This document shows positions 1 to 64,000 of a DNA stretch of 64,000 nucleotides, one piece after another. Positions within the stretch are counted from its first letter, which is position 1. Each line of letters opens with the position of its first letter. The notes under the pieces were generated by a model. That model did no database searches, was not told the origin of the DNA, and saw only the letters and a program-made list of their open reading frames with translations. Where the stretch lies: NCBI GenBank assembly GCA_009917695.1, contig JAACJG010000014.1:50959-114958 (forward strand), in the 5' to 3' direction. The position numbers and the translations under genes were made by a program. Origin of the DNA: Candidatus Rifleibacterium amylolyticum (lineage in GTDB: Bacteria; Muiribacteriota; Ozemobacteria; Ozemobacterales; Ozemobacteraceae).

Positions 1-267
1 GATCTGTTGAACCGTTACCCGGCTGGCCTCTCAGGCGGCGAGGCGCGACGATGCCAGCTCGCACGCGTACTGGCAGGAAGTCCTTCCCTGTTACTGCTCG
101 ACGAACCTTTGTCCGGACAGGATGCCGTGACAGCAGGTAAAACAGCACAACTTCTGGCGAAGCTGCTCGCAGGCAAACAGGTGACGGCAATAGTTGTAAG
201 CCACGAAACCGCACTGTTTGAGGGTTTCGACTGGCAACAGCTTTATCTGCCAAACATCAACGGTTAG
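1..267 (+). CDS. ABC transporter ATP-binding protein, C-terminal fragment (5' end lies outside the window)
   Basis: ABC signature LSGGE, Walker B LLLDEP and an H-loop SHE; the frame is open from nt 1. Confidence 0.8.
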   Translation, partial: DLLNRYPAGLSGGEARRCQLARVLAGSPSLLLLDEPLSGQDAVTAGKTAQLLAKLLAGKQVTAIVVSHETALFEGFDWQQLYLPNING

Positions 268-2257
268 CCGCTCTTTTACAGATCCAGAGCGCCGTGAGAA
301 TACTGGCCAGAGGCAGCACCAGCACGGGGTTATCGGCAGCTGCCGAAATATGATTGATTATGTTCAGCAGCATCTGGTGTTCGTGATAGAGTCTGGTTCC
401 GACGTAAACTCCTGAACTGACCAATGTCAGAAACCGGAAAAAGCCACGGTCGGGGCCGGCGATAAAGGCAAAGAAAACCATGGCTGCGCCGGCGGCGCCG
501 GCCAGCAGAAAGTGCTGCTGTTCAAGGATTTTACCTTCGGTAAGTATTGCCGCCCTGACATTCTCGACCAGAAAGAAGAAGCCGAAGATAAACGAGACCC
601 AGCGCACCGAAGGCAACCGCTTGAAGTCCTCGGGCGAAGCTGGTTTGATCTGGCCAGGGGCATCATCTGGTTGCCGATCACTGCCCTTACTGTGTTCGGG
701 TTCTGGCGGTGGCTGATGCCGTTCCGGCGGCGCGGCCCGGTTACGGGCAGCCTGAACAGCTTTGGCCACAAAATCTTCATCGCTGTCTTCGGCAACAGAA
801 GGCGGCGGCGCCGGATGAGACAGAGGAGCCGGTCGTTTTGCCGAGGGGGGAGGCGGCGGTGGAGCTGGCACCGGATCTGACGGTCTGGCCGGCAATGGCG
901 CCGGACGTTTTGACGCAACAGCAGGTTTGGGAGCAGGTGGCGGCGGTGGCGCAACAGGTTTTGCCGGTGGTCTGGCAGCGGGCGGCGGCGACGCGGGTTT
1001 TGGCACTTGTATCGCCGGAAACTCGCCGGTTTTTTGCGCAGATTCAGGGAAACTGAACATCATGGTCGGCAGATTGCCGCTTTCAGGCCGAGGTTTTTGC
1101 GGGCCTTCGACAACTGTTATCACAACATCGGCAACCTTGATCTCATCACCCTGATAAATTGGAACCGGCCCCGATGGCTTTTCACCATTTACCCAGCTGC
1201 CGTTCGAACTGCCGAGATCTTCGAAGCAGATCTTATCGTCGCTCATAATAAAGTGCGCATGTTTGCGGCTGACCAGGCGACTCGCAAGAACCATCTGGCA
1301 ATCGCTACCACGCCCGATAATCCATGGAAACACTTTTACCAGAACAGGCTCAGCATCACCAGCAGAAAGCAGCAGATCGCGTTTGTATGCTGAAGCGGGC
1401 TGAGAATCAGGTCGGGCATCTCCAGATCGAGCAGCAGACTGCACCGCCTTGCCGACTAACCCGGCCGCAACCGCGGCCGCCGCACCTTTAAGCAGATTTC
1501 CGGCAGCATTGGCAGCTTTGCCGGCAAATTCTGAACCTGCATCAGGTGTGCTTTTCGGAAAGGGGAAAGCGCCCAGATCAACCGGCGCGCCACCTGACGA
1601 AGAACCACCTGAACTTCCGGACCCACCGGAAGGCGAGAATCCGCCAGATCCTGATGGCCCACCGGAAGAACCTGGATCATCATCGTCTTGAACAGAGCTG
1701 TTCACATCGGGCAAAGAGCTGACATCTGGCAGATCGATATCAATGAAATCGCCCGCAGGAACATAAGCTGGCAGACTGCTCTCGGGCGCAGCGCCGATCT
1801 TTTGCCATTCTGCTTTCAATTCTTGTATCGACTGCGAAATATCAGCAGGATCGACGACGCTGCCATCAGTTTTGACCAGACGATTCCTGACTGAGTCGGC
1901 GGTTACATCGACAACCTGCACGTGCAGGCCTTTTTCACTGCGATTGACATTCCAGGTGTTACCGGAAGTTCCGGTCAGCACAGCTGTCTGGAACATGTTG
2001 TTTTCGAGGGTAAAGACCATCTGATGTGTCGCAGAATACAGACTGAGGCTGCGATCGTCGAGCGAGCCATCCCAGTTGCCGGGAGATGCGTCAGGCGGCG
2101 CATTCTGAAATACTGCCATGGCGACTATTCCCGAACACAAAGCGACAGCTGCATCGGCGACCAGCTTTTCATCGCTGCCAAAATTATCTATTTGCGCAGC
2201 CAGCTGTTCGAGCGCAGGCGTAAAAGTAGTCAGATCGAGCGATTCTTTTACGGTCAT
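257..2257 (-). CDS. FHA-domain membrane protein (N-terminal domain, Gly/Ser linker, FHA, Pro-rich segment, C-terminal transmembrane segments)
   Basis: FHA core 'VFPWIIGRGSDCQMVLASRLVSRKHAHF...GSSNGSWVNGEK...GDEIKV'. GGAGG RBS 7 nt upstream of the ATG. Start overlaps the upstream gene's stop as ATGA. There are long poly-Pro and Gly/Ser low-complexity runs and 3-4 hydrophobic helices at the C-terminus. Confidence 0.75.
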   Translation of the reverse strand: MTVKESLDLTTFTPALEQLAAQIDNFGSDEKLVADAAVALCSGIVAMAVFQNAPPDASPGNWDGSLDDRSLSLYSATHQMVFTLENNMFQTAVLTGTSGNTWNVNRSEKGLHVQVVDVTADSVRNRLVKTDGSVVDPADISQSIQELKAEWQKIGAAPESSLPAYVPAGDFIDIDLPDVSSLPDVNSSVQDDDDPGSSGGPSGSGGFSPSGGSGSSGGSSSGGAPVDLGAFPFPKSTPDAGSEFAGKAANAAGNLLKGAAAAVAAGLVGKAVQSAARSGDARPDSQPASAYKRDLLLSAGDAEPVLVKVFPWIIGRGSDCQMVLASRLVSRKHAHFIMSDDKICFEDLGSSNGSWVNGEKPSGPVPIYQGDEIKVADVVITVVEGPQKPRPESGNLPTMMFSFPESAQKTGEFPAIQVPKPASPPPAARPPAKPVAPPPPPAPKPAVASKRPAPLPARPSDPVPAPPPPPPSAKRPAPLSHPAPPPSVAEDSDEDFVAKAVQAARNRAAPPERHQPPPEPEHSKGSDRQPDDAPGQIKPASPEDFKRLPSVRWVSFIFGFFFLVENVRAAILTEGKILEQQHFLLAGAAGAAMVFFAFIAGPDRGFFRFLTLVSSGVYVGTRLYHEHQMLLNIINHISAAADNPVLVLPLASILTALWICKRAANR

Positions 2258-5199
2258 GAACTGCCTCCGGTTTTACCGAAACAGATGTCGGTCACCAGCA
2301 GATCGTATTTGAGAACCAGACCGAACATGACATAGACGGCAATACCAACCTGAGGAATGTCAATAATTGCCGCCTTAAAGATATTAAAACCCTTGTCGAT
2401 CAGCGACATGGCCTGTATCGCTGGCCCTATCGCCGTTCCGCCCGAAAACACTATGCCGAGAAGAGCGACGCCGAGAGAGCCACAGGCAACCAGAGTGCTT
2501 GCAATATTGGTGATTTCATCGATTCTGGCAGTGGCGATTTCATAATCACCGTATCTGCCGCTGACATCGACAACCTGGCTGCTGAAATGATGACGTACCG
2601 GCTTCCAGTCACGCGCCAGCCATTGTTGAGTTGCGTATTTATAAACGTTGCCAACCACCAGGTTTGGCTGTCTGCCAAGCACCGCAAACTTCATCTTGAT
2701 ATCCTGCATATTGAGATCTTTTATCTCTTCACTGATCGGATGGCTGGTCATCTGGTTGACAAACTCGCCGATGAGCGCATCGAGAACCTTCTCGATGCCG
2801 TTGTCGGTTATTTCATCAGAAGTACAGGTCGCCTTGATGATCTTTTCGACCTCTGCCTTGACCTCTGCATTATGCTCACAAAGCCAGTCGACAACCCAGG
2901 CGGCAAAGCCCTTTGCCTTTTTGCACACCCAGCCGATAAAAGCCGATGCCAGACGGTAAATCAATTTGCCAAGGCGGGTAAAAAGGCTGGCAGCGAAATT
3001 CAGCACTGCCTGAAAAACTTCCTGCATGGCATTGAAAAATTTGGAAACCCAGTCTGAGGCGGCAGTCATAGCGTCATCGGCAGCGTTCTTGGCCCGGTTT
3101 GCCCACTCTACCAGTTCATCCCAGTGCTTGCTGGAACTGGCGAGCAATTCGCGAAATGCTGCAATCTTTGCGCTCAGAGCCGCGGCAAGATCGTCAACTA
3201 CCGCAACCAGATCATCGAGCATGCTGCCGATAGACTTGGCGATGCGGGCACCAAGATTGCCAAGCCCTTCGAGAAAGCCGTTGATTCCGGTTCTAATTCT
3301 TTTCAGCATGGGTGCAATGTGCTTTGTCGCCTTTTCGCCGAGAGAACCGACGAAATCACCCAGCCACGAAGCACCACGCGCAATCCAGCGACCAAATCTG
3401 GTTTTGGCCAGCCATTCGATCTTGGCACGACCCCAGCTGGAAATACCATGGCCCGCGGCTGTCAGATGTTTCCCGCCTTCGAGCAGATTGAGCATAATGC
3501 CGATGAGACTGCTCATCAATCCTTCGAAACGGGTTTTAACCAGATCTTCGTGTCCTTTGAAGCGTCTGAAAAATGTATCTGAGCCTTTTACCGCAACCAG
3601 CAGCAGTTGCACTCCCGCAATTGCCAGATCGAGATCTTCTTCTTTTTTTGCGGCCAGCTGAGTAGAGAAATGGTAACGATAATACTGCAGCTTCTTTTGA
3701 AAAGCCGCTGAATACAACTTGAGACGATCAGGTGTCAGTTCGGTTTCATAAGACTTTATACGTTCTTCCTGCTCCTGATCGAGCAGCATCAGAAAAACCT
3801 GTTTCTTTTCAGGATCAGTGGGCAACAATATTGCTTTTGCCTTCAATTCTGCCTTTTTAAAAGCCTCTTCGATTTCAGGCAGACTTATTTTCCACAGCCC
3901 CCTGGCTGTCGTCTTCTGCTGCGGCAACTGCACAGGCTCTTTACCAAGCGAAGGCGTGAATCTGGCGAGGGCAACCCCGAAAAGCTTACGCTTTTCGCCG
4001 GGCATCTCTACCGGCAGAATCAGATTGCCGCGAATTTCACCACCAGTGACCTGTTCTGGCAGGATTTCGAGTGACTCGATCGTGGTGTCCTGCTGCAATC
4101 CCTTCTTTTCAGCCAGACATGAAAGCGTAATTGCTGGCGCCACCGGAATGACAACCGTCTTTTCAAGCGGCACGGCCTTTTTGCCTTCGCCGAGCATGAG
4201 CTTGATTTCGTCGTATAACCTCTCTTTGGGCCTGTATGCAAGTTCAGCCGGAGAGGCATAGCGCAGCTCAACCACACCTTCGCCGTCAGTGCGGGCACTT
4301 TCGGTCAGAATGCTGCCAAGCGGTTTGGCCTGAGAAACTTTATCCCAGACGAACTGCACCGGCATGTTGGCAAGCGGGTCGCCGGTCGCTTCCTGTCGCA
4401 ATTTGATCCGGGCGGTAATCTCCTGACCAGGCTGTGCCGGTAATTCGGGCGAAAAAGCGACATCGACCGCAACCCGCGCCGGGCAGAGCACAAAGGGTAT
4501 TTCAAGCTTGCCGGTCGGGCGTTCTGATGGCTTAACCCGTGAAAAAGCCTTAACGACAAGCTTGCCGCGCAAAGGCTCTTTGAGTTCAGGCATGGTTCGA
4601 GCACTGCACCAGGTACTGACAGGTGGAATAATACCCTTGTCAAGTTCTGAACAGATCAGAACGTCTTCTTCAAACGATGATTCAAGCCTGAATTCGAAGT
4701 CTTCATCAGGTGCGCGAAAAACTTCACCGGTTGCGGCATCGACCTGCTCTACCCACACTGTCAGCTTGCACGTGCTCTGGCCGTCTGCCATCAGCCAGAT
4801 CTCAGAATCTTTCCAGCACTCGTCGGGAGAAACAGTATAACCCATCGCCTGCGCCGGTTCAGCGACATAGATGTCACATTCGGCATTGAGCGGTTCCAGT
4901 TGCGCAGAATCAGAAGCTACCGGCAGTGCTTTGATATAGACTCGCACCGGCTTGCTGAATTTATCGGGATTTTTGTAGCTGATAAATTGATCGGTTACTG
5001 CGACACTGGCCGCGACAATCTCGCCCTGATCCTGGAGTGTAAAAGACAGCCAGCCGGCCGGTTCACAGACAAATTCAGGGCTGTGAAAATCACAGGGGTT
5101 ATACTGACCATTCTGATCGCGCGCAAGCATGCGTACGCGAATCGCGGCCGGCACCCAGCGTTTACTGGCAGCATCGTATTCTATCGAAAAATCTGGCAT
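2254..5199 (-). CDS. large (981 aa) hypothetical protein with a beta-rich N-terminal region, a long amphipathic-helix region and a hydrophobic C-terminal tail
   Basis: Long ORF with a GGAGG RBS. It is translationally coupled to both neighbours. No signal peptide. The C-terminal ~70 aa contain two predicted transmembrane helices. I could not recall a family match. Confidence 0.7.
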   Translation of the reverse strand: MPDFSIEYDAASKRWVPAAIRVRMLARDQNGQYNPCDFHSPEFVCEPAGWLSFTLQDQGEIVAASVAVTDQFISYKNPDKFSKPVRVYIKALPVASDSAQLEPLNAECDIYVAEPAQAMGYTVSPDECWKDSEIWLMADGQSTCKLTVWVEQVDAATGEVFRAPDEDFEFRLESSFEEDVLICSELDKGIIPPVSTWCSARTMPELKEPLRGKLVVKAFSRVKPSERPTGKLEIPFVLCPARVAVDVAFSPELPAQPGQEITARIKLRQEATGDPLANMPVQFVWDKVSQAKPLGSILTESARTDGEGVVELRYASPAELAYRPKERLYDEIKLMLGEGKKAVPLEKTVVIPVAPAITLSCLAEKKGLQQDTTIESLEILPEQVTGGEIRGNLILPVEMPGEKRKLFGVALARFTPSLGKEPVQLPQQKTTARGLWKISLPEIEEAFKKAELKAKAILLPTDPEKKQVFLMLLDQEQEERIKSYETELTPDRLKLYSAAFQKKLQYYRYHFSTQLAAKKEEDLDLAIAGVQLLLVAVKGSDTFFRRFKGHEDLVKTRFEGLMSSLIGIMLNLLEGGKHLTAAGHGISSWGRAKIEWLAKTRFGRWIARGASWLGDFVGSLGEKATKHIAPMLKRIRTGINGFLEGLGNLGARIAKSIGSMLDDLVAVVDDLAAALSAKIAAFRELLASSSKHWDELVEWANRAKNAADDAMTAASDWVSKFFNAMQEVFQAVLNFAASLFTRLGKLIYRLASAFIGWVCKKAKGFAAWVVDWLCEHNAEVKAEVEKIIKATCTSDEITDNGIEKVLDALIGEFVNQMTSHPISEEIKDLNMQDIKMKFAVLGRQPNLVVGNVYKYATQQWLARDWKPVRHHFSSQVVDVSGRYGDYEIATARIDEITNIASTLVACGSLGVALLGIVFSGGTAIGPAIQAMSLIDKGFNIFKAAIIDIPQVGIAVYVMFGLVLKYDLLVTDICFGKTGGSS

Positions 5200-5200
5200 G

Positions 5201-6925
5201 TCAGAAAACCTCCAGGATATAGGCAGGGCCGCCGCCGGGCGAAACGGTCACCGTGGCTGTGCAGGTCTGGCCGCCACCTGAACCGGTAATGTAAATCATA
5301 GAAGGTTGCGGTATCGTATTGGCAGGAGTATCAGCCCGCTGTCCCACCAGACATGTCAGTCTGCACCCGCCCGTGGTCTGGCTCAGAGTCATCCAGCCTT
5401 CTCCCTGGCCGGCAAGTGTAATCGAAGCGTCAGCAGCCGGAACCAGTGGCCCGTTGTTTTCGCTCTTCCAGACAGCAACCAGAAGTTCAGCTGGCGCTTC
5501 GGCAGTTACAGCGAGATTGTAGCTGCTCACCTGAAGAACGTAAGTTGTCGTATTCACGGCAGCATCGGCGGCACCAGCTCCGATTGCCGCACCGATGGAA
5601 GGCGGCACGCCGGCTTTCATGAGATCGGCTGAGCCGCCGGCTTTAACCCACGAGGTTATCTGGGTAGTCAGTGGATCATTGGTATTTACGTTTTCCCACC
5701 AGCCCTTGTCGTGAGCAAAAAGTGTCTCTTCGCACAACATCAGCATAAAACCGGCAAAGGCGGTAAAGCTCAGAAATGAGGCAACGCGGCTGTTCACAGG
5801 CAAAACCTGACCGGTTTTGGTAAGCACCAGATAGAGCGTATAAAGAGCGAGACCCCAGCCAAAAGTCGGCCCATACTGCCAGGGTGAGCACGAAAACATA
5901 CCCGCCGAGATACCAAGAAATATGAGTTGCGACAGGCCAGCATAAGAGACCTGTTTGAGTGCCGGCTGACCAACCTGGCCGGCCAGCTGCATACCGAAAC
6001 GGGCCAGCCAGCTGCCGAGAGCCATTGGCAGAATCGAGCCAACCATGCCGAGGCTGATAAAGCTCAGCATGTTCTGTGACTGATGCGGCAATTTGTCACT
6101 CAACCAGCGCGAAAAGACGATGCCGATGGCCAGAGCGGCAATATTCAGCCCCAGGTGTGGCGTACAGGCGGCAGCAACCTGTTTTGGCATCGCAAATAGA
6201 CGCCTTATGCCATTTATCAGGCCATTGCTGCGAAACGCCCGCCACGCGCCAAGAACCATGGCACCGCCAAAAAACCAGCCAAAGGCGGCCGGCCATTCGT
6301 TGCCCTTGATTGCTATATGGCTGCCAACCTTGAAATCGCCGATAGTGTAATCAAGATACCAGGGCAACCCGCCGCCAAAAACAGTGCTGTTATAACTGCC
6401 AAGGCGCGAAAACATCATACTGATGTTACTGTTTTTGTCGAAGCCATCGTTGCCGACTGCTATTAAAAAAGTATGCAGAAGAAAGGCGATTACACCAAAT
6501 ATCAGCATTACATGCACACGTCGGAAGGTATTGCGTAAAACCTGTGTCAGGAGACTGCGCAGATCGAAACTGACAAAACCAGGCAATTCAGCCGGCGATT
6601 TGGGCTCTTTGCCAGTGTAAGACGGAGAAGATCGCACATCATACGATTCTTGCTGGCGCGGCTGATGGCCGGCGGCAGCATGCTTCTTTTCAGATGAAGC
6701 GGCATGCGATTCGGTTTCGAGATACTGACCGGCAGACGGCGGACCCCAGGCGCTGCCGTTCCAGATCAGCCATTTTCCGGTTTCTGCTGAAATCTGCCAC
6801 CAGTTGCCATCGCGATCCTGGCAGCGCAGCTCATCAACCTCGTGCACGAAACTGTCAGCATCGATCTGACCAGCTTTGAGTTCCTGGCGCAGGCGCACGT
6901 ATTTCTGTTCGAGTTTCTGCCGCAA
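5201..6925 (-). CDS. polytopic membrane protein with a cytoplasmic SHOCT-like/Trp-rich N-terminus and a C-terminal extracytoplasmic beta domain
   Basis: TTG start preceded by GAGAGG. N-terminus 'LEQKYVRLRQELKAGQIDADSF..DGNWWQISAETGKWLIWNGSAWG'. About 8 hydrophobic helices. Gly/Thr-rich C-terminal domain. Confidence 0.7.
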   Translation of the reverse strand: MRQKLEQKYVRLRQELKAGQIDADSFVHEVDELRCQDRDGNWWQISAETGKWLIWNGSAWGPPSAGQYLETESHAASSEKKHAAAGHQPRQQESYDVRSSPSYTGKEPKSPAELPGFVSFDLRSLLTQVLRNTFRRVHVMLIFGVIAFLLHTFLIAVGNDGFDKNSNISMMFSRLGSYNSTVFGGGLPWYLDYTIGDFKVGSHIAIKGNEWPAAFGWFFGGAMVLGAWRAFRSNGLINGIRRLFAMPKQVAAACTPHLGLNIAALAIGIVFSRWLSDKLPHQSQNMLSFISLGMVGSILPMALGSWLARFGMQLAGQVGQPALKQVSYAGLSQLIFLGISAGMFSCSPWQYGPTFGWGLALYTLYLVLTKTGQVLPVNSRVASFLSFTAFAGFMLMLCEETLFAHDKGWWENVNTNDPLTTQITSWVKAGGSADLMKAGVPPSIGAAIGAGAADAAVNTTTYVLQVSSYNLAVTAEAPAELLVAVWKSENNGPLVPAADASITLAGQGEGWMTLSQTTGGCRLTCLVGQRADTPANTIPQPSMIYITGSGGGQTCTATVTVSPGGGPAYILEVF

Positions 6926-6987
6926 TTCCTAAACCTCTCTGTTTATCGAAAAAATTATAAGCGCTGTAGATTCACAATACAATAGGC

Positions 6988-8052
6988 TCAACGCAAATTT
7001 GCCAATACCAAAGCATCGAGTCGGCACAATCCATATTCCTGACCTAGCCAGAGGTTGCCGTCTGGATCCTGTAACATGCACATGATTTCGTTACCAATCA
7101 GGCCATCTGATTCTCTAATAATTTTAAAACTGCCATCTTCGGAAAAGCGCGTCAAACCATCGAGTTCAGAGCCAATCCAGATAACACCATCGCGGTCTTC
7201 ACAGAATGAACGCCCTTTGTTACCGGCCAGACCATCGGCCTGACGCATTATCTTTGCCGTGCTGATATCGCCCTTTTTCCAGTCAGGAAAAAGGGTGACG
7301 CCGCCACGGTCAAAAAAGCCGGTACCAACCCACATTCTACCGCGCGAATCTTCGAAAAGCGCTGCTACATTGGCATGCGCCAGCAGATTGTCGGTTGTAT
7401 AAACTCTTTGGTTGTCATCTGACCAGTGCAACAGACCGCCATCAGGCGAAATATAGCTGCCGATCCAGATTCCGCCGGCTGAATCGGCCGTAATGGCGCG
7501 CACGCGTTCGCCCGGTAAACCATCGGCAACGCCATATTGCCGCCACTCCCCCGCAGGGGCGCGCACGGCCACACCCCGCCAGGTGCCGACCCACAATTCA
7601 CTCTGCTGCGACCAGCATAACGCCATGCTCTTTGGGTCAGGCAGAGCAGACGTGTGATCGTGCCAGACGTCATTGCGATCAAGACAGGCCAGACCCATCT
7701 CATGCGCGACCCAAAGGTTACCAGAAGGGTCAATCAGCAACGCCTCGATTCTGACCAGATCTACTGGCGGCGTGGCGATACCGGCACTGGTATCGAGTCC
7801 GCTGCGCCAGTTGAAACGTTTTAGACCAAACAGACCGCCAACCCAGAGATGGTCGTCGGCAAGCGCGAGCCCTCTTATCTGATCGCCCTGACAGAAATGC
7901 CGCCACCCTGGAGGCAGAACTCTCTTTGGCGGTGGCGCAGGCGAAAACGGCCAGAGCCACCAGGCCAGAAAAGCCATCAGCAGCCAGACCGGCAGATTTT
8001 TCCAGATGCCGGCCTCTTTTTTATCAGGTTGAATATACTGTTCTTCGATCAT
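6988..8052 (-). CDS. two-component-regulator-propeller (Reg_prop-like) repeat protein with an N-terminal transmembrane anchor
   Basis: Repeated 'G.W.GT..GL' beta-propeller blades. The N-terminus is hydrophobic. Confidence 0.6.
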   Translation of the reverse strand: MIEEQYIQPDKKEAGIWKNLPVWLLMAFLAWWLWPFSPAPPPKRVLPPGWRHFCQGDQIRGLALADDHLWVGGLFGLKRFNWRSGLDTSAGIATPPVDLVRIEALLIDPSGNLWVAHEMGLACLDRNDVWHDHTSALPDPKSMALCWSQQSELWVGTWRGVAVRAPAGEWRQYGVADGLPGERVRAITADSAGGIWIGSYISPDGGLLHWSDDNQRVYTTDNLLAHANVAALFEDSRGRMWVGTGFFDRGGVTLFPDWKKGDISTAKIMRQADGLAGNKGRSFCEDRDGVIWIGSELDGLTRFSEDGSFKIIRESDGLIGNEIMCMLQDPDGNLWLGQEYGLCRLDALVLANLR

Positions 8053-8249
8053 ATTGCGAGCCGCTCAAGTATATGCGATATCTCCTCACAGATAAAGTAA
8101 GCTGAAAATCAGCAATTTTAGTGCGATTGCCTGCTGACATAAAAGTGATGTAGACAAAATTTGTGGGCGGGACTAAAGTAGAGCACAGGTGCCACCGGTG
8201 AAAGCTATTCACCTTAATTTGGCTACCTGGATTGAAAGGGGAGCGAACA

Positions 8250-9785
8250 ATGAGAAAGACTTTTCTGGCGTTGGTTCTGGTTGTCGTTATGCTGCTGTCG
8301 TGTCAGGTCGCGCTTTATGCAAGTTACGGCCTGAATGTAATCGAGAACGACAGTATCGGCGTAATCTATTTTAATCTCGGCAAGGCTTACAATATTTTGC
8401 GCGACCAGGTAAAAAGCTTTGATAAAACCGCTGACGCGAATACCAGGCAACAGATTGAGCAGGTGCTCGGCACCCTGGGAGCCGAAAACCCTCTGGCCAG
8501 AGATCTTTCGGTCGCAAAAATCAATGAGGCTATCGAAAAATGGCATAACGACGGAGTTTTTATTCCGACCGGCGGCGTCTGGATTTCTGTATCGAAGGAT
8601 CTACAGCCCAAAGTCGTAATCGAAGCCAGCATCAAGCCAGATAAAATAGCTGAATTTCTCAAATCGGCACCCAATACTCAAGGCCTCGACTTTACTCCGA
8701 AAAACAACATCATCAGTTTCAATGCTCCGGGCATGGATTTGCCAATAGAGATCAACAGCGAACGCATCGTCATTGGAAAAGTGGCGGCTACAGCCGAAAA
8801 GCCTGGTGAAAACTGGCAGCCTTATTACAAGCGCGTTACTTCGCCCGATCAGCATCTGGCGCTCGAACTCGACGTACAGTCGATCATCGAAAGCGTTCTG
8901 ACTCTGCATCAGCAACGTTCAACCTCGACCAGCGAGAAGTCTTGCGCTGCCAACATGCGGGTAATGACCGCCGCCACTGAGATGTACAACATGGACAACC
9001 AGACGGCAATGTCAGAACTAAACGTTAACGAACTGGTCAAGGGACAGTATCTGAAAGAACCGATGAAATGCCCCAATGGCGGCACTTATTCATCACGTGG
9101 CGATCTTGCGAAAGAAGGCGAAATAGTCTGTTCTATTCACAACACGATCAATGATCTCAAAATCTACGATGGCCCGGCGCAGCCAGCTGCCAAAATCGAT
9201 GTAGCCAGCCAGCTGCCCGATCCACGCCTGCAGCATATCACGCGGGCCCGCATTTTTGCTGACACCGAAGGAATGATGATAGCTGTGGCGGTCAAAGATG
9301 AGCCGACCAGAAAACAGTTTCAGGAAATGCTGCAGCAGAATATCAAAATGCTTGAACAGCAGCTTTCGCAAAGCAAAGGCGACGTGCGCGTAGAAACCGT
9401 TAAAAAGCTGTTCGCTTCTCTCAGCCATATCGACCGCGCCCCATGGCTTGGAATTTCCTTTAAACAAAGCGAAAATGAGCAGATACTGGTTGGCACAGCC
9501 GTTGTCGGAGTTCTCGCGGCAATTGCCATACCAAACTTTCAGAAAGCCCGCATGCAGGCCCGCAAAAGTGCTTGTTTTGCGAACCAGCGCGTATTACTCG
9601 GCGGCACCGAAATGTATAACATGGACAATGAAAAAATGCTGCATAACCTGGATATACAGGCGCTTGTCGATGGACAGTATATCAAATCCGCGCCTGAATG
9701 TCCGGACGGAGGCACCTACAGTTCTGAGGGCGACCTGGCTGAAAACGGCAGAATTAAATGCAGTATCCACGGTTCAGTAGAATAG
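8250..9785 (+). CDS. secreted protein with two copies of a pilin-like Cys-containing repeat domain
   Basis: ATG at 8250 with an AAAGGGGAG RBS (the track start at 8232 is a TTG). Signal peptide MRKTFLALVLVVVML. Repeats 'C.AN.RV...TEMYNMDN....L....LV.GQY.K....CP.GGTYSS.GDLA..G.I.CSIH'. An internal 'VGVLAAIAIPNFQKARMQARKS' pilin-like helix is present. Confidence 0.7.
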   Translation: MRKTFLALVLVVVMLLSCQVALYASYGLNVIENDSIGVIYFNLGKAYNILRDQVKSFDKTADANTRQQIEQVLGTLGAENPLARDLSVAKINEAIEKWHNDGVFIPTGGVWISVSKDLQPKVVIEASIKPDKIAEFLKSAPNTQGLDFTPKNNIISFNAPGMDLPIEINSERIVIGKVAATAEKPGENWQPYYKRVTSPDQHLALELDVQSIIESVLTLHQQRSTSTSEKSCAANMRVMTAATEMYNMDNQTAMSELNVNELVKGQYLKEPMKCPNGGTYSSRGDLAKEGEIVCSIHNTINDLKIYDGPAQPAAKIDVASQLPDPRLQHITRARIFADTEGMMIAVAVKDEPTRKQFQEMLQQNIKMLEQQLSQSKGDVRVETVKKLFASLSHIDRAPWLGISFKQSENEQILVGTAVVGVLAAIAIPNFQKARMQARKSACFANQRVLLGGTEMYNMDNEKMLHNLDIQALVDGQYIKSAPECPDGGTYSSEGDLAENGRIKCSIHGSVE

Positions 9786-9810
9786 TACGTGCCGATTAAA
9801 AAACCGGCCA

Positions 9811-9840
9811 CAGCTGACAATTGCTGTGGCCGGTTGCTAT
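9811..9840. terminator. bidirectional intrinsic terminator between convergent genes
   Basis: Hairpin 'ccggccacagc-tgacaatt-gctgtggccgg' followed by a T-rich run. Confidence 0.6.
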
Positions 9841-9855
9841 TTCAGCTGAAACCGT

Positions 9856-10698
9856 TCAGGCAAGCGGCAGGCTTGTCTCACTGCGACAAACTCTATCATG
9901 AAAATCGACGATCGGGTTGTCGTTGAAGCTGTTGCCGAGAACCGCTACCAGCCGGCATACTGCATAGTTTTCTGACTGCTGCTGGTATTCCTGCAGCCAC
10001 TGTGCGTATCGGCCTTCTACATCTTCAGGCAGCGGACAGACAAATTTGAGGCGCTCAACATGAAGCCGATGCGGTTTTGGTGTCAGACGGGCGCGATAGC
10101 AGTTCTGTTTTGTACATAAAAGGGTATAAAGTGCGTCGGCATTGATTTCCTGGCTGAACTTCCCGAAAGCAGAAGATCGTGGATCGAGATACTGCCCGAC
10201 CACGATCAGCCTGATGCCTTTGCAGGTTTCATAAACACGCCAGGTGACATTGTGCTGATCACGCGTTTCGAAAAGCTTACGCAGGTGATCGACAATAGCG
10301 GCTTTCTTATCTTTTTTGCCACCGAAGCCGATAGCCTCCCAGAACGAGCGTTTATAATCGTCGATATCGAATATATTCAGAGAACAGCTGTTAAGAACCA
10401 GGGCACCATAGCGATTGCGCGTTACTATGTTGCAATCATCGATTTCGTGAGTAATCTCTTCTCTTACCGGCTTTTCATAAGAATTATCGCGCTCGGCGCT
10501 TCCATCTATGAGTCTTTGCACGCGCTCAGCCTTGGCCGAGCAAAGAGCTTGAGCATCGTCGAGTGAAAGATTCGAGCCGGCCGAACAGGTTATGGTTACC
10601 GGCTGGCCATCGACGACGACTTCAAATTCACCTGAGTGCCAGAACCTGAAAAGATGCATACTGGCGAGAGCCTGCGGACTTGCAACATGTTCTTTCAT
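9856..10698 (-). CDS. hypothetical protein (280 aa)
   Basis: Long ORF with coding-like composition. No motif recognised. Confidence 0.55.
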   Translation of the reverse strand: MKEHVASPQALASMHLFRFWHSGEFEVVVDGQPVTITCSAGSNLSLDDAQALCSAKAERVQRLIDGSAERDNSYEKPVREEITHEIDDCNIVTRNRYGALVLNSCSLNIFDIDDYKRSFWEAIGFGGKKDKKAAIVDHLRKLFETRDQHNVTWRVYETCKGIRLIVVGQYLDPRSSAFGKFSQEINADALYTLLCTKQNCYRARLTPKPHRLHVERLKFVCPLPEDVEGRYAQWLQEYQQQSENYAVCRLVAVLGNSFNDNPIVDFHDRVCRSETSLPLA

Positions 10699-10723
10699 GC
10701 TTTACCTCTTGATCTAAACACTT

Positions 10724-12028
10724 TCATTCTGTTTCTGGCTGACCGGCATAAGCGGCGAGAGCAGCTTCGCCGGCAGCAAGGTGATAAAACCAGATCGCTA
10801 CGGCAATGATTCCGGCAGACTGCACCAGGCAGAGGCGGTCAGGGGTCATCAGATCACCAAGATAGCCAAATACCATATAGGCGACCGGAAAAGAAAAGCC
10901 GATTATTGCCTGCATGGCGGCAAAAAAGCGCCCTTTGACCTGATCGGGAACAACCTTCTGAAACAGAGTCACGAATTTTACGTTGGTGATTCCGAGTGAG
11001 GCGCCGGCAAGAATCAAAGCCAGGCCAAAGCCCCAGGGATTGATAAGCAGACCCGGCAAAATCATGCTGCCGCCATAAATCAACATACTCAAAGCACCCA
11101 GACGGATAGTGCGTCCATGACTTCTGATCAATGCCGCCGAAAAAGTGCCCAGCAAAATGCCTACCCACAGGGCCGCTTCAAGCAGACCCATCAGAGTGGC
11201 ACTTCCCTGCAGGCTTTTTTGCACATAGAGCGGAACTATCACCAGTGTTGGCGTTGCAAAAAAGTTTACGAGGCCAAAACCGACCAGAAGCTTTTTCAGC
11301 AGAGGAAAGCGCTGCCAGAGTGTTTTATCATCGGCCGGTTCGGCTGATTCAGTTGCAATTGTCCCGCTATCGCCGCCTGATGCTGATTCTGCGTTGTTAT
11401 TCTCCTCGCCGTCGGCAGGAGTTTCAGGAAAGACCAGAGTCATTTCGATTATTGCCGAAAAAACGTAAGAGATCGCATTTAACAGCACCAGCAAAGGAAT
11501 TCCGAGCCAGGCGATCAGCATGGCGCCAAGCACCGACCCGCCAAAGCTGGCAAGATACTGGCTTGAAGCCTGATATGCAACTGCCTGTTCGAGGTCTTCT
11601 GCCGAAACCAGACTGGGCAGACATTTGGTGATAGCCGGGTTAAAAAAGCCTTCAGCAACGGCAATGAGAAAGCCGAACAGGTAGGCTGCGCCAAGCGTAA
11701 GAGTGTCGTTACTCAAAGACCAGGCAACATAACCCATCAGAGCGGCAGACGTCAGATCGCAGGCTACCAGCATGAACTTCGCCGGCATACGGTCTACTAC
11801 CCTGCCGATGAGTTTAAAAAGCAACAGTGACGGCAACGCCCCGGCCACCATGAAAGCACCCAGCGCAAATCCGCTGTGTTCTTTACTGACCGAGAGAATC
11901 CACCAGACAATGGCTATCTGGTAAATCCGGGTGCCGGCCTGACTGGTTACCTGACCAAGCCAGAGCCTGAAAAACTGCCGATGTGCGAACAGAAAAGGTT
12001 TCTTACTGTGCATTAACTGGTCCGCCAA
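10724..12028 (-). CDS. MFS transporter
   Basis: 12 hydrophobic segments. MFS-like loop motif 'GRVVDRMPAK'. Confidence 0.8.
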   Translation of the reverse strand: MADQLMHSKKPFLFAHRQFFRLWLGQVTSQAGTRIYQIAIVWWILSVSKEHSGFALGAFMVAGALPSLLLFKLIGRVVDRMPAKFMLVACDLTSAALMGYVAWSLSNDTLTLGAAYLFGFLIAVAEGFFNPAITKCLPSLVSAEDLEQAVAYQASSQYLASFGGSVLGAMLIAWLGIPLLVLLNAISYVFSAIIEMTLVFPETPADGEENNNAESASGGDSGTIATESAEPADDKTLWQRFPLLKKLLVGFGLVNFFATPTLVIVPLYVQKSLQGSATLMGLLEAALWVGILLGTFSAALIRSHGRTIRLGALSMLIYGGSMILPGLLINPWGFGLALILAGASLGITNVKFVTLFQKVVPDQVKGRFFAAMQAIIGFSFPVAYMVFGYLGDLMTPDRLCLVQSAGIIAVAIWFYHLAAGEAALAAYAGQPETE

Positions 12029-12108
12029 TTCGTAAACTCAAAAAAAGCGCCATTTCAGGCCTATTCTATCTTATTGAAAATACCCGACAATTTCAACCAG
12101 CAGAATAA

Positions 12109-12735
12109 TCAATGCCCCTTATCAAGAACTTTGCGCATGATCAGCCAGGTCACCGGCAAAATAATCAAAACCGGTGAGAAAATCAGCATTTCAACGAAAT
12201 CGAACGCGGTAATAAATGGTTTTTCCGAGTTAAAACGCTGTTCGTACTTGCGATATACCGCTGAATCATGAACCGGCCCATGATAAACGCAATAAATCAT
12301 GCCTTCACCCGACAGATCGCCGGTAGATTTGTAACTGCAACGAGTCGTCGGCGGTACCGGCATCGGCCTGAGAAATTCTTCGAGGGGCGAAGAAGGATCA
12401 AAAAGAAGATTGTCATCGAGACTGCGCAGAACAGGATCTCTGCCGGCAGTCTTATAACGCTCGATAGCCCTGGCAATGCGTTTCTGCATTTTAAAGCAGT
12501 TTATATATCGCGGCTCTGGTCTTACACCGGCGATGAATTCGAGACGAAACCTGATTTCGTGTCTGATATTACGCAGAGTCAAACCATCAGTTTCGCGAAA
12601 GTATGGTGGATAAAAAAAGTCGGCAGGCATCGAAGCAATCGCAGGCGCGGCAGTTTCATAAGCCGCCGCGTCGAACTCGGCATAGCCCTTACAGCACAGG
12701 CAGAGCATAATCAATAGCAGGCCGTAAAACTTCAT
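12109..12735 (-). CDS. secreted, C-terminally anchored protein carrying one copy of the pilin-like Cys repeat domain
   Basis: Internal ATG at 12735 gives signal peptide MKFYGLLLIMLCLCC. Motif 'C..Q.RI..A.E.Y...RD..L.SLD..L.....CSYKSTGDLSGEGMIYCVYHG'. C-terminal hydrophobic helix. Confidence 0.6.
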   Translation of the reverse strand: MKFYGLLLIMLCLCCKGYAEFDAAAYETAAPAIASMPADFFYPPYFRETDGLTLRNIRHEIRFRLEFIAGVRPEPRYINCFKMQKRIARAIERYKTAGRDPVLRSLDDNLLFDPSSPLEEFLRPMPVPPTTRCSYKSTGDLSGEGMIYCVYHGPVHDSAVYRKYEQRFNSEKPFITAFDFVEMLIFSPVLIILPVTWLIMRKVLDKGH

Positions 12736-12842
12736 TTCAACAAGATAGCAGATTCGCAATCTGCTTGCAGTTTTTTTGTCGCTGGATCGGCAAATGTTCT
12801 GGTAAATTATACAGGATTTCATGCAAGACAGGAGAGTCAGAG

Positions 12843-13373
12843 ATGAAAGATGTCAGACCTGCCCTGCCGGGCCGCTGTTACTGGGTCGTTACCGACCGCT
12901 TTCTGGCCGGAAGTTTCCCCTATAATCCGGGAATCGACAATCCGCATGATTTCATGCGCAGTCTTCTCGATAACGGCATCGACGCATTTATCGACCTGAC
13001 CGAAGAAGATGAGCTCGTTCATTATCAGCCCGTTCTGGCAGAATTGACAGCAAAAGCGCTTATATACAGACGTTTCCCCATCGTCGATTACTCGGTGCCA
13101 ACACTGAGCGAAATGCAACAGCTGGTTGCGCATATAAATCAGCTGCTGGAAGAAGGCCGAAATATATATCTGCACTGTCGTGGCGGTATTGGGCGCACCG
13201 GCACCGTTGTCGGCTGCTGGTTGCGCAGCCAGGGGCATGATGGTGAGAGCGCTCTGGCTGAACTGGCAAACCTTTTCAGCGCAAGTAATGCCGCGCGGTT
13301 TTCCCGCAGCCCGGAAACCGACGAACAACGGGAATTCGTTAAAAGCTTTGTCAGCGCCGCGAGTAAACTTTGA
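12843..13373 (+). CDS. Cys-based (dual-specificity/tyrosine) protein phosphatase
   Basis: CX5R P-loop 'HCRGGIGRTG'. ATG at 12843 with an AGGAGAG RBS. Confidence 0.75.
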   Translation: MKDVRPALPGRCYWVVTDRFLAGSFPYNPGIDNPHDFMRSLLDNGIDAFIDLTEEDELVHYQPVLAELTAKALIYRRFPIVDYSVPTLSEMQQLVAHINQLLEEGRNIYLHCRGGIGRTGTVVGCWLRSQGHDGESALAELANLFSASNAARFSRSPETDEQREFVKSFVSAASKL

Positions 13374-16300
13374 GCAGCTGATTGAATATAGTCAATATGC
13401 GGCCCCGGCTTTTTTTGATGGCGGTTATATCATAACTCTGCAGACTGCCAATAAGAGCTTCGGTTTCCAATGTCAGAATGTTGAACGAATGTTCTATTGA
13501 AACATGCCTGACCCGATCGGCCAGCTCAGCCATCTCATCGATCAGAATGGTATTGTCGGTTCGCGAAAAGCCGCTCATGAACTCTTTGGCAACAACTTCA
13601 CAAAGCTTCCAGGGATTCGACAACTGCTCAAAAGCTTCGGGCGGCAACCGGTATTCAACCTCTTTTGCCGGCTCAACCGTCGTCACATGACTGAGAAATC
13701 TGCCAACTTCAGAAAACAATCTGAGCAGACTTACAGGTTTGATGATAAACCCGTCGAACAGGCCTTTGAGTTCTTCGAGCTCAGCAAAACTGTTGGTCGC
13801 GGTAACCGCAATAATAGGCACCGAAGCAAGCTCAGAAATACAACGCAGTTCTCTAGCTGCACAAACACCGTCTTTCTGCGGCATGCGCAGATCCATGAAA
13901 ATCAGCTCAGGCAGTTCCTTTTTTGCGAGTTCAACCGCTTCATTACCATCTGAAGCGCAGAAGACTGTAAGTCCCGCGTTTTTCATGGCTTCAGCGATCA
14001 GCTCACGATTCGAAGCTGTGTCATCGGCAACCATGATTTTCTGTCCGGAGAATTTGAGAATACCCCTGTTCTGAGCATCTGCTGACAATCGTTTTTTAGA
14101 GCGCTCCGGGATTTTGACTTCGCGTAGAATGATGTCAAAGCGGGTGCCTTTTTTGAGTTCGGTTTTGACCTTGATAGTACCGTTCAACAGCTCGACCAGG
14201 CGACGGCAAATAGCGAGACCAAGACCGGTGCCGCCAAACCTGTTCTCAAATTTCCGACGGTACAATGGGTCAAAAATCTGCTCTGGATTCTCGCAATCAA
14301 TTCCCACACCGGTGTCTTCAACAGTAATCAGAAGATTGATCAAGCTTTGCTGCGATGAGTGACCGAGTGACAGGCGAACTCCTACCGTGCCATGATTGGT
14401 GAACTTGATGGCATTACTTACAAGATTGATCAATATTTCTCTGATGCGGGCTTCATCTGACAGAATTATCGGTGGAACCTCGGCATCAACCTGGACCCAG
14501 AATTCAAGACCTTTGCGTTCGGCTTCTTCGGTAAACATCGAGTCAACTTCCGCTACCAGATCAGCTAGGTTCACCTGCCCCTCGATCAGTTCAACCCGCC
14601 CTGATTCAAGTCGAACCAGATCATGAATGCTGTTGATGATGTTGATAAGACTCCTGCCTGCGGCGATTATTGAGCTGGCATACTGTTGCACCCTTGGGTT
14701 CTCTGCAAGCGGCGCCAGCAGTTCGCTGTAACCTATGATTGCGCTCAGCGGTGTTCTGATTTCGTGGCTCATACTGGTAAAGAGTTCTGCTGTGTCCATA
14801 CCTTCAAACTTCATTTCAGAGCCGGATTGTCGCGTCATGCCAACGCTGGCAAGATCGGTAACATCAACCATAACACCCCTGACGACCCGGTGTGTTCCAG
14901 AAAGCTGGCTTTCAGCCATAGAACTCATAATGCGCAGATGCCGAATTTCTGTCGCTTTTTCTTTGTTGAGAAGACAGGTTCTAAAATCCAGCAAAAATGT
15001 TTCTCTTGAGTTATCGCTGCGACGAGACTTGTCAAAATATGATCTGAAAGCATGCAGATCTTCAGAATGAATAACCTTGCAGAAATCCTTAAAAGTAATA
15101 GAGCCGGCCAAACCTTCACCGAACAGCCTTTTAACGGCTCCCAGCAGCAGGAAATTTTCGTTAACCGGCTCAAACTGCCAGACAACGACATTGCCAGACT
15201 CGATGCTCTGCCGCAAAATTTCTTCGTTCAGCCGCAGTTTGTCTTCAGCCTGTCGTTTGTCGGTAATGTCGATAAAACAACCTTCACAGTATTCCCGACC
15301 ATTTTCGTAAAACACCCGCCCATAAACGGCAGCCCAGAAGATTTCGCCATCGGCCCGACGAAATTTCATTTCGAGACTTCGCACCTGATCGCGCTTGCGC
15401 AGCTCATCAAAAAAGAAAGAGCGATCTACAGGAGTTATATAGAGCTGATGCCCGATACTTTGCACCTGTTCTATCGCCTGTTGAGGTGAATCATAGCCAA
15501 GAATATGCGCCATTACATCGTTCATGCTGATAAAACGGTCATTATAACTCCGCCATAGTCCGACCGGCAGGTTCATGTATATACTGCGAAACTTGTCGAG
15601 CTCTACCTTGAGAGCAGTTTCAGAAATTTTCTTTTCGGTTGCATCAGAAATTGCACCATAAATCAGCCTGTCTTTGCCGCCGCGCCAGGTCACAACAACT
15701 CTGACCCATGCCTCAACTGCCGCCGCATCAATCTCAGTTGCTCTGGAACTTCGCAACTGCCACAAAGAATCTCGGCGACCAGGCGCGCTGTTGCCAGAAA
15801 GAATTTGCGTGCGCAAATTGAGCCAGCGCTGCCGCAGGCCCGATTCTTCAGCTGCCGGCATAAGATTGATAAGATCGCTGGCAGTGCGCAGTTCTGAATG
15901 ATCAACACCGAGCAGTCTCCTGCTGTCGCCAAAAACAACGACAGACTCGTCTGACAGATCAATCAAGAAATAGACAACTTCAGAAGTCTCTGCAAAAACT
16001 CGAAGTCGGTTACTTCTCTGCTGACAAACTTCGACAATCTTTGTTATCTGTTCGTCGATTTCACTGAATTCATCGCAGACAGATTCGCCGACCTGACTTG
16101 AAGACGCATCATTAAGCGCTGCCCACAAACTTTTCTGCAAGGCTCTGATACGCCGGCTGACTGTAATTTCAAGGGCAAAAGCGATTCCGACTACGGCAGC
16201 GGCGAGCATAAGAATGATAATCAGCAGCTGCTGCAAAATAAAGCTGTCGGCTACTCCAGATACCGCATCTGGTCTGATTCTGAGTCTTAATTGCCATTGG

Positions 16301-16743
16301 CCGGTTCTGCCATCTTTGGCTGTCACTGTAAACTCATGGTGAAAAGAAACACTGGGAAGCCCGTGCTCGCGTGTTTCATCACGATACGAGGCCACAATGC
16401 TGCCTGACTCATCGACAAGCCGTATGCTTGTGGCATCCAGTCTTACGGCTATTTTAGCCAGAGACTTCTCGATTTCAGGCTGTTGTCCGGCAAGAATGAC
16501 GAAGCGCAATTCTTCAACCTGTTCAGCTACCATCTGTGTGAGATGCTGCTGATATTTTTCTTCAAAACTGCTGTGAACGTAGTTTGCCATCAACATGGTG
16601 ACAATGCCTGCTACGACGAGCATTGCCGTGATCGAATAAATGACAAACCTAAGTCTGAGGGAACGGTAAAAGCCCTGCCGGGCAATATTCCCGCCAGTAT
16701 CAGGCTTTGTGGCCGAATTGCTCTGTTGCTTTTCGTTTATCAC
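13351..16743 (-). CDS. hybrid sensor histidine kinase (transmembrane sensor, PAS domains, HisKA, HATPase_c, receiver domains)
   Basis: H-box 'MSHEIRTPLSAIIGYSELL', G-boxes 'GTGLGLAICRRLV' and a receiver 'DLRMPQKDG'. GTG start preceded by GAGGGGA. Confidence 0.85.
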   Translation of the reverse strand: MINEKQQSNSATKPDTGGNIARQGFYRSLRLRFVIYSITAMLVVAGIVTMLMANYVHSSFEEKYQQHLTQMVAEQVEELRFVILAGQQPEIEKSLAKIAVRLDATSIRLVDESGSIVASYRDETREHGLPSVSFHHEFTVTAKDGRTGQWQLRLRIRPDAVSGVADSFILQQLLIIILMLAAAVVGIAFALEITVSRRIRALQKSLWAALNDASSSQVGESVCDEFSEIDEQITKIVEVCQQRSNRLRVFAETSEVVYFLIDLSDESVVVFGDSRRLLGVDHSELRTASDLINLMPAAEESGLRQRWLNLRTQILSGNSAPGRRDSLWQLRSSRATEIDAAAVEAWVRVVVTWRGGKDRLIYGAISDATEKKISETALKVELDKFRSIYMNLPVGLWRSYNDRFISMNDVMAHILGYDSPQQAIEQVQSIGHQLYITPVDRSFFFDELRKRDQVRSLEMKFRRADGEIFWAAVYGRVFYENGREYCEGCFIDITDKRQAEDKLRLNEEILRQSIESGNVVVWQFEPVNENFLLLGAVKRLFGEGLAGSITFKDFCKVIHSEDLHAFRSYFDKSRRSDNSRETFLLDFRTCLLNKEKATEIRHLRIMSSMAESQLSGTHRVVRGVMVDVTDLASVGMTRQSGSEMKFEGMDTAELFTSMSHEIRTPLSAIIGYSELLAPLAENPRVQQYASSIIAAGRSLINIINSIHDLVRLESGRVELIEGQVNLADLVAEVDSMFTEEAERKGLEFWVQVDAEVPPIILSDEARIREILINLVSNAIKFTNHGTVGVRLSLGHSSQQSLINLLITVEDTGVGIDCENPEQIFDPLYRRKFENRFGGTGLGLAICRRLVELLNGTIKVKTELKKGTRFDIILREVKIPERSKKRLSADAQNRGILKFSGQKIMVADDTASNRELIAEAMKNAGLTVFCASDGNEAVELAKKELPELIFMDLRMPQKDGVCAARELRCISELASVPIIAVTATNSFAELEELKGLFDGFIIKPVSLLRLFSEVGRFLSHVTTVEPAKEVEYRLPPEAFEQLSNPWKLCEVVAKEFMSGFSRTDNTILIDEMAELADRVRHVSIEHSFNILTLETEALIGSLQSYDITAIKKSRGRILTIFNQLLKVYSRR

Positions 16744-16893
16744 AGAGATCCCCTCGGTACAACAATTTCCTCAAGTTTATACGTTTTCTGTGTGTGAGCG
16801 TATTATACAGCTGCTGCAACATGCGAGTCAATCCAGACCTATACCCCGCTGGCCAGACGACTTTGCCGAAGCAACTCCAAACCATCTGCCTTT

Positions 16894-17190
16894 TCAGGGC
16901 AGCTCAATTTTTCGAGGCTTGTCAGAAAATGGCTTGTAGAGAACGATTACCCGACCAATTACACGCACAAGCACAGCATCTGCCGCCATGCAAATCTCTT
17001 TTGCAGCTTCAGCCGCTTCAACTGGCGAAGAATCCAGCAGCTTGATCTTGATCAGCTCATGCGTATTGAATGCCTCAACCACACTGAGAATGATCTTCGA
17101 TTCCAGGCCCTGCTTGCCTATCCGCACTATCGGTTCGAGATGATGGGCGAGGGACTCAAGATGCTTGCGTTGCTGGGAGCTGAGTTTCAC
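16894..17190 (-). CDS. yhbY: YhbY/CRS1-family RNA-binding protein (ribosome assembly)
   Basis: 'LSSQQRKHLESLAHHLEPIVRIGKQGL...HELIKIKL' matches the YhbY fold (~97 aa). GTG start with a GGAGA RBS. The upstream part of the track ORF is probably not translated. Confidence 0.65.
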   Translation of the reverse strand: MKLSSQQRKHLESLAHHLEPIVRIGKQGLESKIILSVVEAFNTHELIKIKLLDSSPVEAAEAAKEICMAADAVLVRVIGRVIVLYKPFSDKPRKIELP

Positions 17191-17257
17191 GGGTTTATCT
17201 CCAGAAGTTTTGATACGAATATATACAACAGGCAGTTGTCTTTTGCAATCATGCAGT

Positions 17258-17854
17258 TTATGGCAGTCTGGCGACAATTTCTTTGATCTGAGCCGGACTG
17301 TTGACAACATAAGCATTGAAACCGACATTTTGCGCCGCTTCGACATTGGCCTGACTGTCGTCGAAAAAGTGAATCTGCTTCGGCTCTTTTTGCAGGCGGC
17401 GGCAGACCTCTTCATAAATCTCACGATCGGGCTTTACCATGCCCATCTCATACGAGAAAAAAAGATGTCGGAACGGCCGGAAAACCATGGTGGTTCGCCG
17501 CAACAGCTCAACATGAACAGCATTGGTATTCGAGAGCATGGCCAGCTCACCATATCTGACAAGTTCATCGAGAATCGCGATGCAGTCAGTCTTTAGCGGA
17601 CCAATTATGCCGGTAAATTCGCGCGCGAAATCGCTAAAATTAAGTTTGCTGCCGGTTTCGGCGACAAAAGCACGGTAAAAACCCGTAAAATCAGTTCTGC
17701 CAGCCTCATATATTCTGGCTGACTGTAGCTGCAGCCATTTTCGCTTGAGTTCTTCGCTGTCGCGTTCCCGGGTGAACAGGGCGCGGGCGTGTTGTTCCCA
17801 GTGGAGATCAATGAGAACACCACCAAGATCGCAGAGAATGGCTCTTTCAGTCAT
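17258..17854 (-). CDS. HAD-family hydrolase
   Basis: Motif I 'LCDLGGVLID'. Typical size. Confidence 0.75.
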   Translation of the reverse strand: MTERAILCDLGGVLIDLHWEQHARALFTRERDSEELKRKWLQLQSARIYEAGRTDFTGFYRAFVAETGSKLNFSDFAREFTGIIGPLKTDCIAILDELVRYGELAMLSNTNAVHVELLRRTTMVFRPFRHLFFSYEMGMVKPDREIYEEVCRRLQKEPKQIHFFDDSQANVEAAQNVGFNAYVVNSPAQIKEIVARLP

Positions 17855-18158
17855 TTTTAAGCTGCTGGCAATGGTCGGGAATCTTAAAGCCCTGTGTACT
17901 CAACAGTTTTTGCTCGGCCAGACGGCGTTTGCGCTCAGCCTCGATCTGCTTAAATGCCAACCAGATAAGAAACGGCACGATGATGAGATCATCGAGATAA
18001 CCGATAACTGGTATGAAATCAGGTATCAGATCGAACGGCCACAAAAAGTAGGCTACCGCGGCGAACAGCAGCAGCTTTGCTGAAAGTGGCGTTTCATCGC
18101 TCTTAACAACGTCGAGATAGCCGTGCACTTTATTGGTAAATTCGCCGGTTTTGCTCAT
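17847..18158 (-). CDS. DUF1232/YkvA-family small membrane protein
   Basis: 'WPFDLIPDFIPVIGYLDD' motif. Internal ATG with a GGAGAA RBS. Confidence 0.6.
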   Translation of the reverse strand: MSKTGEFTNKVHGYLDVVKSDETPLSAKLLLFAAVAYFLWPFDLIPDFIPVIGYLDDLIIVPFLIWLAFKQIEAERKRRLAEQKLLSTQGFKIPDHCQQLKND

Positions 18159-18227
18159 ATTGTTCTCCATTTATACTGATGACAATCATATCACAAAACC
18201 GGCGAATTATACATTATCTGCAGGAGA

Positions 18228-19247
18228 TCAGAGAATCTGTATCGCTTCGGCTTCACAGCGGGTCAACTCTTCGGCGGGCCAGACACTGACCTGAACTTCA
18301 CCTATGTGGCGCTTCTGCAACAGCAACATGCTCAGGCGCGACTGGCCGATACCACCACCGATCGTCTGCGGCATTTTTCCAGCCAGCAGCATTTTGTGCC
18401 AGGGAAGCTGGGCGCGATCTTCGCTGTCTCTGATTTTAAGCTGCTCTGTCAGCACTTCCGGACTGACCCTGATACCCATCGACGAAACCTCGAAAGCCAT
18501 ATCGAGAACAGGGTTGAAGACAAGAATGTCGCCGTTGAGTCCTCTGCGGCCGGGCAAGGCTTCGGTTGTCCAGTCATCATAGTCGGGAGCTCGTCCGTCA
18601 TGGATGCTGCCATCGCTCAACAAACCGCCAATCCCGATGACAAACACAGCACCATGTTCGCGGCAGATCGCATTCTCGCGCTCTTTCGGAGTCATGCCGG
18701 GGAAGCGGGCAAGCAGATCTTCACTGTGAATGAAGTGAATCTTCTGCGGCAGAAACTTCTTGAGATCGTAGCGGCTGCAGATGTGATGTTCGGTTGCGAG
18801 TATGGCGTTGTAGATCGTTTCGACTGTCGCCTTGAGGAAATCGAGGTTGCGCTGCTGTGGCAACATGATGCGTTCCCAGTCCCACTGGTCGACGTAAACA
18901 GAGTGAATGGCCGAAGTAATAGTCGGCTCATCTGGACGCAGAGCGTTCATGTCGGTATACAGGCCTTCGCCGGCTGGAATTCCGTAGCGGGCCAGGGCCA
19001 GTCGTTTCCACTTTGCCAGCGAGTGAACAATCTCGAATCTGGTGTCGCCGATAGCGGGAACTTTGAACGCAACCGGGCGTTCGATGCCGTTGAGGTTATC
19101 CTGCAAACCTGAATCAGCATCGACAAACATCGGTGCTGACACCCGGTGCAGCCTCAGGCTGCTGGTAAGAGTATCTTCAAAGTGTCGTTTAAGATCAAGA
19201 ATGGCGCGTTCCGTCTGTATGAGCGTAAGTCGTGAAGCGGTCATCAT
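18228..19247 (-). CDS. asnA: aspartate--ammonia ligase (asparagine synthetase A)
   Basis: Strong similarity along the whole length to AsnA ('SVYVDQWDWE', 'GGGIGQSRL'). ATG-ATG start with an AGGAG RBS. The track start at 19280 is a GTG. Confidence 0.85.
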   Translation of the reverse strand: MMTASRLTLIQTERAILDLKRHFEDTLTSSLRLHRVSAPMFVDADSGLQDNLNGIERPVAFKVPAIGDTRFEIVHSLAKWKRLALARYGIPAGEGLYTDMNALRPDEPTITSAIHSVYVDQWDWERIMLPQQRNLDFLKATVETIYNAILATEHHICSRYDLKKFLPQKIHFIHSEDLLARFPGMTPKERENAICREHGAVFVIGIGGLLSDGSIHDGRAPDYDDWTTEALPGRRGLNGDILVFNPVLDMAFEVSSMGIRVSPEVLTEQLKIRDSEDRAQLPWHKMLLAGKMPQTIGGGIGQSRLSMLLLQKRHIGEVQVSVWPAEELTRCEAEAIQIL

Positions 19248-19280
19248 AAAACTCCTGTTTTCAAATTTTTCATTATTCAC

Positions 19281-19394
19281 ATCGCAAAATAATTACACAT
19301 TATTTAACATATTTACAATACAATTTAATTTTGTTATCATTATGCTAAATTTAATATTAAATTATTGTAATTTCTTAAAAATTACCCGATAAAT
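19281..19394. promoter_or_regulatory. AT-rich divergent asnA/asnC control region
   Basis: More than 80% A+T intergenic stretch between divergently transcribed asnA and asnC. Expected to hold the AsnC operator and promoters. Confidence 0.4.
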
Positions 19395-19856
19395 ATGAAC
19401 AAAAAATTCGAAATTGACAAAATCGACCGCCAGATACTTGATGAACTGCGCCTCGACTCACGTTGCTCGTTTCAGGATATCGCCAGAAAGCTGAAAGTAT
19501 CTGGCGGCACCATACACGTGCGCGTCAACAAATTGCGAGAAGCTGGAATAATAAAAGGAACCCGGCTCATCCTCGACCCGGCTGGCCTTGGTTACGATAT
19601 TTGCGCCTTTATCGGCATAAACCTGCACCAGGCCGGCGACCATATCAGCGTTGTCGCCAAGCTGAAAAAAATGCCGGAAGTGGTCGAAGCGCATTTCACC
19701 ACCGGCTCATACAGCCTTTTCATCAAGGTTTTTGTCAGCAGCACAGCCGGACTTCATAAATTTCTCGTCGAAAAACTGCAACCGATACCTGAGGTGCAAT
19801 CGACCGAAACCCTGATTTCGCTCGACATGCCGATCGACAGAGCCCTCGCGATCTAG
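19395..19856 (+). CDS. asnC: Lrp/AsnC-family transcriptional regulator
   Basis: N-terminal HTH '[23 protein letters not shown]' and a RAM domain. Divergent from asnA. Confidence 0.8.
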
Positions 19857-20446
19857 CGTTTAATGCGGGCGAGGATCGAGGCGCGCACCATTTTGGCGAA
19901 ATAGGCCATCACACGGCTGTCGTCGGTCAGTTCCGGGTGAAAAGCGCAGCCGAGCATGCAACCCTGGCGCGCCATTACGATCCTGCCATCATGCTCGCAC
20001 AATATCTCGACATCTTCTTCAACGCTAACTATATGCGGAGCGCGAATGAACACACCTGGAAAATCATCTGCGACATCTTTGATCTCAAGACTGGTTTCAA
20101 AGCTGTTTACCTGCCTGCCGTAAGAATTGCGCTGCACAACTATGTCCATCATGCCAATATGGTTGTCGTCGCTGCCCTCGATCTTACGTGCCAGCAGTAT
20201 CAGGCCGGCACAGGTTCCGAATACCGGCTTATCAACGCTTATAAAGCGTTTTAGCGGCTTCATCATGTCGTAGGTGTCGATAAGCCGCCGCATGGTCGTG
20301 CTTTCACCGCCCGGCAGAATCAGACCGTCGATCTTCTGCAGATCATCGGCTGACTTGACTTCGAGCGCCTTCGCGCCGCATTTTTCGATGGCGCGGGCGT
20401 GTTCGCGCACCGCGCCCTGTAGAGCAAGAACGCCTATGGTTGTCAT
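19853..20446 (-). CDS. pdxT: pyridoxal 5'-phosphate synthase glutaminase subunit
   Basis: 'IGVLALQGA...[12 protein letters not shown]' class I glutamine amidotransferase. Adjacent to pdxS. Confidence 0.85.
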
Positions 20447-20452
20447 CTTCGT

Positions 20453-21340
20453 TTACCAGCCGCGATCCTGCATGCGGTCAGCAGAAGTCAGCGAAGACAT
20501 TTCGAGACCGGTCATCGGCGTGCCGATATTCTTTGAAATCTCGGCCAGCAGCTTGTAATCTTTATAATTCGTGGTGGCTTCGACAATAGCTTTGGCGAAA
20601 GCAGCCGGATTTTCTGACTTGAAAATGCCAGATCCAACGAACACGCCGTCAGCGCCGAGTTCCATCATCAGTGCAGCATCAGCCGGAGTTGCCACACCAC
20701 CGGCAGCGAAATTAACAACTGGCAGACGCCCGTTTTTCTTGATCTGCAGCAGAATTTCATAGGGAGCGCCGAGCAGCTTGGCTTCGGTCATCAGCTCGTC
20801 TTCGTTCATGGCTACGACACGCCGCACCTGAGCATTGACCTTGCGCATGTGACGAACGGCTTCGACGATGTTGCCGGTGCCGGGCTCGCCTTTGGTGCGC
20901 AGCATGGCCGCGCCTTCGCCGATGCGGCGGGCGGCTTCGCCGAGATCGCGGCAGCCGCAGACAAAAGGCACGGTGAATGAGCTTTTGAGAATATGGTATT
21001 CCTCGTCAGCCGGGGTCAGAACTTCACTTTCGTCGATATAATCGACGCCCATCGCTTCGAGAATACGCGCTTCAACTATATGACCGATACGGGCTTTCGC
21101 CATGACCGGTATTGAAACGGCTTTCATAACTTCTTCAACGATGGTCGGGTCGGCCATGCGCGCGACGCCGCCGGCCTTGCGGATATCAGAAGGAACGCGC
21201 TCAAGTGCCATTACCGCCACGGCACCGGCTTTTTCAGCTATGCGGGCCTGCTCGGCGTTGACTACGTCCATGATGACGCCGCCCTTCTGCATTTCGGCCA
21301 TGCCGCGCTTAACCAGAACTGTTCCAACTTTTTTTGTCAT
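20453..21340 (-). CDS. pdxS: pyridoxal 5'-phosphate synthase lyase subunit
   Basis: '[19 protein letters not shown]...' PdxS/SNZ. ATG with a GGGGTG RBS. The track start is a GTG 9 nt upstream. Confidence 0.9.
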
Positions 21341-21419
21341 TTTTAACACCCCAGCTTGATTCTTTTCAATATGCGAGAGAGTAAATACCGCATTTAACCC
21401 TGAATATCAACCCCATTTT

Positions 21420-21764
21420 GCAACTTTGCGTAAAGATTCAGTCTTAGTTGGGATTGCCTATATTGCGTAGATTTATAGCAACAAGCTATGCCTTGTTACC
21501 CGTGCTCTCGACAGGGTTAGGCAGCTCTTACGGCTTCAGCCGTTAGAGATGCGTATGCAAAGCCTCAACGCTACAACTCTCACCAGACGCAATTTATGGT
21601 ATAGCTATGGCTTTGTGTCAATATTGCCTGGCTCGGCCGAGCTGCTCTATCCTGCGCAGCTCGGCATAAGCACCTCCCTGTGCAAAAAGTTTTCGCTTAT
21701 GAGATCCCTGTCTGCGCACTCACAATAATGATTCCACTCATAACTGAATCTTTACAACTTTGCC
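21420..21764. repeat. ~23-bp imperfect inverted repeats (21420-21443 and 21742-21764) flanking a ~300-bp hairpin-rich segment
   Basis: 'gcaactttgcgtaaagattcagtc' versus 'actgaatctttacaactttgcc'. The interior has several GC-rich stem-loops. Confidence 0.35.
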
Positions 21765-21838
21765 TAAGCTGCTGCGAAATGCTTTCGCCGACTGCATCGA
21801 TGCCACAAATTGGCGCCACATCCCTCGCGCTCCTAATC

Positions 21839-21880
21839 GTTGACGTTGTCGTAATCGTAATCGTGATCGTTGTCGTTGTC
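21839..21880. repeat. tandem hexamer repeat (GTNRTC)x7
   Basis: 'gttgac gttgtc gtaatc gtaatc gtgatc gttgtc gttgtc' inside a ~1.2-kb non-coding gap. Confidence 0.6.
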
Positions 21881-22264
21881 GAAATAGCTCTAACAGACTC
21901 TCGCTATGCATGTTATCTCGTTTTCTCAACACATAACCACGGTTCATTACAGACAAAAGCGCGTTGATTTTTGTTAAACCAGAAGCTTCGGCCATCAGTC
22001 AGGATGCTTTTTTTTGCTGACAGAAGGCCAACCCTGGCAGCATCTGGATAGATGCTGCCGGGCACTCCAGCGGTTGGCTCAGAGCCAGCCTTTGCCTTCG
22101 GCAAACCGCTTCGCTCACAGCTTACGAAAAAGCAAATCCGTTTTTTGCAGGATGCAATTATGCCAGATCGCATCAGGACAGAAGCGATCTGGCCTTCAGG
22201 CCTCATGCCAAAATTCAATGCACTTTAAATATAATTCACAACATAAAAATACATTTAAACATAG

Positions 22265-22317
22265 CTGCGAAATTTTTCACAAAACTTCTTGACGTTTTCA
22301 AAGTCGCTGGTTATACT
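22265..22317 (+). promoter_or_regulatory. rex operon promoter (TTGACG-17-TATACT) with a Rex-operator-like site just upstream
   Basis: -35 at ~22289, -10 at ~22312. 'ctgcgaaatttttcacaa' matches the Rex consensus TTGTGAA-N4-TTCACAA at 15 of 18 positions. Confidence 0.5.
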
Positions 22318-22538
22318 AAGTTTAGAAATCGAGAAAAATTTATCGATAAAAAATTATTGATAAAAAATTCTCAAAGTTTAAAAAATTGATACGCAAACAA
22401 AGAAAGCGCAGAAAGGAGACAAGGAAATGACAGAAGTTGAAAACAGCATCATACAGGTTCTTCTGACAGTGTTTTGGCACCATACCTTTTTGCAACAGCC
22501 ACAGCTGATTCTGATAAACAACAGGAGGGGCCGATATT

Positions 22539-23210
22539 ATGAAAGGCAAGCCTGATTACAATATTCCGGAACCGACTCTGCGCCGCCTGCCACGCTACTA
22601 CAACTACCTCAAGGCGCTGCTCAACCGTGGTCGAGAAGTTGTTTCCTGCACCCACATCGGCAAAGATCTCGAACTCGATCCGCCACAGATTCGCAAAGAC
22701 CTTGCCTATACAGGAATCCGCGGCCTTCCCAAAGTCGGCTACCAGGTCGAAGAGCTGATCAAAAGCATCGAAGACTTCTTCGGCTGGAACAACATCGACG
22801 AAGCATTTCTGGTTGGAGTCGGCAATATGGGACGCGCACTCATCGACTACAAAGGCTTTTCCCGCTACGGTTTCAAGATCATTGCCGCTTTCGACAATGA
22901 CAGCGAAGTGATCGGCAAAACTTTCAACGGCATCGAAGTGCTGGCGCTCAACAAACTTACCAGTCTGTGCAAGCGCATGAATGTACACATCGGAGTCATC
23001 GCGACGCCCGACCATGCGGCGCAGGAAGTCGCCGACATGATGATAGCCGGCGGCATAATCGGAATCTGGAACTTTGCGCCCGCAGAAATACGGACGCCGG
23101 AAGGGGTAATAGTGCAGAACGAAAACCTTGCAGCAGGTCTTTCTGTGCTCTGCAAGAAGCTGCAGATGCTCAAACAGTCAGGGAAAATCAGACAGGAGGT
23201 CATAGAATGA
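22539..23210 (+). CDS. rex: redox-sensing transcriptional repressor Rex
   Basis: 'PEPTLRRLPRYYNYL' winged helix plus a Rossmann NADH domain 'LVGVGNMGRAL'. AGGAGGGG RBS. Confidence 0.85.
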   Translation: MKGKPDYNIPEPTLRRLPRYYNYLKALLNRGREVVSCTHIGKDLELDPPQIRKDLAYTGIRGLPKVGYQVEELIKSIEDFFGWNNIDEAFLVGVGNMGRALIDYKGFSRYGFKIIAAFDNDSEVIGKTFNGIEVLALNKLTSLCKRMNVHIGVIATPDHAAQEVADMMIAGGIIGIWNFAPAEIRTPEGVIVQNENLAAGLSVLCKKLQMLKQSGKIRQEVIE

Positions 23211-23707
23211 CGAGTCAGCCACACACCGTGATGAGAAAGTTCGAAAAAGTCTGCGAAATCATCGAAAAACACAATAACGACTGTTCAAAGTTGATACCGA
23301 TCCTGCAGGCAGTCCAGGAAGAATACCGCTACCTGCCCGAAGACGTCATCTGCTATGTAGCGACCGCGCTCGGCATTCCCTCGTCGCAGGTTTACGGCGT
23401 CGCTACCTTCTACTCGCATTTCGCGCTCAAGCCCAAAGGCAAATACGTTATCAAGATCTGCGACGGCACCGCCTGCCACGTAAAAAAATCGATTCCCATT
23501 CTCGAAGCCCTGCTCAAAAAGCTCACGCTGACACCTGACAACATGACCACCAGCGACATGCTGTTCACTGTTGAAACCGTCTCTTGCCTTGGTGCCTGCG
23601 GCCTGGCACCGGTTCTGGTAATCAACGAAGAAGTTCATGGCCTGATGACACCCGAATCCACAGCCGCACTCATCGATCAGATCATCGCCCGGGAGGAAGC
23701 AAAATGA
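23207..23707 (+). CDS. NuoE-like [2Fe-2S] subunit of an NAD(P)-dependent [FeFe] hydrogenase
   Basis: 'ICDGTACHV...VSCLGACGLAP' thioredoxin-like 2Fe-2S. ATGA overlap with rex. AGGAGG RBS. Confidence 0.85.
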   Translation: MTSQPHTVMRKFEKVCEIIEKHNNDCSKLIPILQAVQEEYRYLPEDVICYVATALGIPSSQVYGVATFYSHFALKPKGKYVIKICDGTACHVKKSIPILEALLKKLTLTPDNMTTSDMLFTVETVSCLGACGLAPVLVINEEVHGLMTPESTAALIDQIIAREEAK

Positions 23708-25593
23708 ACAACGACAAACTCAACCTGAAACAGATCGCAGAACACTTTCGCAATAATTCGGAAGAGCGCCGCGTCATCGTCTGCGCCGGCACCGCCTGCG
23801 TTGCCAATGGAGCCCTTGCCGTCATCGATGCTCTTGTGAAAAAAATCACTTCGGCGGGTATCAATGTTAAGGTCGAAGCGCACGAAGAAGGCAAACGCGA
23901 CCTGCGCGTCTCGAAAAGCGGCTGCCACGGCTTCTGCCAGATGGGTCCGCTGGTTACGATAATGCCCGATAACATTCTCTACACCAGAGTCAATGCTGCT
24001 GACGCCGACGAAATCGTTGAGAAAACACTGATGAAGGGTGAGATCATCGATCGCCTGCTCTTCGTCGAACCGGCAAGCGGCAAACACGCGAAAGGCAGCG
24101 ACGAAATCACTTTTTACAATCGCCAGAAACGAACTGTACTCAGAGAATGCGGTCACATCGACCCTGAAGACATAGACGAATACATCGCTCATAATGGCTA
24201 TGAAGGCGCCAGAATCGCCTGTGTCGAGATGAAGCCGGAAACCGTATGCGAAGAAGTCATGACCGCCCTGCTGCGGGGAAGAGGCGGCGGTGGCTTTCCG
24301 ACCGGGCGCAAGTGGAAGCTGACGCTCGATCAGCCTGGTGCAAAAAAATATGTCATCTGTAACGCCGACGAAGGCGACCCTGGCGCTTTTATGGATAGAA
24401 GCGTCATGGAAGGCAATCCGCATTCAGTAATCGAAGGCATGATGATCGCCGCCCGCGCCATTGGCGCTGATGAAGGCGTCATTTACTGCCGCGCCGAATA
24501 CCCGCTGGCAGTAAAACGCATGCGCAAGGCCATCGAAGACGCCCGCAAGCTTGGAATTCTCGGCAAAAACATCTTCGCCAGCGGCTTCAACTTCGATGTC
24601 AACGTTATGGAAGGCGCCGGAGCCTTCGTCTGCGGCGAAGAAACTACCCTCATCGCTTCGGTAGAAGGCAAGCGCGGCATGCCAAGCCCCAAACCGCCTT
24701 TCCCGGCCGAAAGCGGTCTGTTCGGCAAACCTACCGTTATCAACAACGTCGAAACGCTGGCCTGTGTGCCGCTGATCATTCGTAATGGCGCGCAGTGGTT
24801 CAGGTCGCAGGGCACAGCCAAATCACCCGGCACCAAGACGTTCGCCCTGACCGGCCATGTCGCCAACACCGGCTTGATCGAAGTTCCGTTCGGAACGCCA
24901 TTGCGCGAGATCATCTTCAACATTGGCGGCGGTATCACCGACGACCGCAGCAAACCGATGCCTGATGGCTTCAAGGCCGTGCAGATCGGCGGGCCATCCG
25001 GTGGTTGTCTGATCGATGAACACCTCGATCTGCCGCTCGACTTTGATTCACTGCTCGACAAGGGCGCCATGGTTGGTTCCGGCGGGCTGGTGGTGATGAA
25101 CAAGAGCACCTGTATGGTCTCGATCGCCCGCTTCTTCATGCAGTTCACCCAAAACGAGTCATGCGGCAAGTGCGTGCTCTGCCGAGAAGGCACCCGCCAG
25201 ATGCTGAGCATGCTCGACGAGATAATGGCCGGCAACGCCGACGAAAGCACTCTGGTCAATCTCGAAAAACTGGCGCACGCAGTTGCACGCGGCTCGCTGT
25301 GCGGTCTCGGCAAAACGGCGCCAAACCCGGTTCTTTCGACTCTGCGCTATTTCAGAGCGGAATACGAAGCACACGTTTTTCAGAAGCGCTGCCCGGCCGG
25401 CCAGTGCAAGGCTCTGGCGACTCCTGAGATCAACCCGGAACTCTGCAAAGGCTGCACCATATGTGCCAAAAAGTGCCCGGTTGGCGCGATCAGCGGCGAA
25501 GTCAAAAAGCCGCACGTCATCGATATTGAAAAGTGTATCAAATGCGGAGCCTGTGCCGCCGCCTGCAAATTCAACGCTATCACGGGGGTGTGA
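23704..25593 (+). CDS. NuoF-like flavoprotein subunit (N-terminal 2Fe-2S, FMN/NAD(P)H-binding, C-terminal 2x[4Fe-4S])
   Basis: 'GRGGGGFPTGRKW', 'ESCGKCVLCREG' and two C-terminal CxxCxxCxxxCP motifs. Confidence 0.9.
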   Translation: MNNDKLNLKQIAEHFRNNSEERRVIVCAGTACVANGALAVIDALVKKITSAGINVKVEAHEEGKRDLRVSKSGCHGFCQMGPLVTIMPDNILYTRVNAADADEIVEKTLMKGEIIDRLLFVEPASGKHAKGSDEITFYNRQKRTVLRECGHIDPEDIDEYIAHNGYEGARIACVEMKPETVCEEVMTALLRGRGGGGFPTGRKWKLTLDQPGAKKYVICNADEGDPGAFMDRSVMEGNPHSVIEGMMIAARAIGADEGVIYCRAEYPLAVKRMRKAIEDARKLGILGKNIFASGFNFDVNVMEGAGAFVCGEETTLIASVEGKRGMPSPKPPFPAESGLFGKPTVINNVETLACVPLIIRNGAQWFRSQGTAKSPGTKTFALTGHVANTGLIEVPFGTPLREIIFNIGGGITDDRSKPMPDGFKAVQIGGPSGGCLIDEHLDLPLDFDSLLDKGAMVGSGGLVVMNKSTCMVSIARFFMQFTQNESCGKCVLCREGTRQMLSMLDEIMAGNADESTLVNLEKLAHAVARGSLCGLGKTAPNPVLSTLRYFRAEYEAHVFQKRCPAGQCKALATPEINPELCKGCTICAKKCPVGAISGEVKKPHVIDIEKCIKCGACAAACKFNAITGV

Positions 25594-25595
25594 CC

Positions 25596-27629
25596 ATGAA
25601 TGACATCGAAAAAAACACAATGATCATCAACGGCAACGAAGTCGAAATCGGCGATGAACGCAACCTGCTCGAGCTCATCAGAAAAACCGGCATCGAGATT
25701 CCGACCTTCTGTTATCACTCAGAACTCAGTATTTATGGGGCCTGTCGCCTCTGCCTCGTCGAAATCGAGGGGCGCGGCCTGCACGCTTCCTGCTCGATCA
25801 AACCGGCTCCCGGCATGGTCGTCAGAACCGCCACCGAAGAAATCAGAGAAATCCGCAAAATTTCGGTCGAACTGCTGCTCGCCAACCACAAGGTTGAGTG
25901 CCCGACCTGCCCGAAAAGCTCGACCTGCAAACTCGAAGACCTCGCGCGCCGGCTCGGCATCACCGAAGTGCGCTTCAAAAAGACCAATATCGACCAGCCC
26001 AAAGACTTCTCGTCTGACTCACTTATTCGCGACCCCAACAAATGCGTGCTGTGCGGCGACTGCGTGCGCTACTGCCGTGAAATTCAGGGAATCGGCGCCA
26101 TCGACTTCGCACATCGCGGCAAAAATACGGTTGTCTCACCAGCCTTTGGCAAGGAACTGGCCAAAGTAGAATGCGTCAACTGCGGTCAGTGCGCTGCTGT
26201 CTGCCCGGTCGGCGCCATCACCATCAAACCCGAAATCGACCAGGTTTTCAAGGTTCTCGATAATCGCAAAAAAATGGTTATCACCCAGATTGCACCGGCA
26301 GTGCGGGTTGCGCTCGGCGAAAAATTTGGCATGACTGCCGGCGACGTCATTACCGGCAAGATCACCGCCGCCCTCAAGCGCATGGGCTTCGCCAAAGTTT
26401 TCGATACCTCGTTCTCAGCTGACCTGACCGTTATCGAAGAAGGCACCGAGTTTTTGAACCGCTTTGCTAAAGGCGAAAAGCTGCCGCAGTTCACTTCCTG
26501 CTGCCCCGGCTGGGTTAAGTTCGCCGAACAGTATTTTCCTGAAATACTGCCGCGGCTCTCTTCCTGCAAATCACCACAGCAGATGTTCGGCTCGCTCGCA
26601 CGCGAAACATTGCCGGCTCTCTACGGCGTAAAACCTGAAGACCTTGTCATTGTTTCGATCATGCCCTGCACGGCTAAAAAGTTCGAGGCCCGCCGCCCTG
26701 AATTCGCACACGAAGGCCTGCGCGATGTCGACTTCGTTCTGACCACTCAGGAACTCAGCACAATGATCGAAGCCAGCGGCATACGATTCGCCGAACTCGA
26801 ACCTGAATCACTCGATCTGCCGCTCGGCTTCAAAACCGGCGCCGGCGTTATCTTCGGCGCCAGTGGCGGAGTTACCGAAGCAGTTCTGCGTTTCGCTGCT
26901 GAAAAGGTGACCGGCCGCAAGCTCGAAAACGTCGATTTCCATGCCGTTCGCGGTGACGCCGGTCTGCGCGAAGCCACCATCGACCTCGACGGCAAAACAG
27001 TGCGCCTGGCTGTAGTGCATGGTCTCAAAAATGCCCGCCGTATCGCCGAAGAAGTCAAGGCTGGCAGATGCAACTACGACATCATCGAAGTCATGGCCTG
27101 TCCGGGCGGCTGCGTCGGTGGCGCCGGTCAGCCGGTTGCCTTCAACAACGGAACCATTCGCAAGCGGGCCAAAGGCCTCTACGAAGCCGACAAGATGCTG
27201 CAGCTCCATAAATCCCAGGAAAATCCCTACGTCATCGAGACCTACGAAAAGATTCTCGGCGATGTCGGCGGCGCAAAAGCCCATCACCTGCTGCACACCC
27301 GCTATCAGTCGCGCCGACGCATCACCGAGAAAGGCATGCCCCTTCTCACCGGCGAAGCCGGCGACAAGCTGTCGATCAAGGTCTGCGTCGGCACCAACTG
27401 CTACGTCAAAGGCTCGCAGAATATCCTCAAAGCGCTCACCCGCGAGATCGAAAAGCGCGGCCTGAGCAATGAAGTCGATATTCAGGCGACCTTCTGCTTC
27501 GAAAAATGTGGAGAAGCGCCGAATGTGATGATCGGCGATCAGTTGATCAGCCGCTGCACCGTCGAAAAAGCCTGCGCCGCCCTCGACGCCGCACTCGGCA
27601 CCCGCCAGAAAGTCACTGTAACTGCTTAG
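25596..27629 (+). CDS. hydA: [FeFe]-hydrogenase catalytic subunit (HydA/HndD-type, with N-terminal ferredoxin domains and a C-terminal thioredoxin-like domain)
   Basis: H-cluster motifs L1 'TSCCPGW', L2 'MPCTAKKFE' and L3 'EVMACPGGCVGGAGQP'. Confidence 0.9.
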   Translation: MNDIEKNTMIINGNEVEIGDERNLLELIRKTGIEIPTFCYHSELSIYGACRLCLVEIEGRGLHASCSIKPAPGMVVRTATEEIREIRKISVELLLANHKVECPTCPKSSTCKLEDLARRLGITEVRFKKTNIDQPKDFSSDSLIRDPNKCVLCGDCVRYCREIQGIGAIDFAHRGKNTVVSPAFGKELAKVECVNCGQCAAVCPVGAITIKPEIDQVFKVLDNRKKMVITQIAPAVRVALGEKFGMTAGDVITGKITAALKRMGFAKVFDTSFSADLTVIEEGTEFLNRFAKGEKLPQFTSCCPGWVKFAEQYFPEILPRLSSCKSPQQMFGSLARETLPALYGVKPEDLVIVSIMPCTAKKFEARRPEFAHEGLRDVDFVLTTQELSTMIEASGIRFAELEPESLDLPLGFKTGAGVIFGASGGVTEAVLRFAAEKVTGRKLENVDFHAVRGDAGLREATIDLDGKTVRLAVVHGLKNARRIAEEVKAGRCNYDIIEVMACPGGCVGGAGQPVAFNNGTIRKRAKGLYEADKMLQLHKSQENPYVIETYEKILGDVGGAKAHHLLHTRYQSRRRITEKGMPLLTGEAGDKLSIKVCVGTNCYVKGSQNILKALTREIEKRGLSNEVDIQATFCFEKCGEAPNVMIGDQLISRCTVEKACAALDAALGTRQKVTVTA

Positions 27630-27711
27630 TTTGCTAATGTACTACCACTCTCTCTTTTGTCGCACGTTCGCTGCCGGGGCTGTTCGCACCTCTCCAGACA
27701 CAACCCCTCCT

Positions 27712-27741
27712 TCAAGGTCCCGGCAGCACGTGCCGACTTTT
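27712..27741 (+). terminator. candidate intrinsic terminator after hydA
   Basis: 'cggca-gcacg-tgccg' stem-loop followed by ACTTTTTTT. Confidence 0.45.
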
Positions 27742-27914
27742 TTTGAGATACAGAATCTCATTGGAGTAGAAAAAATTGGTATTAAATGTAATCACTTCTG
27801 TAAGGGCGCAGGCGGGTTTCTCATGAGCGGAAACTTCGAGCCAGGCAGCTTTGACGCAAAGCCATAGCTTAACAAAATCAGCCGCCGCCTGGGGAGAGTT
27901 GCAGCGAATGAGAT

Positions 27915-28058
27915 TCCGCCGAGAGCCCGAATACAGAAACGAAACAAGTAGCCAAATACAAGGTAAAATAATGATACAATTTCGCTAATGGTTTCAGAGG
28001 CAAACGCGGTAAAGCTGTAACATTGAGATCCTTAAATAATCCGCCGAGAGCCCGAATA
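27915..28058. repeat. two copies of a 19-nt direct repeat 'tccgccgagagcccgaata', 125 bp apart, in the hydA/downstream-gene intergenic region
   Basis: Exact 19/19 match at ~27915-27933 and ~28040-28058. Confidence 0.6.
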
Positions 28059-28121
28059 ACCAATGTTCACATCGAGCAAGGCGAAGGCTGGTTCTGATGA
28101 ATAAACCGGGGGGCGAAATGC

Positions 28122-28367
28122 ATGGCTAAGAAGTTCAAGATCACGATCTGTTCTGGCACAACCTGTTATGTGCTCGGGGGCGCGCACCTGATGATGCTCG
28201 CCGAATCGCTGCCCGCCGACCTCAAAGATCAGGTCGAAATAATCGATTCCAACTGCATCAAGGCCTGCCAGTTTGAAAACGCGCAACCGCCTTTCGTGCA
28301 AATCAACGACTATCTGATGTCACAGGCTTCTGTGGCCAAAGTCGTCGAATATCTGCGAAAACACTGA
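28122..28367 (+). CDS. small thioredoxin-like [2Fe-2S] ferredoxin (NuoE/HydC-like)
   Basis: 'ITICSGTTCYVLGG...DSNCIKACQ'. Confidence 0.7.
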   Translation: MAKKFKITICSGTTCYVLGGAHLMMLAESLPADLKDQVEIIDSNCIKACQFENAQPPFVQINDYLMSQASVAKVVEYLRKH

Positions 28368-28380
28368 GGCAAGACACAAC

Positions 28381-29835
28381 ATGGCAATGAATTACATCAA
28401 CAACGCTTCACTGCTCAAACGCCAGCTCGTCGTCCGCTTTGCCCGCCTCATGTTCACCGGCGAACTCAAAAACAAAATCGATCTGCTGCCGCTGCATCAG
28501 GCGCCGCGTAATTCCGAAGCGGTAAGATGCTGCCTTCATCATGACCGCGCTGTCATCAGATACCGTCTTATCGCTCTGCTCGGCTTTGCCATCGAGAATG
28601 AGAAACCCGATGACGAGGCCCGAACTCTGGCCAGTTATGTGGAAGAAGCCGAAGCGAGAGGTGCCGGGCGAATGGCCGGAAGTGCGCTGACCGTTATCGA
28701 CGAGGCCTGCAGCGCCTGCATTCGCGCGAATTACCGGGTAACCAACGCCTGCCGCGGCTGCGTTGCGCGCCCCTGCATGATGAACTGCCCGAAAAACTGC
28801 ATCTCTTTCGAAAACGGCCAGGCCCATATCGACGAGAAGGTCTGCATCAGCTGCGGCATCTGTGCGAAAGTCTGTCCCTACCATTCGATCGTGTTCCAGC
28901 CGATACCCTGCGAGCAGGCCTGCCCGGTCAATGCGATCGTTCAGGATAAAAACGGCAAGCAGGATATCCTCGCCGACAAGTGCATCAACTGCGGCAAATG
29001 CCTGCAAGCCTGCCCGTTCGGCGCCATCATGGAACGATCGGAAATCTACGAGATCCTGCGCGCAATCACTAACCCGGCCGAAGCCACGGTAGCACTTATC
29101 GCACCTTCTATCGTCGGCCAGTTCAATACCAGCCTCGGCAAACTCGTCACCGCTCTGCGCAAACTCGGCTTCGACCATGTCGTCGAAGTCGCCTGGGGCG
29201 CCGATCTCGCTGCGCAGAAAGAAACCGCTGAGCTGATCGAACGCCTCGAACACGGCCAGACCTGCATGACCTCGTCATGTTGCCCGGCTTACGTCGAAGC
29301 GGTTAAGAAGCATATTACCAATATCAAGCCCCTGGTTTCCGATACTTTGAGCCCGATGCAGTATGCCGGTGAATGGGCCGGCCAGCAATGGCCTGGCGCG
29401 CGCCGCGTCTTCGTCGGTCCCTGTATCGCCAAACGTGCTGAAGCTAAAGCCTCACCTCATATCGAAAATACACTGACCTACGAAGAACTCGGTTCGATAT
29501 TCATCGCCGCCGGCGTTGATGTAGCCGAATGCGAAGAGAGCCGCGCCGATCTCGAAGCTACCAGCGTCGGCCGCAAATTCGCAGTATCCGGTGGCGTCAG
29601 CACTGCCATCAAAAATGCCGCATCAGCCGCTGGCCACAATGTTACCGACAAAGTCATCGACGGGCTCGACAGCAAATCACTCGCCATACTCAAAGCCATC
29701 GACAAGATCGTCAAAAGCGATACCTTCGTCGAAGTCATGTCATGTGAAGGCGGCTGCGTCAACGGCCCCGGCGTCATCAGCAACCCGGCCGTCGCCCGCC
29801 GCTTTCTCGAAAAGATGCTGCAGGAACACCCATGA
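28381..29835 (+). CDS. sensory-type (HydS/group-C-like) [FeFe]-hydrogenase homologue without a PAS domain
   Basis: Two N-terminal 4Fe-4S CxxCxxCxxxCP motifs. Degenerate H-cluster motifs 'SSCCPAY', 'GPCIAKRAE' and 'EVMSCEGGCVNGPG'. Confidence 0.8.
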   Translation: MAMNYINNASLLKRQLVVRFARLMFTGELKNKIDLLPLHQAPRNSEAVRCCLHHDRAVIRYRLIALLGFAIENEKPDDEARTLASYVEEAEARGAGRMAGSALTVIDEACSACIRANYRVTNACRGCVARPCMMNCPKNCISFENGQAHIDEKVCISCGICAKVCPYHSIVFQPIPCEQACPVNAIVQDKNGKQDILADKCINCGKCLQACPFGAIMERSEIYEILRAITNPAEATVALIAPSIVGQFNTSLGKLVTALRKLGFDHVVEVAWGADLAAQKETAELIERLEHGQTCMTSSCCPAYVEAVKKHITNIKPLVSDTLSPMQYAGEWAGQQWPGARRVFVGPCIAKRAEAKASPHIENTLTYEELGSIFIAAGVDVAECEESRADLEATSVGRKFAVSGGVSTAIKNAASAAGHNVTDKVIDGLDSKSLAILKAIDKIVKSDTFVEVMSCEGGCVNGPGVISNPAVARRFLEKMLQEHP

Positions 29836-31604
29836 CGAACACCACAAAGTCACAGAACCCGGTAGTATTCACCAACAAGGCAGAATGCCGCGACTGCTAC
29901 CGCTGTCTGCGCCACTGCCCGGTCAAGGCGATCCGCATGGATAACGGCCAGGCCAGCGTCGATCCTGAGCGCTGCATCGCCTGCGGCACCTGTATCAGAG
30001 AATGCCCGCAGGGCGCCAAGCAGTTCCGCAACGACATCGAAAAAGCGGTCAGACTGCTCGCTTCGCCGCGGCGCATTGCCGTCAGCATCGCCCCTTCGTT
30101 CGCCTCGTTTTACAGTGAGTGGCAGCGCCGACGTCTGCCATCTGCACTGCGTCGGCTCGGCTTTGCCTATATTGCCGAAACCGCTGCCGGCGCTTACCAT
30201 GTCGCTGCCGCCAGCCTGTTGAAAAAACATAAACATGCCGATTCAATCTGCACCGCCTGCCCGGCAGTTGTTGAGTTTATCGAGAAGTATGTTTCTGAGC
30301 GGGTAGACAATCTGCTGCCGGTCGCCTCACCGATGCTCACTCATGCTGCGATGATTCGCGAGCAGCTCGGCCCCAATGCCGGCGTTGTCTTTATCGGCCC
30401 CTGCATCGCCAAGAAAAGCGAAGCCGACAACAGCAGCGGAATGCAGAAAGTTGACTGCGCTCTGACCTTCAAAGAGCTGGACGAGTGGCTTGAACGCGAA
30501 GACATTCAGTTCGATCGTCTTGAAGACAGCCATTTCGATGAAGAACCAGGCGGCGAAGCGCGACTTTTCCCGTTACCCGGCGGTCTGACTCGAACTGCCC
30601 GCATCGGTTCCGACAGTCTTGCAGCTGATATCATCGCGGTCAGCGGCGTTGCTGAGATCCGCACTCTGCTCGCCAACCTCGGCAGACAGGGTTCGCATCT
30701 GTTCATCGAACCGCTTTTCTGCGCACAGGGCTGCGTCGGCGGACCGGGCGCCCCGAAAGAGCGCAATATTTTCGACAGTCGCCATAATCTTCTCGACTAT
30801 GCGATCAGAAACCCCGGCCAGACAGAGCCTGCCGCCAGACCCGAAGAAATCAGCGCAGCCAGCCATAATAGCGCGCAGATAGAGGCGATGCAGCGGGAAT
30901 TCAGCGAAGACGAAATCAGACGGGTTCTCAGCGCGACCGGCAAGAATTCAAAAAGTGACGAACTCGACTGCGGCGCCTGCGGTTATGACTCGTGCCGCGA
31001 AAAAGCGATTGCCGTACTGCGTGGGCTGGCCGAAACTGAAATGTGTATTCCCTATATGCGCCGGCTGGCTGAACAGCGCACCGACCGCATTATCGAAACA
31101 AGTCCGAACGGCATAGTAATGCTCGACGAACATCTCAACATCATCAATATGAATCCGGCTTTCAAAAAGATGTTTCTCTGTTCTGAAGCGGTTCTTGGCC
31201 GACACATTTCGTATCTGGTCGATCCCGAACCATTCGCAAAGGTCGTAACCGGTCGTCAGCAGTTGATTGAAGAAACGGTTAAATACAAGCGTTACAGTCT
31301 GGTCACGCATCAGATAATTTATCGACTCGAAGCTGAGAAGCAGCTGGTCGGCATTTTCGTCAACATCACCGGCAGCCGCCAGAGCATGGAAGAGCTGGCG
31401 CGGTTGCGTCACAGCACGGTTGAGCAGGCACGCGAGATGCTCGAACATCAGGTAAAAATGGCGCAGGAACTGGCGAAATATCTGGGTGAAAGCACGGCCC
31501 GCGGCGAAACTATCATCGAGAACCTGATCAAGTTGACGGCGGGCGATGACAAGGAAGAAAAACCCGGAAGGATAACTGAATGGGATATCTTCACGTCGAA
31601 ATAA
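29832..31604 (+). CDS. sensory [FeFe]-hydrogenase (HydS-like) with a C-terminal PAS domain
   Basis: 4Fe-4S motifs. Degenerate L1 'CTACPAV', L2 'GPCIAKKSE' and L3 'EPLFCAQGCVGGPG'. An extra Cys4 'CGACGYDSC'. PAS 'IVMLDEHLNIINMNPAFKKMF'. Confidence 0.8.
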   Translation: MTNTTKSQNPVVFTNKAECRDCYRCLRHCPVKAIRMDNGQASVDPERCIACGTCIRECPQGAKQFRNDIEKAVRLLASPRRIAVSIAPSFASFYSEWQRRRLPSALRRLGFAYIAETAAGAYHVAAASLLKKHKHADSICTACPAVVEFIEKYVSERVDNLLPVASPMLTHAAMIREQLGPNAGVVFIGPCIAKKSEADNSSGMQKVDCALTFKELDEWLEREDIQFDRLEDSHFDEEPGGEARLFPLPGGLTRTARIGSDSLAADIIAVSGVAEIRTLLANLGRQGSHLFIEPLFCAQGCVGGPGAPKERNIFDSRHNLLDYAIRNPGQTEPAARPEEISAASHNSAQIEAMQREFSEDEIRRVLSATGKNSKSDELDCGACGYDSCREKAIAVLRGLAETEMCIPYMRRLAEQRTDRIIETSPNGIVMLDEHLNIINMNPAFKKMFLCSEAVLGRHISYLVDPEPFAKVVTGRQQLIEETVKYKRYSLVTHQIIYRLEAEKQLVGIFVNITGSRQSMEELARLRHSTVEQAREMLEHQVKMAQELAKYLGESTARGETIIENLIKLTAGDDKEEKPGRITEWDIFTSK

Positions 31605-32728
31605 CCGCAGCCAGCAGTTCGAAACGGGCTGGTGACGCATGCGGCGATGCCTTCAGTTCGTTCCGCACCACCGGCGCGACGGTGCTCATTCTCGCCGACG
31701 GCATCGGCTCTGGCATCAAAGCCAACATCTACGCCACCATGGCGATTTCCCGCCTCGAAAAGCTGCTCAACGACGGCTTTTCGTTACGGCGCGCCTTCAC
31801 TTCGCTTGTCACAACAATGCATGAAGCGCGCGGCACCGACATGCCCTACGCGGTTTTCACCGTCGCCAGAGTGCTCAACAATGGCGAGACGACGGTTCTT
31901 TCATATGAAATGCCCGAAGCGATATTCGTCGGCCGCCATGCTGCGAGCGTTTTGAAAAGGCGCAACACGACTCTCGGCAGCGAGGTTGTCAGCGAATCGA
32001 ATCTTTATCTTGAAGCCGGCGAGGGGCTGCTGCTGTTTTCGGACGGCATCACGCTGGCGGGAATTGGCGGCAGAACGCGCACCGGCTGGAGCAGTGACGA
32101 GGTCTGCCGTTACGTCAACGACCAGCTGGTCACCGGCGCCGAGAAGCGGCTGCTGGCCGAGTCTGTTCATCGTCAGGCCCGTGATCTGTGGGGAAAGAAA
32201 GTCGGCGACGACTGCACCGTGCTCGGCGCCCTGTGCCGCCCCGGCAAGGTCGCCAGCATATTCAGCGGCCCGCCCGCCGACAAAGAGCACGACAGTCGCG
32301 TTGTCGATGAGTTTCTGGCTCTGCCCGGAATCAAAATCGTCTGCGGCGCGACGACCGCCCAGATCGTGGCGCGCCGCCTCAGTCGCCGCCTGCAGATCAA
32401 CCCGGCCGACAGCAGCCTGATCGCCCCACCCGGCTACAGCCTCGAAGGCATCGACCTGGTGACCGAGGGCGCGGTAACGCTCAACCAGCTTTTCAACATT
32501 CTCGACGCCGACCCCGACCATTTCGAACCTGACTCGTCGGTCACCCGCCTCTACGATGCCATCATCAGCGCCGACCGCATCAATTTCATCGTCGGCGGCA
32601 GCAACAACCATGGCCACGCCGACATCGCCTTCAAGCAGCAGGGTATCATGCCGCGCCGCAAGGCAATCGAACTCCTCGCCCAGAAGCTCCGCTCAGAAGG
32701 CCGCCTCGTCGACATCAAACAGGTCTGA
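31580..32728 (+). CDS. PP2C/SpoIIE-family serine/threonine protein phosphatase
   Basis: 'LILADGIGSGIKANIYATMAI' metal-binding motif. GGAAGGA RBS. 25-nt overlap with the HydS gene. Confidence 0.8.
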   Translation: MGYLHVEITAASSSKRAGDACGDAFSSFRTTGATVLILADGIGSGIKANIYATMAISRLEKLLNDGFSLRRAFTSLVTTMHEARGTDMPYAVFTVARVLNNGETTVLSYEMPEAIFVGRHAASVLKRRNTTLGSEVVSESNLYLEAGEGLLLFSDGITLAGIGGRTRTGWSSDEVCRYVNDQLVTGAEKRLLAESVHRQARDLWGKKVGDDCTVLGALCRPGKVASIFSGPPADKEHDSRVVDEFLALPGIKIVCGATTAQIVARRLSRRLQINPADSSLIAPPGYSLEGIDLVTEGAVTLNQLFNILDADPDHFEPDSSVTRLYDAIISADRINFIVGGSNNHGHADIAFKQQGIMPRRKAIELLAQKLRSEGRLVDIKQV

Positions 32729-32999
32729 CCTTCATCGCCGGCCTGCGCTTTTTTCAGGCCAGTAGCGCCAAATGGCTGATAAATCGCTGTTTTCGGCAGT
32801 TTAATTAGGGAAATGCCGGGTGGGCGAAGCATGGAACTGTTTCACGTGGCCAGGGGCCACTGGCGGCAAGATTGGCTGGTTTTCAGGGCGACAAAATGAG
32901 CTGAAACGGCTCACAAAGTCACATACTGGCCGAAATTTCACGCTATCTGCCTCCTAAGCTCATCAGTGCTTCCAAAGATGAGGAATGGGCTGAAATAAC

Positions 33000-33260
33000 C
33001 TACCTCATCTTTATACACACGCTGAGGCTGTGGAAAATGTGGGATTTATCAATTTCCCAGAGAAGATGTTTTATTGCAATCACATCTGCTACTGAACTCA
33101 TGGGAAGACCTAAGCTTGGCCAACAACCAGTGGCTATTTCATCACCAACTCGTATACTCATAAATGGGTTTGAACCGTGAAGAGAAATCATAGGATCACT
33201 GTCGAAAGAATCAACATAAACTTCAACGCGATACTTTACAGGGAGATGATTTGTGGTCAT
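33000..33260 (-). CDS. hypothetical small protein
   Basis: ORF downstream of the TIR operon on the same strand. AT-rich. No motif. Start uncertain. Confidence 0.3.
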   Translation of the reverse strand: MTTNHLPVKYRVEVYVDSFDSDPMISLHGSNPFMSIRVGDEIATGCWPSLGLPMSSVADVIAIKHLLWEIDKSHIFHSLSVCIKMR

Positions 33261-33383
33261 AACTTTGCTCCAAAAGGTAAAATAGGTGCGATCTAATACC
33301 TTATAACACAAACCTCGTCTTGAAAAAATTTCTCTTAGTACTTACGTAGTTAACTTGCCGGTACCTTGATAGGAAATGCAGTC

Positions 33384-34151
33384 TTAACGTTTGTAAATTT
33401 CATATAAACAATCAAGCGGATGTTTCTTCTTAGCGGTCATAAATCGACGATGCCAGTTAAACAAAGTTTCCTTGCCTATTTCTTTCATTTCTTGCAAATT
33501 AACGTCATATTCAATATTCAGACCGGCTCTATAACCTTCGCTTTCTAAAATCTTGGCTAGTTTTGCTACAGATTTATCCCTGTGCTCAATTGGTGCTTTA
33601 TAACGGATAACTTCAGAAATTGCAATTTCCGAATAAAGCCATGGTGATTTTGTTTTGGTGACAGCGTTCTCAGATGATATTGAGTTTGGTGTATTGAGAA
33701 AACACACACATTCTGTTTGATCAATCAGCTTTGTTAGTGCAGCAATAAGCATCATATGGACATGGCTGGTAGAGCCATTTCTTTTCTGGTAGCAGTATGT
33801 TTCGCTGCCAGGTATGACACAATATTTGTCGTCTATTTGTTTAAGCAAGTCATCGGCGTAGCCCCACACGCAAGAATCCACAAAAAGATTAAGATCAAAT
33901 TTTTGCTTTAACCAGCCGGCCAGGCTTATGGCAAGATCTTTGTCAGCATGAGAGTGTGATAAAAATATGTCTGCATCTACCTGAGGAAACCAGTGCTGCT
34001 GTAAACGGCTACCATCCAAGCGATCTTCCTTTATTAAAAAGGTTTCCAATGATTGTTTAATCATTGTGGAAGTCTGGTTGTAAAGCCTTAAGCCGACATC
34101 ATAATAGGAACCAAAATCGTTCCCCAGCGTTAATTTGAATCTACTAAACAT
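33384..34151 (-). CDS. TIR-domain protein with a ~55-aa N-terminal extension
   Basis: 'DIFLSHSHADKDLAISLAGWLKQKF...SPWLYSEIAISEV'. ATG at 34151 with a GAGGTG RBS. The track GTG start is 12 nt upstream. Confidence 0.75.
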   Translation of the reverse strand: MFSRFKLTLGNDFGSYYDVGLRLYNQTSTMIKQSLETFLIKEDRLDGSRLQQHWFPQVDADIFLSHSHADKDLAISLAGWLKQKFDLNLFVDSCVWGYADDLLKQIDDKYCVIPGSETYCYQKRNGSTSHVHMMLIAALTKLIDQTECVCFLNTPNSISSENAVTKTKSPWLYSEIAISEVIRYKAPIEHRDKSVAKLAKILESEGYRAGLNIEYDVNLQEMKEIGKETLFNWHRRFMTAKKKHPLDCLYEIYKR

Positions 34152-34193
34152 TGAACACCTCACTAAAAAACATAGGAAATATGCGAAGCGGCG

Positions 34194-34784
34194 TTAAAGA
34201 CTGGATAACCACAGTAGAATTTCTTTGAACGGAATTACATATAGCAAAATAAAAACATAAGTAATGAGAAAGAAAATAGCTATTCTGCGTTCCAAATTTG
34301 TTACAGGATGGTAGATTACAGGGTTTTCACCTTTAGCTAAAGCAAACCACTCTGCAGTAAAGAGAGCCAGCGGCAAATGAGTTTCAATCTGTTCAATAAC
34401 TTTGAATTTACCGCAGTTTAACTGCTTATAAGAGTCGATGACACGAGCCCAATAATAACAAATCGCAATGCCAAAAATTGGGAGTATATACGCCATAAAA
34501 CGCAAAGAAATATCTGCGTCCTTGCCATATAAATAGCCTAAAATAGTGAATAACCCGGCGTTAAGAGTTAGGAAAAATGAATTTGCTGATTGTCTTTTTT
34601 CATAAACCTTTTCGGTAGAATCTACCAATAGCTTGTATTGCTCGAGAACGATGGTTATTTCTTCCTTATTGGCAGTAGAACTGTTTTTTTTATTAAAAAG
34701 CTTTGTAGCAAGTAATTCTACTTGAGAACTATCTTGAGCTGGTAAAGGGGCTTTGGCTGCAGGTGCCTGTAACGAATCAGTCAT
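34194..34784 (-). CDS. small three-helix membrane protein (SLATT-like candidate effector)
   Basis: Hydrophobic helices at ~aa 70-85, 95-115 and 165-185 of the 196-aa product. ATG at 34784 with a GAGG RBS, 7 nt after the upstream TIR gene's stop. Confidence 0.65.
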   Translation of the reverse strand: MTDSLQAPAAKAPLPAQDSSQVELLATKLFNKKNSSTANKEEITIVLEQYKLLVDSTEKVYEKRQSANSFFLTLNAGLFTILGYLYGKDADISLRFMAYILPIFGIAICYYWARVIDSYKQLNCGKFKVIEQIETHLPLALFTAEWFALAKGENPVIYHPVTNLERRIAIFFLITYVFILLYVIPFKEILLWLSSL

Positions 34785-34791
34785 AATGGCC

Positions 34792-35208
34792 TCACTTGCA
34801 AAGAGATCTGATACCATCAACAATAGATGAAGCGTTCCAGTGAACTATTTCATCAGCATTGTTCTGAACTACGGTCGAAACTTGTTGATTACCCCAAGGA
34901 ACAACAGCCAAAATAGGCTTTGCAACCAGAAATTCATTTTTGGCAATTTTTATCTCATTGTTTATCCAGGTGCTAAACGTTGCATATTTCCCGGCCATAA
35001 TCACAACAACGTGAACCGCTGCCATCTGCCTGTAAATTGAATCATATAAGGCTTTTGAACTGGGAGCGTTATGGATGGGATCATGCTTTGGGACAGAAAA
35101 ATCCTTGTATGAAAAATAGGGATAACCATCTAGAAGACTGATTAGGCGATTATAGTCGTCACTATATGACCAGGAATGACTGATAAACAGATTGTATGGC
35201 GATGGCAT
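34792..35208 (-). CDS. TIR-like (DUF1863/ThsB-like) protein
   Basis: 'FISHSWSYSDDYNRLISLL...VVVIMAGKYATFSTWINNEIKIAKNEFLVAKPILAVVPW'. GGAGG RBS. Confidence 0.8.
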   Translation of the reverse strand: MPSPYNLFISHSWSYSDDYNRLISLLDGYPYFSYKDFSVPKHDPIHNAPSSKALYDSIYRQMAAVHVVVIMAGKYATFSTWINNEIKIAKNEFLVAKPILAVVPWGNQQVSTVVQNNADEIVHWNASSIVDGIRSLCK

Positions 35209-35388
35209 AGATCCTCCGGTTGATTAATTGTAGTGAAGTCACGTTTATATTTTAAAGATTTTGACATTTTTCAATGCCTCCTGTAAAATATAAGTTGACA
35301 GGTGTCGATATATAGGTTAACATTCTTTCTTTTGTATGTCAACCCCCGGTGGAGGTTACAGTATTCATGCGCTTTATAAGGATTACAT

Positions 35389-35775
35389 ATGCCGATAAAG
35401 AGTATTCAACGAGGGTCATCTTTTGAAATCTGTTGTTGGAAGGAAGTCGGAGGAGAATGCCCGCTTGAAGATTTTTTTAAAGAGCTAAAAGACACTGGAC
35501 ACCAGGACTTGGATCAGATGTTGCGTCTGATTCATAGATCAGCAGAGCTGGAGCCGCCGCGCAACATTGAAATGTCGAGAGCCCTGGAGGGAAAGAATGC
35601 CGAAGGATTGTGGGAATTCAAGGCCGGAGCAATCAGGGTTATGTGGTTTTACGAACGCAACAAGATTATTATCTGCACCCACAGTTTTTTGAAAAAAGGG
35701 CGCAAGACTCCCGCGCCAGAGATAGAAAGAGCCCAAAACACGAGGAGTAAATACTATGCCGAACAAAAACGTTAA
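35389..35775 (+). CDS. HigB-like (Gp49/DUF891, RelE-superfamily) toxin
   Basis: 'GLWEFKAGAIRVMWFYERNKIIICTHSFLKKGRKTP..EIERA' matches the Gp49-like pattern. Confidence 0.75.
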   Translation: MPIKSIQRGSSFEICCWKEVGGECPLEDFFKELKDTGHQDLDQMLRLIHRSAELEPPRNIEMSRALEGKNAEGLWEFKAGAIRVMWFYERNKIIICTHSFLKKGRKTPAPEIERAQNTRSKYYAEQKR

Positions 35776-36181
35776 GGGAATCGAGACCAGCAACTTCTTT
35801 GCGACAATGTTTGCAGAAGCAGAAAGCCGCGACGAGTTTCATGTCGCAGGTGTGAAAATCGAGATTGCCGAACAAATTTACCGGATGATGGAAAAACGAA
35901 ACATAACTCAGTCAGATCTTGCTCGAAAACTTGGAAAGAATCGAGCTTACATTTCCAAGATTCTCAAAGGGACAACCAACTTCACGGTAGAAACTCTTGT
36001 GCTGATAGGTAGAAAACTTGATGCTGAATGGGACTTCCAGCTAACTGACGCCGAGAAACCGGAAAAAAGAGTCTTTTACATGGAATACGGAAGTATCAAA
36101 CCGCCAACAAACAGGGTTTTGGCGGCGAATGACTTTTGCGACGAGATTGGTTGGGAACCAACCGTCAAATGGGGGCAATAA
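35756..36181 (+). CDS. XRE-family HTH antitoxin with a C-terminal extension (candidate chaperone-addiction region)
   Basis: HTH 'ITQSDLARKLGKNRAYISKILKG'. GAGGAG RBS. 20-nt overlap with the toxin. Confidence 0.75.
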   Translation: MPNKNVKGIETSNFFATMFAEAESRDEFHVAGVKIEIAEQIYRMMEKRNITQSDLARKLGKNRAYISKILKGTTNFTVETLVLIGRKLDAEWDFQLTDAEKPEKRVFYMEYGSIKPPTNRVLAANDFCDEIGWEPTVKWGQ

Positions 36182-36184
36182 CAA

Positions 36185-36655
36185 ATGACTCTATCACCTT
36201 TGCAACTCCACCGCTATTTTGCTGAAGAGATATTCTGCAAAGCCAATCCCGACTTTGATAAAGATAAAGAAGTTAAAATAAAAGACTTTCAGGTGTTTTT
36301 TGAAACTGGCGAAGATAAAAACCCGCTTTTGCGCAGGATCAGACTGACTGTTGAACAAACCCTAAGCAAAGACGGCAACGAACCATTTGCTTTCAAGATT
36401 GTTATGGTCGGATTCTTTGAAGTTATGAAAGAATTTTTCGAAAGCCAAGGATCAGAAAAAACAGAACAGCTTGTTAATGTTAACGGTCCGGCTCTGCTGT
36501 ATTCCGCTGCCCGAGAACTATTGGCACTTGTTTCCGGTCGTGGGCCATATGCCGATGATAGCCTGAATGTTTTGCTGCCTTCTATTACTTTTTTGAATTT
36601 CAAGCCAATGAAACCGGTAAAAGAACCTAAACAGGCAAAGACTAAAAAGAAGTAG
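36185..36655 (+). CDS. SecB-like chaperone (third component of a toxin-antitoxin-chaperone module)
   Basis: Alignment to SecB: 'LQLHRYFAEEIFCKANPDF' is similar to 'QIQRIYTKDISFEAPNAP'. 'PALLYSAARELLALVSGRGPY...LPSITFLNF' is similar to '[30 protein letters not shown]'. Confidence 0.7.
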   Translation: MTLSPLQLHRYFAEEIFCKANPDFDKDKEVKIKDFQVFFETGEDKNPLLRRIRLTVEQTLSKDGNEPFAFKIVMVGFFEVMKEFFESQGSEKTEQLVNVNGPALLYSAARELLALVSGRGPYADDSLNVLLPSITFLNFKPMKPVKEPKQAKTKKK

Positions 36656-36664
36656 CTGTTTTGA

Positions 36665-37003
36665 TTAGAACTTGTTTGGAATGCGTTCGGAGCCGAATTT
36701 TACGGCTTCGAATTGGATGTTGTTGGCATAGCCTTTGAAGGCGATCTGGCGAACGAAGGCCGTGAACAGTTCTTTGTCCTGGCATTTGTCGGTCCAGTAG
36801 GTTGATTTTGAGAAGTAGATGTGTTTATCAGGATTCTTCTTTTCAAGACTGAACTTGTCGTCGTTGGCGGCTTTCCAAAATTTACGGCGGGCGGCGAGAA
36901 TGGCGTTGATATCGTCAGCATCGTTATAAAGGCCTGACATGGTATGCTTTTCTTCATATTTGAAGATTATGTATTCGTTCTCGGCATGGGCCATGAAAAA
37001 CAC
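36665..37003 (-). CDS. hypothetical protein, possibly 5'-truncated (the in-frame upstream extension to ~37180 has no start codon)
   Basis: GTG start. The upstream 60 codons are open and protein-like. The 3' end is duplicated at 38594-38699. Confidence 0.45.
   Translation of the reverse strand: MFFMAHAENEYIIFKYEEKHTMSGLYNDADDINAILAARRKFWKAANDDKFSLEKKNPDKHIYFSKSTYWTDKCQDKELFTAFVRQIAFKGYANNIQFEAVKFGSERIPNKF
36669..36774. repeat. ~106-bp direct repeat, copy 1 (copy 2 at 38594-38699, ~91% identical)
   Basis: 'aacttgtttggaatgcgttcggagccgaattttacggcttcgaattggatgttgttggcatagcctttgaaggcgat...'. Confidence 0.7.
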
Positions 37004-37205
37004 AACTTCGCAATAGAGAGTGTTACCGACATTTACGGTTATTACATCGGGCTTGTCGGGATCTATCGGGATGATATCGCCTTCGTTCGGTGGCTCTTTG
37101 AAGCGTTCACCAGGAATGTAGATTTCTTTGAAAGTATCGGGCTCGTCTTCGGCGGCGTCGGGGTGACGGATCAGGGCGATAGCATTAGTTCATTTGCAGA
37201 TAATG

Positions 37206-37724
37206 TCACTGGTTAACGCCCAATCTTTGTTTCAATTCTTTGACGGCCAGGTTGCGTTCTCTGGCGCGGCCACCTCTGACAGCATCGACCAATGCCAGCA
37301 ATTCATAAAGACATTGATCTGATTCGGCGGCGCGGGGAACTGATTCATACAGCGGCAGAAACGACTGGCCCCAGGTGTTGCCCTTTGCATAAGGCCAGAC
37401 GGGCGGAATTTCCTGATTATCGGCCAGAACATCTTTTAACGGGCCAAATGAATGCGCAGTCGGGAGGCCGCGCGTCATTTCGCCGCGTTCAGCGGGGAAA
37501 ACATAGCGCAGGCCATGTATAATAAACTCTGACAAGGCATTAACATTCGGTTCGCGAGTTTGCGGATGGATAAGCTGCGATTTTACGGCTCTTTTAAAGC
37601 CGGCGTGGACTTCGGAAGAGCTCATGCATAGCTCTTTGGCAAGAGATGCGAAGTTCCAGGGCGAGTTGGCCGCAGTTTTTGCGACCAGCTTCAGGAGTAT
37701 TACGATATCTTGTGGTTTCAGCAT
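37206..37724 (-). CDS. winged-helix transcriptional regulator
   Basis: N-terminal wHTH 'DIVILLKLVAKTAANSPWNFASLAKELCMSSSEVHAGFKRAV'. A palindromic operator lies immediately upstream. Confidence 0.55.
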   Translation of the reverse strand: MLKPQDIVILLKLVAKTAANSPWNFASLAKELCMSSSEVHAGFKRAVKSQLIHPQTREPNVNALSEFIIHGLRYVFPAERGEMTRGLPTAHSFGPLKDVLADNQEIPPVWPYAKGNTWGQSFLPLYESVPRAAESDQCLYELLALVDAVRGGRARERNLAVKELKQRLGVNQ

Positions 37725-37738
37725 AATAATATTATATT

Positions 37739-37756
37739 CGCTATTCGCGAATAGCG
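37739..37756. promoter_or_regulatory. 18-bp perfect palindrome 'cgctattcgcgaatagcg' (candidate operator), 15 bp upstream of the regulator gene start
   Basis: Perfect dyad. A related 34-bp palindrome recurs at ~38781-38814. Confidence 0.5.
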
Positions 37757-37917
37757 CAAACCATTTTATAAAAACAGTTTCAGTGATGACTAAGTTCTTG
37801 CAGCTTTTTCTTGGGAGCCCCCTTCAGGGGGCGGCGGGCAGGAAGCGCCAGAGAGGGGCCCTACTGGCGCGGTTTTTGCAGCCTCTAAAAAAGATCGAGC
37901 TGGAATACAGCAACTCT

Positions 37918-37946
37918 TTGACAATTATACATCATGACGCTATAAT
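37918..37946 (+). promoter_or_regulatory. consensus sigma70 promoter TTGACA-17-TATAAT for the RHH-RelE operon
   Basis: 'ttgaca attatacatcatgacgc tataat', 18 nt before the GAGGTG RBS and ATG at 37964. Confidence 0.65.
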
Positions 37947-37963
37947 GTATGTAGAGGTGACTT

Positions 37964-38233
37964 ATGAAAAGAACACAAATCTATCTGGAAGCGGAACAGC
38001 AGGATTTTCTGGAAAACATGGCCTTTGTCATCGGGAAAAAGAATCGCAAAAAGGTTTCTATTTCTGAATTAATAAGGTCGGCAATAGAATTATTGCGCGA
38101 AAAATATGATTCCAAGCAGCTTGAGGATGAAACAGAACTGATTCTTAAAAGCGAACATCTGATGGCTGGCATTAAAAAAGCCAGAAATGAAAAGAAGCTG
38201 CTTTCTCACGAAGAAGTGTTTGGTAAAAAATGA
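37964..38233 (+). CDS. ribbon-helix-helix (CopG/ParD-like) antitoxin
   Basis: 'MKRTQIYLEAEQQDFLE' RHH N-terminus. ATGA-style overlap with the toxin gene. Confidence 0.7.
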   Translation: MKRTQIYLEAEQQDFLENMAFVIGKKNRKKVSISELIRSAIELLREKYDSKQLEDETELILKSEHLMAGIKKARNEKKLLSHEEVFGKK

Positions 38234-38577
38234 CATTCACCCCGCATTATAAGCCACAGTTCTTCAAAGATGTTAAAACTTACGCTTCGATGAAAAGCCA
38301 GATAGAAAAGAAGGTTAACAGCATTCTGGCAGATCCTTACCACAACACAGAACCGCTGGGAAGCCAAAAAGGTCATGATTTAAGGGGTTTGCGCAGCAAG
38401 CGCGTTGATAAAAACTTCCGTATTATTTTTGCAATCTGTGAGGAATGCAAAGAACTTTTCCCAGAGAAAGATCAGCCCTGTCGCTATTGTGATCCTAATT
38501 TGCCGGCCAAATCAGTCATATTTTTTACAGCCAGGCCACATAAAGTCGTATACAAAGAGAAAAAACCACTTGAATAA
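38230..38577 (+). CDS. RelE/ParE-family toxin with a CxxC...CxxC insertion
   Basis: 'NFRIIFAICEECKELFPEKDQPCRYCD...KVVY'. Coupled to the RHH gene. Confidence 0.65.
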   Translation: MTFTPHYKPQFFKDVKTYASMKSQIEKKVNSILADPYHNTEPLGSQKGHDLRGLRSKRVDKNFRIIFAICEECKELFPEKDQPCRYCDPNLPAKSVIFFTARPHKVVYKEKKPLE

Positions 38578-38593
38578 CGGCTTCGATGATCAA

Positions 38594-38699
38594 AACTTGT
38601 TCGGGATGCGTTCGGAGCCGAATTTTATGGCTTCGAACTGGATGTTGTTGGCGTAGCCTTTGAAGGCGATTTGGCGGACGAAGGCTGTGAACAGTTCTG
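38594..38699. repeat. ~106-bp direct repeat, copy 2
   Basis: ~91% identical to 36669-36774. Confidence 0.7.
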
Positions 38700-38780
38700 T
38701 TTGCCACTGAAAAGGTAATAGTTCGCCTGCTTTTTTCTTGTCTAGAGAACAGTTTAGCCTGAAAATAATGTCAGGACGGT

Positions 38781-38814
38781 ATTTATTCGTTATTCGCGAA
38801 TAGCGAATAAATAC
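38781..38814. promoter_or_regulatory. 34-bp near-perfect palindrome 'tatttattcgttattcgcgaatagcgaataaata' (second operator-like copy)
   Basis: Shares the core ttcgNtattcgcgaatagcg with the site at 37739-37756. Confidence 0.5.
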
Positions 38815-38916
38815 CATGCCAAATTGCTGATCGGGATGAGAAACTGGAAGATATAAAAAATGTAGTTGTCGCGCTGGGCGGGCAAGTTGAAGAAAGCCAT
38901 GACAGCAAGTCTTTCT

Positions 38917-39285
38917 CTAGTTTTGCAGGGGGCCCGGTTCGATTGCCTGGTGGTCCTCAGGTTTGAGATCTTTGTAAACGTCGTGCCACACATCGAATTT
39001 TTCACCGACTTGCCAGCTTTCGACATCAGTTCTACTTTGCAGCCATGAAATAATTCTCTGCAATCGTTCTTCGCAATGCTCCTGCAGACCAAGTTCGACG
39101 ACTATATCAAGCATGTTTTTGCTACCACCGCCACCGCAGCGGCAGTCATTTGCTTCGACTGCTTCCTCTATGAAAGCATCAAGAAATTTATCAAAATGAT
39201 TACTGCAGTTGCGGTAAATGATGATCTGGCGACCCCATTCCGTGAATTCTCCAACATGTTTCTTTTTGCGCATTCTCTTTTTCAT
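38917..39285 (-). CDS. hypothetical protein (122 aa, Cys-containing)
   Basis: Protein-like composition. 'CRCGGGG'. Weak RBS. Confidence 0.4.
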   Translation of the reverse strand: MKKRMRKKKHVGEFTEWGRQIIIYRNCSNHFDKFLDAFIEEAVEANDCRCGGGGSKNMLDIVVELGLQEHCEERLQRIISWLQSRTDVESWQVGEKFDVWHDVYKDLKPEDHQAIEPGPLQN

Positions 39286-39338
39286 AACGCTTTAATACCC
39301 CTACAATGCTCTCTATCAGGCCATAATAGCTGTTTGAG

Positions 39339-39749
39339 TCAAGATAAGGCCAGTTCAAACTTTTTCTTATTCTTAATTCGATAGATTGTGAAATCTCGAT
39401 CTATAGTGGCGATCCTGGTGATATTTAACTCTTCGGCCAGATAGACGAGACAAGCGTCTGCAAAATCCATGGGAAGATCTTTGTATTTGATAGTAAGATC
39501 TCTAAGTCTATTAAATGCAGGAACTTCTATATTATGGACTTCGACAGCACCCTTGCTGATCCAATCCAGGAAATCAATTTGCGCATTGCGGTTGAAATCC
39601 AGCAAATGAAGGGTTTCGGTGATTGATGCCAAGGTCGTGACAAGAGGCAGCTTGTTTTCTCTAACAAAGTTCACCGCTTTTTTATGATGTTTGTCATCAG
39701 CATCAAATAACGCTATCAGCGGGCCTGAATCAATCAGAATTTTTTGCAT
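39339..39749 (-). CDS. vapC: PIN-domain toxin VapC
   Basis: 'ILIDSGPLIALFDADDKHH...IATIDRDF' with the PIN acidic residues. Confidence 0.85.
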   Translation of the reverse strand: MQKILIDSGPLIALFDADDKHHKKAVNFVRENKLPLVTTLASITETLHLLDFNRNAQIDFLDWISKGAVEVHNIEVPAFNRLRDLTIKYKDLPMDFADACLVYLAEELNITRIATIDRDFTIYRIKNKKKFELALS

Positions 39750-39987
39750 TTCTTTTGTCCTGGAGCTTTTGCTTCAAAATTGCTTTGCGGTTTTCTGACA
39801 GGTTAGACTTGCCGCTGGAATATTTACCAAAAAGAGATTTGCCGGCAGTCCAGGCATTGTTTTGTTCTAATTGCTTAAAATACGCCCTCAGGCTTTTCCG
39901 GACAATTTCAGATTTAGGAATACCCAACATTTCAGCAATGTTATTCAGCTTTTCTTCCATGTCAGGGCTTAATCGTAAAGTTAACAT
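39730..39987 (-). CDS. vapB: RHH antitoxin VapB
   Basis: 'MLTLRLSPDMEEKLNNIAEMLGIPKSEIVRKSL'. ATG at 39987 with an AGGGGG RBS. Overlaps vapC. Confidence 0.75.
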   Translation of the reverse strand: MLTLRLSPDMEEKLNNIAEMLGIPKSEIVRKSLRAYFKQLEQNNAWTAGKSLFGKYSSGKSNLSENRKAILKQKLQDKRNAKNSD

Positions 39988-40105
39988 TTTCACACCCCCT
40001 GTATTACATATAGTAATACAAATGATTCAAGTCTGCAAGCTGTCTTGGAGGCTTCTGGGGGCCGGTGGGCAGAAATTGGCTGCTGATCATGCCGCCAGGT
40101 GGTAA

Positions 40106-40324
40106 GTGCGGCAGAGTTCAGTTTTTCCCTTATTCGTATTTTATCGCCGGGAAATTGTTCAACTAAAAAAGTGTGAAAGAACCGGGCGACCTCTCGGCAG
40201 TCAAGAATTTATCGAAAAGCTGGAAAAATTAGCAATCGAAGGCTCCTTCCTGGAAAACCGGGGCCAAAAGGAAAACCGCAAGGCCAGGCACTTAAATAAG
40301 ATGTCCCGAATGGCACTAAGATAA
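40106..40324 (+). pseudogene. C-terminal remnant of a REP-associated tyrosine transposase (RAYT/IS200-like)
   Basis: 'RTGRPLGSQEFIEKLEKL' resembles the conserved RAYT C-terminus (...RGRPLGSE.F.E.IE..LGR). No N-terminal HUH or Tyr domain. Followed by 'cgtaatcg/cgattacg' palindromic repeats. Confidence 0.45.
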
Positions 40325-40489
40325 GAAGCTGAATTTTGAGAATCGTGCGCGTAATCGATTTGCGCTACTGATTTTTCGATTACGATTACCACTTCGTTGA
40401 TTACTAGCACCGCTTCGCTGAGCACGAGTAAAACATCTGAGCTTAGATCTTTCGTTAACCTAGTGGCATTCTAAGATGTCCCCGGAACT

Positions 40490-40529
40490 TCGAAGCTGAG
40501 AAGCAGCTGGTCGGCATTTTCGTCAACAT
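40490..40529. repeat. 40-bp exact duplicate of an internal segment (31327-31366) of the PAS-HydS gene
   Basis: 'tcgaagctgagaagcagctggtcggcattttcgtcaacat' is identical in both places. Confidence 0.7.
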
Positions 40530-40609
40530 TTTTGCCGTGGCTGGATCATGATCCGGGCAATATGCTAAACTGATTCCAGAATGCTCAAAGAGGGAAAATG
40601 GGAGGAAAT

Positions 40610-41044
40610 ATGACAGATACTACATCCAGAAGATTGATTAACTGTGGTTTGTTTGTTCTGCGTGTTGGCCTTGGGATAATAATGATGATGCACGGAGTTC
40701 CCAAATTGATTGCTGGTCCGGAGTTGTGGGGAAAGCTTGGCATGGCCATGGGCGTATTTGGAATTAACTTTGCTCCCGCCTTCTGGGGGTTCATGGCAGC
40801 TGCTTCTGAGGGAATTGGCGGCCTGTTCCTGCTTCTCGGGGTTGGCGTGCGCATATTTGCGGCCCTGATGTCTTTCACCATGCTGGTGGCCACTTTGATG
40901 CACTATGGGAAGGGTGACAGTTTCGGCGTGTATTCGCACGCCTTATCGCTGGCCATAGTTTTCTTTTCACTGATGTTCTCTGGTGGCGGAGAATGGAGCA
41001 TTGGGGCCAGAATAAAGGCCATATCAGGTCGTTGGTATCAGTAG
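40610..41044 (+). CDS. DoxX-family membrane protein
   Basis: Four hydrophobic helices. 'LRVGLGIIMMMHGVPKL'. GGGAGG RBS before the internal ATG. Confidence 0.8.
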   Translation: MTDTTSRRLINCGLFVLRVGLGIIMMMHGVPKLIAGPELWGKLGMAMGVFGINFAPAFWGFMAAASEGIGGLFLLLGVGVRIFAALMSFTMLVATLMHYGKGDSFGVYSHALSLAIVFFSLMFSGGGEWSIGARIKAISGRWYQ

Positions 41045-41055
41045 GAGAAATCCGA

Positions 41056-42171
41056 ATGGGAAAAATTGTGATAATTGGCGGTGGGTTTGCCGGACTGGCG
41101 GCGGCTGAAGGCCTCGCATGGCAGCGCCATTCCCATGATGTCACGCTTATCGATACCCGTGCGACAAGCCAGTTTTTGCCTCTGCTTCCCGATATCATCG
41201 GGCATTCTCTGCCCCCGGGCATTCTTGGCTACTCCTTGAAAACTGCGGCTCAGCGCTGGGGTTATAACTTTTGCCAGGCGAAGGTTATCAGCGTAGACCT
41301 TCTTCGCAGGATCGTAATAACCGACCAGAAAGAAGTTCCATACGATGGCCTGATCATTGCCAGTGGTTCAGAAACCAGTTTTAAGGCTTGCGAGTCCTGG
41401 CCCCAAAGGCCGCTGATCCTTGATTCTATCGACGACGCCGTTCGCTTGCGCGATCTGGCTGAGATTGATGATAACAGTCATTACGTCGTCTGCGGCGGTG
41501 GTTACACTGGCGTAGAATTGGCTTCAAATCTGAATTATCTCTTTAAACGCAGAAAAAGCCGGAACAGAGTCAGCATAGTCGAACATGGCCGCAATCTCTG
41601 CAAGGCTCTTTCCACAAAACAGATTGCCTTTATCGAGAATGCTGTTCGCCGTGCAGGGATCGAGGTGAAGGTCGGAACAACAGTGGCAGGTTCTGATCAG
41701 GACAGATTATGGCTTGCTGATGGAACAGTAATCTCTCAGGCCCGTGCGATATGGGCCGCCGGGGTCTGTACCGCACAGTTCGTTCAAAGTCTGCCGTTTT
41801 CGAAAACTCGGCAGGGGCGTCTAGAGGTGAATTCATGCCTGGCACTGGAAAGCGGTGTCTTTGCTGCGGGTGACGCATGTGGTTTCAGATCAGGAAAAGA
41901 TGAGCTGCGCATGAGCGTTCAATTCGCTCTAACCCAGGGGTGGCACGCAGCCAGCAACATCCTCAGGTATTTCGAAGGTCGAAATCTGCTTCCTTATAGC
42001 CCGATGGACCCGGGATGGGTCGTTCCACTTGCCAATGGCCGTGGATGCGGCAACATTCTGGGCATGGAGATGTTTGGCCGCCTGCCATATGTGCTTCATA
42101 CGCTGATATGCATGGCGCGTTCTTTCGGCCTTGCTAATCGCCTTCAGCTGGCCAGACACTACGGCAAATGA
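41056..42171 (+). CDS. FAD/NAD(P)-binding oxidoreductase (NDH-2 / sulfide:quinone oxidoreductase-like)
   Basis: 'KIVIIGGGFAGLAAA' and a second 'VVCGGGYTGVELA' Rossmann motif. AGGAGAAA RBS. Confidence 0.75.
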   Translation: MGKIVIIGGGFAGLAAAEGLAWQRHSHDVTLIDTRATSQFLPLLPDIIGHSLPPGILGYSLKTAAQRWGYNFCQAKVISVDLLRRIVITDQKEVPYDGLIIASGSETSFKACESWPQRPLILDSIDDAVRLRDLAEIDDNSHYVVCGGGYTGVELASNLNYLFKRRKSRNRVSIVEHGRNLCKALSTKQIAFIENAVRRAGIEVKVGTTVAGSDQDRLWLADGTVISQARAIWAAGVCTAQFVQSLPFSKTRQGRLEVNSCLALESGVFAAGDACGFRSGKDELRMSVQFALTQGWHAASNILRYFEGRNLLPYSPMDPGWVVPLANGRGCGNILGMEMFGRLPYVLHTLICMARSFGLANRLQLARHYGK

Positions 42172-42374
42172 GCGCCTTTGCTGAGATCCTTCCAAAAATC
42201 TTCTATTTCTTCTGGGCTGCCATAAGCCAGTCCATCACCGGCTAAAATCCACGGTGTATTGTTTGAGAAGACATTTGCTGTCGTGTTAAAATTCTTTCAG
42301 ATCAACAAATTTAGTTGGCAACAGGAAGTTCTAACGCTGTTTTGTTGATGCCAGGACCGACAGGAGAGAAAGTA

Positions 42375-43226
42375 GTGACAAAGAAAATATCTGGCTTTTC
42401 TGGAACTTTGCGAGTGTTTTTTCTTCTGATTATCGCTATATTCTGCTATTCGCAGCTATTTGCCCAGAAGACTTCCGAGCCCCCGGAAAGTATGGACGAT
42501 TTTTTCAGAGAGAACTTTCCGCTCGAATCAACTTTAAAACAGATTGACGCAGATATTGCCAGAAATCCTGGCAATCCGGCTCTCTGGCAGACGCGCGCAA
42601 CGCTGCTGGAATCACATGGCAAAACCGACGAAGCTCTGCTGGCTCTCGAAAAAGCGCTGGCGCTGATACCCGAACCAGCAGCTTCCCAGCCAAATCAGAA
42701 AGGCAAAGTAAGAATAGTTACCGGCCACAACTATGCCGGCGCATTGTTTGATATAGCAAAGATTTATCTGGCGATGAACCGACGTGATGAAGCAAGAAAG
42801 ACGCTTCAGCGTGCGGTGCAGGGCGATTCACCACACATGATGGCCTGCACCTATCTTGGCAATATCTTTCTTGATGAGGGCAATTCTGCCGAGGCCCTTA
42901 AGTATTACAATCTGATGGGCCACAACCTGAGCACCAGCGGTAAGATCAGCAAGGGCAACGCTCTTTACAATCTCAAACGTTACGATGAAGCCATTGCCGA
43001 ATACGAGGTTGCCGCCCATTGGAAGCCTGAATTGCCTTCTGTTTTGCGGCACCTGGGCGACGCTTATCTCAGAGCCGGGCGCTATGCTGATGCGCTGAAT
43101 CTATATCAGCGTTATGTGAAATCTGCCCGCCAGAAAAAGATTCCAGAATCAGAAATAGCGCCGGTTATCAGTCGTCTTGAGCAACTGAAAAAACATCCAA
43201 AATCTGGTTCAACAAAGCATGATTGA
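42375..43226 (+). CDS. TPR-repeat secreted protein
   Basis: Several 34-aa TPR units. GTG start with a GGAGAGAAAG RBS gives signal peptide 'VTKKISGFSGTLRVFFLLIIAIFCYSQLFAQ'. Confidence 0.65.
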   Translation: MTKKISGFSGTLRVFFLLIIAIFCYSQLFAQKTSEPPESMDDFFRENFPLESTLKQIDADIARNPGNPALWQTRATLLESHGKTDEALLALEKALALIPEPAASQPNQKGKVRIVTGHNYAGALFDIAKIYLAMNRRDEARKTLQRAVQGDSPHMMACTYLGNIFLDEGNSAEALKYYNLMGHNLSTSGKISKGNALYNLKRYDEAIAEYEVAAHWKPELPSVLRHLGDAYLRAGRYADALNLYQRYVKSARQKKIPESEIAPVISRLEQLKKHPKSGSTKHD

Positions 43227-43308
43227 AGCAGCCAGATATTTTTGTGAAGCCATTATCAGCGAACATGGCGTCAATTCGAACAGCCAAGGCTAAATCTCCG
43301 AGATGGGG

Positions 43309-46221
43309 TTAGAGAAGTGGTTGTTGCAGCTTTGCCGCCTGCACTGCTTCTGACTGAGGTTCTGAATTAAACTGTTTTTCTGCTGCAGCAATGAACTGAC
43401 GCAGTTCTATTTCAAGCTGAATCAGAATTTCACGGGCAGAATCATTTTGACCACTGACAATGGCCTCTTCAATAGACCGGGCCAGTTTTTCAATGGCACC
43501 CACTCCTAGATTACCCGACACTCCGGCAAGATTGTGGGCGAGTATTCTTGCCTCATCGGTTTGCCCCATTTTCAGGGCATTTTGAATCTTTTCGGTAGTA
43601 TCAGCATGGTTGAGACAGAATTTTTTCAGTACTTTAACCAGCATTGCAATGTTGCCGCCGATTCTTTCGCAACTGGCTTCTGCATCCATTCCGGGGATCT
43701 TTGGCAACTCCTGCACTGCTGCTTGCGCAATCTCGCCAACCGATGTGACGCTCCTGTCTCTATGACTCCACTGGAGGAGCTTGCGAAAAAGCATCTGCGG
43801 GTCAATAGGTTTGGTTATGTAATCGTTCATTCCGGCCTGAAGAGCCTTTTCTCTATCGCCAGACATGGCACCGGCGGTCATGGCTACTATGGGCAGCTGA
43901 CGGTATTTTTCCTGAAGTCTGATGGCTCTGGCGGCAGCGTAACCGTCCATTTCAGGCATCTGCACGTCCATCAGAACGCAGTCGAATTGATTCTTTTCAA
44001 GCATCCGCAGAGCAACCATGCCATTATCTGCAATCTCAACTCTGATTCCGGCTCTGACAAGAAGCTCTGAAGCAAAATCCTGATTGATTTCGTTATCTTC
44101 TACCAGCAGAACACTCAACCCTTTTAGCCCGGCAAGAGTTTCCTGACTGAGGATTTTACGTGAACTGCGCCTGGGAATCGACACGTCTTTGTGGAAAACT
44201 GTTAGAATCGTGTCAAGTAGCGTCGACATGGTAAACGGCATTATCAGCAAAGCTTCTAGTTCACTTCCGATGCTCTTTTCCGCAATTATTTCCTGGCCAA
44301 ATGGAACGACGCTGATAATCGGAACATGTCGGCCACTTTCACAACCTGTCAGTGTTGCTTTTTTAATAGCTTTAATTGCCTCTGATCCGCTGATACCAGG
44401 AAATTTCCAGTCGAGAAAAACCAGATCGAACGGGCGATTGGCACCCCGCGATAATAGACGCTCAGATGCCTCTTCTAAAGACCTGGCGGTTGAAACGGCG
44501 AACGAAAGTGACTGCAATTGGGATCTGAATGCATTCAACGCCGATTCACTATCATCAATAACCAGAACGTTGAGACCTCTGAGGTCGGATGTAGGATACA
44601 ACGGTTGACGATCTGCTGCTACAGGCAGTTTTACGGTAATGCTGAAAGCGCTGCCATGATTAAGAGCCGACTCCATTTTAATTTCACCATTCATTGCATC
44701 AATGAGGCGCTTGCAGATTGCCAACCCAAGACCGGTTCCACCGAAACGTCTGGTGATTGAGCTGTCAGCCTGAGTAAACGGATTGAAAATTTTCTGCTGC
44801 TGCTCTTCGGTCATGCCGATGCCAGTGTCGCGGACGGTAAATCGCAACCAGGCAAGATTATCTTCGCGTTTGACAACTTCTGATGAAATGACGATTTCGC
44901 CGGAAGGCGTGTATTTAACAGCATTGTTGGCAAGATTGATCAGGATCTGTTCAAGTCTGAGCGGGTCGCCGATAAGCCTTGCCGGAACGTCAGGTGCGGT
45001 CAAAAACACAACTTCGAGCCCTTTTTCCTGCGCCTTTCCGGTAATAAGATCAGAAAGCTGATCGAGAATATCATCGAGATCGAACTCGATATTTTCAAGA
45101 GTGATTTTTCCTGCTTCAGCCTTGGAAAAGTCGAGAATTTCGTTAATTATACCGAGAAGGTTGTCGGCCGCAACCGTGATTTTTTTCAGATAGCCGCTCT
45201 GGCGTGGAGTCAGTTCGGTCTGCTGGCATAGATAGGCAAGCCCAACGATCGCATTCATCGGTGTTCTAATCTCATGACTCATGTTGGCGAGAAACTGCCC
45301 CTTGACCTCTGTTGCTGCTTCAGCGGTATTCTTTGCATCCTGAAGAGCTTTTTCCATCTCTTTGCGGGTGGTGATGTCCTGTTGTATCGCCATGAAATGC
45401 GTAACTTTTTTCTGATTGTTCAAAACCGGTGATATAGAGGAATCGACCCAGAATATCTCACCATTCTTACGACGGTTGCAGAATTCACCTTTCCAGGTTT
45501 TACCAGAAGCGACAACGGACCAGAGATTGCCGGCCAGGTTAGGCGATTGCTCACAACCTCTGAGAAACCTTGGATTCCTGCCAAGAGCATCTTCTCTGGA
45601 ATAGCCGGTAATCTCTGAAAAACTGTCATTAACATATTCAATCTGACCATTGAGATCGGTTATGATAACCATGATCGGGCTTTGCTCTACAACCTGCGAA
45701 AGCTGCCTGATTTTCTCTCTGGCTTCTCTGCTGGCGGTTATGTTCTCACACACACCAAGCATTCGGAATGGAGCATTATGTTCCTCGCGATACACCTGCC
45801 CCTTTGCCCTCAAATACAGCACCTGGTCATCTTTTCGCCTGATTCTGAATTCAGCTTCAAAAGGGGCGCGGCCTTCCATTGCTGCAAGGGTAGCACTTTC
45901 AAACACCGGTAGATCTTCGGTCAGAATCCGACCGCGAAAACTCTCGCGCGTACCCTCAAAAGTTCCTGGCTGCATGCCAAAAATCTGGTACATGCCTTCA
46001 TCCCATATCATTTTGCCATCAGTCAGCGAAAGATCCCATATTCCGATTCCTGATGAAAGCAGGGCCAGAGCTAGTCTATCCTGGTTTTCCTTGAGGTCGA
46101 GCTCAGCTTTTTTGCGACCTTCGATAGCATTGTGAAGTCGACGGTTGGCGCGATAAAAGATCACGAGAACGATCAGGTCAACAACAAGTATAAGAAAAAA
46201 AAGCTTAATAATGCCTTCCAT
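43309..46221 (-). CDS. hybrid sensor histidine kinase / response regulator (transmembrane anchor, PAS x2-3, HisKA, HATPase_c, two receivers, HPt)
   Basis: H-box 'MSHEIRTPMNAIVGLAYL', 'GGTGLGLAICKRLIDAM', receivers 'DCVLMDVQMPEMDG', HPt 'HNLAGVSGNLG'. Confidence 0.85.
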   Translation of the reverse strand: MEGIIKLFFLILVVDLIVLVIFYRANRRLHNAIEGRKKAELDLKENQDRLALALLSSGIGIWDLSLTDGKMIWDEGMYQIFGMQPGTFEGTRESFRGRILTEDLPVFESATLAAMEGRAPFEAEFRIRRKDDQVLYLRAKGQVYREEHNAPFRMLGVCENITASREAREKIRQLSQVVEQSPIMVIITDLNGQIEYVNDSFSEITGYSREDALGRNPRFLRGCEQSPNLAGNLWSVVASGKTWKGEFCNRRKNGEIFWVDSSISPVLNNQKKVTHFMAIQQDITTRKEMEKALQDAKNTAEAATEVKGQFLANMSHEIRTPMNAIVGLAYLCQQTELTPRQSGYLKKITVAADNLLGIINEILDFSKAEAGKITLENIEFDLDDILDQLSDLITGKAQEKGLEVVFLTAPDVPARLIGDPLRLEQILINLANNAVKYTPSGEIVISSEVVKREDNLAWLRFTVRDTGIGMTEEQQQKIFNPFTQADSSITRRFGGTGLGLAICKRLIDAMNGEIKMESALNHGSAFSITVKLPVAADRQPLYPTSDLRGLNVLVIDDSESALNAFRSQLQSLSFAVSTARSLEEASERLLSRGANRPFDLVFLDWKFPGISGSEAIKAIKKATLTGCESGRHVPIISVVPFGQEIIAEKSIGSELEALLIMPFTMSTLLDTILTVFHKDVSIPRRSSRKILSQETLAGLKGLSVLLVEDNEINQDFASELLVRAGIRVEIADNGMVALRMLEKNQFDCVLMDVQMPEMDGYAAARAIRLQEKYRQLPIVAMTAGAMSGDREKALQAGMNDYITKPIDPQMLFRKLLQWSHRDRSVTSVGEIAQAAVQELPKIPGMDAEASCERIGGNIAMLVKVLKKFCLNHADTTEKIQNALKMGQTDEARILAHNLAGVSGNLGVGAIEKLARSIEEAIVSGQNDSAREILIQLEIELRQFIAAAEKQFNSEPQSEAVQAAKLQQPLL

Positions 46222-46238
46222 TTATGTCACCAGCTTTC

Positions 46239-47249
46239 TCAGGAGATGTATGCGAGCTTTGTCGGGCCTTTGCCCTTCAGATCAACCTCACCCCGGTCGA
46301 CTACATTGAACTGGCCCTGCAACAGATTCAAAGTGTTGTCTGAAACGCATACCCGCATGGGTTCGCTGGCCGTCTGGACTCTGGAAGCAAGATTTACGGT
46401 ATCGCCAAAAACATCATACTGGAACTTTGTAAACCCGACTATTCCGGCTACAACCGGCCCGGAATTGATGCCTATGCGAACCTCCCACTGATGGACGCAA
46501 CCCGCGTTACGCTGGCGCAGAAACGCTATAAATTCAAGACCACATCTGGCAAGTCTGATTGCGTGATCCTGCGAAACCTCCGGCATGCCACAGACACCAA
46601 GATAGGCGTCGCCAATCGTCTTTATACGCTGGGCACCGTTCTTCAGAAGAATGTCGTCGAAGGCAGAGAAAATCTCGGTTAACTCATTCAACAGTGTCTT
46701 TGGCGCAATAGTGGCTGACAAACTGGTAAAATTCACCATATCTGAAAAAAGAACACTGACATCGTCATATTGCTGAGGGGTTGAGATCCCTGTATTCTTG
46801 AGTTCGTCGATTACTTTCTGCGGCAGAATGTTTGCCAGCAGACTCTCACTGCGCTGTCTTGCCCGGACCAGTTCGATGTGGGCACCGACCCGCGCTTTAA
46901 CTACTGCCGGTTTGAATGGTTTGGTGATAAAATCAACCGCGCCTCCTGCCAGTCCTTTTATCTCGTCTTCAGGCTGATTGAGAGATGTCAGAAAAATAAC
47001 AGGAATCAGGCTGGTTTCAGGGTTGGATTTAAGTCTCTGACAGACTTCGAAGCCATTCATTCCCGGCATGCATATATCGAGAAGAATGAGTTCGGGACGG
47101 GGAAGATGTTGCGCGATTGCCAGTGCTTCTTCACCGTTTCTAGCTGTCTGCACCGTATATTTACCTTCGAGCAGACCAGAAATGAAGTCGAGATTTTCGT
47201 CTGAATCATCGACTGCGAGAATAATCGGCCGAGAAGCAACAAAATGCAT
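46239..47249 (-). CDS. response regulator with a class III adenylate/guanylate cyclase output domain
   Basis: Receiver 'ILAVDD...LDICMPGMNG'. Cyclase 'FSDMVNFTSL...IKTIGDAYL'. AGAGGGGG RBS before the internal ATG. Confidence 0.8.
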   Translation of the reverse strand: MHFVASRPIILAVDDSDENLDFISGLLEGKYTVQTARNGEEALAIAQHLPRPELILLDICMPGMNGFEVCQRLKSNPETSLIPVIFLTSLNQPEDEIKGLAGGAVDFITKPFKPAVVKARVGAHIELVRARQRSESLLANILPQKVIDELKNTGISTPQQYDDVSVLFSDMVNFTSLSATIAPKTLLNELTEIFSAFDDILLKNGAQRIKTIGDAYLGVCGMPEVSQDHAIRLARCGLEFIAFLRQRNAGCVHQWEVRIGINSGPVVAGIVGFTKFQYDVFGDTVNLASRVQTASEPMRVCVSDNTLNLLQGQFNVVDRGEVDLKGKGPTKLAYIS

Positions 47250-47815
47250 TGTAAGCCCCCTCTTGCGATCCGTTATTGTTTTGTCTGCTTTAATTATCCC
47301 ATATTTTTGTCTGCGTCTCAAGTTGTCGCCTGAACACTTATGTACAGCAGAAGTTCAAAAATTACTGATGGAGGGAACTTTTTGTTAGCGGATAATAGCC
47401 TGATGCAGGCTTGCCATAGCGGCTTTCAGCTGATCCTTTTCGCTGGCAGGACTGAGCCTGAGGCCATCATGCTGTTCAACTACCGGCGTAATCGGAGCCA
47501 GATCACCAGCAATTTTCTAATATTTGTTTAACATGATTTAATGCCATACTATTCTTCAAGGATGTGCAGATGTCTTCATATAATCATCAAGTTCAGCGCG
47601 TTCTCTGAAAATCTGTATCTCTCGCCTGAAGTTCTGTATCACTGTTCGATCCTGATTTTTTTTGCACATTTTGCAGCGTCCCTGGCCGCAACAGGAGTCA
47701 GACTGGTTAAAAACAAGTTGTAGATTACGACAATTAAGGCTTTTCGCATTGTTGCTCCTGCTGATTTTGCTTCTGTATCTGACAAATCATTGTCCGGCTG
47801 GCATCAGGAAATAAT

Positions 47816-48466
47816 TTATCGGGAAGGCCGCAGGTAAGATTCTCTCGGTAATTCCATGCCTTTGCGGATCAGTTCGATGCTGCTGAGCAGATGTTTTTCA
47901 ACATCCGGGTCCTGCTTTGTCACCAGCAGCATTTCCATCATCGTGGCTGCATTTTCAGCTTCCAATCCAGTAAAAGTTCCAAGAGCGTTAATGATGTTAA
48001 GATTGGAAGATGTTCTGGCAATTTTAATTTCGGCAGGGCCGGCCTTGGCGTTTATCATCGGCAGCGTGCTGGTGCCCATAAGTTTTTGGAGCAGAGGCTT
48101 GACCGCACTTTCATCATTGATTTGCGCCAGTGCAAAAGCTATTTCGGTGCGATTGAATACAATACCATCACCAGTATCGCGATCATCCGCACCGCTTTGC
48201 AGAGCTTCAAGCAGCGCGTTGACAATCAGAGATCTGTTCGCGGCATTGACCATTTTTGGCAGCAGCTTTGCTGCGTAAATTCTCGTATATTCCTCATAGT
48301 TTCTGGTGGTCAAGGAGGCAAAAAAACCGAGTTCCTCGCCATTGGCATTGTAATATTGGGCCTTGCCATGCAACTGCTCAATAAGCCTGGCAACATCAGG
48401 CTCAGCCCAAAGCTGGCTCCCGCAGCAGACAAAGAGGCTAATCAGAGAAAATTTTATTAATTTCAT
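47816..48466 (-). CDS. secreted helical-repeat protein
   Basis: Signal peptide MKLIKFSLISLFVCCGSQLWA. Helical repeats. Confidence 0.55.
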   Translation of the reverse strand: MKLIKFSLISLFVCCGSQLWAEPDVARLIEQLHGKAQYYNANGEELGFFASLTTRNYEEYTRIYAAKLLPKMVNAANRSLIVNALLEALQSGADDRDTGDGIVFNRTEIAFALAQINDESAVKPLLQKLMGTSTLPMINAKAGPAEIKIARTSSNLNIINALGTFTGLEAENAATMMEMLLVTKQDPDVEKHLLSSIELIRKGMELPRESYLRPSR

Positions 48467-48533
48467 AACCACTCCAGATCTTTGCATTTCGCAATACGAC
48501 AGAGATATTTACATTAAGTCGCGCTTAAAAGCT

Positions 48534-49325
48534 TCACAGGCCGTAGTATTTCTTCAATTCGGCGTAGAGTTCCGGGTGTTTCTCCTGCATTTTTTCGGGC
48601 TTTTCAAAAAATGTTTCAGTGGCAACAGCGAAAAACTCCGCCGGATTTGTCGCGCCATAGCGATCTAACAGCGTTTTTTTGAAGTTTTCGCTGCGCTTTT
48701 TCAGTTCCTTATAATCCCGGCCGAGAACTCTTGCCCAGGAAGCATAAGAAGTACGCCCCTTAAGAAGCGGCGCCCCATTTCCGCTGCCTGATTCCTGATC
48801 AAGCTGATGGGCAAATTCATGCAAAACCACATCCTGTCCATCGTTGGTGTTTTGAATCCCCTGTAATACGTCGTCCCAGGCCAGAACAACCGTGCCGGAC
48901 ACCCAGGATTCGCCAAGTCGAACAGACTCTTCTACGCTTCCATCAGGGTTGGCAGTTTTTGCGACATAGGCACTTGGATAAACCAGCACAACCTGCAAAA
49001 TATTGAAATAAGAATCATCATCGCTCAACAGCAGCATGGATGCCTGACCTGCAATGGTCAAACGAATCACATCGGTAATTTCCTGGCCGCCACACCCCTC
49101 AAACCTTATTTCATCCAGAAACACCAGAATCTTCTTATGCAGTCTAAGTTTGAGCTTCTCAGGCATACTGGAATAAAAAGGCAGCTGTTTTTCGAGAATC
49201 GCGGCAAAATTATCAGGAAAAGCCTGTTTAACTACTTTTTTGCGACGATTTCGCTTTCTAATATCGGGGTAAAAAGTCAGGAAAATTATTATCAATGCAA
49301 TAATTACAACCAGAAAAAAATACAT
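48534..49325 (-). CDS. MtfA/M90-like zinc metallopeptidase with an N-terminal transmembrane helix
   Basis: 'HEFAHQLD' HExxH. 'TFFEKPE'. Typical size. Confidence 0.65.
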   Translation of the reverse strand: MYFFLVVIIALIIIFLTFYPDIRKRNRRKKVVKQAFPDNFAAILEKQLPFYSSMPEKLKLRLHKKILVFLDEIRFEGCGGQEITDVIRLTIAGQASMLLLSDDDSYFNILQVVLVYPSAYVAKTANPDGSVEESVRLGESWVSGTVVLAWDDVLQGIQNTNDGQDVVLHEFAHQLDQESGSGNGAPLLKGRTSYASWARVLGRDYKELKKRSENFKKTLLDRYGATNPAEFFAVATETFFEKPEKMQEKHPELYAELKKYYGL

Positions 49326-49397
49326 GAAATTCTCCGCTTGCTCTGTGGAAATGCATTTACAGCAGACAATGGTAACATAATCTGGAATCAGGTATAC

Positions 49398-49841
49398 TCA
49401 GGTGGTGAACTGGCAGATCTGCAATGATTTCGCGGCGGTGTCCAATACCAGATAATACTCTTCTGTCCAGCTTTCTTCGCCAAAATGAGTGGTAATATAG
49501 TCTGAGAAGTAGACTAACCACCTGGTTTCATCAAGCTTGACAGTAATCTCAGAAACACGCGGCAGGGGCATTTTCTGAATAATTTCTTCAGAAAAGGCTT
49601 CAACCTGCTCACATTTAAGCTGTTCTTTGTTGTAATACCATTGCCAGTCTTCAAACTGACGCCTGGTCTTAACTTGTCTGATTCGGCGACCACGTTCCAG
49701 AAGCTTTCCATCAACATTCAGCGAGCATGAAGCCTCGAATTCCCAAGGGATGCCAATGTCTTCTTTGCAGTATTTCTGATGAATCTCGAGCATTCTCTGG
49801 CTGGGAAAAAGCTCGCCACAGCTTTTGCATTCTTCATTCAT
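49398..49841 (-). CDS. hypothetical protein with a C2HC-type zinc-finger motif
   Basis: 'CKSCGELFPSQRMLEIHQKYC'. Confidence 0.5.
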   Translation of the reverse strand: MNEECKSCGELFPSQRMLEIHQKYCKEDIGIPWEFEASCSLNVDGKLLERGRRIRQVKTRRQFEDWQWYYNKEQLKCEQVEAFSEEIIQKMPLPRVSEITVKLDETRWLVYFSDYITTHFGEESWTEEYYLVLDTAAKSLQICQFTT

Positions 49842-50339
49842 AAAATTGCGGAATCATTAATGAAAAAACTTAACCAGCTAAGCCTTATCTGAATCGGCCT
49901 GCTCAGAGTTGCTCTGTTCAGGACTGGCTTCGATCGCTGCTCTTTCAATTTTACGCTGGCGTTTTTCTTCTTTCTTTTTAGCCTTTTCTAATTCTTTCTT
50001 TCTTTTTTCATACGAATAATTTGGTTTTGCCATGTTCAATCCTTTACGTTATTTTACCTGTCCATTAGAACACAGATAGAATCATGGTTCAACCCTGGCA
50101 CCGGCGCAAAAACCATCGCAAAAGAGCAAGAAGCCCCTGCAGTCGAGCTCTTAGAACATGAGTTTTCGCAAAAAAACTTTTCAGAAGGCCATTTTGCCGT
50201 TAGAACTTCCACGGCGTTCCGCCAGAATATTCTATTACCCGCTGGAAATCACTGAATGCCGGCTCGTTTGGCGCGAAAACTGGTTTTGTCGGCCGATAAA
50301 CTGTTTCACGCCTTCGATAAATGAGCTGAAATACCCTGT

Positions 50340-51335
50340 TCAGCGCATGTCGAAGACCGAACCGACTTCAAGCATATGCGACCAGTCTGCGCGAAAGCTT
50401 GCCTTGAAAGCATCTGTTCCCGGCTGCATCTTCTTTAACTGTTCAAATGGTATCGGCGAATGCGCTAGATAATCAGTGACTTTTACCAGAAGAAGGCCTG
50501 ACAAGAAAACCTTTTCAGCATCCTGCGGCATCGGAAGATCACGGTAATTGCCGAACACCAGCGGAACTACCGGCATTTCATAAATTCTGACGGCACAGAT
50601 TTCGCCGGATTTGTCTGAACATCGCCGAAAGTCGGCAAAGTATCGTTTTTCAGCTGAGGCATGGAGCAGATGCAAAGACTTCTCATACAATCGGCTAAGC
50701 GCTGCGTGAAACTCAACGACACCCTGCGTGCTTGCCCGGGCCTGATCAGCCTCATTTCCCCGGCGGGAAATTTTATTCGGAGAGACATAAATTGAAGAAA
50801 ATGGCACATTTGCATCGAATTCCCACTGTTTCGGGATTTCCGGAGCAATAAAAGGCTGCTGCTCACTGAAAACCCGTTTCGCCGGCTCAATCGAGGCATA
50901 TTTCACTAAAACATTCGAGGGACGCTTCGCGCTCTGATACAATCTCCGGCCGCCGGGTATACCATGCAGAAGAAATACATCGAATATTTTTTTTGATGAA
51001 CGAAGCGAACTCAGCTGTACCGGCCATTCATAGAGTTTGAGATAAAGTTTGAGAGAGGCGGCGTCTTCGCGCACGGGCAAAGGAAAGCCGAGCTCAAAGA
51101 TATTCTTGTAAACAATATTGTCAATGTCTGGCGCAAACGCCGGAATGTTTTTTAACCACGGCTTCATAAAAGACCGGGTTGGCAGGGATGCACCGGAAAC
51201 TGTTTTGTCTTCGGCTGGAAGATAAACAAAATGTAATTTCAGCGTATTGTCAATTTTCCATCCGGCACCCTCTACCGGCGAGGCAAACTGAAACAACAAA
51301 GCTGCCACAACAAAAAAACAAACGGCTCGCTTCAT
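50340..51335 (-). CDS. secreted hypothetical protein
   Basis: Signal peptide MKRAVCFFVVAALLFQFASPVEGAG. GGAGAAG RBS. Confidence 0.6.
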   Translation of the reverse strand: MKRAVCFFVVAALLFQFASPVEGAGWKIDNTLKLHFVYLPAEDKTVSGASLPTRSFMKPWLKNIPAFAPDIDNIVYKNIFELGFPLPVREDAASLKLYLKLYEWPVQLSSLRSSKKIFDVFLLHGIPGGRRLYQSAKRPSNVLVKYASIEPAKRVFSEQQPFIAPEIPKQWEFDANVPFSSIYVSPNKISRRGNEADQARASTQGVVEFHAALSRLYEKSLHLLHASAEKRYFADFRRCSDKSGEICAVRIYEMPVVPLVFGNYRDLPMPQDAEKVFLSGLLLVKVTDYLAHSPIPFEQLKKMQPGTDAFKASFRADWSHMLEVGSVFDMR

Positions 51336-51480
51336 ATACTTCTCCAATCGTAACATGCAACGTGTTCTATCAGCTGTCAGTCCACTAATTACACAATCCT
51401 CACATAAAATGCAGCACTATATAAGCATTTCAGAAGGCAAGTTTACCGTTAGAACTTCCACGGATTTCCGCCGGAAGATT

Positions 51481-52044
51481 CTAGTTGGGCAGTTGTACTT
51501 CAACCACGCATTCTACATCAAGCATTGAGCCCGCCTCGGAAATATACCATCGAGTTTTGATCCAGGTAATCCGAAACAGCTTGCCCAGATATTGATCCTG
51601 GTTTTCTTCGTTGATCTGGATTCCCTTTATGTCGCGACCCAACCAGAAAGATCGATCTGCGCCATCAGGCATCTCGACATCGAAATGGTAGTAATCTCCC
51701 ACCGAGATTCCCTTAAATTTGCATACAGCGGTTTCTTTCACGGGGTCGACTTCTTCGGAAAGAAATCCTGAAAACACCCACCCGGTTTGCCCATTATAGA
51801 TGATTTTAGCCCAGGGTGCCTCAATTTCTTCAATCGTCTCGATCAAGTTACCGTATTCCAGAACCTCGACCTGCGTATTCAGAGGGATGTTCGCCATGAC
51901 TTTGCTTACTTTACCAGGTTCGCTTCTCAGTTTAATACCGCTCCGGGCTGTCACCGACCGGATTTCTGCTCCATAGCTGGTCTGGGTTAAAATCACCGCC
52001 AGTGCCATCAAAACCAGACTGGCAAACAAATGCAATTTTTTCAT
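51481..52044 (-). CDS. secreted SH3b-domain protein
   Basis: Signal peptide. 'ARSGIKLRSEPGKVSKVMANIPLNTQVEV' and 'GWVFSGFL' SH3_3-like motifs. GAGGAAAA RBS. Confidence 0.6.
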   Translation of the reverse strand: MKKLHLFASLVLMALAVILTQTSYGAEIRSVTARSGIKLRSEPGKVSKVMANIPLNTQVEVLEYGNLIETIEEIEAPWAKIIYNGQTGWVFSGFLSEEVDPVKETAVCKFKGISVGDYYHFDVEMPDGADRSFWLGRDIKGIQINEENQDQYLGKLFRITWIKTRWYISEAGSMLDVECVVEVQLPN

Positions 52045-52198
52045 ATTTTCCTCAGCTTCCCGGGACTTCTATATTCAATGATGAAAAACCGCGCAAGCAC
52101 AAGCAGTCTAATGGCCAGAGCCTGCCAGCATTGGTCATGATATATCCATGAAAGTGCAGGTGTCAAATTTGAAGCATACCAGTGCTTTGACATTTTTG

Positions 52199-52255
52199 TT
52201 GACTCGCATGCCAATTGCCTGTATAAATATGCAGCTTTTTTGAATATTTATACAA
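52199..52255 (+). promoter_or_regulatory. argRGH promoter (TTGACT-17-TATAAA) overlapped by two ARG-box-like sites
   Basis: 'cTGTATAAATATGCAgc' and 'tTTGAATATTTATACAAt' resemble the ARG box TNTGAATWWWWATTCANW. Confidence 0.5.
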
Positions 52256-52267
52256 TTGGTAATCACA

Positions 52268-52741
52268 ATGAACAAACAGCACAGACACGACGCGATAGTC
52301 AGAATAATTCGCAGCGGCAAGATCAACAGCCAGCAGATGCTTCTGGCGGAAATGGCCAGAGCGGGCTTTTCTTTAACCCAGGCAACGTTGTCACGCGATC
52401 TCAAGTCGCTTGGAGTCGCGAGGCAGGCGCTTGGCGACGGAACTTACACTTACTCGATGGCTGAAGACATACCGGTAAGAGCTGTTAAAAAGATACCTCT
52501 GGCCGGCAATGCTTTTCTTCAGGTTGAATTCAGCTCGAACATCGCTGTAGTAAAGACCCTTCCGGGCTTCGCTCCAGCACTTGCCTCAACCATAGACGGT
52601 TTGCGTCTAGATGGCTTCATTGGCAGTGTTGCCGGTGACGACACGATTTTTTTAATAGTTCGCGAAGGAATAAGCCGCAGCCAGCTGCGTGCAGAGCTTT
52701 TGGAAAAACTCCCGGAACTCGGATTGAAAATCCATCTCTAA
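52268..52741 (+). CDS. argR: arginine repressor
   Basis: N-terminal wHTH '[28 protein letters not shown]'. C-terminal oligomerisation domain 'GDDTIFLI'. Confidence 0.8.
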
Positions 52742-52763
52742 CCCAACAAAGACAGGATGTAAC

Positions 52764-54014
52764 ATGAAAAAGAAAGTAATTCTCGCCTATAGCGGCGGAC
52801 TCGATACCTCGGTAATTCTCAAATGGCTCGAAAACAAAGGCTATGAGGTTATCGCCTATGTGGCAAATGTCGGTCAAAATGAAGATTTCGAAGCAATCCG
52901 AGCCAAAGCGATCGCTACCGGCGCCACCAAAGTATATGTCGAAGATCTGAGAAAGGAATTCGTTACTGATTATATCTTTCCGGCCATGCAGGGCAATGCC
53001 ATATACGAAGGAACATACCTGCTGGGCACCGCAGTTGCCAGACCGCTGATCGCCAAGCGCCAGATCGAAATTGCCATGAAAGAAGGCACCAACATTGTCT
53101 CGCACGGCGCCACTGGCAAAGGCAACGACCAGGTGAGATTTGAGTTTGCCTATTACGCGCTGATGCCGAACGTAGAAATCATATCGCCCTGGAAAAATCA
53201 GGAATTTCTTGATGAATTCAAGGGTCGCACCGACATGATCAACTATGCCGAAAAATACAATATTCCGATCAAGGCCTCGATCAGCAAATCATACAGTGAA
53301 GATGAAAACCTTCTGCATATCAGCCATGAAGCCGGAATACTCGAAGATCCTTCAATGCGCTGCCCGGAAGAAATTTTCAGCCACACAAAATCGCCTCAGA
53401 CCGCCCCGGACAAAGAGACCGTCATTAAAATCCACTTCAAAAACGGTCTGCCCATTCTAGTTGAGAACACCGAAACTGCTACCAGCATAAGTGATCCGCT
53501 CGAACTTTTCCTCTATCTCAACAAAATAGGTGGAGAAAACGCCATTGGCCGCGTCGATATGGTTGAAAACCGCTATGTCGGCATCAAATCGAGAGGCGTA
53601 TATGAAACCCCCGGTGGCACGATTCTCTGGAAAGCCCATCGCGACCTAGAAGGCATCGCAATGGACAAGGAGGTCATGCATTTAAGAGATGGCCTGATTC
53701 CGAAATTCGCCGAGCTCATCTACAACGGCCTCTGGTTTTCGCCTGAAATGGACTTTCTGATGTGCGCATTCTACAAGAGCCAGGAAAACATAGACGGCAG
53801 CGTAACTATAGCTCTTTATAAGGGCAATGTAACTGTTGTAGCCCGGGAATCTTCAGCCTCTCTGTATAATCAGGAGTTGTCGAGCATGGACATTGAAGGC
53901 GGCTACAATTCGGTTGACTGCAAAGGGTTCATCAACATAAACGGCATGCGCCTCAAGGCTCACAATCTGGTTTTGAAGAAAACGCAGCCCTACGACTGGA
54001 GAGAAGACGAATGA
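52764..54014 (+). CDS. argG: argininosuccinate synthase
   Basis: '[14 protein letters not shown]' PP-loop. '[14 protein letters not shown]'. Full-length similarity. Confidence 0.9.
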
Positions 54015-55195
54015 AACTCTGGCAAAAGGGCTACGAGCTTAATGCTGAGATAGAGCGATTTACCACCGGCAGCGACTACCTGCTCGACATGCATCTGCTT
54101 GAATTTGACTGCATTGCCAGTCAGGCGCATGCGCGTATGCTCGGTAAAATTGGCCTTATCAGTCAAAAAGAGGCCGATGAGCTGGTAAGCGAACTGAAGA
54201 ACCTGATCGAGCTTGTTAAAGCCGGCAATTTCAGTATCGCGCCCGACCAGGAAGACTGCCACACTGCGATTGAAATCTATTTAACCAGCAAACTTGGCGA
54301 CACCGGCAAAAAAATTCATACCGGCCGCTCACGCAATGATCAGGTTTTGACAGCTATCAGGCTTTACACCAGGGCCCAGCTGGAAAAAACGCTTGGCCAG
54401 GCAAAAAACTTGATTTCGGCCATAGATGGTTTTATCAGCAGGGTTGGCGAGGTGCCGATACCCGGTTATACTCACACCAGAAAGGCGATGCCCTCATCGA
54501 CAACAATGTGGGCAGAATCTTTCAAATGTGCGATTGAAGATGATCTTACGCTCATCGAATGCGCAATTAAACTTATCGATCAATCGCCACTCGGCACCGG
54601 TGCCGGATATGGCATACCTTTGCCGCTGGACCGCGAGTTAGTAGCAAAGGAGCTCGGGTTCTCCAGGGTTCAGAAAAACCCGATCTACGCGCAACATAGC
54701 CGCAGCAAATTCGATATTTTTGCAGTAAACACACTTGTTCAGATAATGTTTGATCTGAACCGCCTCGCCACCGACCTTATCATTTTCACGCTGCCACAGC
54801 TTGATTTTTTCAAGCTCCCGGACGAGTTTCAAACGGGCAGCTCAATAATGCCGCAGAAAAAAAATCCCGACATCCTCGAGCTCATGCGGGCAAAACTTCA
54901 TGAAGTGAATGGTTACGAAAACACCATCAGAAGCTGCACCGCGAATCTCATCTCTGGTTACAACAGAGACATTCAGATTACCAAAGAACCATTGATAAAG
55001 GCTTTTGAGGCCGCACTGCAAACGCTCGGCGTTGCTGAACTGCTGTTTAAAAACCTTTCAGTTAACCAGGAAAAATGCGCAGCCGCGATGACTGAAGAGC
55101 TCTTCGCAACCGAACTGGCTTACCGGCTCGTGCAAAATGGCGTTCCATTCAGAGATGCTTATCAGCTGATTGCACAGAAGTTCATGAAGGCATAA
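54011..55195 (+). CDS. argH: argininosuccinate lyase (short form)
   Basis: '[18 protein letters not shown]' and '[11 protein letters not shown]' fumarate-lyase signature. ATGA overlap with argG. Confidence 0.9.
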
Positions 55196-55383
55196 TCAGC
55201 AAGGTCTATACTTAGCCGTAATTTGCAACGCGGCAGGTAATGCGAAGTTTCGGCACGGCGCCAGTGCTATGCCCGTCTTCTTTGATCCGCCCATGTTATC
55301 CCTCCAGATGTCTTCGAGCTGAAAATCCTGTTTGGCCTATTGTTTGCAGTCGGCCAGGTCAAGGCATTTCGGTTCTCTGATAG

Positions 55384-56022
55384 CTACTCTTTGGCTGGAA
55401 CCCACTTTTCATTTTGTTTTATGTATTTATGGCTGTCTGTTTTCAGATCAAAAACGGTTTTCTCGCTGAAAACTCCAGAAGCATCTATGGCCAGTTTTTC
55501 GTTTGCTTCAATGATTCTACTTTCGCCCTTCAGGCTGGTTAATGACACCTTACCTTCTTTAACGCCGACAGTTGTCGAATCAGAGGCCACAGACAATTCA
55601 AACACTGTGCCAAGAACACCGGTAAGGGCATGCGGAGTGACGATCGTAAAGTTGCCTTTTTCATGATTGATGCGATAGATAGCTGTTCCTGAATTCTGCC
55701 TGACATTGCTATTAGAAGTTGGGAGTTCGAAATATGTGTCTGGTTTAATCTCAATGATGCCCCTGTTTTCTGCCAGCATGATATCAGCGCTTGAATCAGG
55801 CATTGTTCTGACTCCTCCTCCAGGTGGGAGCAGATCGAGTTGAGCAACCGCAACAAATTTTTCTGATGGTCCAGGTCTGGCTTCAACCGTACCCGAGACC
55901 CTTACAAATTGTGCCATAGCCTGCTTGTTTTCACAGCCAGGCAACAAAAGAACACCTAACAGCAGCGCTGAGCTCAACAACAGCGGGCGAGCCATTTGAC
56001 AAAGCATCGTTTGCATCTCCAT
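55384..56022 (-). CDS. lipoprotein (beta-rich, FecR-like fold possible)
   Basis: Lipobox 'LLLPGC'. Which of several candidate start codons is used is uncertain. Confidence 0.55.
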   Translation of the reverse strand: MEMQTMLCQMARPLLLSSALLLGVLLLPGCENKQAMAQFVRVSGTVEARPGPSEKFVAVAQLDLLPPGGGVRTMPDSSADIMLAENRGIIEIKPDTYFELPTSNSNVRQNSGTAIYRINHEKGNFTIVTPHALTGVLGTVFELSVASDSTTVGVKEGKVSLTSLKGESRIIEANEKLAIDASGVFSEKTVFDLKTDSHKYIKQNEKWVPAKE

Positions 56023-56246
56023 ATTTCTATCAGCATTTGAGTTATATTGTCTTTAACGAATAATTTTAAAACTTTGTCACTATTCAAACAATGCATTTTT
56101 GAGATGCTCCCGAGATTTAGCTTGCTGAACAGCAATCCTGACTGTTATGATAACTTTATTGTCTTTAACAGGTGCTGGCACAGTGCTGTGCTTGGCATGT
56201 TTGAGGGCAGGCAGTGACTGATGCCTGTTGATACTGCCAGAGGTGA

Positions 56247-56762
56247 ATGTTGCAGGCTATTATTAAAAGAGGATTTACGCTGGTTGAGGTGATAATTGCT
56301 TTTGCCCTGACTGTCTTTGTCATCGCACTTGCCCTGTATTATTTCGCCCAGACAACTTCCAGCAATGAGGACATAAGCAAGAGACAGCATTTGCTCAACG
56401 TAGCCAGCAGCTTACTGAGGACTATCAAAAAGGATCTTCGCTCTGCCAGTGAAGCACATGTATCTCATCGAGGCATCTGTCTGAAGGTCAATCAACTCGA
56501 TCCTGAATCAGGAGCACCTGAATCAAAGATGGTTGATTACGAAATTTCGGACGGCCAAATCATACGCCGGGAGGAAAGTTTCAGCAAACCATTTTCGTTT
56601 GCATCTTTACTGAAACCGGATGATTATCTGTCAATGTCGATAACGCAAAATGCCCCCGCCGGGTCAGGATTTTTTCTGGAAATTTTTGCAGCTAACTCAG
56701 GTGGCAGCGAGCTGATAAGGCTAAAAGAACGCCTGATAAAAGTGGATATGACAAAACCATGA
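56247..56762 (+). CDS. type II secretion/type IV pilus pseudopilin
   Basis: Prepilin leader 'MLQAIIKRG|FTLVEVIIAFALTVFVIALA'. Confidence 0.7.
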   Translation: MLQAIIKRGFTLVEVIIAFALTVFVIALALYYFAQTTSSNEDISKRQHLLNVASSLLRTIKKDLRSASEAHVSHRGICLKVNQLDPESGAPESKMVDYEISDGQIIRREESFSKPFSFASLLKPDDYLSMSITQNAPAGSGFFLEIFAANSGGSELIRLKERLIKVDMTKP

Positions 56763-56795
56763 TTTTAATCGTTTATGATAGTTCAGGGATATCTT

Positions 56796-57257
56796 ATGAA
56801 AAATAATTGCTTGTGTCATTCCTGCCTGAGAAGGCCTACGGGGTTCTCTCTTGTAGAGCTTCTGATCGCCCTGTTCATCATACAGTTGATTATCGCACCG
56901 GTCTATCTGATGTTTACAGAAGCGCAGAAAACCATGTTCAAGGCGGCCGACACGCTGACCGCATCGCATCTTGCCAGTTCTCTCGTTGCTGGGTTGCGTG
57001 ATGCACCGGTCAAGGCACTACGTCCACAACCTCTGGAAGACGACACAAAACTGGCTTCGCCTCTCGATCTCGAAAGCCTTGGTGTTCTGCCAGTTCCAGC
57101 AGAGTTTACCCGCAAACTTGAAATCATACCTGTTGATCTGGCCGGCAAAGAGGGTGGCCCTTATTATCTGGTTGAAGTGCAGATTTCATGGTTTAATCGC
57201 AAGACCAGCACGCCGGTAGAATACATAGTCAGAGATCTGCTGCGAGGAAAAAAATGA
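56796..57257 (+). CDS. pseudopilin
   Basis: 'RRPTG|FSLVELLIALFIIQLIIAPV'. Confidence 0.7.
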   Translation: MKNNCLCHSCLRRPTGFSLVELLIALFIIQLIIAPVYLMFTEAQKTMFKAADTLTASHLASSLVAGLRDAPVKALRPQPLEDDTKLASPLDLESLGVLPVPAEFTRKLEIIPVDLAGKEGGPYYLVEVQISWFNRKTSTPVEYIVRDLLRGKK

Positions 57258-59239
57258 AGCGACAACGCGGATTTGTTTTGCCAGCTGTTTTAATGCTTAT
57301 AAGCGTAATACTGCTGTTTGCGGCAGTACGGCATTTCTTTTCGCGCAACCAGCTGATTCAGGCCGCGCACGACGCCAACTATGAAAAGTCTTTCCATCTT
57401 GCTATCGGGGGCATAGAGTCGGCAGACAACCTGTTTATGAAAGCTGTCGCCTTTTTTAACGATGGCAGACCTGAAACCATGCCGAAAATTGCAAAGGCTC
57501 CGCCTGAACTCGCGCCAATCCTGGAGGCATTATTAAACGCCGATGGACTGCCCTATGCCCGCAAAGAGCGAATACCAATCGAATCGTCAATGTTTGCCCA
57601 TTTGCAGAGCAGCTGGGAAAAATTTTCGAGCCTGAAAGTCGAAATTGAATTGAGAGATATCGAAGCACTGGTTGCACAATCGCCTTTTCCCGGGCCAATT
57701 CCTGATACGAGGGAAACCAGAATACTGGTGATGTTACACGCAGAGGCGGTTGTGAATGGCGCAGTAGCCAGAATATGCCGATATCGCGAGGCAAAGCTGG
57801 TTAACCTTCTGCCATCGATTCTTGGCAAATTCGTGCTTTACCTGAGAGAGCAGGGCTCGGTCAGCAACAATTCATTTGTAGATCGCTTCTCAAGGCCAGA
57901 TCTGTTAAAAGACACGCCCCTGATGGTATTCAGCGGAAAAATCAGCGGTCTTTCTTCTTTAAGCCTGGCTGACGCTTCAGAATTCTTCGAGAAACAGGGC
58001 TGGGTATTTCTTGGCGGCGATGCACCATGGCTCATCGGCAGCGGCCCCGGCGGTGGAAACGCCAATTACGCTTCAGCCCTGCAGAAAAGTGACCTGCAGA
58101 CCTTTACCATTCAGCCGCCCGACGAATTTTCGTCGCTGAATTTTCTGGCCTATTATTCGCAACTTGAATACCTGTCGCCTGAATTGAAAGATCTCACATA
58201 TAACAAGGTCTTACAGGGAATCAACGATGAACTTTTTTCATCGCGAATCAGAATCTCAGGCAGCAGAAACCAGCCCACACCGACTAACGTTGTCGGCAAA
58301 GTCGTCGCCAGATGCGCTTTAATTCAGGGTCTGCAAAACACGCAAACCGGGCTGTACGCCCCATACCCTTTCATTCAGGAATCGCAGTTTCATGGCAACG
58401 CCTGGCCTGGCATGAGCTCAGAAGCAGCAAACACAATGGAAGAAAACTTTGGGGGCGTTTTTCAACGCTACAAATCACGCATGTCAGTCGTTCTCGAAGA
58501 AAGATACAACGCGATAAATCTGCGCGCGCTCAATTTTCCTGATCCGCCAATGAATTCTGCAATTATGGTAGACCCCAGAAATCTGCCGGCCGGCATCAAG
58601 GAACCCGAACCCTCGAAAAGACTGCATGTCGACAGTAACCCTGCGTCTTTCATTGACGCCAATTCCGGCAATTTTTACCAACTTTTCGCCGATGACGGCA
58701 GAAAGCTGTTTGAAGGCAATCTATCTGGTTTCGAAGATTTGAGCTATTTTGCCAGCAAGGCAGTAATAAGCTTTGACAAACAGGGTGAGTTTTATAAACA
58801 AATAGAAACCGAAAAAAAAGAGTATCTGCTCAACAATGTTTATCTGATCAAAGACAGCCTGCTGGTTGACCGGCCTTTAAAGTCCGCTGACGGCTGCGGC
58901 GGCATGATTATTGTAAATGGCGACATCAACATTCAAAATGAGATCATTGCCCCTGACCAGGAACCCATCGTACTGATCAGCACAGGCGGCAACATTCGCA
59001 TCGCCACCCCTGGCAAGATACAAGCCGGCTTGATTGCCTTGAAGGGGCAGATTCAAGCTGAGTCGGCGATAAACGTAAAGGGAGTAGCAGCAGCAAAGGA
59101 GTTGTCAATGGCCAGATTGACTCCACCTGGTTTAAGGCAGATTTCTTACAATGTTAACTTCGATGTAACCGATTCTGCGACCTATATGCGGGCATTCAGA
59201 TTCTTCATGCCAAAGGATGGGATCACCTTTGTCAAATAA
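57254..59239 (+). CDS. large GspK-like minor pseudopilin / secretion-associated protein (661 aa)
   Basis: N-terminus 'MKRQRGFVLPAVLMLISVILLFAAV'. ATGA overlap. GAGGAAAAAA RBS. Twice the usual GspK length. Confidence 0.5.
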   Translation: MKRQRGFVLPAVLMLISVILLFAAVRHFFSRNQLIQAAHDANYEKSFHLAIGGIESADNLFMKAVAFFNDGRPETMPKIAKAPPELAPILEALLNADGLPYARKERIPIESSMFAHLQSSWEKFSSLKVEIELRDIEALVAQSPFPGPIPDTRETRILVMLHAEAVVNGAVARICRYREAKLVNLLPSILGKFVLYLREQGSVSNNSFVDRFSRPDLLKDTPLMVFSGKISGLSSLSLADASEFFEKQGWVFLGGDAPWLIGSGPGGGNANYASALQKSDLQTFTIQPPDEFSSLNFLAYYSQLEYLSPELKDLTYNKVLQGINDELFSSRIRISGSRNQPTPTNVVGKVVARCALIQGLQNTQTGLYAPYPFIQESQFHGNAWPGMSSEAANTMEENFGGVFQRYKSRMSVVLEERYNAINLRALNFPDPPMNSAIMVDPRNLPAGIKEPEPSKRLHVDSNPASFIDANSGNFYQLFADDGRKLFEGNLSGFEDLSYFASKAVISFDKQGEFYKQIETEKKEYLLNNVYLIKDSLLVDRPLKSADGCGGMIIVNGDINIQNEIIAPDQEPIVLISTGGNIRIATPGKIQAGLIALKGQIQAESAINVKGVAAAKELSMARLTPPGLRQISYNVNFDVTDSATYMRAFRFFMPKDGITFVK

Positions 59240-59627
59240 AAAAGCGTTTACCACAGTTGAAATCGTAATCTCTCTGGCGCTGGTTTGTGGCGCCATAATA
59301 TTATGGTCTTACATATTGTCGGTCAGTCGGGACAGAAGCGATACTCTCGACAACGATCAGGTTTTCAATGCATTACGCGCAAGTCTTCTGCACAACCTGA
59401 AAAGTGACATGCGTTCTTCAACCGCAATCAGACAGCTCAGCGAAAATTCATGGGAAATAGAGACGGTCGAACTCAACGAAAGCGATACTCCTTCAGTCAA
59501 AAAAGTAGTTTATGAGCTGTCTGCTGATGCGAAAAAGGTAACCACGTCTGTAGACGGGAGGATAAAAACCTATGATTTCTCAAAAGTGCTTGGCGAAAAG
59601 AAGCTTAACTTCAAGATCTGGCCTTAA
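59217..59627 (+). CDS. pseudopilin-like protein
   Basis: 'KKAFTTVEIVISLALVCGAIIL' with an invariant Glu+5. Start codon uncertain. Confidence 0.55.
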   Translation: MGSPLSNKKAFTTVEIVISLALVCGAIILWSYILSVSRDRSDTLDNDQVFNALRASLLHNLKSDMRSSTAIRQLSENSWEIETVELNESDTPSVKKVVYELSADAKKVTTSVDGRIKTYDFSKVLGEKKLNFKIWP

Positions 59628-60330
59628 GTTATGGATTGCGCTCACACTGCTCGCCGCCGGGTTTACGGCGCTTCCCGAGCTGTTCGCCGCAAAAATTGAA
59701 TTTGATATTTTTCCAGCTACCACCACATTTAACGTTGAAAAACTCAATCCGGATGGCGGCGTGATTAATCTCGAAAACAGTCAGCAGACAAGCACCGGTG
59801 AGCTGAAAAATCCCAACGTCACACCTGTTCCTGATTTTCTGGTAAAGATCGCTGCTGAATTTCCGCATATTTTTACTCTGCCGGCATCATCCCGGCCGAT
59901 AAGCTCGATGCCGAATGCGACTATTCCAGAAGTGATGCGCCCACCTTTTTCTGAGACTTCATTAGAAGGTAAAGGCGAAAAGGAACTGGTTGCTTTACGC
60001 GACGGCACTGTAACTCTCAGGCTTTTGCTGTCAACTTACGCTCCAGCCTCCATGGAAGTGCATCTGTATGATGCCGACGGTTCAGAAGTATGGTTTAAAG
60101 GCTCTTCACTTCTGTCATGGCATCGCCCGGATTCTATGCAGAATGCTCCATTACAGTTCAAGGGGACTGTTGATCCTGATAGCATGCGCCTCGATGGACC
60201 TGGTGACTACGGCCCCGCCGACGACCTTTCCTATTCATTTGACATCAAAGAAGGTCAGAAACTGGTTCTTAAAACATACGGCAACGCTGAGCCGAGAAGC
60301 TTTATAAAGGTCAGTGGCTCGGCATTTTGA
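59572..60330 (+). CDS. secreted beta-rich protein (paralogue A)
   Basis: GGGAGGA RBS. Signal peptide. A ~100-aa C-terminal domain shared with 61951..62928. 56-nt overlap with the preceding gene. Confidence 0.6.
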   Translation: MISQKCLAKRSLTSRSGLKLWIALTLLAAGFTALPELFAAKIEFDIFPATTTFNVEKLNPDGGVINLENSQQTSTGELKNPNVTPVPDFLVKIAAEFPHIFTLPASSRPISSMPNATIPEVMRPPFSETSLEGKGEKELVALRDGTVTLRLLLSTYAPASMEVHLYDADGSEVWFKGSSLLSWHRPDSMQNAPLQFKGTVDPDSMRLDGPGDYGPADDLSYSFDIKEGQKLVLKTYGNAEPRSFIKVSGSAF

Positions 60331-60443
60331 TTAACAATATAACTAATGCCAGCAGTGATATGACAAACTGCTGAAAAATTACGTCTTGTCTAATGAAGGC
60401 TCTCGCTAGCGAACAACGGCAGTGCAAAAAGTTGAATAATTGA

Positions 60444-60968
60444 ATGAGTTATCGAAACCTGGAAGTAGATCCTGAATTCCTTTTATCGCTTAAAAAGCAG
60501 GATAACAGAGCATTTGAGAAATTGTTCCACGCATATGCCGGCCTGGTCTTTTCAATAGCAATGAGCCTGATCGGCAGGAGAACATCCGCAGAAGACGCAG
60601 TTCAGGAAGTTTTCTTTAAAGCCTACAACGCTTTGCCAGACTTTAAAGGGGAAAAGTTAGCTTCATGGCTGGGAAAAATAGCACACAATCATTGTATAGA
60701 CCTGCTTCGACAAACGAATCGTAAAGTTCTCACCACAACTGTGCCTGTTGAAGATCTACATCTTTCGCAATCAAGTTCTGACAATGATGAGCTTCCAGAC
60801 TTTATCAATTCTCTATCAGAAACTGACCGTGAAGTTGTTGTCTTGAAAAAAGTAGAAGGCTTGAGCTACAAGGAGATTTCTCTGCTGACTGGTAAAAAAG
60901 AAGGAACTTTGCGCAATATAGTTCTTAAATGTCTGCAATCGCTGAGAGAAAAAGTAGATGAAAACTGA
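60444..60968 (+). CDS. ECF (sigma-70 family) RNA polymerase sigma factor
   Basis: Region 2 'AYAGLVFSIAMSLIG...AEDAVQEVFFKAY'. Region 4 'EGLSYKEISLLTGKKEGTLRNI'. Confidence 0.85.
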   Translation: MSYRNLEVDPEFLLSLKKQDNRAFEKLFHAYAGLVFSIAMSLIGRRTSAEDAVQEVFFKAYNALPDFKGEKLASWLGKIAHNHCIDLLRQTNRKVLTTTVPVEDLHLSQSSSDNDELPDFINSLSETDREVVVLKKVEGLSYKEISLLTGKKEGTLRNIVLKCLQSLREKVDEN

Positions 60969-61872
60969 TTGTGAAAAATTCATCTCATTACTTCAGGAAC
61001 AAACCGAGATTGTTCTTGAGGACGCCGACAAAAATCATCTGGCTGAGTGTGAAAGCTGCCGGCGGCTATTGGCAAACCATGAACGCAGCTTTACAAGACT
61101 GAAACAGGATTTGTCGATTTCAACTCCACGACAGGAATTTATTCTTGCTAATCTGCAAAAGATGATAGCAGATCAGAAGAGCTCAAAAGACCGGCATCTG
61201 AATTTTTCTCTGTCACTATGGTTAAACGGATGGCGCACGCAAATCGCATTTACAATTGCATTGTTCATAGCCGTGATCGGAATCTGGTATTCACACCAAT
61301 CCTCATCGGGTGATGAAATGCAGATTTCAGGTTCAGCGACTATTCTCAAGAACTTCAAAAAGATTGCCCTTGAGAAAACTTCGATTCATCTCAGACCAGG
61401 CGAAAGAGTCACTCTCCTCAATGGTCAGATCGATCTGCGGTGGCAGAATTCAGCAAAAATCTCAGTCGACGGAATGCTTGATTTTGTCGTGCATGAGAAA
61501 AGTATAGTAGCGAACAATGGTCAGGCTACCCTCACATTTTTGCCAACCGCCTCCGGCTACATTGTTTCCACCAGATTGATGCTGGTAAAGATTCTTGGAA
61601 CTACAGTGATACTCGAACTGGACGACAATCAGGAGTCTGTTTCAGTGGTTAAAGGAAAAATAGAATGGTCGCTTGTCGATGGTAAAGAAAAGCGTGAGGT
61701 CGCTGCAGGAGTTAAAATGATTGTAACCAGTCGTCCTGACGGATTGAAGGTCACAGAAGATATCTACGAGAAAACAACACCCAATAACAGCTCAAACAAG
61801 CTGTTAGATGCAAATGATGGTATAGGGGCAAAGAAGATCGGAGATAACTGGACTCCTCTCGAAAAGAATTGA
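60958..61872 (+). CDS. anti-sigma factor (zinc-binding N-terminus, single transmembrane helix, FecR-like periplasmic domain)
   Basis: 'HLAECESCRRLL'. Transmembrane 'IAFTIALFIAVIGIWY'. Coupled to the sigma gene. Confidence 0.65.
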   Translation: MKTDCEKFISLLQEQTEIVLEDADKNHLAECESCRRLLANHERSFTRLKQDLSISTPRQEFILANLQKMIADQKSSKDRHLNFSLSLWLNGWRTQIAFTIALFIAVIGIWYSHQSSSGDEMQISGSATILKNFKKIALEKTSIHLRPGERVTLLNGQIDLRWQNSAKISVDGMLDFVVHEKSIVANNGQATLTFLPTASGYIVSTRLMLVKILGTTVILELDDNQESVSVVKGKIEWSLVDGKEKREVAAGVKMIVTSRPDGLKVTEDIYEKTTPNNSSNKLLDANDGIGAKKIGDNWTPLEKN

Positions 61873-61950
61873 ATTATGTGCTGCTGAGTAATTTATTCAA
61901 CCGTAATATTTAGTGTAAAATTTTCTAAAATCTGTCTGGAGGGTATAATC

Positions 61951-62928
61951 ATGAAGAAAAAGATTGTTGCGGTCTTTTTGGTTGCTTTTGTTTTTTCGCT
62001 GCTGGCATTGAGCTCGAGTTCTGCTGCCGATCTCAAGATAAGATTTACCGATAAAAGCCGTTTGAAATATCAGGGCGACTGGAAATTGATCAGCTATCAG
62101 GCTTACACTTCCAAACTCGTTGGATCAGGTGGTCGGCGCGGCACCCTGACCTGTGAACCTCAACTGTCAGGCACCTATCAGATAATAGCTGAATTCAAGG
62201 CAACCGTTAATCGCGGAAGGCATGCTTTATACTATGTTGATGGAGTAAAAGTAAAAGAAGTCGATCAGAGAGCGGGAGTTACCGAAGGGAAATCTGCTTT
62301 CATCAAAGTTTCTCTGGGAGTTTTTGAACTGAAGCCAGAGTCCAAGGTAGAACTCAGAGCCGAAGACGGCGTATCGTATTCTTTTGTGAGCTTCACTTTT
62401 ACCACCTCTACCGAAGTGCCGACAGATGTCAGCGCCACCGGGGGCGTTGAGGGAGATACCGGCGCCGAAAGCTCCTTTGTGGCAAAAAGCGATGGTGATC
62501 TGGTAATCGAACCCTACCTTTCCACATACAGTCCGGCGGCTTTTCGCGTGTCTGTCGATGGCAAGGAAGTATTCAGCTGGACTCGCTCGAATTCAACATC
62601 GAAAGAACCCTGTGTATTTCAGGGCGCGGCTGACGACAAGTCGATGATCGAAATTAAGCCTGGCGATTACTCACCGGCCCCCGGCCTGAAATACACGGTC
62701 GCCTTGAAGGCAGGGCAAAAAGTTACATCGAGCAAGTCGGGCAGTTACGAATCTGACGCCTATCTCAAGATTTCCGGGCCATTTGATGGTAACGCCGCCG
62801 CTGCTGAAACCGATACTGACGATAAAGACAAGCCGGTTAAAACCACTGCGGGCGACAGCGATGACGGCAAAACTGCTACCGGCGAGAAAAAGCCAACAGT
62901 CATGGACGACGTCCTGAATAACAAGTAA
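61951..62928 (+). CDS. secreted beta-rich protein (paralogue B)
   Basis: GGAGGG RBS. Signal peptide. 'PYLSTYSPAAFRVSVDGKEVFSW...IKPGDYSPAPGLKY' parallels 'LLSTYAPASMEVHLYDADGSEVWF...DGPGDYGPADDLSY'. Confidence 0.65.
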   Translation: MKKKIVAVFLVAFVFSLLALSSSSAADLKIRFTDKSRLKYQGDWKLISYQAYTSKLVGSGGRRGTLTCEPQLSGTYQIIAEFKATVNRGRHALYYVDGVKVKEVDQRAGVTEGKSAFIKVSLGVFELKPESKVELRAEDGVSYSFVSFTFTTSTEVPTDVSATGGVEGDTGAESSFVAKSDGDLVIEPYLSTYSPAAFRVSVDGKEVFSWTRSNSTSKEPCVFQGAADDKSMIEIKPGDYSPAPGLKYTVALKAGQKVTSSKSGSYESDAYLKISGPFDGNAAAAETDTDDKDKPVKTTAGDSDDGKTATGEKKPTVMDDVLNNK

Positions 62929-62958
62929 CAGAGACCCATACCGAGGCCCTTACGACTG

Positions 62959-62993
62959 ACTCTGAATCTTGTCATTCAGGGTCAGTCGGAATA
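62959..62993 (+). terminator. long hairpin downstream of paralogue B (terminator-like, no T tract)
   Basis: 'gactgac-t-ctgaat cttgtc attcag-g-gtcagtc'. Confidence 0.35.
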
Positions 62994-63007
62994 GCCCTTG
63001 CAGAAAG

Positions 63008-63142
63008 AGTTGGAGAGGTTCCGATACCCGGTTATACTCACATCAGAAAGGCGATGCCCTCATCGACAAAAATGTGGGCTGAGTCTTTCAAATGTGCCAT
63101 TGAAGATGATCTGACGCTAATCGAATGTGCCATTAAACTTAT
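63008..63142 (+). pseudogene. ~135-bp duplicated internal fragment of argH (matches 54443-54577 at ~90%)
   Basis: Encodes '[40 protein letters not shown]', which matches ArgH residues ~145-185. Confidence 0.7.
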
Positions 63143-63291
63143 AGTCAATTTCAGCAAAGTGCTTTGCTTGGTAGCAGCGCCACAGACAGGTGTTTTTCCG
63201 GTTCGCTCACAGATTTTTTTCTACGACAGATTATAATGCTCCCCGAACGTGAGACACAAAAATGAGAAAAATAAGTTAAACTGAAATCACT

Positions 63292-63606
63292 ATGAATAAA
63301 CGTAATACTTATACTCCAGAGTTTAAAACCATGGTCGTCCTCGAAATCTTGAAGGAAGAGATGACTCTTTCTCAGATTGCTCAGAAATATGAAGTTCACC
63401 AGAATATGCTCTCAAAGTGGAAGCAGGAGTTTCTGGAACACGCGCAGAGCGCTTTTAAACGTGGAAAAACAGAGGCCGAAAAAGAATTGCGAGCAGAAAA
63501 GGAACGTAGTCAGGAGCTTGAGAAGCTGGTTGGCCAGTTGACCTATGAGGTTGACTGGTTGAAAAAAAAATCTGCACAGTTCGGCATCAAGATCAGAAAG
63601 GCTTAA
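63292..63606 (+). CDS. IS3-family transposase OrfA (HTH)
   Basis: 'YTPEFKTMVVLEILKEEMTLSQIAQKYEVHQNMLSKWKQEF' and a leucine zipper. A9 slippery run at the 3' end. Confidence 0.8.
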   Translation: MNKRNTYTPEFKTMVVLEILKEEMTLSQIAQKYEVHQNMLSKWKQEFLEHAQSAFKRGKTEAEKELRAEKERSQELEKLVGQLTYEVDWLKKKSAQFGIKIRKA

Positions 63607-63607
63607 A

Positions 63608-64000
63608 ATGGTGGATTTCACCGAGAATATGCTGACCGTCCGGCGGCAAGCCGAGCTGGTCGCAGTAAATAGAACAAGCGTTTACAGAAAGGAGCCACCC
63701 TATAAGGAAAGCGAAGAAAACATTGAAATCATGAGCCTGATCGACAGGGTTCACACAGACTACCCGACTTATGGATATCGCATTATTACAAGATTGCTTT
63801 CTAATGTCGGCTATGTGGTTAATCGCAAACGAGTCAGGCGCTTGATGAGAAGAATGGACGTTCATGCAATATATCCCGGCCCCAATCTCAGCAAACTGCT
63901 GCACGCAAAATATCGCATGCCTTATCTGCTGCGTGGACTTGAGATAACCAAGCCTGATCAGGTCTGGGGAATAGACATAACCTATTTACCCATGGGAAAA
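63608..64000 (+). CDS. IS3-family transposase OrfB (integrase core), 3'-truncated by the window edge
   Basis: 'YGYRIITRLLSNVGYVVNRKRVRRLMRRM...KPDQVWGIDITY' N-terminal IS3 OrfB region. Confidence 0.8.
   Translation, partial: MVDFTENMLTVRRQAELVAVNRTSVYRKEPPYKESEENIEIMSLIDRVHTDYPTYGYRIITRLLSNVGYVVNRKRVRRLMRRMDVHAIYPGPNLSKLLHAKYRMPYLLRGLEITKPDQVWGIDITYLPMGK

Follow-up and report, generated by a model that had tools for sequence, protein, structure and literature searches.

The window, a stretch of 64,000 nucleotides from Candidatus Rifleibacterium amylolyticum, contains three tightly linked genes on the minus strand, here called G1, G2 and G3 (Table 1). The first-pass annotation described them as coupled through 1-nt and 4-nt overlaps, each with a GGAGG-type ribosome-binding site. 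The 4-nt overlap is present between G2 and G3 (ATGA), but a single spacer nucleotide lies between G1 and G2 (TGA-c-ATG); GGAGG precedes both junctions, whereas the TTG start of G1 is preceded by a weaker GAGG/AGGA site. The MRQ start position of G1 is matched by the starts of its orthologues. All three are genuine genes: full-length homologues fall into 18 close clusters for G2 and 21 for G1, and dN/dS against two relatives is 0.06-0.12 across all genes (G1, 0.07-0.09; G2, 0.06-0.10; G3, 0.11-0.12; the adjacent Reg_prop gene, 0.08-0.09), indicating strong purifying selection.

Table 1. Genes and protein features discussed in the text, with positions in the window (aa, amino acids of the encoded protein).
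Feature	Position	Strand	Basis or remark
G3 (666 aa), adaptor protein	257..2257	minus	ORF; whole gene
G3 aa 546-666, C-terminal membrane domain: three strong hydrophobic peaks and a weaker fourth	260..622	minus	LPSVRWVSF motif; KRAA tail
G3 aa 385-545, disordered proline-rich linker	623..1105	minus	
G3 aa 312-375, FHA domain	1133..1324	minus	PF00498, E 2.9e-16, 60.1 bits (cut-off 20.7); pThr-binding triad intact
G3 aa 171-276, invariant acidic motif (SLPxYxP...DLPD), Gly/Ser linker, Gly/Ala-rich helix	1430..1747	minus	
G3 aa 1-170, conserved N-terminal domain of no known family	1748..2257	minus	Alignment
G2 (981 aa), core protein	2254..5199	minus	ORF; whole gene
G2 aa 896-981, C-terminal hydrophobic hairpin (TM 899-917 and 951-969)	2257..2514	minus	Conserved D-I-P-Q turn motif; kept in remote homologues
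G2 aa 475-895, long amphipathic helices	2515..3777	minus	AF2 all helical; apolipoprotein-, phasin- or tape-measure-like composition
G2 aa 1-470, about four tandem Ig-like domains, no signal peptide	3790..5199	minus	AF2 pLDDT 75-94
G1 (574 aa, TTG start), polytopic inner-membrane protein	5201..6925	minus	ORF; whole gene
G1 aa 460-574, Ig-like (PapD/MSP/ASH/SbsC-like) domain	5204..5548	minus	Invariant end strand Y-[IV]-L-E-V-F
G1 aa 401-459, invariant loop AHDKGWWENVNxNDP...SW (predicted periplasmic), then Gly/Ala-rich segment PPSIGAAIGAGAADAAV	5549..5725	minus	Marginal 8th TM
G1 aa 132-405, seven clear TM helices, N-terminus inside	5711..6532	minus	Conserved polar motifs HTFLIAVGNDG and PHQSQNMLSF
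G1 aa 1-66, helical hairpin and W-rich three-stranded beta element (GNWWQI..G.WL.WNG..W), cytoplasmic	6728..6925	minus	AF2 pLDDT ~80; conserved columns
Reg_prop beta-propeller protein (354 aa), N-terminal TM anchor	6988..8052	minus	Pfam Reg_prop, 106.5 bits (cut-off 20.4); 62 nt from G1
DSP phosphatase	12765..13373		
PP2C	31580..32728		Overlaps sensory-hydrogenase-like gene; in hydrogenase cluster, 25 kb from operon

The conserved unit exceeds these three genes. Across about 10 Riflebacteria loci G1, G2 and G3 have this same order, usually with the membrane-anchored Reg_prop gene ahead of them. Nine distinct full loci preserve Reg_prop-G1-G2-G3, with G2 identity down to 36%, as does a deep relative at 25% identity (L023); the Reg_prop orthologue is thus syntenic upstream of G1 in 9/9 full loci (L001, L002, L004, L005, L007, L010, L011, L014 and L017) and in L023. 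In every related locus of sufficient length the three genes occur together, with the G3 orthologue after G2, and they form a conserved, co-inherited membrane-associated module. All 21 G1 clusters are from Riflebacteria wherever the source names the organism. Because unknown, lineage-specific families number in the hundreds in Riflebacteria (PMC10849945), finding one more conserved operon of unknown function is in itself unexceptional. The ABC transporter, pilin-like and MFS genes that flank the module are not linked to it in a consistent way. The window does contain the Cys-based phosphatase and the PP2C reported in the first pass, but neither can be tied to the operon, as the PP2C belongs to a distant cluster and synteny of the DSP phosphatase is restricted to the closest clade. 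A Pfam scan of ORFs of at least 200 aa found no Ser/Thr kinase in the window, in agreement with that annotation, and no T3SS, T6SS or T7SS family.

G1 has no sequence match in Pfam, NCBIfam, PADLOC or PDB, and the AF2 model of its TM core is of low confidence. The Trp-rich motif noticed earlier is real and forms the three-stranded element, within aa 1-65; the accompanying 'SHOCT-like' helix has no HMM support, as neither SHOCT nor WW profiles hit the N-terminal domain, and tectonin-like repeats are weakly similar. The same domain is encoded as a separate gene in a remote module (L025; HMM E 1.8e-19). Of the approximately eight helices first proposed, seven are clear and the eighth is the Gly/Ala-rich segment, which is marginally hydrophobic ahead of the Ig domain in Riflebacteria (mean 1.0-1.1) and a clear TM helix in remote modules.

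G2 has the predicted layout, with a beta-rich N-terminus, amphipathic helices and a two-TM C-terminal tail, and neither it nor any remote homologue examined has a signal peptide. Foldseek matches its N-terminal array to hydin/CFAP ASH arrays, protocadherins, SbsC and invasin (E 1e-9 to 1e-5), and one Ig-like domain (aa 257-322) matches repeats of Big_1/MG2-containing proteins. The helical region, modelled with low confidence (pLDDT is low past aa 560), has an amphipathic hydrophobic periodicity of 3.6-3.7 residues and recurrent sub-threshold Pfam matches to Baculo_PEP_C, ApoLp-III, DUF948, Phasin_2 and Apolipoprotein.

G3 likewise has the architecture first described, from the N-terminal domain through the Gly/Ser linker, FHA domain and Pro-rich region to the C-terminal TM helices. 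Its FHA domain is genuine and is the only curated-family match among the three proteins; the phospho-threonine-binding residues (G315-R316, S330-x-x-H333 and N352-G353) are invariant. In relatives of the Ozemobacter-type clade, a double zinc ribbon, absent from the copy in the window, occupies the position of the linker. The N-terminal domain has no match in PDB or Pfam. It does have homologues, namely the N-terminal domains of proteins whose genes follow the remote G2-like genes (hmmsearch, 3e-7 to 1.6e-4; hhalign probability 88%), and the Gly/Ala helix is also found in these remote adaptors.

These remote genes came from an exhaustive HMMER profile search, which yielded about 40 full-length G2-like proteins of ~950 aa. 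The first-pass statement that the partner proteins match nothing is correct as far as curated libraries go, but there are relatives that have not been characterised. Versions of the module extend to other bacterial phyla: its three parts recur in 7/7 sampled remote loci, one of them from Eremiobacterota, and the G2-like protein there has the same Ig-like array, amphipathic helices and C-terminal hydrophobic hairpin. Upstream of the G2-like gene, all seven encode a TM protein whose last strand has the pattern [YF]-x-[LV]-x-[VL]-x, and the G1 Ig-domain HMM matches this protein in six (the exception is L021). A downstream gene with the G3-type N-domain is present in 6/7; in L027 the downstream gene retains only a short N-terminal stretch, followed by the Gly/Ala helix. 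The adaptor domain itself is swapped between lineages. It is an FHA domain in Riflebacteria and L023, a zinc ribbon with two FHA domains in L027, a zinc ribbon in L019 and L024, GYF_2 in L021, and GYF_2 with a zinc ribbon in L025; an SH3-like stretch was recognized by eye in L024 and L026.

The remote modules also bear on which side of the membrane the C-terminal beta domain of G1 lies. The domain exists and is Ig-like, but the extracytoplasmic location first given to it is doubtful. Taken alone, seven TM helices would make it periplasmic and keep it apart from G2, which counts against the model proposed below. In 4/4 remote modules read for topology (L019, L021, L024 and L025), however, the Ig tail is cytoplasmic, as judged from signal peptide or TM counts and positive-inside residues. 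The G1 domain is thus probably cytoplasmic.

Several known systems resemble the module in part. In the Agl-Glt system of Myxococcus xanthus, the membrane-anchored adaptors GltG (FHA) and GltJ (zinc ribbon and GYF) have long disordered or Pro-rich linkers and use FHA, zinc-ribbon and GYF modules on the cytoplasmic side to dock a large scaffold there, GltI (PMC11761067, PMC11135422). The same three domain types are those found at the variable position of G3-family proteins, and the platform logic is best read, by analogy, as similar to that of these gliding-motility adaptors. By contrast, the NCBIfam GltG hit is weak (33.9 against a cut-off of 650), G3 lacks TonB-C, neither a TolQ/ExbB-type (AglRQS) motor nor any Glt gene lies in the window, the scaffold here consists of an Ig array with helices instead of TPR, and the N-domain and membrane tail of the G3-family adaptors are unrelated to Glt. 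T6SS TagH/Fha, T3SS SctD (YscD) and T7SS EssC also tether a cytoplasmic FHA domain to an inner-membrane assembly, and the G3 FHA fold is picked up by Pfam Yop-YscD_cpl (34.6 bits) and TIGR03354 (43.5 bits). The TIGR03354 score falls well short of the cut-off (120.25), and the Yop-YscD_cpl match is limited to the FHA-like fold; G3 also lacks an FtsK-type ATPase. No secretion-system core genes were found in the window, as first noted, and NCBIfam equivalog scores are far under the cut-offs, for Glt as for T3SS, T6SS and T7SS.

Mycobacterial FhaA/FhaB (FipA) and cyanobacterial FraH are membrane FHA proteins coupling Ser/Thr-kinase signalling to envelope, division or membrane organisation. FraH consists of a double zinc ribbon, a Pro-rich region and an FHA domain, a combination shared by G3 orthologues of the Ozemobacter-type clade. 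G3 differs in domain order, in its additional conserved N-domain and multi-TM tail, in the missing zinc ribbon of the window copy and in score (NF049868, 52.6 against a cut-off of 125), and a pknA/B-pstP-rodA-pbpA context is absent here. Finally, eukaryotic MSP/VAP and ASH-domain arrays (hydin, CFAP65/74/47 and CEP192) and bacterial PapD-like chaperones are the best structural matches of the G1 tail domain and the G2 array; this is a likeness of fold only (5-16% identity), without membership of a common sequence family, and Ig-like folds occur everywhere. In the cytosol, MSP and ASH domains serve to dock peptides or proteins. PapD-like chaperones act through beta-strand complementation, a possible analogy for the invariant end strand of G1. 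The module has no described relatives and does not belong to T3SS, T6SS, T7SS or Glt.

We propose, with a probability of roughly 50%, that Reg_prop, G1, G2 and G3 form one inner-membrane complex with its bulk facing the cytoplasm. The cytoplasmic orientation is suggested by the absence of a signal peptide from G2 and by the cytoplasmic Ig tails of remote modules, and a platform by the MSP/ASH/PapD-like fold classes, which are cytosolic interaction modules in eukaryotes. G2 would be the body of the complex, anchored by its C-terminal hairpin and presenting about four Ig-like domains, with ~400 residues of amphipathic helix probably lying along the inner membrane face or bundled. G1 would be the transmembrane partner, its conserved periplasmic loops, possibly with the TM-anchored beta-propeller, facing the envelope and its two small modules, the W-rich element and the Ig domain, directed toward the cytoplasm. 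We infer that the Y-x-L-E-V-F end strand of the latter docks onto G2, at its conserved N-terminal strand and its first Ig domain. G3 would act as an adaptor, binding G2 through its N-domain and held at the membrane by its own tail; its FHA domain may recruit, or be recruited by, a phospho-threonine site produced by a Ser/Thr kinase whose gene lies elsewhere. The output may be the assembly or positioning of an envelope-related process.

The periodicity of the G2 helices, their recurring apolipoprotein-, phasin-, DUF948- and Baculo_PEP_C-like matches and the hairpin could instead indicate a system that coats, bends or repairs the cytoplasmic membrane, like apolipoprotein, phasin, YtxH/DUF948 or PspA, with the periplasmic elements of G1 and the propeller sensing envelope state and G3-FHA gating the response. 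This reading gives the module a physiological role and does not conflict with the platform model. As an alternative to it we consider it unlikely: the similarities are compositional and all fall short of the curated cut-offs, PspA/ESCRT-III and dynamin domains are missing, the surrounding genes do not suggest a stress regulon, and the 470-aa Ig array is left without explanation. An abortive-infection system, in which G2 is a latent membrane-permeabilising effector restrained by G1 and G3 and freed by a signal at the adaptor domain, would account for the lineage differences in that domain and for a colicin-like hairpin after long amphipathic helices, a layout resembling pore-formers; some modules (L004, L007, L019 and L021) have PIN and MazE toxin-antitoxin genes and AAA_15/AAA_21 genes in their vicinity. 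It is nevertheless improbable, as no protein has a PADLOC hit, no NTPase or nuclease sensor is present, and housekeeping genes surround the module in L023 and L025. In addition, the stable position between the same neighbours in Riflebacteria, full-length conservation and dN/dS of 0.06-0.12 indicate vertical, core-like inheritance and not defence-island turnover.

Ig arrays of the Big_1, MG2 and SbsC types are usually extracellular, which speaks against a cytoplasmic platform. Together with the likeness to invasin/intimin and cadherins, the seven clear TM helices of G1 and the TM-anchored propeller encoded upstream, this raises the prospect of an adhesin- or S-layer-like surface array, made of G2 and the G1 Ig domain, exported non-classically via G1 and partnered directly by a periplasmic propeller. 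We give this little credence: besides the missing signal peptides and the cytoplasmic Ig tails of four remote modules, the G3 N-domain, which is conserved together with G2, is joined to modules that are strictly cytoplasmic (FHA, zinc ribbon and GYF), and an 890-aa N-terminal passenger followed by a two-TM hairpin matches no known export route. A last reading treats the three ORFs as neighbours with no relation to one another or as artefacts of annotation. Only the lack of curated family matches speaks for it, and it is refuted by purifying selection and by order, coupling and full-length homology kept in more than 15 loci.

For the platform model, the exchange of adaptor domains revises the idea of a phospho-dependent scaffold put forward in the first pass. 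The genuine FHA domain stands, and the adaptor with a zinc ribbon and two FHA domains, encoded beside a Ser/Thr kinase gene in L027, agrees with a phospho-signalling input. Phospho-dependence as the essence of the system does not stand, because zinc-ribbon, GYF_2 or SH3-like domains fill the FHA slot in sister modules; it is a lineage-specific input and not a core requirement. The general principle would then be a fixed membrane platform combined with a swappable cytoplasmic docking module.

The three minus-strand genes encode a polytopic membrane protein (G1), a core protein (G2) and an FHA adaptor (G3). Together with the upstream gene, which encodes a transmembrane (TM)-anchored β-propeller protein (Reg_prop), they are best explained as encoding one inner-membrane platform, a reading to which we give a probability of roughly one half. 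Full-length homologues were found for G1 and for G2, and dN/dS relative to two related genomes is 0.06–0.12 for all four genes, so G1, G2 and G3 are real genes. G2 and G3 overlap by 4 nt (ATGA), in keeping with the translational coupling proposed in the first-pass annotation, whereas the 1-nt overlap proposed between G1 and G2 is really a one-base spacer (TGA-c-ATG). The GGAGG-type ribosome-binding site described for each gene is present upstream of G2 and, 8 nt away, of G3; the TTG start of G1, which lies at the same residue in orthologues, is instead preceded by a GAGG/AGGA site. A programmed frameshift joining G1 and G2 was ruled out because orthologues have spacers of varying length, 1 to 36 nt. 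The upstream gene belongs to the two-component regulator propeller family (four repeats; 106.5 bits against a Pfam gathering threshold of 20.4). A promoter and terminator scan gave counts no better than chance. A perfect TATAAT hexamer, seen by eye and not called by the consensus scan, sits in the 62-nt gap between Reg_prop and G1, with 29 nt separating it from the TTG start; its −35 element is poor, and it may be an internal promoter.

Coordinates of the module, of features within it and of neighbouring genes in the window and in related loci
Feature	Locus	Coordinates	Strand	Description
G1	window	5201..6925	-	ORF, 574 aa, TTG start
G1 W-rich motif	window	6728..6925	-	aa 28–63
G2	window	2254..5199	-	ORF, 981 aa
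G3	window	257..2257	-	ORF, 666 aa
G3 acidic motif	window	~1703..1777	-	aa 161–185
Reg_prop gene	window	6988..8052	-	TM-anchored β-propeller, PF07494, upstream gene
TATAAT hexamer	window	6954..6959	-	may be an internal promoter
ABC transporter	window	7..267	+	adjacent to module; ATPase gene
ABC transporter	L001	15104–18383		adjacent to module
ABC transporter	L025	49–3127		adjacent to module
Pilin-segment protein gene	window	8232..9785	+	517 aa
DSP-type Cys phosphatase	window	12765..13373	+
[FeFe]-hydrogenase cluster	window	23584..32728	+
PP2C	window	31580..32728		in hydrogenase cluster
Low-GC stretch	window	34001..40000
8xMP-family membrane protein gene	window	34194..34823		in low-GC stretch
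Histidine kinase and cyclase genes	window	43309..47321	-
Adaptor and Ser/Thr kinase	L027	4829–8021		convergent
Toxin–antitoxin genes	L004	16887–17514
Toxin–antitoxin genes	L019	930–2422
Toxin–antitoxin genes	L021	6876–8337

The AF2 model of G1 has a mean pLDDT of 60. Residues 1–65 form a helical hairpin and a W-rich three-stranded element, followed by a disordered S/T-rich linker. The SHOCT label once attached to this N-terminus does not hold: ten family members and full-length G1 proteins matched no SHOCT family at E ≤ 10, and a two-helix hairpin is predicted there. The W-rich motif weakly resembles tectonin-like blades (Toxoplasma TLAP2, PDB 9ya3_H, E 8e-4); a single blade of this kind behind a helical hairpin could hint at oligomerization into a propeller-like ring. 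G1 has seven clear TM helices, the inner loops of which carry 2–5 K+R and almost no D/E. By the positive-inside rule, here unambiguous, the N-terminus lies inside and the AHDKGWWENVNxNDP loop, which is invariant, lies outside. The TM core matched nothing. A Gly/Ala-rich segment (residues 440–459) is marginally hydrophobic, and the C-terminal strand reads ...AYILEVF.

G2 is confidently modelled over residues 1–470 as an array of approximately four Ig-like domains, for which Foldseek retrieved hydin/CFAP ASH arrays, protocadherins, SbsC and invasin. Residues 475–895 are all helical in the model, with an amphipathic periodicity of 3.6–3.7 residues, and the C-terminus is a two-helix hydrophobic hairpin. 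Sequence and model therefore agree with the original description of a protein without a signal peptide, with a helical region and a C-terminal two-helix tail. Sub-threshold Pfam similarities of the helical region (Baculo_PEP_C, ApoLp-III, DUF948 and Phasin_2) are compositional only. The G2 helices may coat or repair membrane, a role for which the evidence is compositional and which fits within the platform model.

G3 consists of a conserved N-domain of 170 aa, for which Pfam and PDB searches gave no relatives, an acidic motif and Gly/Ser linker, a Gly/Ala helix, the FHA domain, a long Pro-rich linker and a C-terminal membrane domain. The acidic motif (SLPxYxP....DLPDIxxLPD), directly behind the N-domain, is invariant in Riflebacteria and could be a docking peptide for an Ig-like (MSP-type) domain. 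The FHA domain (PF00498, residues 312–375) scores 60.1 bits against a Pfam gathering threshold of 20.7, and its pThr-binding residues (G315-R316, S330/H333 and N352-G353) are invariant across all aligned orthologues, in line with its earlier description as bona fide. Pfam, NCBIfam and PADLOC gave no match for G1, G2 or the G3 N-domain, and PDB profile searches with the same three returned nothing significant, just designed helical bundles and a weak FtbJ match for the G2 helices; in these libraries the partner proteins G1 and G2 indeed match nothing nameable.

Close homologues with a named organism all come from Candidatus Riflebacteria/Rifleibacteriota MAGs, except one labelled Clostridiales, and the genome closest to the window is that of HGW-Riflebacteria-2 (93% G2 identity). 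Nine distinct full loci, at G2 identities as low as 36%, keep the order Reg_prop–G1–G2–G3, so the co-occurrence on which the first-pass annotation had staked its proposal is observed. One genome has three genes interposed between Reg_prop and G1. The Ozemobacter-type clade has an additional 97-aa FHA protein upstream of Reg_prop and a double zinc ribbon within the Pro-rich linker of G3; neither feature occurs in the window's clade, and no separate small FHA gene was found within the window. Re-searching a 5.8-billion-protein set with a G1 profile gave no relative beyond 21 Riflebacteria clusters.

Several neighbours of the operon were also characterized. G3 runs at its 3′ end 11 nt into the tail of a convergent ABC-ATPase gene, and most Riflebacteria loci have an ABC transporter (SBP_bac_11, a permease of ~500 aa and an ATPase of ~215 aa) in convergent orientation to G3. 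A homologous transporter (25–41% identity) adjoins the module in the remote locus L025, and none does so in L004, L023 and others; the adjacency may be coincidence. Divergent to the Reg_prop gene lies a gene kept solely in the window's clade (L007, L010 and L011); its product combines two pilin segments of ComGC/PilA-like type with an internal repeat, the end of which is a Cys-rich motif (CP.GGTYSS.GDLA..G.I.CSIH). The two phosphatases of the window, previously noted, are not tied to the operon. The PP2C gene overlaps a PAS-hydrogenase-like gene and was ruled out as a partner, being part of a hydrogenase cluster (NuoF-like, HydA-like and two further Fe_hyd_lg_C genes, one with PAS) 25 kb away. 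The DSP-type phosphatase (best Pfam models Tc-R-P, a polymorphic-toxin DSP-PTPase, and PTP-SAK) extends over the start of a 237-aa ORF on the opposite strand and was ruled out because its synteny is confined to the two closest genomes. A low-GC stretch (0.40–0.46 versus ~0.50 elsewhere) may be acquired DNA. Finally, a signalling pair unrelated to the module is encoded by adjoining genes for a hybrid PAS histidine kinase, which has two receiver domains and an Hpt domain, and a receiver–adenylate/guanylate cyclase.

Relatives of the core protein extend well beyond Riflebacteria. An exhaustive HMMER search of 1.84 billion representatives with a G2 profile gave 131 matches, ~40 of which are remote proteins of similar length (E 1e-52 to 1e-13), in at least 17 groups sharing <35% identity. 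They are 19–25% identical to the window G2 and keep the hairpin and several motifs. A metagenome locus scan yielded one locus. Seven remote loci were sampled (L019, L021 and L023–L027), of which L019 is from Candidatus Eremiobacteraeota, judging by the NCBI names of neighbouring proteins. In all seven, the gene directly upstream of the G2-like gene encodes a TM protein with a strand of the form [YF]-x-[LV]-x-[VL]-x at its end; strands of this kind are AYILEVF, NYILELF, GYFVDVY, PYFIKLY, GYDLELY, EYVLEVL and GYELEVS, and that of L025 has a short extension behind it. The G1 Ig-domain HMM matches this tail in every sampled locus but L021 (E 4e-30 to 5e-6). Directly downstream, a G3-type N-domain was detected by HMM or hhalign in every locus but L027 (hmmsearch 3e-7 to 1.6e-4 after one iteration; hhalign probability 88%). 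The window genes share this proposed three-part layout of Ig-tail TM protein, G2-like protein and adaptor with G3-type N-domain.

In the remote adaptors, the N-domain is followed by a Gly/Ala helix and then by a small docking module, which is swapped across lineages: FHA in L023, a zinc ribbon in L019, GYF_2 in L021, GYF_2 and a zinc ribbon in L025, a zinc ribbon and an SH3-like stretch (by eye) in L024, and an SH3-like stretch in L026 (by eye, without Pfam confirmation). The L027 adaptor, without the full N-domain, has a Gly/Ala helix, a zinc ribbon and two FHA domains. Its neighbour, in convergent orientation, is a Ser/Thr kinase that has a TM helix and, on the extracellular side, a cyclophilin domain. 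The L026 adaptor retains the entire G3 layout of N-domain, Gly/Ala helix, Pro-rich linkers and multi-TM tail, with the SH3-like stretch at the place of FHA. The W-rich N-terminal domain of G1 is a separate gene in L025 (E 1.8e-19), and a β-propeller gene is also found upstream in L019 and L023. The module ranges over at least two named phyla and, beyond these, several unidentified lineages whose GC spans 30% to 68%. Of the phospho-dependent FHA scaffold first proposed, the conserved membrane module and the genuine FHA domain stand, whereas phospho-dependence, as the adaptor slot varies, is a lineage-specific input and not the principle of the core.

The remote loci also bear on the topology of G1, the β domain of which had been read as extracytoplasmic. 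In L019, L021, L024 and L025, the Ig tail is preceded by a signal peptide and one TM helix, or by two TM helices, with basic residues directly after the last helix, which places the tail in the cytoplasm. This last helix is the Gly/Ala-rich segment, the counterpart of which in G1 is marginally hydrophobic. The comparison favours, without settling, a cytoplasmic Ig tail for G1 also, beside G2, which lacks a signal peptide, and the cytoplasmic FHA domain; the extracytoplasmic assignment is probably wrong.

Two functional alternatives to a platform were weighed. PIN, MazE and TumE toxin–antitoxin genes lie no more than a few kilobases from the module in the unrelated loci L004, L019 and L021, and the module could accordingly be read as a conflict or abortive-infection pore-former; however, PADLOC-DB v2 gave no match at E ≤ 0.1 for G1, G2, G3 or three neighbours, and the module acts as a vertically inherited core locus. 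Surface display would suit the Ig folds, which are typical of extracellular proteins, but signal peptides are missing and the remote modules put the Ig tail inside. Adjacency of the three genes by chance is refuted by synteny and selection.

Nor does the module belong to the secretion machineries with which its FHA protein had been compared, their absence having been correctly noted. G3 scores 43.5 bits for T6SS TagH/Fha (TIGR03354) against a cut-off of 120.25, and the scan of window ORFs, which covered those of at least 200 aa, gave no T6SS family. For T3SS SctD/YscD, there is just a PF16697 match over the FHA fold (34.6 versus 33.2); SctD has periplasmic ring-building domains, whereas G3 ends in a multi-TM domain without a periplasmic domain, and no T3SS genes are present in the window. 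In T7SS EssC/EccC, FHA domains and TM helices precede FtsK/SpoIIIE ATPase domains, for which G1, G2 and G3 show no FtsK_SpoIIIE match. G3 also falls short of FhaB/FipA (NF049868; 52.6 bits versus 125) and of gliding GltG (NF033760; 33.9 versus 650). It lacks TonB_C, and the window proteins that were scanned include no motor family of the TolQ/ExbB type. FHA and Reg_prop are the only true family memberships of the operon and its upstream gene. GltG and GltJ of the Myxococcus Agl–Glt machine carry FHA, ZnR and GYF modules (PMC11761067, PMC11135422), and a fixed core with swappable FHA/ZnR/GYF would parallel them in working only.

In the platform model, the contacts, kinase input and output of which we infer, G2 would be the cytoplasmic body, anchored by its hairpin. 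G1 would be its transmembrane partner, with the terminal strand docking on the N-terminal strand of G2, which is likewise conserved (F-x-I-x-[YF]-D), and G3 the adaptor, its N-domain binding G2 and its FHA domain coupling the platform to Ser/Thr-kinase signalling. The recurrence of W-rich, GYF and SH3-like modules together with Pro-rich linkers suggests additional proline-motif contacts in the family. More tentatively, and with somewhat less confidence than in the platform itself, we propose that the operon is the Riflebacteria form of an inner-membrane machine that is ancient, spans several phyla and has not been described before. It would have no relation to two-component, secretion, division or gliding systems and would be a new class of membrane-organizing or trans-membrane signalling platform, made of a receptor-like TM protein whose Ig tail is cytoplasmic and MSP/PapD-like, a hairpin-anchored Ig-array/amphipathic-helix protein of ~950 aa and an adaptor with a repeatedly swapped docking module (FHA, ZnR, GYF or SH3-like).

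Riflebacteria are the phylum densest in novel families, with ~431 per genome and 26 synapomorphic families (PMC10849945), so sequence novelty alone is unsurprising there. We rate the module as new as a system: its core families have no curated or structural relatives, and nothing on them or on an equivalent system turned up in the literature. If the model is true, the module is a widespread, undescribed protein machine, the core families of which stay associated in Riflebacteria, in Eremiobacterota and in several lineages of high GC. Its swappable FHA/zinc-ribbon/GYF/SH3-like slot would then be a natural experiment in feeding different cytoplasmic inputs, Ser/Thr phosphorylation being one, into one membrane platform, a principle previously seen mainly in the Myxococcus focal-adhesion machine. 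For phyla without cultured representatives, it would provide defined parts: terminal-strand docking, the FHA triad and a conserved periplasmic loop.

Follow-up and report, generated by a model that had tools for sequence, protein, structure and literature searches.

Elements such as e14 and phage 21 at icd, as well as tRNA-gene islands with tandem accretion, target the 3' end of a gene, for which they bring a substitute. [quoted passage not shown] Defence hotspots between conserved core genes are described in Pseudomonas aeruginosa (cDHS; PMC10250203) and in E. coli (PMC10121019), and Thoeris-type TIR defence systems with non-canonical membrane effectors have been reported, with 29 types catalogued (bioRxiv 10.64898/2025.12.03.692087). 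The locus analysed here lies in a 64-kb stretch of DNA, which we refer to as the window. It shares with the sequentially displaced loci a conserved upstream anchor gene with new modules directly downstream, orphan fragments of older 3' ends that have been shifted downstream without inversion and whose copies have diverged, and the lack of dedicated mobility genes. It differs from them in that the anchor is a housekeeping/signalling operon, hydS-PP2C, rather than a polymorphic toxin gene, the displaced pieces appear functionless rather than being reusable toxin tips or immunity genes, and the fragment in the window is just 40 bp long and derives not from the last anchor gene but from the one before it. 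As in the defence hotspots, one slot holds differing defence systems in close strains (Thoeris-like genes, toxin-antitoxin modules and PDC-M21A in the window versus a type III restriction-modification system and HicAB in the sister lineage), with atypical GC content and an integrase often absent, whereas here, in a host from an uncultured candidate phylum, the slot spans only 4-10 kb and the series of junction scars is unusually legible.

The left anchor is the core gene hydS (29832-31604, + strand), a sensory [FeFe]-hydrogenase-like gene with Fe_hyd_lg_C, 4Fe-4S and PAS matches in Pfam and with orthologues in the Riflebacteria loci, and the second anchor is a PP2C/SpoIIE-type phosphatase gene (31580-32728, + strand; Pfam), the 3' part of which recurs as displaced fragments in the islands of relatives. 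We find that the slot 3' of hydS-PP2C is a conserved hotspot of this Riflebacteria lineage, where the cargo differs in each close relative; the same set of genes does not occur contiguously in relatives, and nothing points to the relocation of an island that the earlier note had considered. That note had placed the island start at 32729, but the cargo begins about 260 bp further right, at ~32991-33000. In alignments 32729-32990 is common to relatives and not part of the cargo, with homology to one relative (L018) covering 32900-33000 and homology of another (L040) to the cargo beginning at 32991, and the whole of 31367-32990 has core-like GC and is orthologous in all relatives. The island proper, as delimited by GC content and comparison with relatives, is thus the variable low-GC cargo of ~7.5 kb at 32991-40529. 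Its proposed shift in composition is borne out, GC being 0.36-0.46 across ~33000-40500 versus 0.55-0.65 in the left flank and merely 0.46-0.54 in the right flank, which consists of the DoxX upstream region and the DoxX gene (40530-41044, + strand), both conserved in the sister lineage.

The block containing PDC-M21A is 95% identical in another species (L023) whose core genes are only 77-80% identical, and L040 has the block 32991-37177 at 97.5% identity in a different context. Together with the varied slot content, these identities support the view that the island is accessory and its cargo horizontally mobile. The sister contigs (L001-L004) are ~97% identical on both sides and differ only at 40050-40529, with ~480 bp here versus ~490-496 bp there and flanks intact. 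Their homology resumes at 40530, with microhomology of 8/11 bases (TTCrTCAA).

Within the cargo, the TIR genes proved to be present and can now be specified as two ThsB-type genes with an 8xMP gene between them. They encode a 259-aa protein (33384-34163, - strand; PADLOC ThsB PDLC00430, E = 2.6e-81, with a weak Pfam TIR_2 match) and a 138-aa ThsB_TIR protein (34792-35208, - strand; Pfam PF08937, E = 1.5e-14, and PADLOC ThsB), and the intervening gene (34194-34823, - strand) encodes an 8xMP-family membrane protein (Pfam PF24838, E = 1e-36; 72/72 homologues carry PF24838) that is a candidate effector of the cassette. A defence-island operon that combines ThsB-type TIR genes with an adjacent gene for a small multi-pass membrane protein matches the Thoeris-type arrangement, whereas a candidate effector of the 8xMP type instead of SIR2, Macro or SLATT, and the presence of two TIR genes, set the predicted system apart. 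Downstream lie a TAC-like locus with a HigB/Gp49-like toxin, an HTH antitoxin and a SecB-like chaperone (35389-36655, + strand; Pfam Gp49 and HTH_3), in which the SecB-like assignment is weak (E = 0.03 in Pfam, 0.0017 in NCBIfam), and a pair formed by an RHH antitoxin and a RelE/YoeB-like toxin (37964-38577, + strand), with weak matches, which is also conserved in L001, of the sister lineage, with the toxin truncated there. VapC (PIN) and VapB (RHH) at 39339-39993 (- strand) are common to L001-L004, L021 and L037. Among the four toxin-antitoxin loci proposed before, VapBC is solid and the HigB/HTH/SecB-like and RHH/RelE-like loci are plausible, with SecB and RelE weak, and the supposed regulator cassette is instead the PADLOC candidate defence gene PDC-M21A (37206-37724, - strand; E = 2.8e-48). 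A YggL-like protein is encoded at 38917-39285 (- strand; Pfam PF04320, E = 3.6e-15). The gene copy at 36662-37177 (- strand) is 5'-truncated relative to its 165-193 aa counterparts in relatives, and its 3' end (D1a, 36662-36773) recurs as a displaced 112-bp copy with 91% identity (D1b, 38587-38698, - strand), which is a further internal scar.

The feature under study is a 40-mer, TCGAAGCTGAGAAGCAGCTGGTCGGCATTTTCGTCAACAT, which occurs exactly twice in the window, at 31327-31366 and at 40490-40529, both on the + strand, and the two direct repeats enclose 9.16 kb. It is the sole exact repeat of at least 28 nt in the whole 64-kb window; a third copy is absent at up to 3 mismatches, and chance matches were found in 0 of 100 shuffles, with 0 expected. 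The parent copy lies within hydS, at codons ~499-512 on the C-terminal side of the PAS region. A patch of ~50 bp that includes it is conserved, with orthologues of the copy across relatives. In nine other Riflebacteria loci the hydS segment is orthologous with a drift of 1-6 mismatches, and none of those nine has a second copy of it. hydS is the source of the 40-mer; the exact duplicate of hydS-PAS proposed at the right edge of the island is confirmed, and it is not a multi-copy repeat unrelated to hydS. The displaced copy, 69 bp upstream of DoxX, directly adjoins a lineage-specific segment on its left and the conserved upstream region of DoxX on its right, and it sits precisely on the strain-variable junction. 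At both edges of the copy the match ends abruptly, neither flank showing decayed similarity beyond the 40-mer, and no integrase, attC, tRNA, Rfam family, promoter or terminator signal, stable RNA fold or guide-RNA feature was found at or near it.

Displaced fragments of this kind are not an isolated case. Across 12 close-lineage loci, with 59.6 kb of variable DNA surveyed, all core-gene fragments derive from left-flank genes, in direct orientation and to the right of the cargo, and the displaced hydS/PP2C fragments represent five independent events (L006, L007, L018=L021, L019 and the window). Right-flank fragments were absent from the same DNA, although this is a weak control, DoxX being conserved only in the closest lineages. 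The fragment starts differ by lineage (31327, 32063, 32401, 32452 and about 32569), and the fragments in the other islands, at 58-470 bp, are much longer than the 40-mer, which is the smallest scar among them. In L006 the two PP2C copies are just 94.2% identical, which indicates that donor and recipient copies differ and that no fresh tandem duplication took place. Microhomology is seen at the junctions of L019 (CTGG within GAAGGC..CTGG) and L006 (CCCGGCC), and none is detectable at the left junction of the displaced 40-mer, 40489|40490. The same VapBC block is also present in L018 and L021, together with the first 192 bp of the segment that begins at 40050 (~95.5% identical), joined there to the PP2C interior at 32063.

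A chimeric join at 40480-40540 had been raised as a concern, and the window comes from a metagenome-derived lineage known from a single read set (SRR6186653), from which Logan contigs at k=31 offer an independent check. Three of them, covering 27904-31356 (L038), 31337-40337 (L005) and 40500-52171 (L035), are exact substrings of the window with 100% identity, and their ends match the k=31 boundaries of the repeat precisely, showing that in real reads two sequences lead into it and two lead out. The 40-mer duplication is not an assembly artefact, and the contigs, which support both copies, break as expected for a two-copy repeat with different flanks; only 40338-40499, a stretch that includes the left junction, lies outside them. 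We consider it very improbable that the right copy is a chimeric join or stems from a co-occurring deletion variant in which the 5' part of hydS runs via the 40-mer to DoxX, even though L005 already ends at 40337. The contig from upstream hydS ends at 31356 rather than 31366, so in the reads a second sequence, not from hydS, must also precede the 40-mer, just as in the window, and L035 proves that DoxX upstream DNA directly follows the 40-mer. Scarcely credible is a functional role for the copy, as an antisense RNA against the hydS mRNA, a homing guide or a switch that deletes the hydS 3' part and PP2C together with the island. The perfect 40-nt match to a sensor gene would suit such a role, and direct repeats of this length (40 bp) come close to the minimum for RecA-mediated deletion, so that the 9.16-kb unit is predicted to be lost occasionally. 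However, the copy is oriented as hydS, which means that a sense transcript could not pair with the hydS mRNA. It also has no minus-strand promoter, terminator, Rfam family, repeat or Cas/TnpB context, its structure does not exceed that of shuffles (z = 0.36), and it is absent in all relatives, including the sister lineage with the same DoxX. A transposon is a decidedly improbable source. Here an IS200/RAYT-like or rolling-circle element inserted in hydS just upstream of 31327 would have read through its right end, taken 40 nt of flank to a site upstream of DoxX and decayed to the lineage-specific 440-bp segment (40050-40489, + strand) that directly adjoins the 40-mer. The tail of its ORF at 40106-40324, GRPLGSQEFIEKLEKL, presumably resembles the C-terminal tails of COG1943 transposases, and the segment had been read as a RAYT remnant, a reading that no search sustained: Pfam, NCBIfam, a word-index search, plasmid tblastn and phmmer gave no RAYT or transposase homology, and exhaustive phmmer against 1.84 billion representatives returned a single match, to a low-complexity repeat protein. 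The 440-bp segment has no further copy in the window or the compared loci and no Rfam or omega-RNA-like structure, and the other displaced fragments would be left unexplained.

Site-specific integration is likewise improbable. An element would have inserted in hydS with the 40-mer as att core, bringing a replacement hydS 3' end and PP2C, and the integrase and displaced gene end would subsequently have been lost. In its favour, direct repeats enclose 9.16 kb. The intact gene is followed by the island and then by a displaced partial copy of a 3' end in direct orientation, an arrangement classically associated with elements such as e14 and phage 21, and in L040 the cargo block lies 75 bp from the C-terminus of an IntI-like tyrosine recombinase. 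In contrast to such elements, integrases and recombinases are absent from the island in the window and from the relatives' islands between PP2C copies, fragment starts vary by lineage, a common crossover core is missing at the junctions, which show microhomology instead, and DoxX upstream DNA, not a displaced hydS end, follows the right-hand copy; the core-like GC and orthology of 31367-32990 also argue against this reading. A tentative possibility is that a single illegitimate event replaced the segment between VapB and DoxX (~490 bp in its L001-type form) and that a broken or invading 3' end transiently copied 40 nt of hydS from 9 kb away before a second, microhomology-mediated template switch at TTCrTCAA beside DoxX, in which case a long displaced copy never existed. 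The patch is short, exact and sharp-edged, the right-edge microhomology is significant, and a local swap (~480 versus ~496 bp) accounts for the difference from the sister lineage, but this leaves the joining of the same segment to PP2C in L018 and L021 and the longer fragments elsewhere unexplained, and the left edge lacks microhomology.

Since attachment-site machinery is absent, illegitimate, microhomology-assisted recombination that carried along a piece of hydS, as the earlier note had suggested, is the best reading. Its alternative, an earlier insertion within hydS that was later resolved, comes close to the scenario we favour, in that an earlier hydS event is followed by a later resolution. 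New cargo would enter or duplicate in a homology-anchored manner, as in sequential displacement, with hydS/PP2C sequence as the left pairing, and the distal end of that DNA, up to 40489, would join hydS at 31327 illegitimately, giving a displaced second copy of the hydS 3' part and PP2C to the right of the cargo. A later microhomology-mediated deletion at TTCrTCAA would then remove this copy and the DNA up to DoxX, so that 40 bp remain. The order of these steps and the existence of the intermediate are what we infer; the intermediate itself, in which sequence through 40489 runs into the 40-mer and on into the rest of the hydS 3' end, was not observed. As a counterpoint, homologous recombination would normally collapse a 9-kb duplicate scarlessly. 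The junction in L018 and L021 is as expected from a different deletion of the same intermediate, and it could also be independent of a shared one. Overall, we lean towards the view, with somewhat better than even confidence, that this locus is an integrase-less hotspot with repeated exchange of defence and toxin-antitoxin genes and that the 40-mer is a recombination scar devoid of function. Such features are of an ordinary kind, and this one is well documented.

We found that a 40-mer, TCGAAGCTGAGAAGCAGCTGGTCGGCATTTTCGTCAACAT, occurs in two exact copies in the window, both on the + strand, one inside hydS (29832-31604) at 31327-31366 and the other at 40490-40529, just upstream of DoxX (within 40530-41044). 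This duplicate, which the earlier note had reported at the right edge of the island, is the sole exact repeat of at least 28 nt in the 64 kb; no third copy is present in the window at up to 3 mismatches, and 0 of 100 shuffles matched. The edges are sharp, with no likeness outside the 40 bases when 600 bp around each copy were aligned, and the displaced copy reads in context ...CCCCGGAACT, the 40-mer, then TTTTGCCGTGG. Upon examining an independent assembly (Logan contigs, k=31, run SRR6186653), we observed three contigs that are exact substrings of the window and that bear on the duplicate: L038 (27904-31356) stops at the last 31-mer containing base 31326, L005 (31337-40337) begins at the first 31-mer containing 31367, and L035 (40500-52171) begins at the first 31-mer containing 40530. 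These ends are the de Bruijn breaks of a two-copy 40-bp repeat with different flanks, indicating that, in the reads, two sequences lead into the repeat and two lead out of it, and a hydS-to-DoxX deletion as the only alternative structure in the sample is rejected, since L038 would then reach 31366. The k-mer test thus confirms the duplicate and largely excludes an assembly artefact as its source; L005 ends at 40337, short of the displaced copy, and 40338-40499 is without an independent contig. Exact-protein look-ups with HydS, PP2C, VapB, VapC, YggL, 8xMP and the 371-aa Pyr_redox_2 oxidoreductase encoded downstream of DoxX found the hydS–DoxX region of this lineage only in SRR6186653; exact 8xMP copies are also in other assemblies (L039–L043), none of which covers either copy of the 40-mer.

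The source lineage is Candidatus Riflebacteria (Ozemobacteraceae/Rifleibacterium). The 40-mer segment is orthologous in hydS of 9 other loci (0-6 substitutions), 0 of which have a second copy, indicating that hydS is the donor. It encodes HydS residues ~499-512, on the C-terminal side of the PAS region, and the parent copy sits within a locally conserved patch of ~50 bp, so that the 40/40 identity gives no date for the event. A breakpoint signal at the hydS copy was also sought and rejected, as identity to relatives is mosaic all through PP2C (31580-32728); with the conserved patch, this means that neither an age nor a crossover can be inferred there. Neither the 40-mer nor its own left flank was found again in viral contigs.

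GC content falls from 0.55-0.65 in hydS and PP2C to 0.36-0.46 at ~33000-40500 and is about 0.50 thereafter, the contrast of the cargo being weaker against the right flank (0.46-0.54) than against the left. About 50 bp past the PP2C stop codon are kept in all lineages; further on, 32780-32860 is common to L008, a contig of the sister lineage, and to a fragment in the relative L006, 32900-33000 is common to the relative L018, and the homology of the cargo block to L040, a locus of other context, begins at 32991. On the right, the sister lineage (L001-L004, ~97% identical) is homologous again from 40530, the first base past the 40-mer. Taken together, these boundaries place the cargo at ~32991-40529, and the left boundary that the earlier note had set directly after PP2C finds no support.

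The cargo contains orf103, followed in our inventory by a ThsB-type TIR gene (PADLOC PDLC00430, E = 2.6e-81), an 8xMP-family membrane protein (PF24838) and a second ThsB_TIR gene (PF08937, E = 1.5e-14), all three within 33384-35208 on the minus strand, and by HigB/Gp49 with an HTH antitoxin and a third, weakly SecB-like gene. There are also a 5'-truncated copy of a gene whose version in relatives is 165-193 aa long, PDC-M21A (E = 2.8e-48), an RHH and RelE/YoeB-like pair with weak matches, a displaced 112-bp copy of the 3' end of the truncated gene, YggL, VapBC and a 440-bp segment (40050-40489) entered as having no relatives anywhere. The two 112-bp copies (36662-36773 and 38587-38698, 91% identical) form a direct repeat, both being the 3' end of one gene, and PDC-M21A and the RHH/RelE pair lie between them. 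Palindromes that resemble operators and are almost identical (TATTCGCTATTCGCGAATAGCG) are found at 37726-37769 and 38778-38815, in front of M21A and the chimeric orf75. Two ThsB-type TIR genes, the ThsB component of Thoeris, were thus found, and no SIR2, Macro or SLOG domain is present; the adjoining 8xMP protein is a candidate effector, and the operon a candidate for a Thoeris-type system whose effector is a membrane protein. The window, L039, L040 and L041 carry this operon as one conserved block next to the HigB/HTH/SecB-like module, in three or more genomic contexts. PADLOC contains no model for 8xMP, and none of its relatives has a solved structure.

When comparing relatives, we find hydS/PP2C or DoxX 90-98% identical in L001-L004, L006-L009 and L018-L021, with differing cargo between these genes. 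In the sister lineage, L008 (the hydS 3' part, PP2C and 4.6 kb) overlaps L001 over 118 bp at 99%, indicating that hydS-PP2C is there joined to DoxX over a different island of ~9.6 kb. That island carries a type III restriction-modification system (MTase_III, E = 1.4e-140, and a REase_III helicase), HicAB, the same RHH gene as the window, a truncated RelE and VapBC. DoxX is nowhere nearby in more distant Riflebacteria. The M21A block is 95% identical at the nucleotide level to the relative L023, against 77-80% for the hydS/PP2C core, and in L023 it likewise lies just downstream of PP2C; the block 32991-37177 is 97.5% identical in L040. Judged by these identities, both blocks of cargo are horizontally mobile. 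Differing content between the flanks, atypical GC, horizontal movement and defence/TA genes are all four observed, and the slot downstream of hydS-PP2C is a hotspot, a defence/TA island flanked by core genes. The relocation of the island that the earlier note considered is unsupported, and what we mainly add to that reading is that the process at this conserved hotspot is directional and has happened repeatedly, the duplicate being no isolated oddity. L023 and L021 were considered as a filled and an empty site for the M21A cassette and are not a clean pair, because their flanking segments are rearranged; a likeness of 74 bp that the L001 segment shows to the right-hand end of the cargo in L006 is only part of a small conserved ORF and uninformative. 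Directly right of the island lies a further variable segment: compared with L001 and L002, the window contains 119 additional bp (42205-42323) between the gene for a 392-aa Pyr_redox_2 oxidoreductase (40993-42171) and TPR genes, and an extra block of ~6 kb (43289-49410) with genes for a 970-aa PAS/HisKA kinase and a response-regulator-cyclase.

We searched 59.6 kb of variable DNA from 12 loci systematically for displaced pieces of the flanking genes. All fragments derive from the left-flank genes, lie in direct orientation (+) and sit right of cargo, and they represent five independent events, the window's 40-mer included; no right-flank fragments were found in this DNA, a control of limited value, since lineages beyond the closest ones do not conserve the right flank. 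In L006, a full PP2C and 4 kb of cargo are followed by a second PP2C copy, from 32401 to 30 bp beyond the stop, the two copies being 94.2% identical to each other; as a marker of donor versus recipient, the 40-mer is too short and too conserved to tell. In L019 the 112-bp repeat is joined to PP2C at 32452, and L007 retains a decayed 58-bp PP2C piece that includes the stop-codon region. L018 and L021, from two samples, share the window's VapBC block and the segment beginning at 40050 (95.7% identical to the window), which is cut off at 40241 and joined to PP2C at 32063. The fragments start at 31327, 32063, 32401, 32452 and ~32569. Microhomology at the junctions comprises CTGG inside GAAGGC..CTGG in L019 and CCCGGCC in L006; at the window's right junction, TTCGTCAACAT against TTCATCAAAAG in L001 aligns 8 of 11 bases (~1e-3 by chance), microhomology is not detectable at its left junction, and the L018 junction has 1 bp only. 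Separately, the contigs L006, L007 and L011, from different assemblies and lineages (71-95% identity), all begin 23-33 bp upstream of the PP2C start codon (~31548-31557), and this suggests that the assembly graphs of several samples branch at the hydS/PP2C boundary, perhaps owing to further displaced copies.

We propose that incoming cargo would be anchored by homology on one side and joined illegitimately at its far end. Here, ...40489 would have been joined to hydS at 31327, ahead of a longer displaced copy of the hydS 3' part and PP2C, through a hypothetical junction GTCCCCGGAACTTCGAAGCTGAG...GTCAACATCACCGGCAGCC in which the flank and the 40-mer continue into the hydS 3' end. In the window lineage, a microhomology-mediated deletion into the DoxX upstream region would then have removed all but the first 40 bp, and the L018/L021 lineage would instead have lost 40242 through 32062. 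The junction, the longer copy and the later trimming are inferred, the intermediate not having been observed, and we consider this origin by duplication and trimming somewhat more likely than not. It is closest to what the earlier note offered as its alternative, an earlier event in hydS that was later resolved. The main rival is a one-step templated filler of 40 nt laid down during replacement of an L001-type segment; either way the 40-mer would be an illegitimate-recombination scar, a reading shared by the two routes that we consider quite probable and whose general idea, a microhomology scar from hydS, the earlier note had right. Sequential displacement in T6SS effector-immunity arrays has been attributed to homology-facilitated illegitimate recombination, and C-terminal displacement has been described for Rhs loci (PMC5361080). 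An upstream anchor with direct-orientation anchor fragments downstream of newer cargo, as in sequential displacement, is seen here in five cases; intact anchors, new cargo, an illegitimate junction and a displaced anchor piece with older DNA are the order to be expected from homology-anchored insertion with an illegitimate join at the far end.

The evidence speaks against site-specific integration at hydS: no integrase was found, the fragments have different starts and no common crossover core, and DoxX upstream DNA comes after the right-hand copy, in place of the continuing hydS end that integration would have displaced. An integrase-mediated island was rejected, as neither the window island nor those larger ORFs of relatives' islands that were scanned gave a recombinase domain, and the window has no tRNA or tmRNA genes. 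An integron or CALIN origin was prompted by L040 (GCA_964542965.1, CAZIVH010000042.1), where the C-terminus of a tyrosine recombinase (reverse-complement positions 1-135; best model the integron integrase TIGR02249, E = 2.2e-12) lies ~75 bp from the start of the cargo block 32991-37177. It was rejected in turn: the window holds no intI and no tblastn match to this IntI-like fragment, a home-made scan, distinct from the IntegronFinder model, for attC hairpins (R'' RYYYAAC ... R' GTTRRRY) gave 0 strict candidates over the 64 kb, where shuffles gave 0-6, and showed no enrichment of relaxed ones in the island, and no attC-like sites were found in L040. Transposon 3' transduction of a hydS piece lacks evidence of a transposase. 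The RAYT remnant of the earlier note, or an IS200-IS605 (Y1 transposase) remnant, at the ORF 40106-40324 was rejected as well, with nothing in Pfam, NCBIfam, a word-index search or plasmid tblastn and only a spurious low-complexity match in an exhaustive phmmer search of 1.84 billion representatives. A CRISPR spacer or guide RNA (TnpB, IscB or CAST homing) was discarded, as no repeats flank the displaced copy. That the copy has a function is unlikely, given its orientation, which is that of hydS, its lack of signals (no Rfam family at E <= 1, a fold no better than shuffles with a z-score of 0.36, no promoter or terminator enrichment) and its absence from every relative.

Elsewhere in the window, a second scar of the same architecture was observed: 137 bp from the interior (54440-54576) of a Lyase_1/argininosuccinate-lyase-like gene (54011-55195) recur 8.6 kb downstream (63006-63142, 91% identical) as an intergenic copy with sharp edges, in direct orientation and ~150 bp upstream of an IS3-type HTH_Tnp_1 ORF (63292-63606). 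A 61-nt direct repeat (50174-50234 and 51423-51483) is 85% identical at 1.25 kb spacing. Compared with HGW-Riflebacteria-2 (L022), the window shows a minor rearrangement or inversion at 27640-27933, immediately before the hydrogenase cluster, L022 5976-6110 corresponding to window 27933-27796 reversed; L038 also begins at 27904.

Overall, the feature is genuine and ordinary: a small island of defence and TA genes that sits in a hotspot without an integrase and still shows readable recombination scars, implying no new machinery or principle. Its importance is modest, as a base-level example, from an uncultured candidate phylum, of how such a hotspot is remodelled. The 40-bp direct repeats predict occasional loss of the hydS 3' part, PP2C and the island as one 9.16-kb unit. 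The five independent junctions of new cargo to upstream core-gene fragments support recombination that is anchored on flanking homology and imprecise in joining the far end as one way in which defence systems turn over; that cargo here turns over mainly in this manner, each round leaving a piece of hydS or PP2C, is a tentative proposal that we rate as rather unlikely. If true, the fragments would form a readable stratigraphy of successive acquisitions, usable for ordering events, and, if this holds generally, such scars could account for the gain of new systems in many bacteria by core defence hotspots that lack mobility genes.

Follow-up and report, generated by a model that had tools for sequence, protein, structure and literature searches.

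We identified a compact three-gene operon that likely encodes a Thoeris-family anti-phage system with a three-helix membrane protein of the 8xMP/RipA family as its effector. It is located in the window, by which we mean the whole 64,000-nucleotide stretch of DNA analyzed here. Genes g1 and g3 encode two putative ThsB sensors and g2 encodes the membrane protein, and judged from their sequences the locus is a real and probably functional Thoeris variant. Thoeris corresponds in bacteria to the TIR immune signalling of plants and animals, and so far every new Thoeris effector type has brought to light a new or a shared signalling molecule. The operon is a compact TIR-8xMP example with its native regulatory sequence. 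Should the predicted function not hold, the locus would be one more predicted defence operon.

An earlier note on this DNA had proposed that the system was undescribed. This claim does not stand, because the pairing of a TIR with a "3TM" protein is already a putative Thoeris type, predicted from genome surveys (Yirmiya et al., bioRxiv 10.64898/2025.12.03.692087, December 2025, Fig. 1C and Table S1). Table S1 of this preprint contains approximately 100 TIRs with a putative "3TM" effector; the type was predicted and not experimentally tested. The expectation that the triad would match no catalogued system was half borne out: it is catalogued as a putative type, and the TIR-8xMP type is absent from PADLOC-DB v2.0.0. 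The present analysis adds the predicted family identity of the "3TM" effector (PF24838) and a second putative ThsB, from another clade, in the same operon.

The three genes had been described as closely packed on the minus strand, and the ORF listing agrees with this description. They are co-directional, with gaps of 7 nt between g1 and g2 and 42 nt between g2 and g3 (Table 1). The maximal ORFs of g2 and g3 begin at TTG 34823 and GTG 34163, respectively. A Shine-Dalgarno-like motif lies 4–5 nt before each of the three ATGs: GGAGG in g1 (4 nt before the ATG), GAGG in g2 (overlapping the g1 stop codon), and GAGGTG in g3.

Table 1. Features of the operon in the window.
Feature	Position	Strand	Description
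g1	34792..35208	-	138 aa; short ThsB-type TIR protein, putative phage sensor and signal-producing enzyme
g2	34194..34784	-	196 aa from ATG; 8xMP membrane protein (PF24838), putative signal-activated membrane effector
g3	33384..34151	-	255 aa from ATG; long ThsB-type TIR protein, second putative sensor/signal producer
Divergent intergenic region, g1 / Gp49-like gene	35209..35388		Probable operon promoter region, by position

The GC content is 0.36–0.40 over positions 33000–35500, compared with 0.55–0.65 in the left flank. The genes had been called more AT-rich than both flanks; this holds against the left flank, but the right flank is AT-rich too, to approximately 40.5 kb. Therefore, the operon is part of a low-GC island of approximately 7.5 kb and not an isolated dip in composition. 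The toxin-antitoxin modules attributed to this island were confirmed (Gp49+HTH, RHH+YoeB/HigB-like, and PIN+RHH). The divergent intergenic region contains sigma-70-like hexamer pairs on the minus strand (TTTAAA-18-TACAAT at 35256..35227) and on the plus strand (TTGACA-17-TAAAAT at 35261..35289). However, over the whole region neither the promoter scan nor the terminator scan gave more sites than chance would give; therefore, its role as the operon promoter is probable by positional plausibility only. The terminator scan found no terminator-like site 3' of g3. Two neighbours were rejected as components of the system. The 103-aa ORF downstream of g3 (33000..33311) has no family matches and is absent from the triad orthologues, except for the identical contig L002. 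The Gp49-HTH-156aa module is confined to the close lineage and was taken to be a neighbour inherited along with the triad; for its 156-aa protein, a SecB-like identity was not confirmed.

The product of g1 matches the Pfam family ThsB_TIR (PF08937) with an E-value of 1.5e-14 (54.6 bits, cutoff 21.2) and the PADLOC ThsB model PDLC00418 with 2.2e-9, in agreement with the DUF1863/ThsB-like pattern noticed earlier. Its best matches are several TIRs listed with the "3TM" effector (51–56% identity). It also shares 49% identity with the type IV ThsB of E. coli 328 and 45% with the Pseudohongiella ThsB of type VII, and relatives of g1 have been linked to N7-cADPR or canonical cADPR. The predicted catalytic Glu of g1, E85, occupies an invariant alignment column, directly opposite the Glu in the "KWEI" motif of PsTIR and that of B. 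cereus ThsB. In PsTIR, the E79Q mutation abolishes defence.

As had been suggested, the product of g3 has a TIR core that is preceded by an N-terminal extension of approximately 55–60 aa. Its match to Pfam TIR_2 (3.8e-5) is below the cutoff of that family and starts at residue 62, and it matches the PADLOC ThsB model PDLC00430 with 2.5e-81. Over the full length, g3 is 47% identical to the type IX ThsB of B. cereus VD021 and 43% identical to the type V ThsB of B. thuringiensis DAR 81934, both of which make 3'cADPR upon infection. All of the 52 invariant columns of its clade's alignment are retained (52/52), including SHSH and E175. The latter residue, located in the SPW..EI motif of this clade, is the candidate catalytic Glu and would be equivalent to the PsTIR-type Glu. 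These alignments place g1 and g3 as ThsB-type TIR proteins of two different clades, with the predicted catalytic Glu intact in both. The profile matches of g1, g3, and, as described next, g2 are strong, and the three genes do not represent chance ORFs.

The sole significant Pfam match of g2 is to 8xMP (PF24838; 8.3e-37, 126.5 bits, cutoff 30), covering profile positions 1–135 of 136. The RefSeq name of PF24838 is "RipA family octameric membrane protein", and the octameric state comes from this name alone. PF24838 is present in all g2 homologues found, and g2 retains all invariant residues of the family. The previously described architecture, a soluble N-terminal segment and three hydrophobic helices, was confirmed. 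The N-terminal part of approximately 68 aa is polar, and the hydrophobic segments span residues 69–87, 97–116, and 168–186, with mean Kyte-Doolittle values of 1.27 (hand calculation), approximately 1.6–1.8, and 2.65, of which the latter two alone are above 1.5. In the AF2 monomer model (pLDDT 76), all three segments are long helices, and the soluble part consists of an N-terminal helix and a 50-aa loop between helices 2 and 3. The family is large (4288 clusters at 50% identity) and uncharacterised, and the present reading is the first functional hypothesis for it.

In Pfam, g2 did not match the SLATT families, DUF2270 (PF10028), or the Macro domain at E<=1, and no match was found in PADLOC and NCBIfam. 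The earlier note had likened g2 to SLATT effectors; the lack of a SLATT match at this threshold, together with the clear 8xMP match, rules this out. Homology between 8xMP and DUF2270/ThsF likewise found no support (hhalign probability of 3% for the two alignments, no cross-HMM matches). The sole similarity between 8xMP and the ThsF-like proteins is a short, non-significant stretch around R-x-x-N-S-F at the start of helix 1. No solved structure related to g2 was found in the structure searches. The octameric pore Csx28, which came up as one literature match, was not among the top matches of either structure search. A literature search on 8xMP, PF24838, and "RipA family octameric" found no relevant paper.

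The putative "3TM" type is among the closest known systems, with a short ThsB of clusters 2734565194/2556961318 paired with a small three-TM protein, as in the window. However, the operons in the preprint have two genes and an effector without a family name, while the effector here belongs to PF24838 and is followed by a second ThsB, whose clade elsewhere has DUF2270-type effectors as partners. Type V Thoeris consists of ThsB and ThsF/DUF2270, with 3'cADPR as the signal in the B. thuringiensis DAR 81934 system. Its ThsB resembles g3 as described above, and its effector, modelled as a ring-shaped homo-oligomer, is also small with three membrane helices; in contrast, g2 has no detectable DUF2270/ThsF-like homology and the upstream ThsB (g1) comes from another clade. 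Type VII, with a SLATT effector and canonical cADPR, and type II, with a Macro-TM effector and His-ADPR, follow the same logic as proposed here, a TIR-made signal opening a membrane-disrupting oligomeric effector, but g2 lacks a SLATT or Macro domain. Oligomeric membrane effectors have precedents among the validated types of Thoeris, namely II, V, VI, VII, and X. Type IV (TIR and caspase-like protease, N7-cADPR) is similar with respect to g1; however, the operon lacks a Peptidase_C14 gene, and its effector is a membrane protein instead of a protease.

As to type I, no match to ThsA (SIR2 and SLOG) was found in g1–g3 or in the downstream 103-aa ORF. The three operon genes include no CD-NTase, cNMP cyclase, or Argonaute/APAZ. 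The sole cyclase of the window (46239..47321) is fused to a response regulator and lies at a distance of 11 kb, in a group of host signalling genes. The earlier view that the locus fits neither Thoeris I/II nor CBASS, Pycsar, or short-pAgo architectures is thus upheld, and the effectors of Thoeris types IV, V, and VII do not match it either. The locus agrees with Thoeris as broadened by Yirmiya et al. (2025) in having a ThsB-type TIR, the catalytic Glu, and a partner gene that recurs across taxa.

The linkage between TIR and 8xMP genes was investigated in 80 species-representative genome loci with an 8xMP gene, and the upstream sequence was readable in 75 of them. In 32 of these 75 loci, 8xMP is immediately preceded by an abutting ThsB TIR gene on the same strand, and the reading frames overlap or are 7 nt apart. 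The loci belong to Bacillota, Desulfobacterales, Flavobacteriaceae, Anaerolineae, Nitrospirae, Planctomycetota, Patescibacteria, and others. Two TIRs precede 8xMP in seven loci, the gene order in L053 is TIR-8xMP-TIR, and one in-frame TIR-8xMP fusion was found (P0154). The TIR directly upstream of 8xMP in L010 is 100% identical over 130 aa to the "3TM" entry ga0209542_10000011137 of Table S1; this identity ties the 8xMP family to the Thoeris type predicted by Yirmiya et al. The assignment of the "3TM" effector to PF24838 is direct for this entry only. The TIRs of L008, L011, and L018 are 91–94% matches to another entry of that table.

Approximately 43 of the 75 sampled 8xMP genes, mostly from Patescibacteria, lack a TIR gene beside them. 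They are flanked by varied housekeeping genes, among them Mur ligase and BacA; therefore, a conserved non-TIR partner was rejected. The TIR-less proteins have every invariant residue of the TIR-linked members, and the TIR-linked members group in sub-clusters of their own. Because more than half of the 8xMP genes are TIR-less and yet share the same invariant residues, the family is not a dedicated Thoeris effector, and it may have a basal, non-defence role. The family namesake RipA is an inner-membrane protein of Francisella, a virulence factor needed for intracellular growth and not known as a defence protein. Together with the large TIR-less clade, it lends some weight to a non-defence reading, in which g2 would serve the cell envelope as a RipA-like housekeeping protein and the TIR genes either would be island neighbours with no relation to it or would regulate membrane physiology. 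We regard this reading as highly improbable in view of the close TIR adjacency across phyla, the fusion protein, and the separate sub-clusters. The location in a low-GC mobile island, and the restriction-modification, AbiEii, type IV Thoeris, and toxin-antitoxin genes beside the orthologous loci, also argue for defence.

The triad is retained in L081–L086 at 73–91% amino-acid identity. The neighbouring genes there are IS21 and BglII restriction-modification genes, a Tn3 transposase, AbiEii, and a type IV Thoeris pair, which lies directly downstream of the triad in L085. The 7-nt gap between g1 and g2 is identical, and dN/dS ranges from 0.03 to 0.46 over the three genes (0.03–0.06 for g1, 0.17–0.46 for g2, and 0.20–0.33 at dS 0.4–1.0 for g3). 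These comparisons indicate that the three genes have been co-inherited under purifying selection in several genomic contexts. The neighbourhood check proposed in the earlier note was thus favourable, both for the inheritance of the triad in L081–L086 and for the recurrence of TIR-8xMP adjacency across many phyla.

One further, related locus, L087, differs in the effector. At the DNA level, its Gp49 module is 79% identical to that of the window, and the match to g3 covers the 3' two-thirds of the gene at 74%. Between them, TIR-TIR-ThsF-like genes are present in place of g1-8xMP, and the ThsF-like gene occupies the exact slot of g2. The comparison places a recombination breakpoint inside g3, with the effector cassette replaced. 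This locus provides a natural control, with the same frame and a ThsF-like effector instead of 8xMP. In 61 of 80 metagenomic loci that contain a g3-like ThsB, the gene immediately downstream encodes a ThsF-like membrane protein of approximately 130–160 aa, and an 8xMP neighbour occurs only in L086, which is of the same lineage as the window.

The breakpoint and the usual ThsF-like partner favour the possibility that only g1 and g2 work as a pair, while g3 is the leftover of a type V-like (ThsB and ThsF) cassette whose effector was replaced by recombination. Such a g3 would have no effector to signal to here, would address one from another part of the genome, or would be a stand-alone NADase. 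The faster evolution of g3 (73–79% amino-acid identity across the triad orthologues, versus 90–91% for g1) points in the same direction. However, g3 retains every invariant residue of its clade and is under purifying selection, and its position and spacing are conserved in at least five distinct contexts. The 64-kb window contains no ThsF-like gene, no further 8xMP gene, and no TIR gene besides g1 and g3, and multi-ThsB operons around a single effector are common in this family. We therefore consider a leftover g3 unlikely, although it deserves to be weighed.

In the preferred reading, a Thoeris system with two sensors and an 8xMP effector, each ThsB would sense a phage cue and convert NAD+ into an ADP-ribose-derived signal. 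The signal would bind to the cytoplasmic face of an oligomeric g2 ring. The ligand face may be formed by the conserved N-terminal helix together with the 50-aa loop that joins helices 2 and 3; these parts contain the invariant residues R64, K126, E134, E145/W146, Y158, and E165. The ring would then permeabilise or depolarise the membrane, and growth would stop before the release of phage progeny. Having two ThsBs most likely allows a broader set of phages to be sensed, as in other Thoeris loci with several ThsBs. The earlier note had offered two roles for the TIR pair; two ThsB sensors feeding one membrane effector is the best reading, while a sensor with an amplifier found no support.

The roles could also be reversed, with the TIRs as NAD+-depleting effectors and the membrane protein as a sensor or anchor (e.g., for phage-induced envelope damage) that requires no diffusible signal. 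Many bacterial TIRs are indeed NADase effectors (CBASS, Pycsar, pAgo, AVAST), and 8xMP also exists without TIR partners, so killing need not be its primary role. However, g1 and g3 are 43–49% identical to ThsBs that, expressed alone, yield signalling molecules only on infection, and neither has an extra sensor-coupling domain. Moreover, a known effector class, ThsF-like, holds the g2 position at L087. These points make the reversal improbable.

Under the two-sensor reading, 3'cADPR may serve as a first guess for the signal molecule by analogy, because the g3 clade makes it elsewhere and g2 replaces a ThsF-like effector beside a g3-like gene. The presence of two ThsBs whose relatives make different signals renders the specificity of the effector directly addressable. 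The two ThsB clades are tied elsewhere to different signals; their convergence on one effector is a conjecture and counts against the main reading. It is conceivable, but rather doubtful, that the 8xMP ring is a ligand-gated effector fed by two ThsB clades, in which case it would recognise more than one TIR-derived signal, or the TIRs would make an undescribed one. If this were so, membrane rings gated by nucleotides or other ligands would also make up the large TIR-less 8xMP branch (Patescibacteria; Francisella RipA).

The ORF listing bears out the three co-directional minus-strand genes claimed by the earlier note: g1, encoding a short ThsB-type TIR protein, g2, encoding a membrane protein, and g3, encoding a long ThsB-type TIR protein. 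The intergenic gaps are 7 nt (g1-g2) and 42 nt (g2-g3), and a Shine-Dalgarno-like motif lies 4-5 nt before the ATG of each gene. For g2 this motif extends over the stop codon of g1, pointing to translational coupling of the two genes. The GC content is 0.36-0.40 across the operon versus 0.55-0.65 in the left flank, and the low-GC stretch extends to ~40.5 kb. Host genes for a hydrogenase-like PAS protein and a SpoIIE phosphatase form its left boundary, and those for DoxX and a pyridine-nucleotide oxidoreductase its right. The toxin-antitoxin modules that the same note had placed around the operon were also found inside this island, as Gp49+HTH, RHH+YoeB/HigB-like, and PIN+RHH pairs.

Features of the operon, its island, and the loci compared with it
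Feature	Position	Strand	Remarks
g1	34792..35208	-	138 aa
g2	34194..34784	-	196 aa from ATG; maximal ORF from TTG 34823
g3	33384..34151	-	255 aa from ATG; in-frame GTG at 34163
Gp49/HigB-like toxin + HTH_3 antitoxin + third protein	35389-36655	+	128, 141, and 156 aa; divergent from operon
Weak RHH antitoxin + YoeB/HigB-like toxin	37964-38577	+	island cargo
YggL-like 50S-binding protein	38917-39285	-	island cargo
PIN toxin + RHH antitoxin (VapBC-type)	39339-39993	-	island cargo
Hybrid PAS histidine kinase with receiver and Hpt domains	within 43309-47321	-	970 aa
Response-regulator-guanylate/adenylate cyclase fusion	within 43309-47321	-	360 aa
Type IV Thoeris pair: ThsB_TIR + Peptidase_C14 caspase-like protein	L085:6519-7892		138-aa ThsB_TIR; directly downstream of triad

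Thoeris systems combine a TIR protein that produces a signal (ThsB) with an effector, and oligomeric membrane effectors occur in types II, V, VI, VII, and X. g1 matches Pfam ThsB_TIR (1.5e-14) and a PADLOC ThsB model. g3 matches PADLOC ThsB PDLC00430 (2.5e-81), and its match to TIR_2, which begins at residue 62, is below the cutoff. Yirmiya et al. (bioRxiv 10.64898/2025.12.03.692087) give TIR domains in their Table S1, and both proteins were compared with these. The g1 protein shares 51-56% identity with TIRs assigned a putative "3TM" effector, 49% with the type IV ThsB of E. coli 328, and 45% with the ThsB of a type VII system; g3 is identical over its full length at 47% to the type IX ThsB of B. 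cereus VD021 and at 43% to the type V ThsB of B. thuringiensis DAR 81934. The catalytic glutamate is kept in both (E85 in g1 and E175 in g3); in PsTIR, the equivalent substitution E79Q abolishes defence.

Among Pfam families, g2 significantly matches PF24838 alone ("8xMP, octameric membrane protein family"; 8.3e-37, 126.5 bits), and it is not SLATT-like, contrary to the proposal in the earlier note. Its homologues are named "RipA family octameric membrane protein" in RefSeq, and PADLOC and NCBIfam gave no match. The protein begins with a polar N-terminus. A conserved helix then leads into the first hydrophobic segment (69-87); the second (97-116) and third (168-186) are separated by a conserved loop of 50 aa. 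The family comprises 4288 clusters at 50% identity.

A scan with one genome per species gave 80 loci with an 8xMP gene, and the upstream sequence could be read in 75. In 32 of these 75, the 8xMP gene directly follows a ThsB-type TIR gene of the same strand, which mostly abuts or overlaps it, and these loci are spread over many phyla. Two TIR genes precede 8xMP in seven loci, and one locus (L053) has the order TIR-8xMP-TIR, as in the window. In the library representative P0154 (299 aa), a ThsB-type TIR (residues 6-119) and a complete 8xMP domain (158-293) share one reading frame; this candidate fusion is either real or the product of a frameshift error in the contig it came from. The remaining ~43 loci (among L012-L080; mostly Patescibacteria) have no TIR neighbour and unrelated housekeeping flanks, including Mur ligase, BacA, RmuC, DNA alkylation repair, and PIF1 helicase genes. 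Their 8xMP proteins form separate sub-clusters, yet share all invariant residues with the TIR-linked members.

In locus L010, the TIR encoded next to 8xMP matches the "3TM" entry ga0209542_10000011137 at every position over 130 aa; the "3TM" class is therefore, at least partly, made up of the 8xMP family. Of the 29 putative Thoeris types that Yirmiya et al. list, 11 are validated, and "3TM" is a predicted type outside these 11. The pairing was therefore already predicted, and the system is not "undescribed", as the earlier note had it. The defining effectors of types I, II, IV, V, and VII are absent from the window's locus, and by their defining tests it is not CBASS, Pycsar, or pAgo.

The orthologous triads in L081-L086 retain the gene order and the 7-nt g1-g2 gap at 73-91% amino acid identity, while their outer flanks vary (IS21 with a BglII-type restriction-modification pair, Tn3 transposase, AbiEii, or a type IV Thoeris pair). 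The dN/dS values against the window are 0.03-0.06 for g1, 0.17-0.46 for g2, and 0.20-0.33 for g3, with dS up to ~1.3; these ratios indicate that all three genes are maintained by selection. In L085, an orthologue with 90% identity, an AbiEii gene lies close to the type IV pair; with both beside the triad, this locus is a stacked Thoeris defence island.

g3-like ThsBs normally have another kind of small membrane protein beside them, 130-160 aa long, which follows the ThsB in 61 of the 80 metagenomic loci. These proteins form one family, one member of which weakly matches DUF2270, the family of the type V effector ThsF. The related locus L087 (2355-4768) has two stretches in common with the window, the Gp49 module (DNA identity 79%) and the last two-thirds of g3 at its 3' end (74%); between them, two other TIR genes and a gene for a 151-aa ThsF-like membrane protein stand in place of g1-8xMP. 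The 8xMP gene thus holds the position of a type V-like effector within a frame that is otherwise conserved, and we regard this swap as the strongest evidence at hand that 8xMP acts as the effector. The ThsF-like and 8xMP families are alike in overall layout (helix, TM1, TM2, cytoplasmic loop, TM3), and they have in common a short motif at the passage from the amphipathic N-terminal helix into TM1, which reads R-R-x-S-A-N-S-F-F in 8xMP and R-M-x-x-N-S-F in the ThsF-like proteins. With an hhalign probability of only 3% between the two alignments, this resemblance does not establish homology. The DNA homology with L087 ends within g3, near window position 34016, and the comparison shows that a cassette exchange brought g3 beside 8xMP. 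This exchange keeps alive the explanation that g3 is a relic of a type V-like (ThsB+ThsF) cassette and that g1 and g2 alone are the working pair.

The triad is a real and probably functional Thoeris variant rather than a categorically new kind of system, and its effector family is so far catalogued only as a prediction. Phage infection would activate g1 and/or g3, and the active TIR would convert NAD+ into an ADPR-derived signal. The signal would bind to an oligomeric ring of g2 on its cytoplasmic side, and the ring would then breach or depolarise the membrane. We consider this overall reading fairly likely. The two ThsBs probably broaden sensing; multi-ThsB loci are common, and multiple TIR proteins are read in the literature as sensors for different phages. 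Relatives of g3 make 3'cADPR, whereas those of g1 make N7-cADPR or canonical cADPR, and this mismatch of signals is the point of greatest interest.

The Gp49-HTH_3-156-aa module stands beside the triad frame in all close relatives (L002 and L081-L087; 70-99% identity); distant TIR-8xMP loci are without it. The 156-aa protein has no family match. By eye it was taken as SecB-like, which would suggest a toxin-antitoxin-chaperone module; Pfam and PDB sequence searches give this no support. The exact g2 protein is recorded from Candidatus Rifleibacterium MAGs. In L002 (CAZIVH010000042.1), binned as 'uncultured Candidatus Peribacteria', g2 and a 103-aa ORF are 100% identical in amino acids to the window, and the neighbouring TAC-like module is 96-99% identical. 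All other records of this sequence are Candidatus Rifleibacterium; the Peribacteria label reflects either mis-binning or a very recent transfer.

Host signalling genes lie just beyond the island (43309-47321, minus strand), and the hybrid kinase and cyclase fusion among them show no sign of linkage to the operon, 9-11 kb away. Within the island, the minus-strand ORFs 36665..37003 and 38590..38817 have nearly identical C-terminal 35 residues, ELFTAFVRQIAFKGYANNIQFEA[V/I]KFGSERIPNKF. This implies a direct repeat of ~100 nt (36665-36770 and 38590-38695, minus strand), 1.9 kb apart, which brackets a 172-aa ORF and the RHH/YoeB-like pair.
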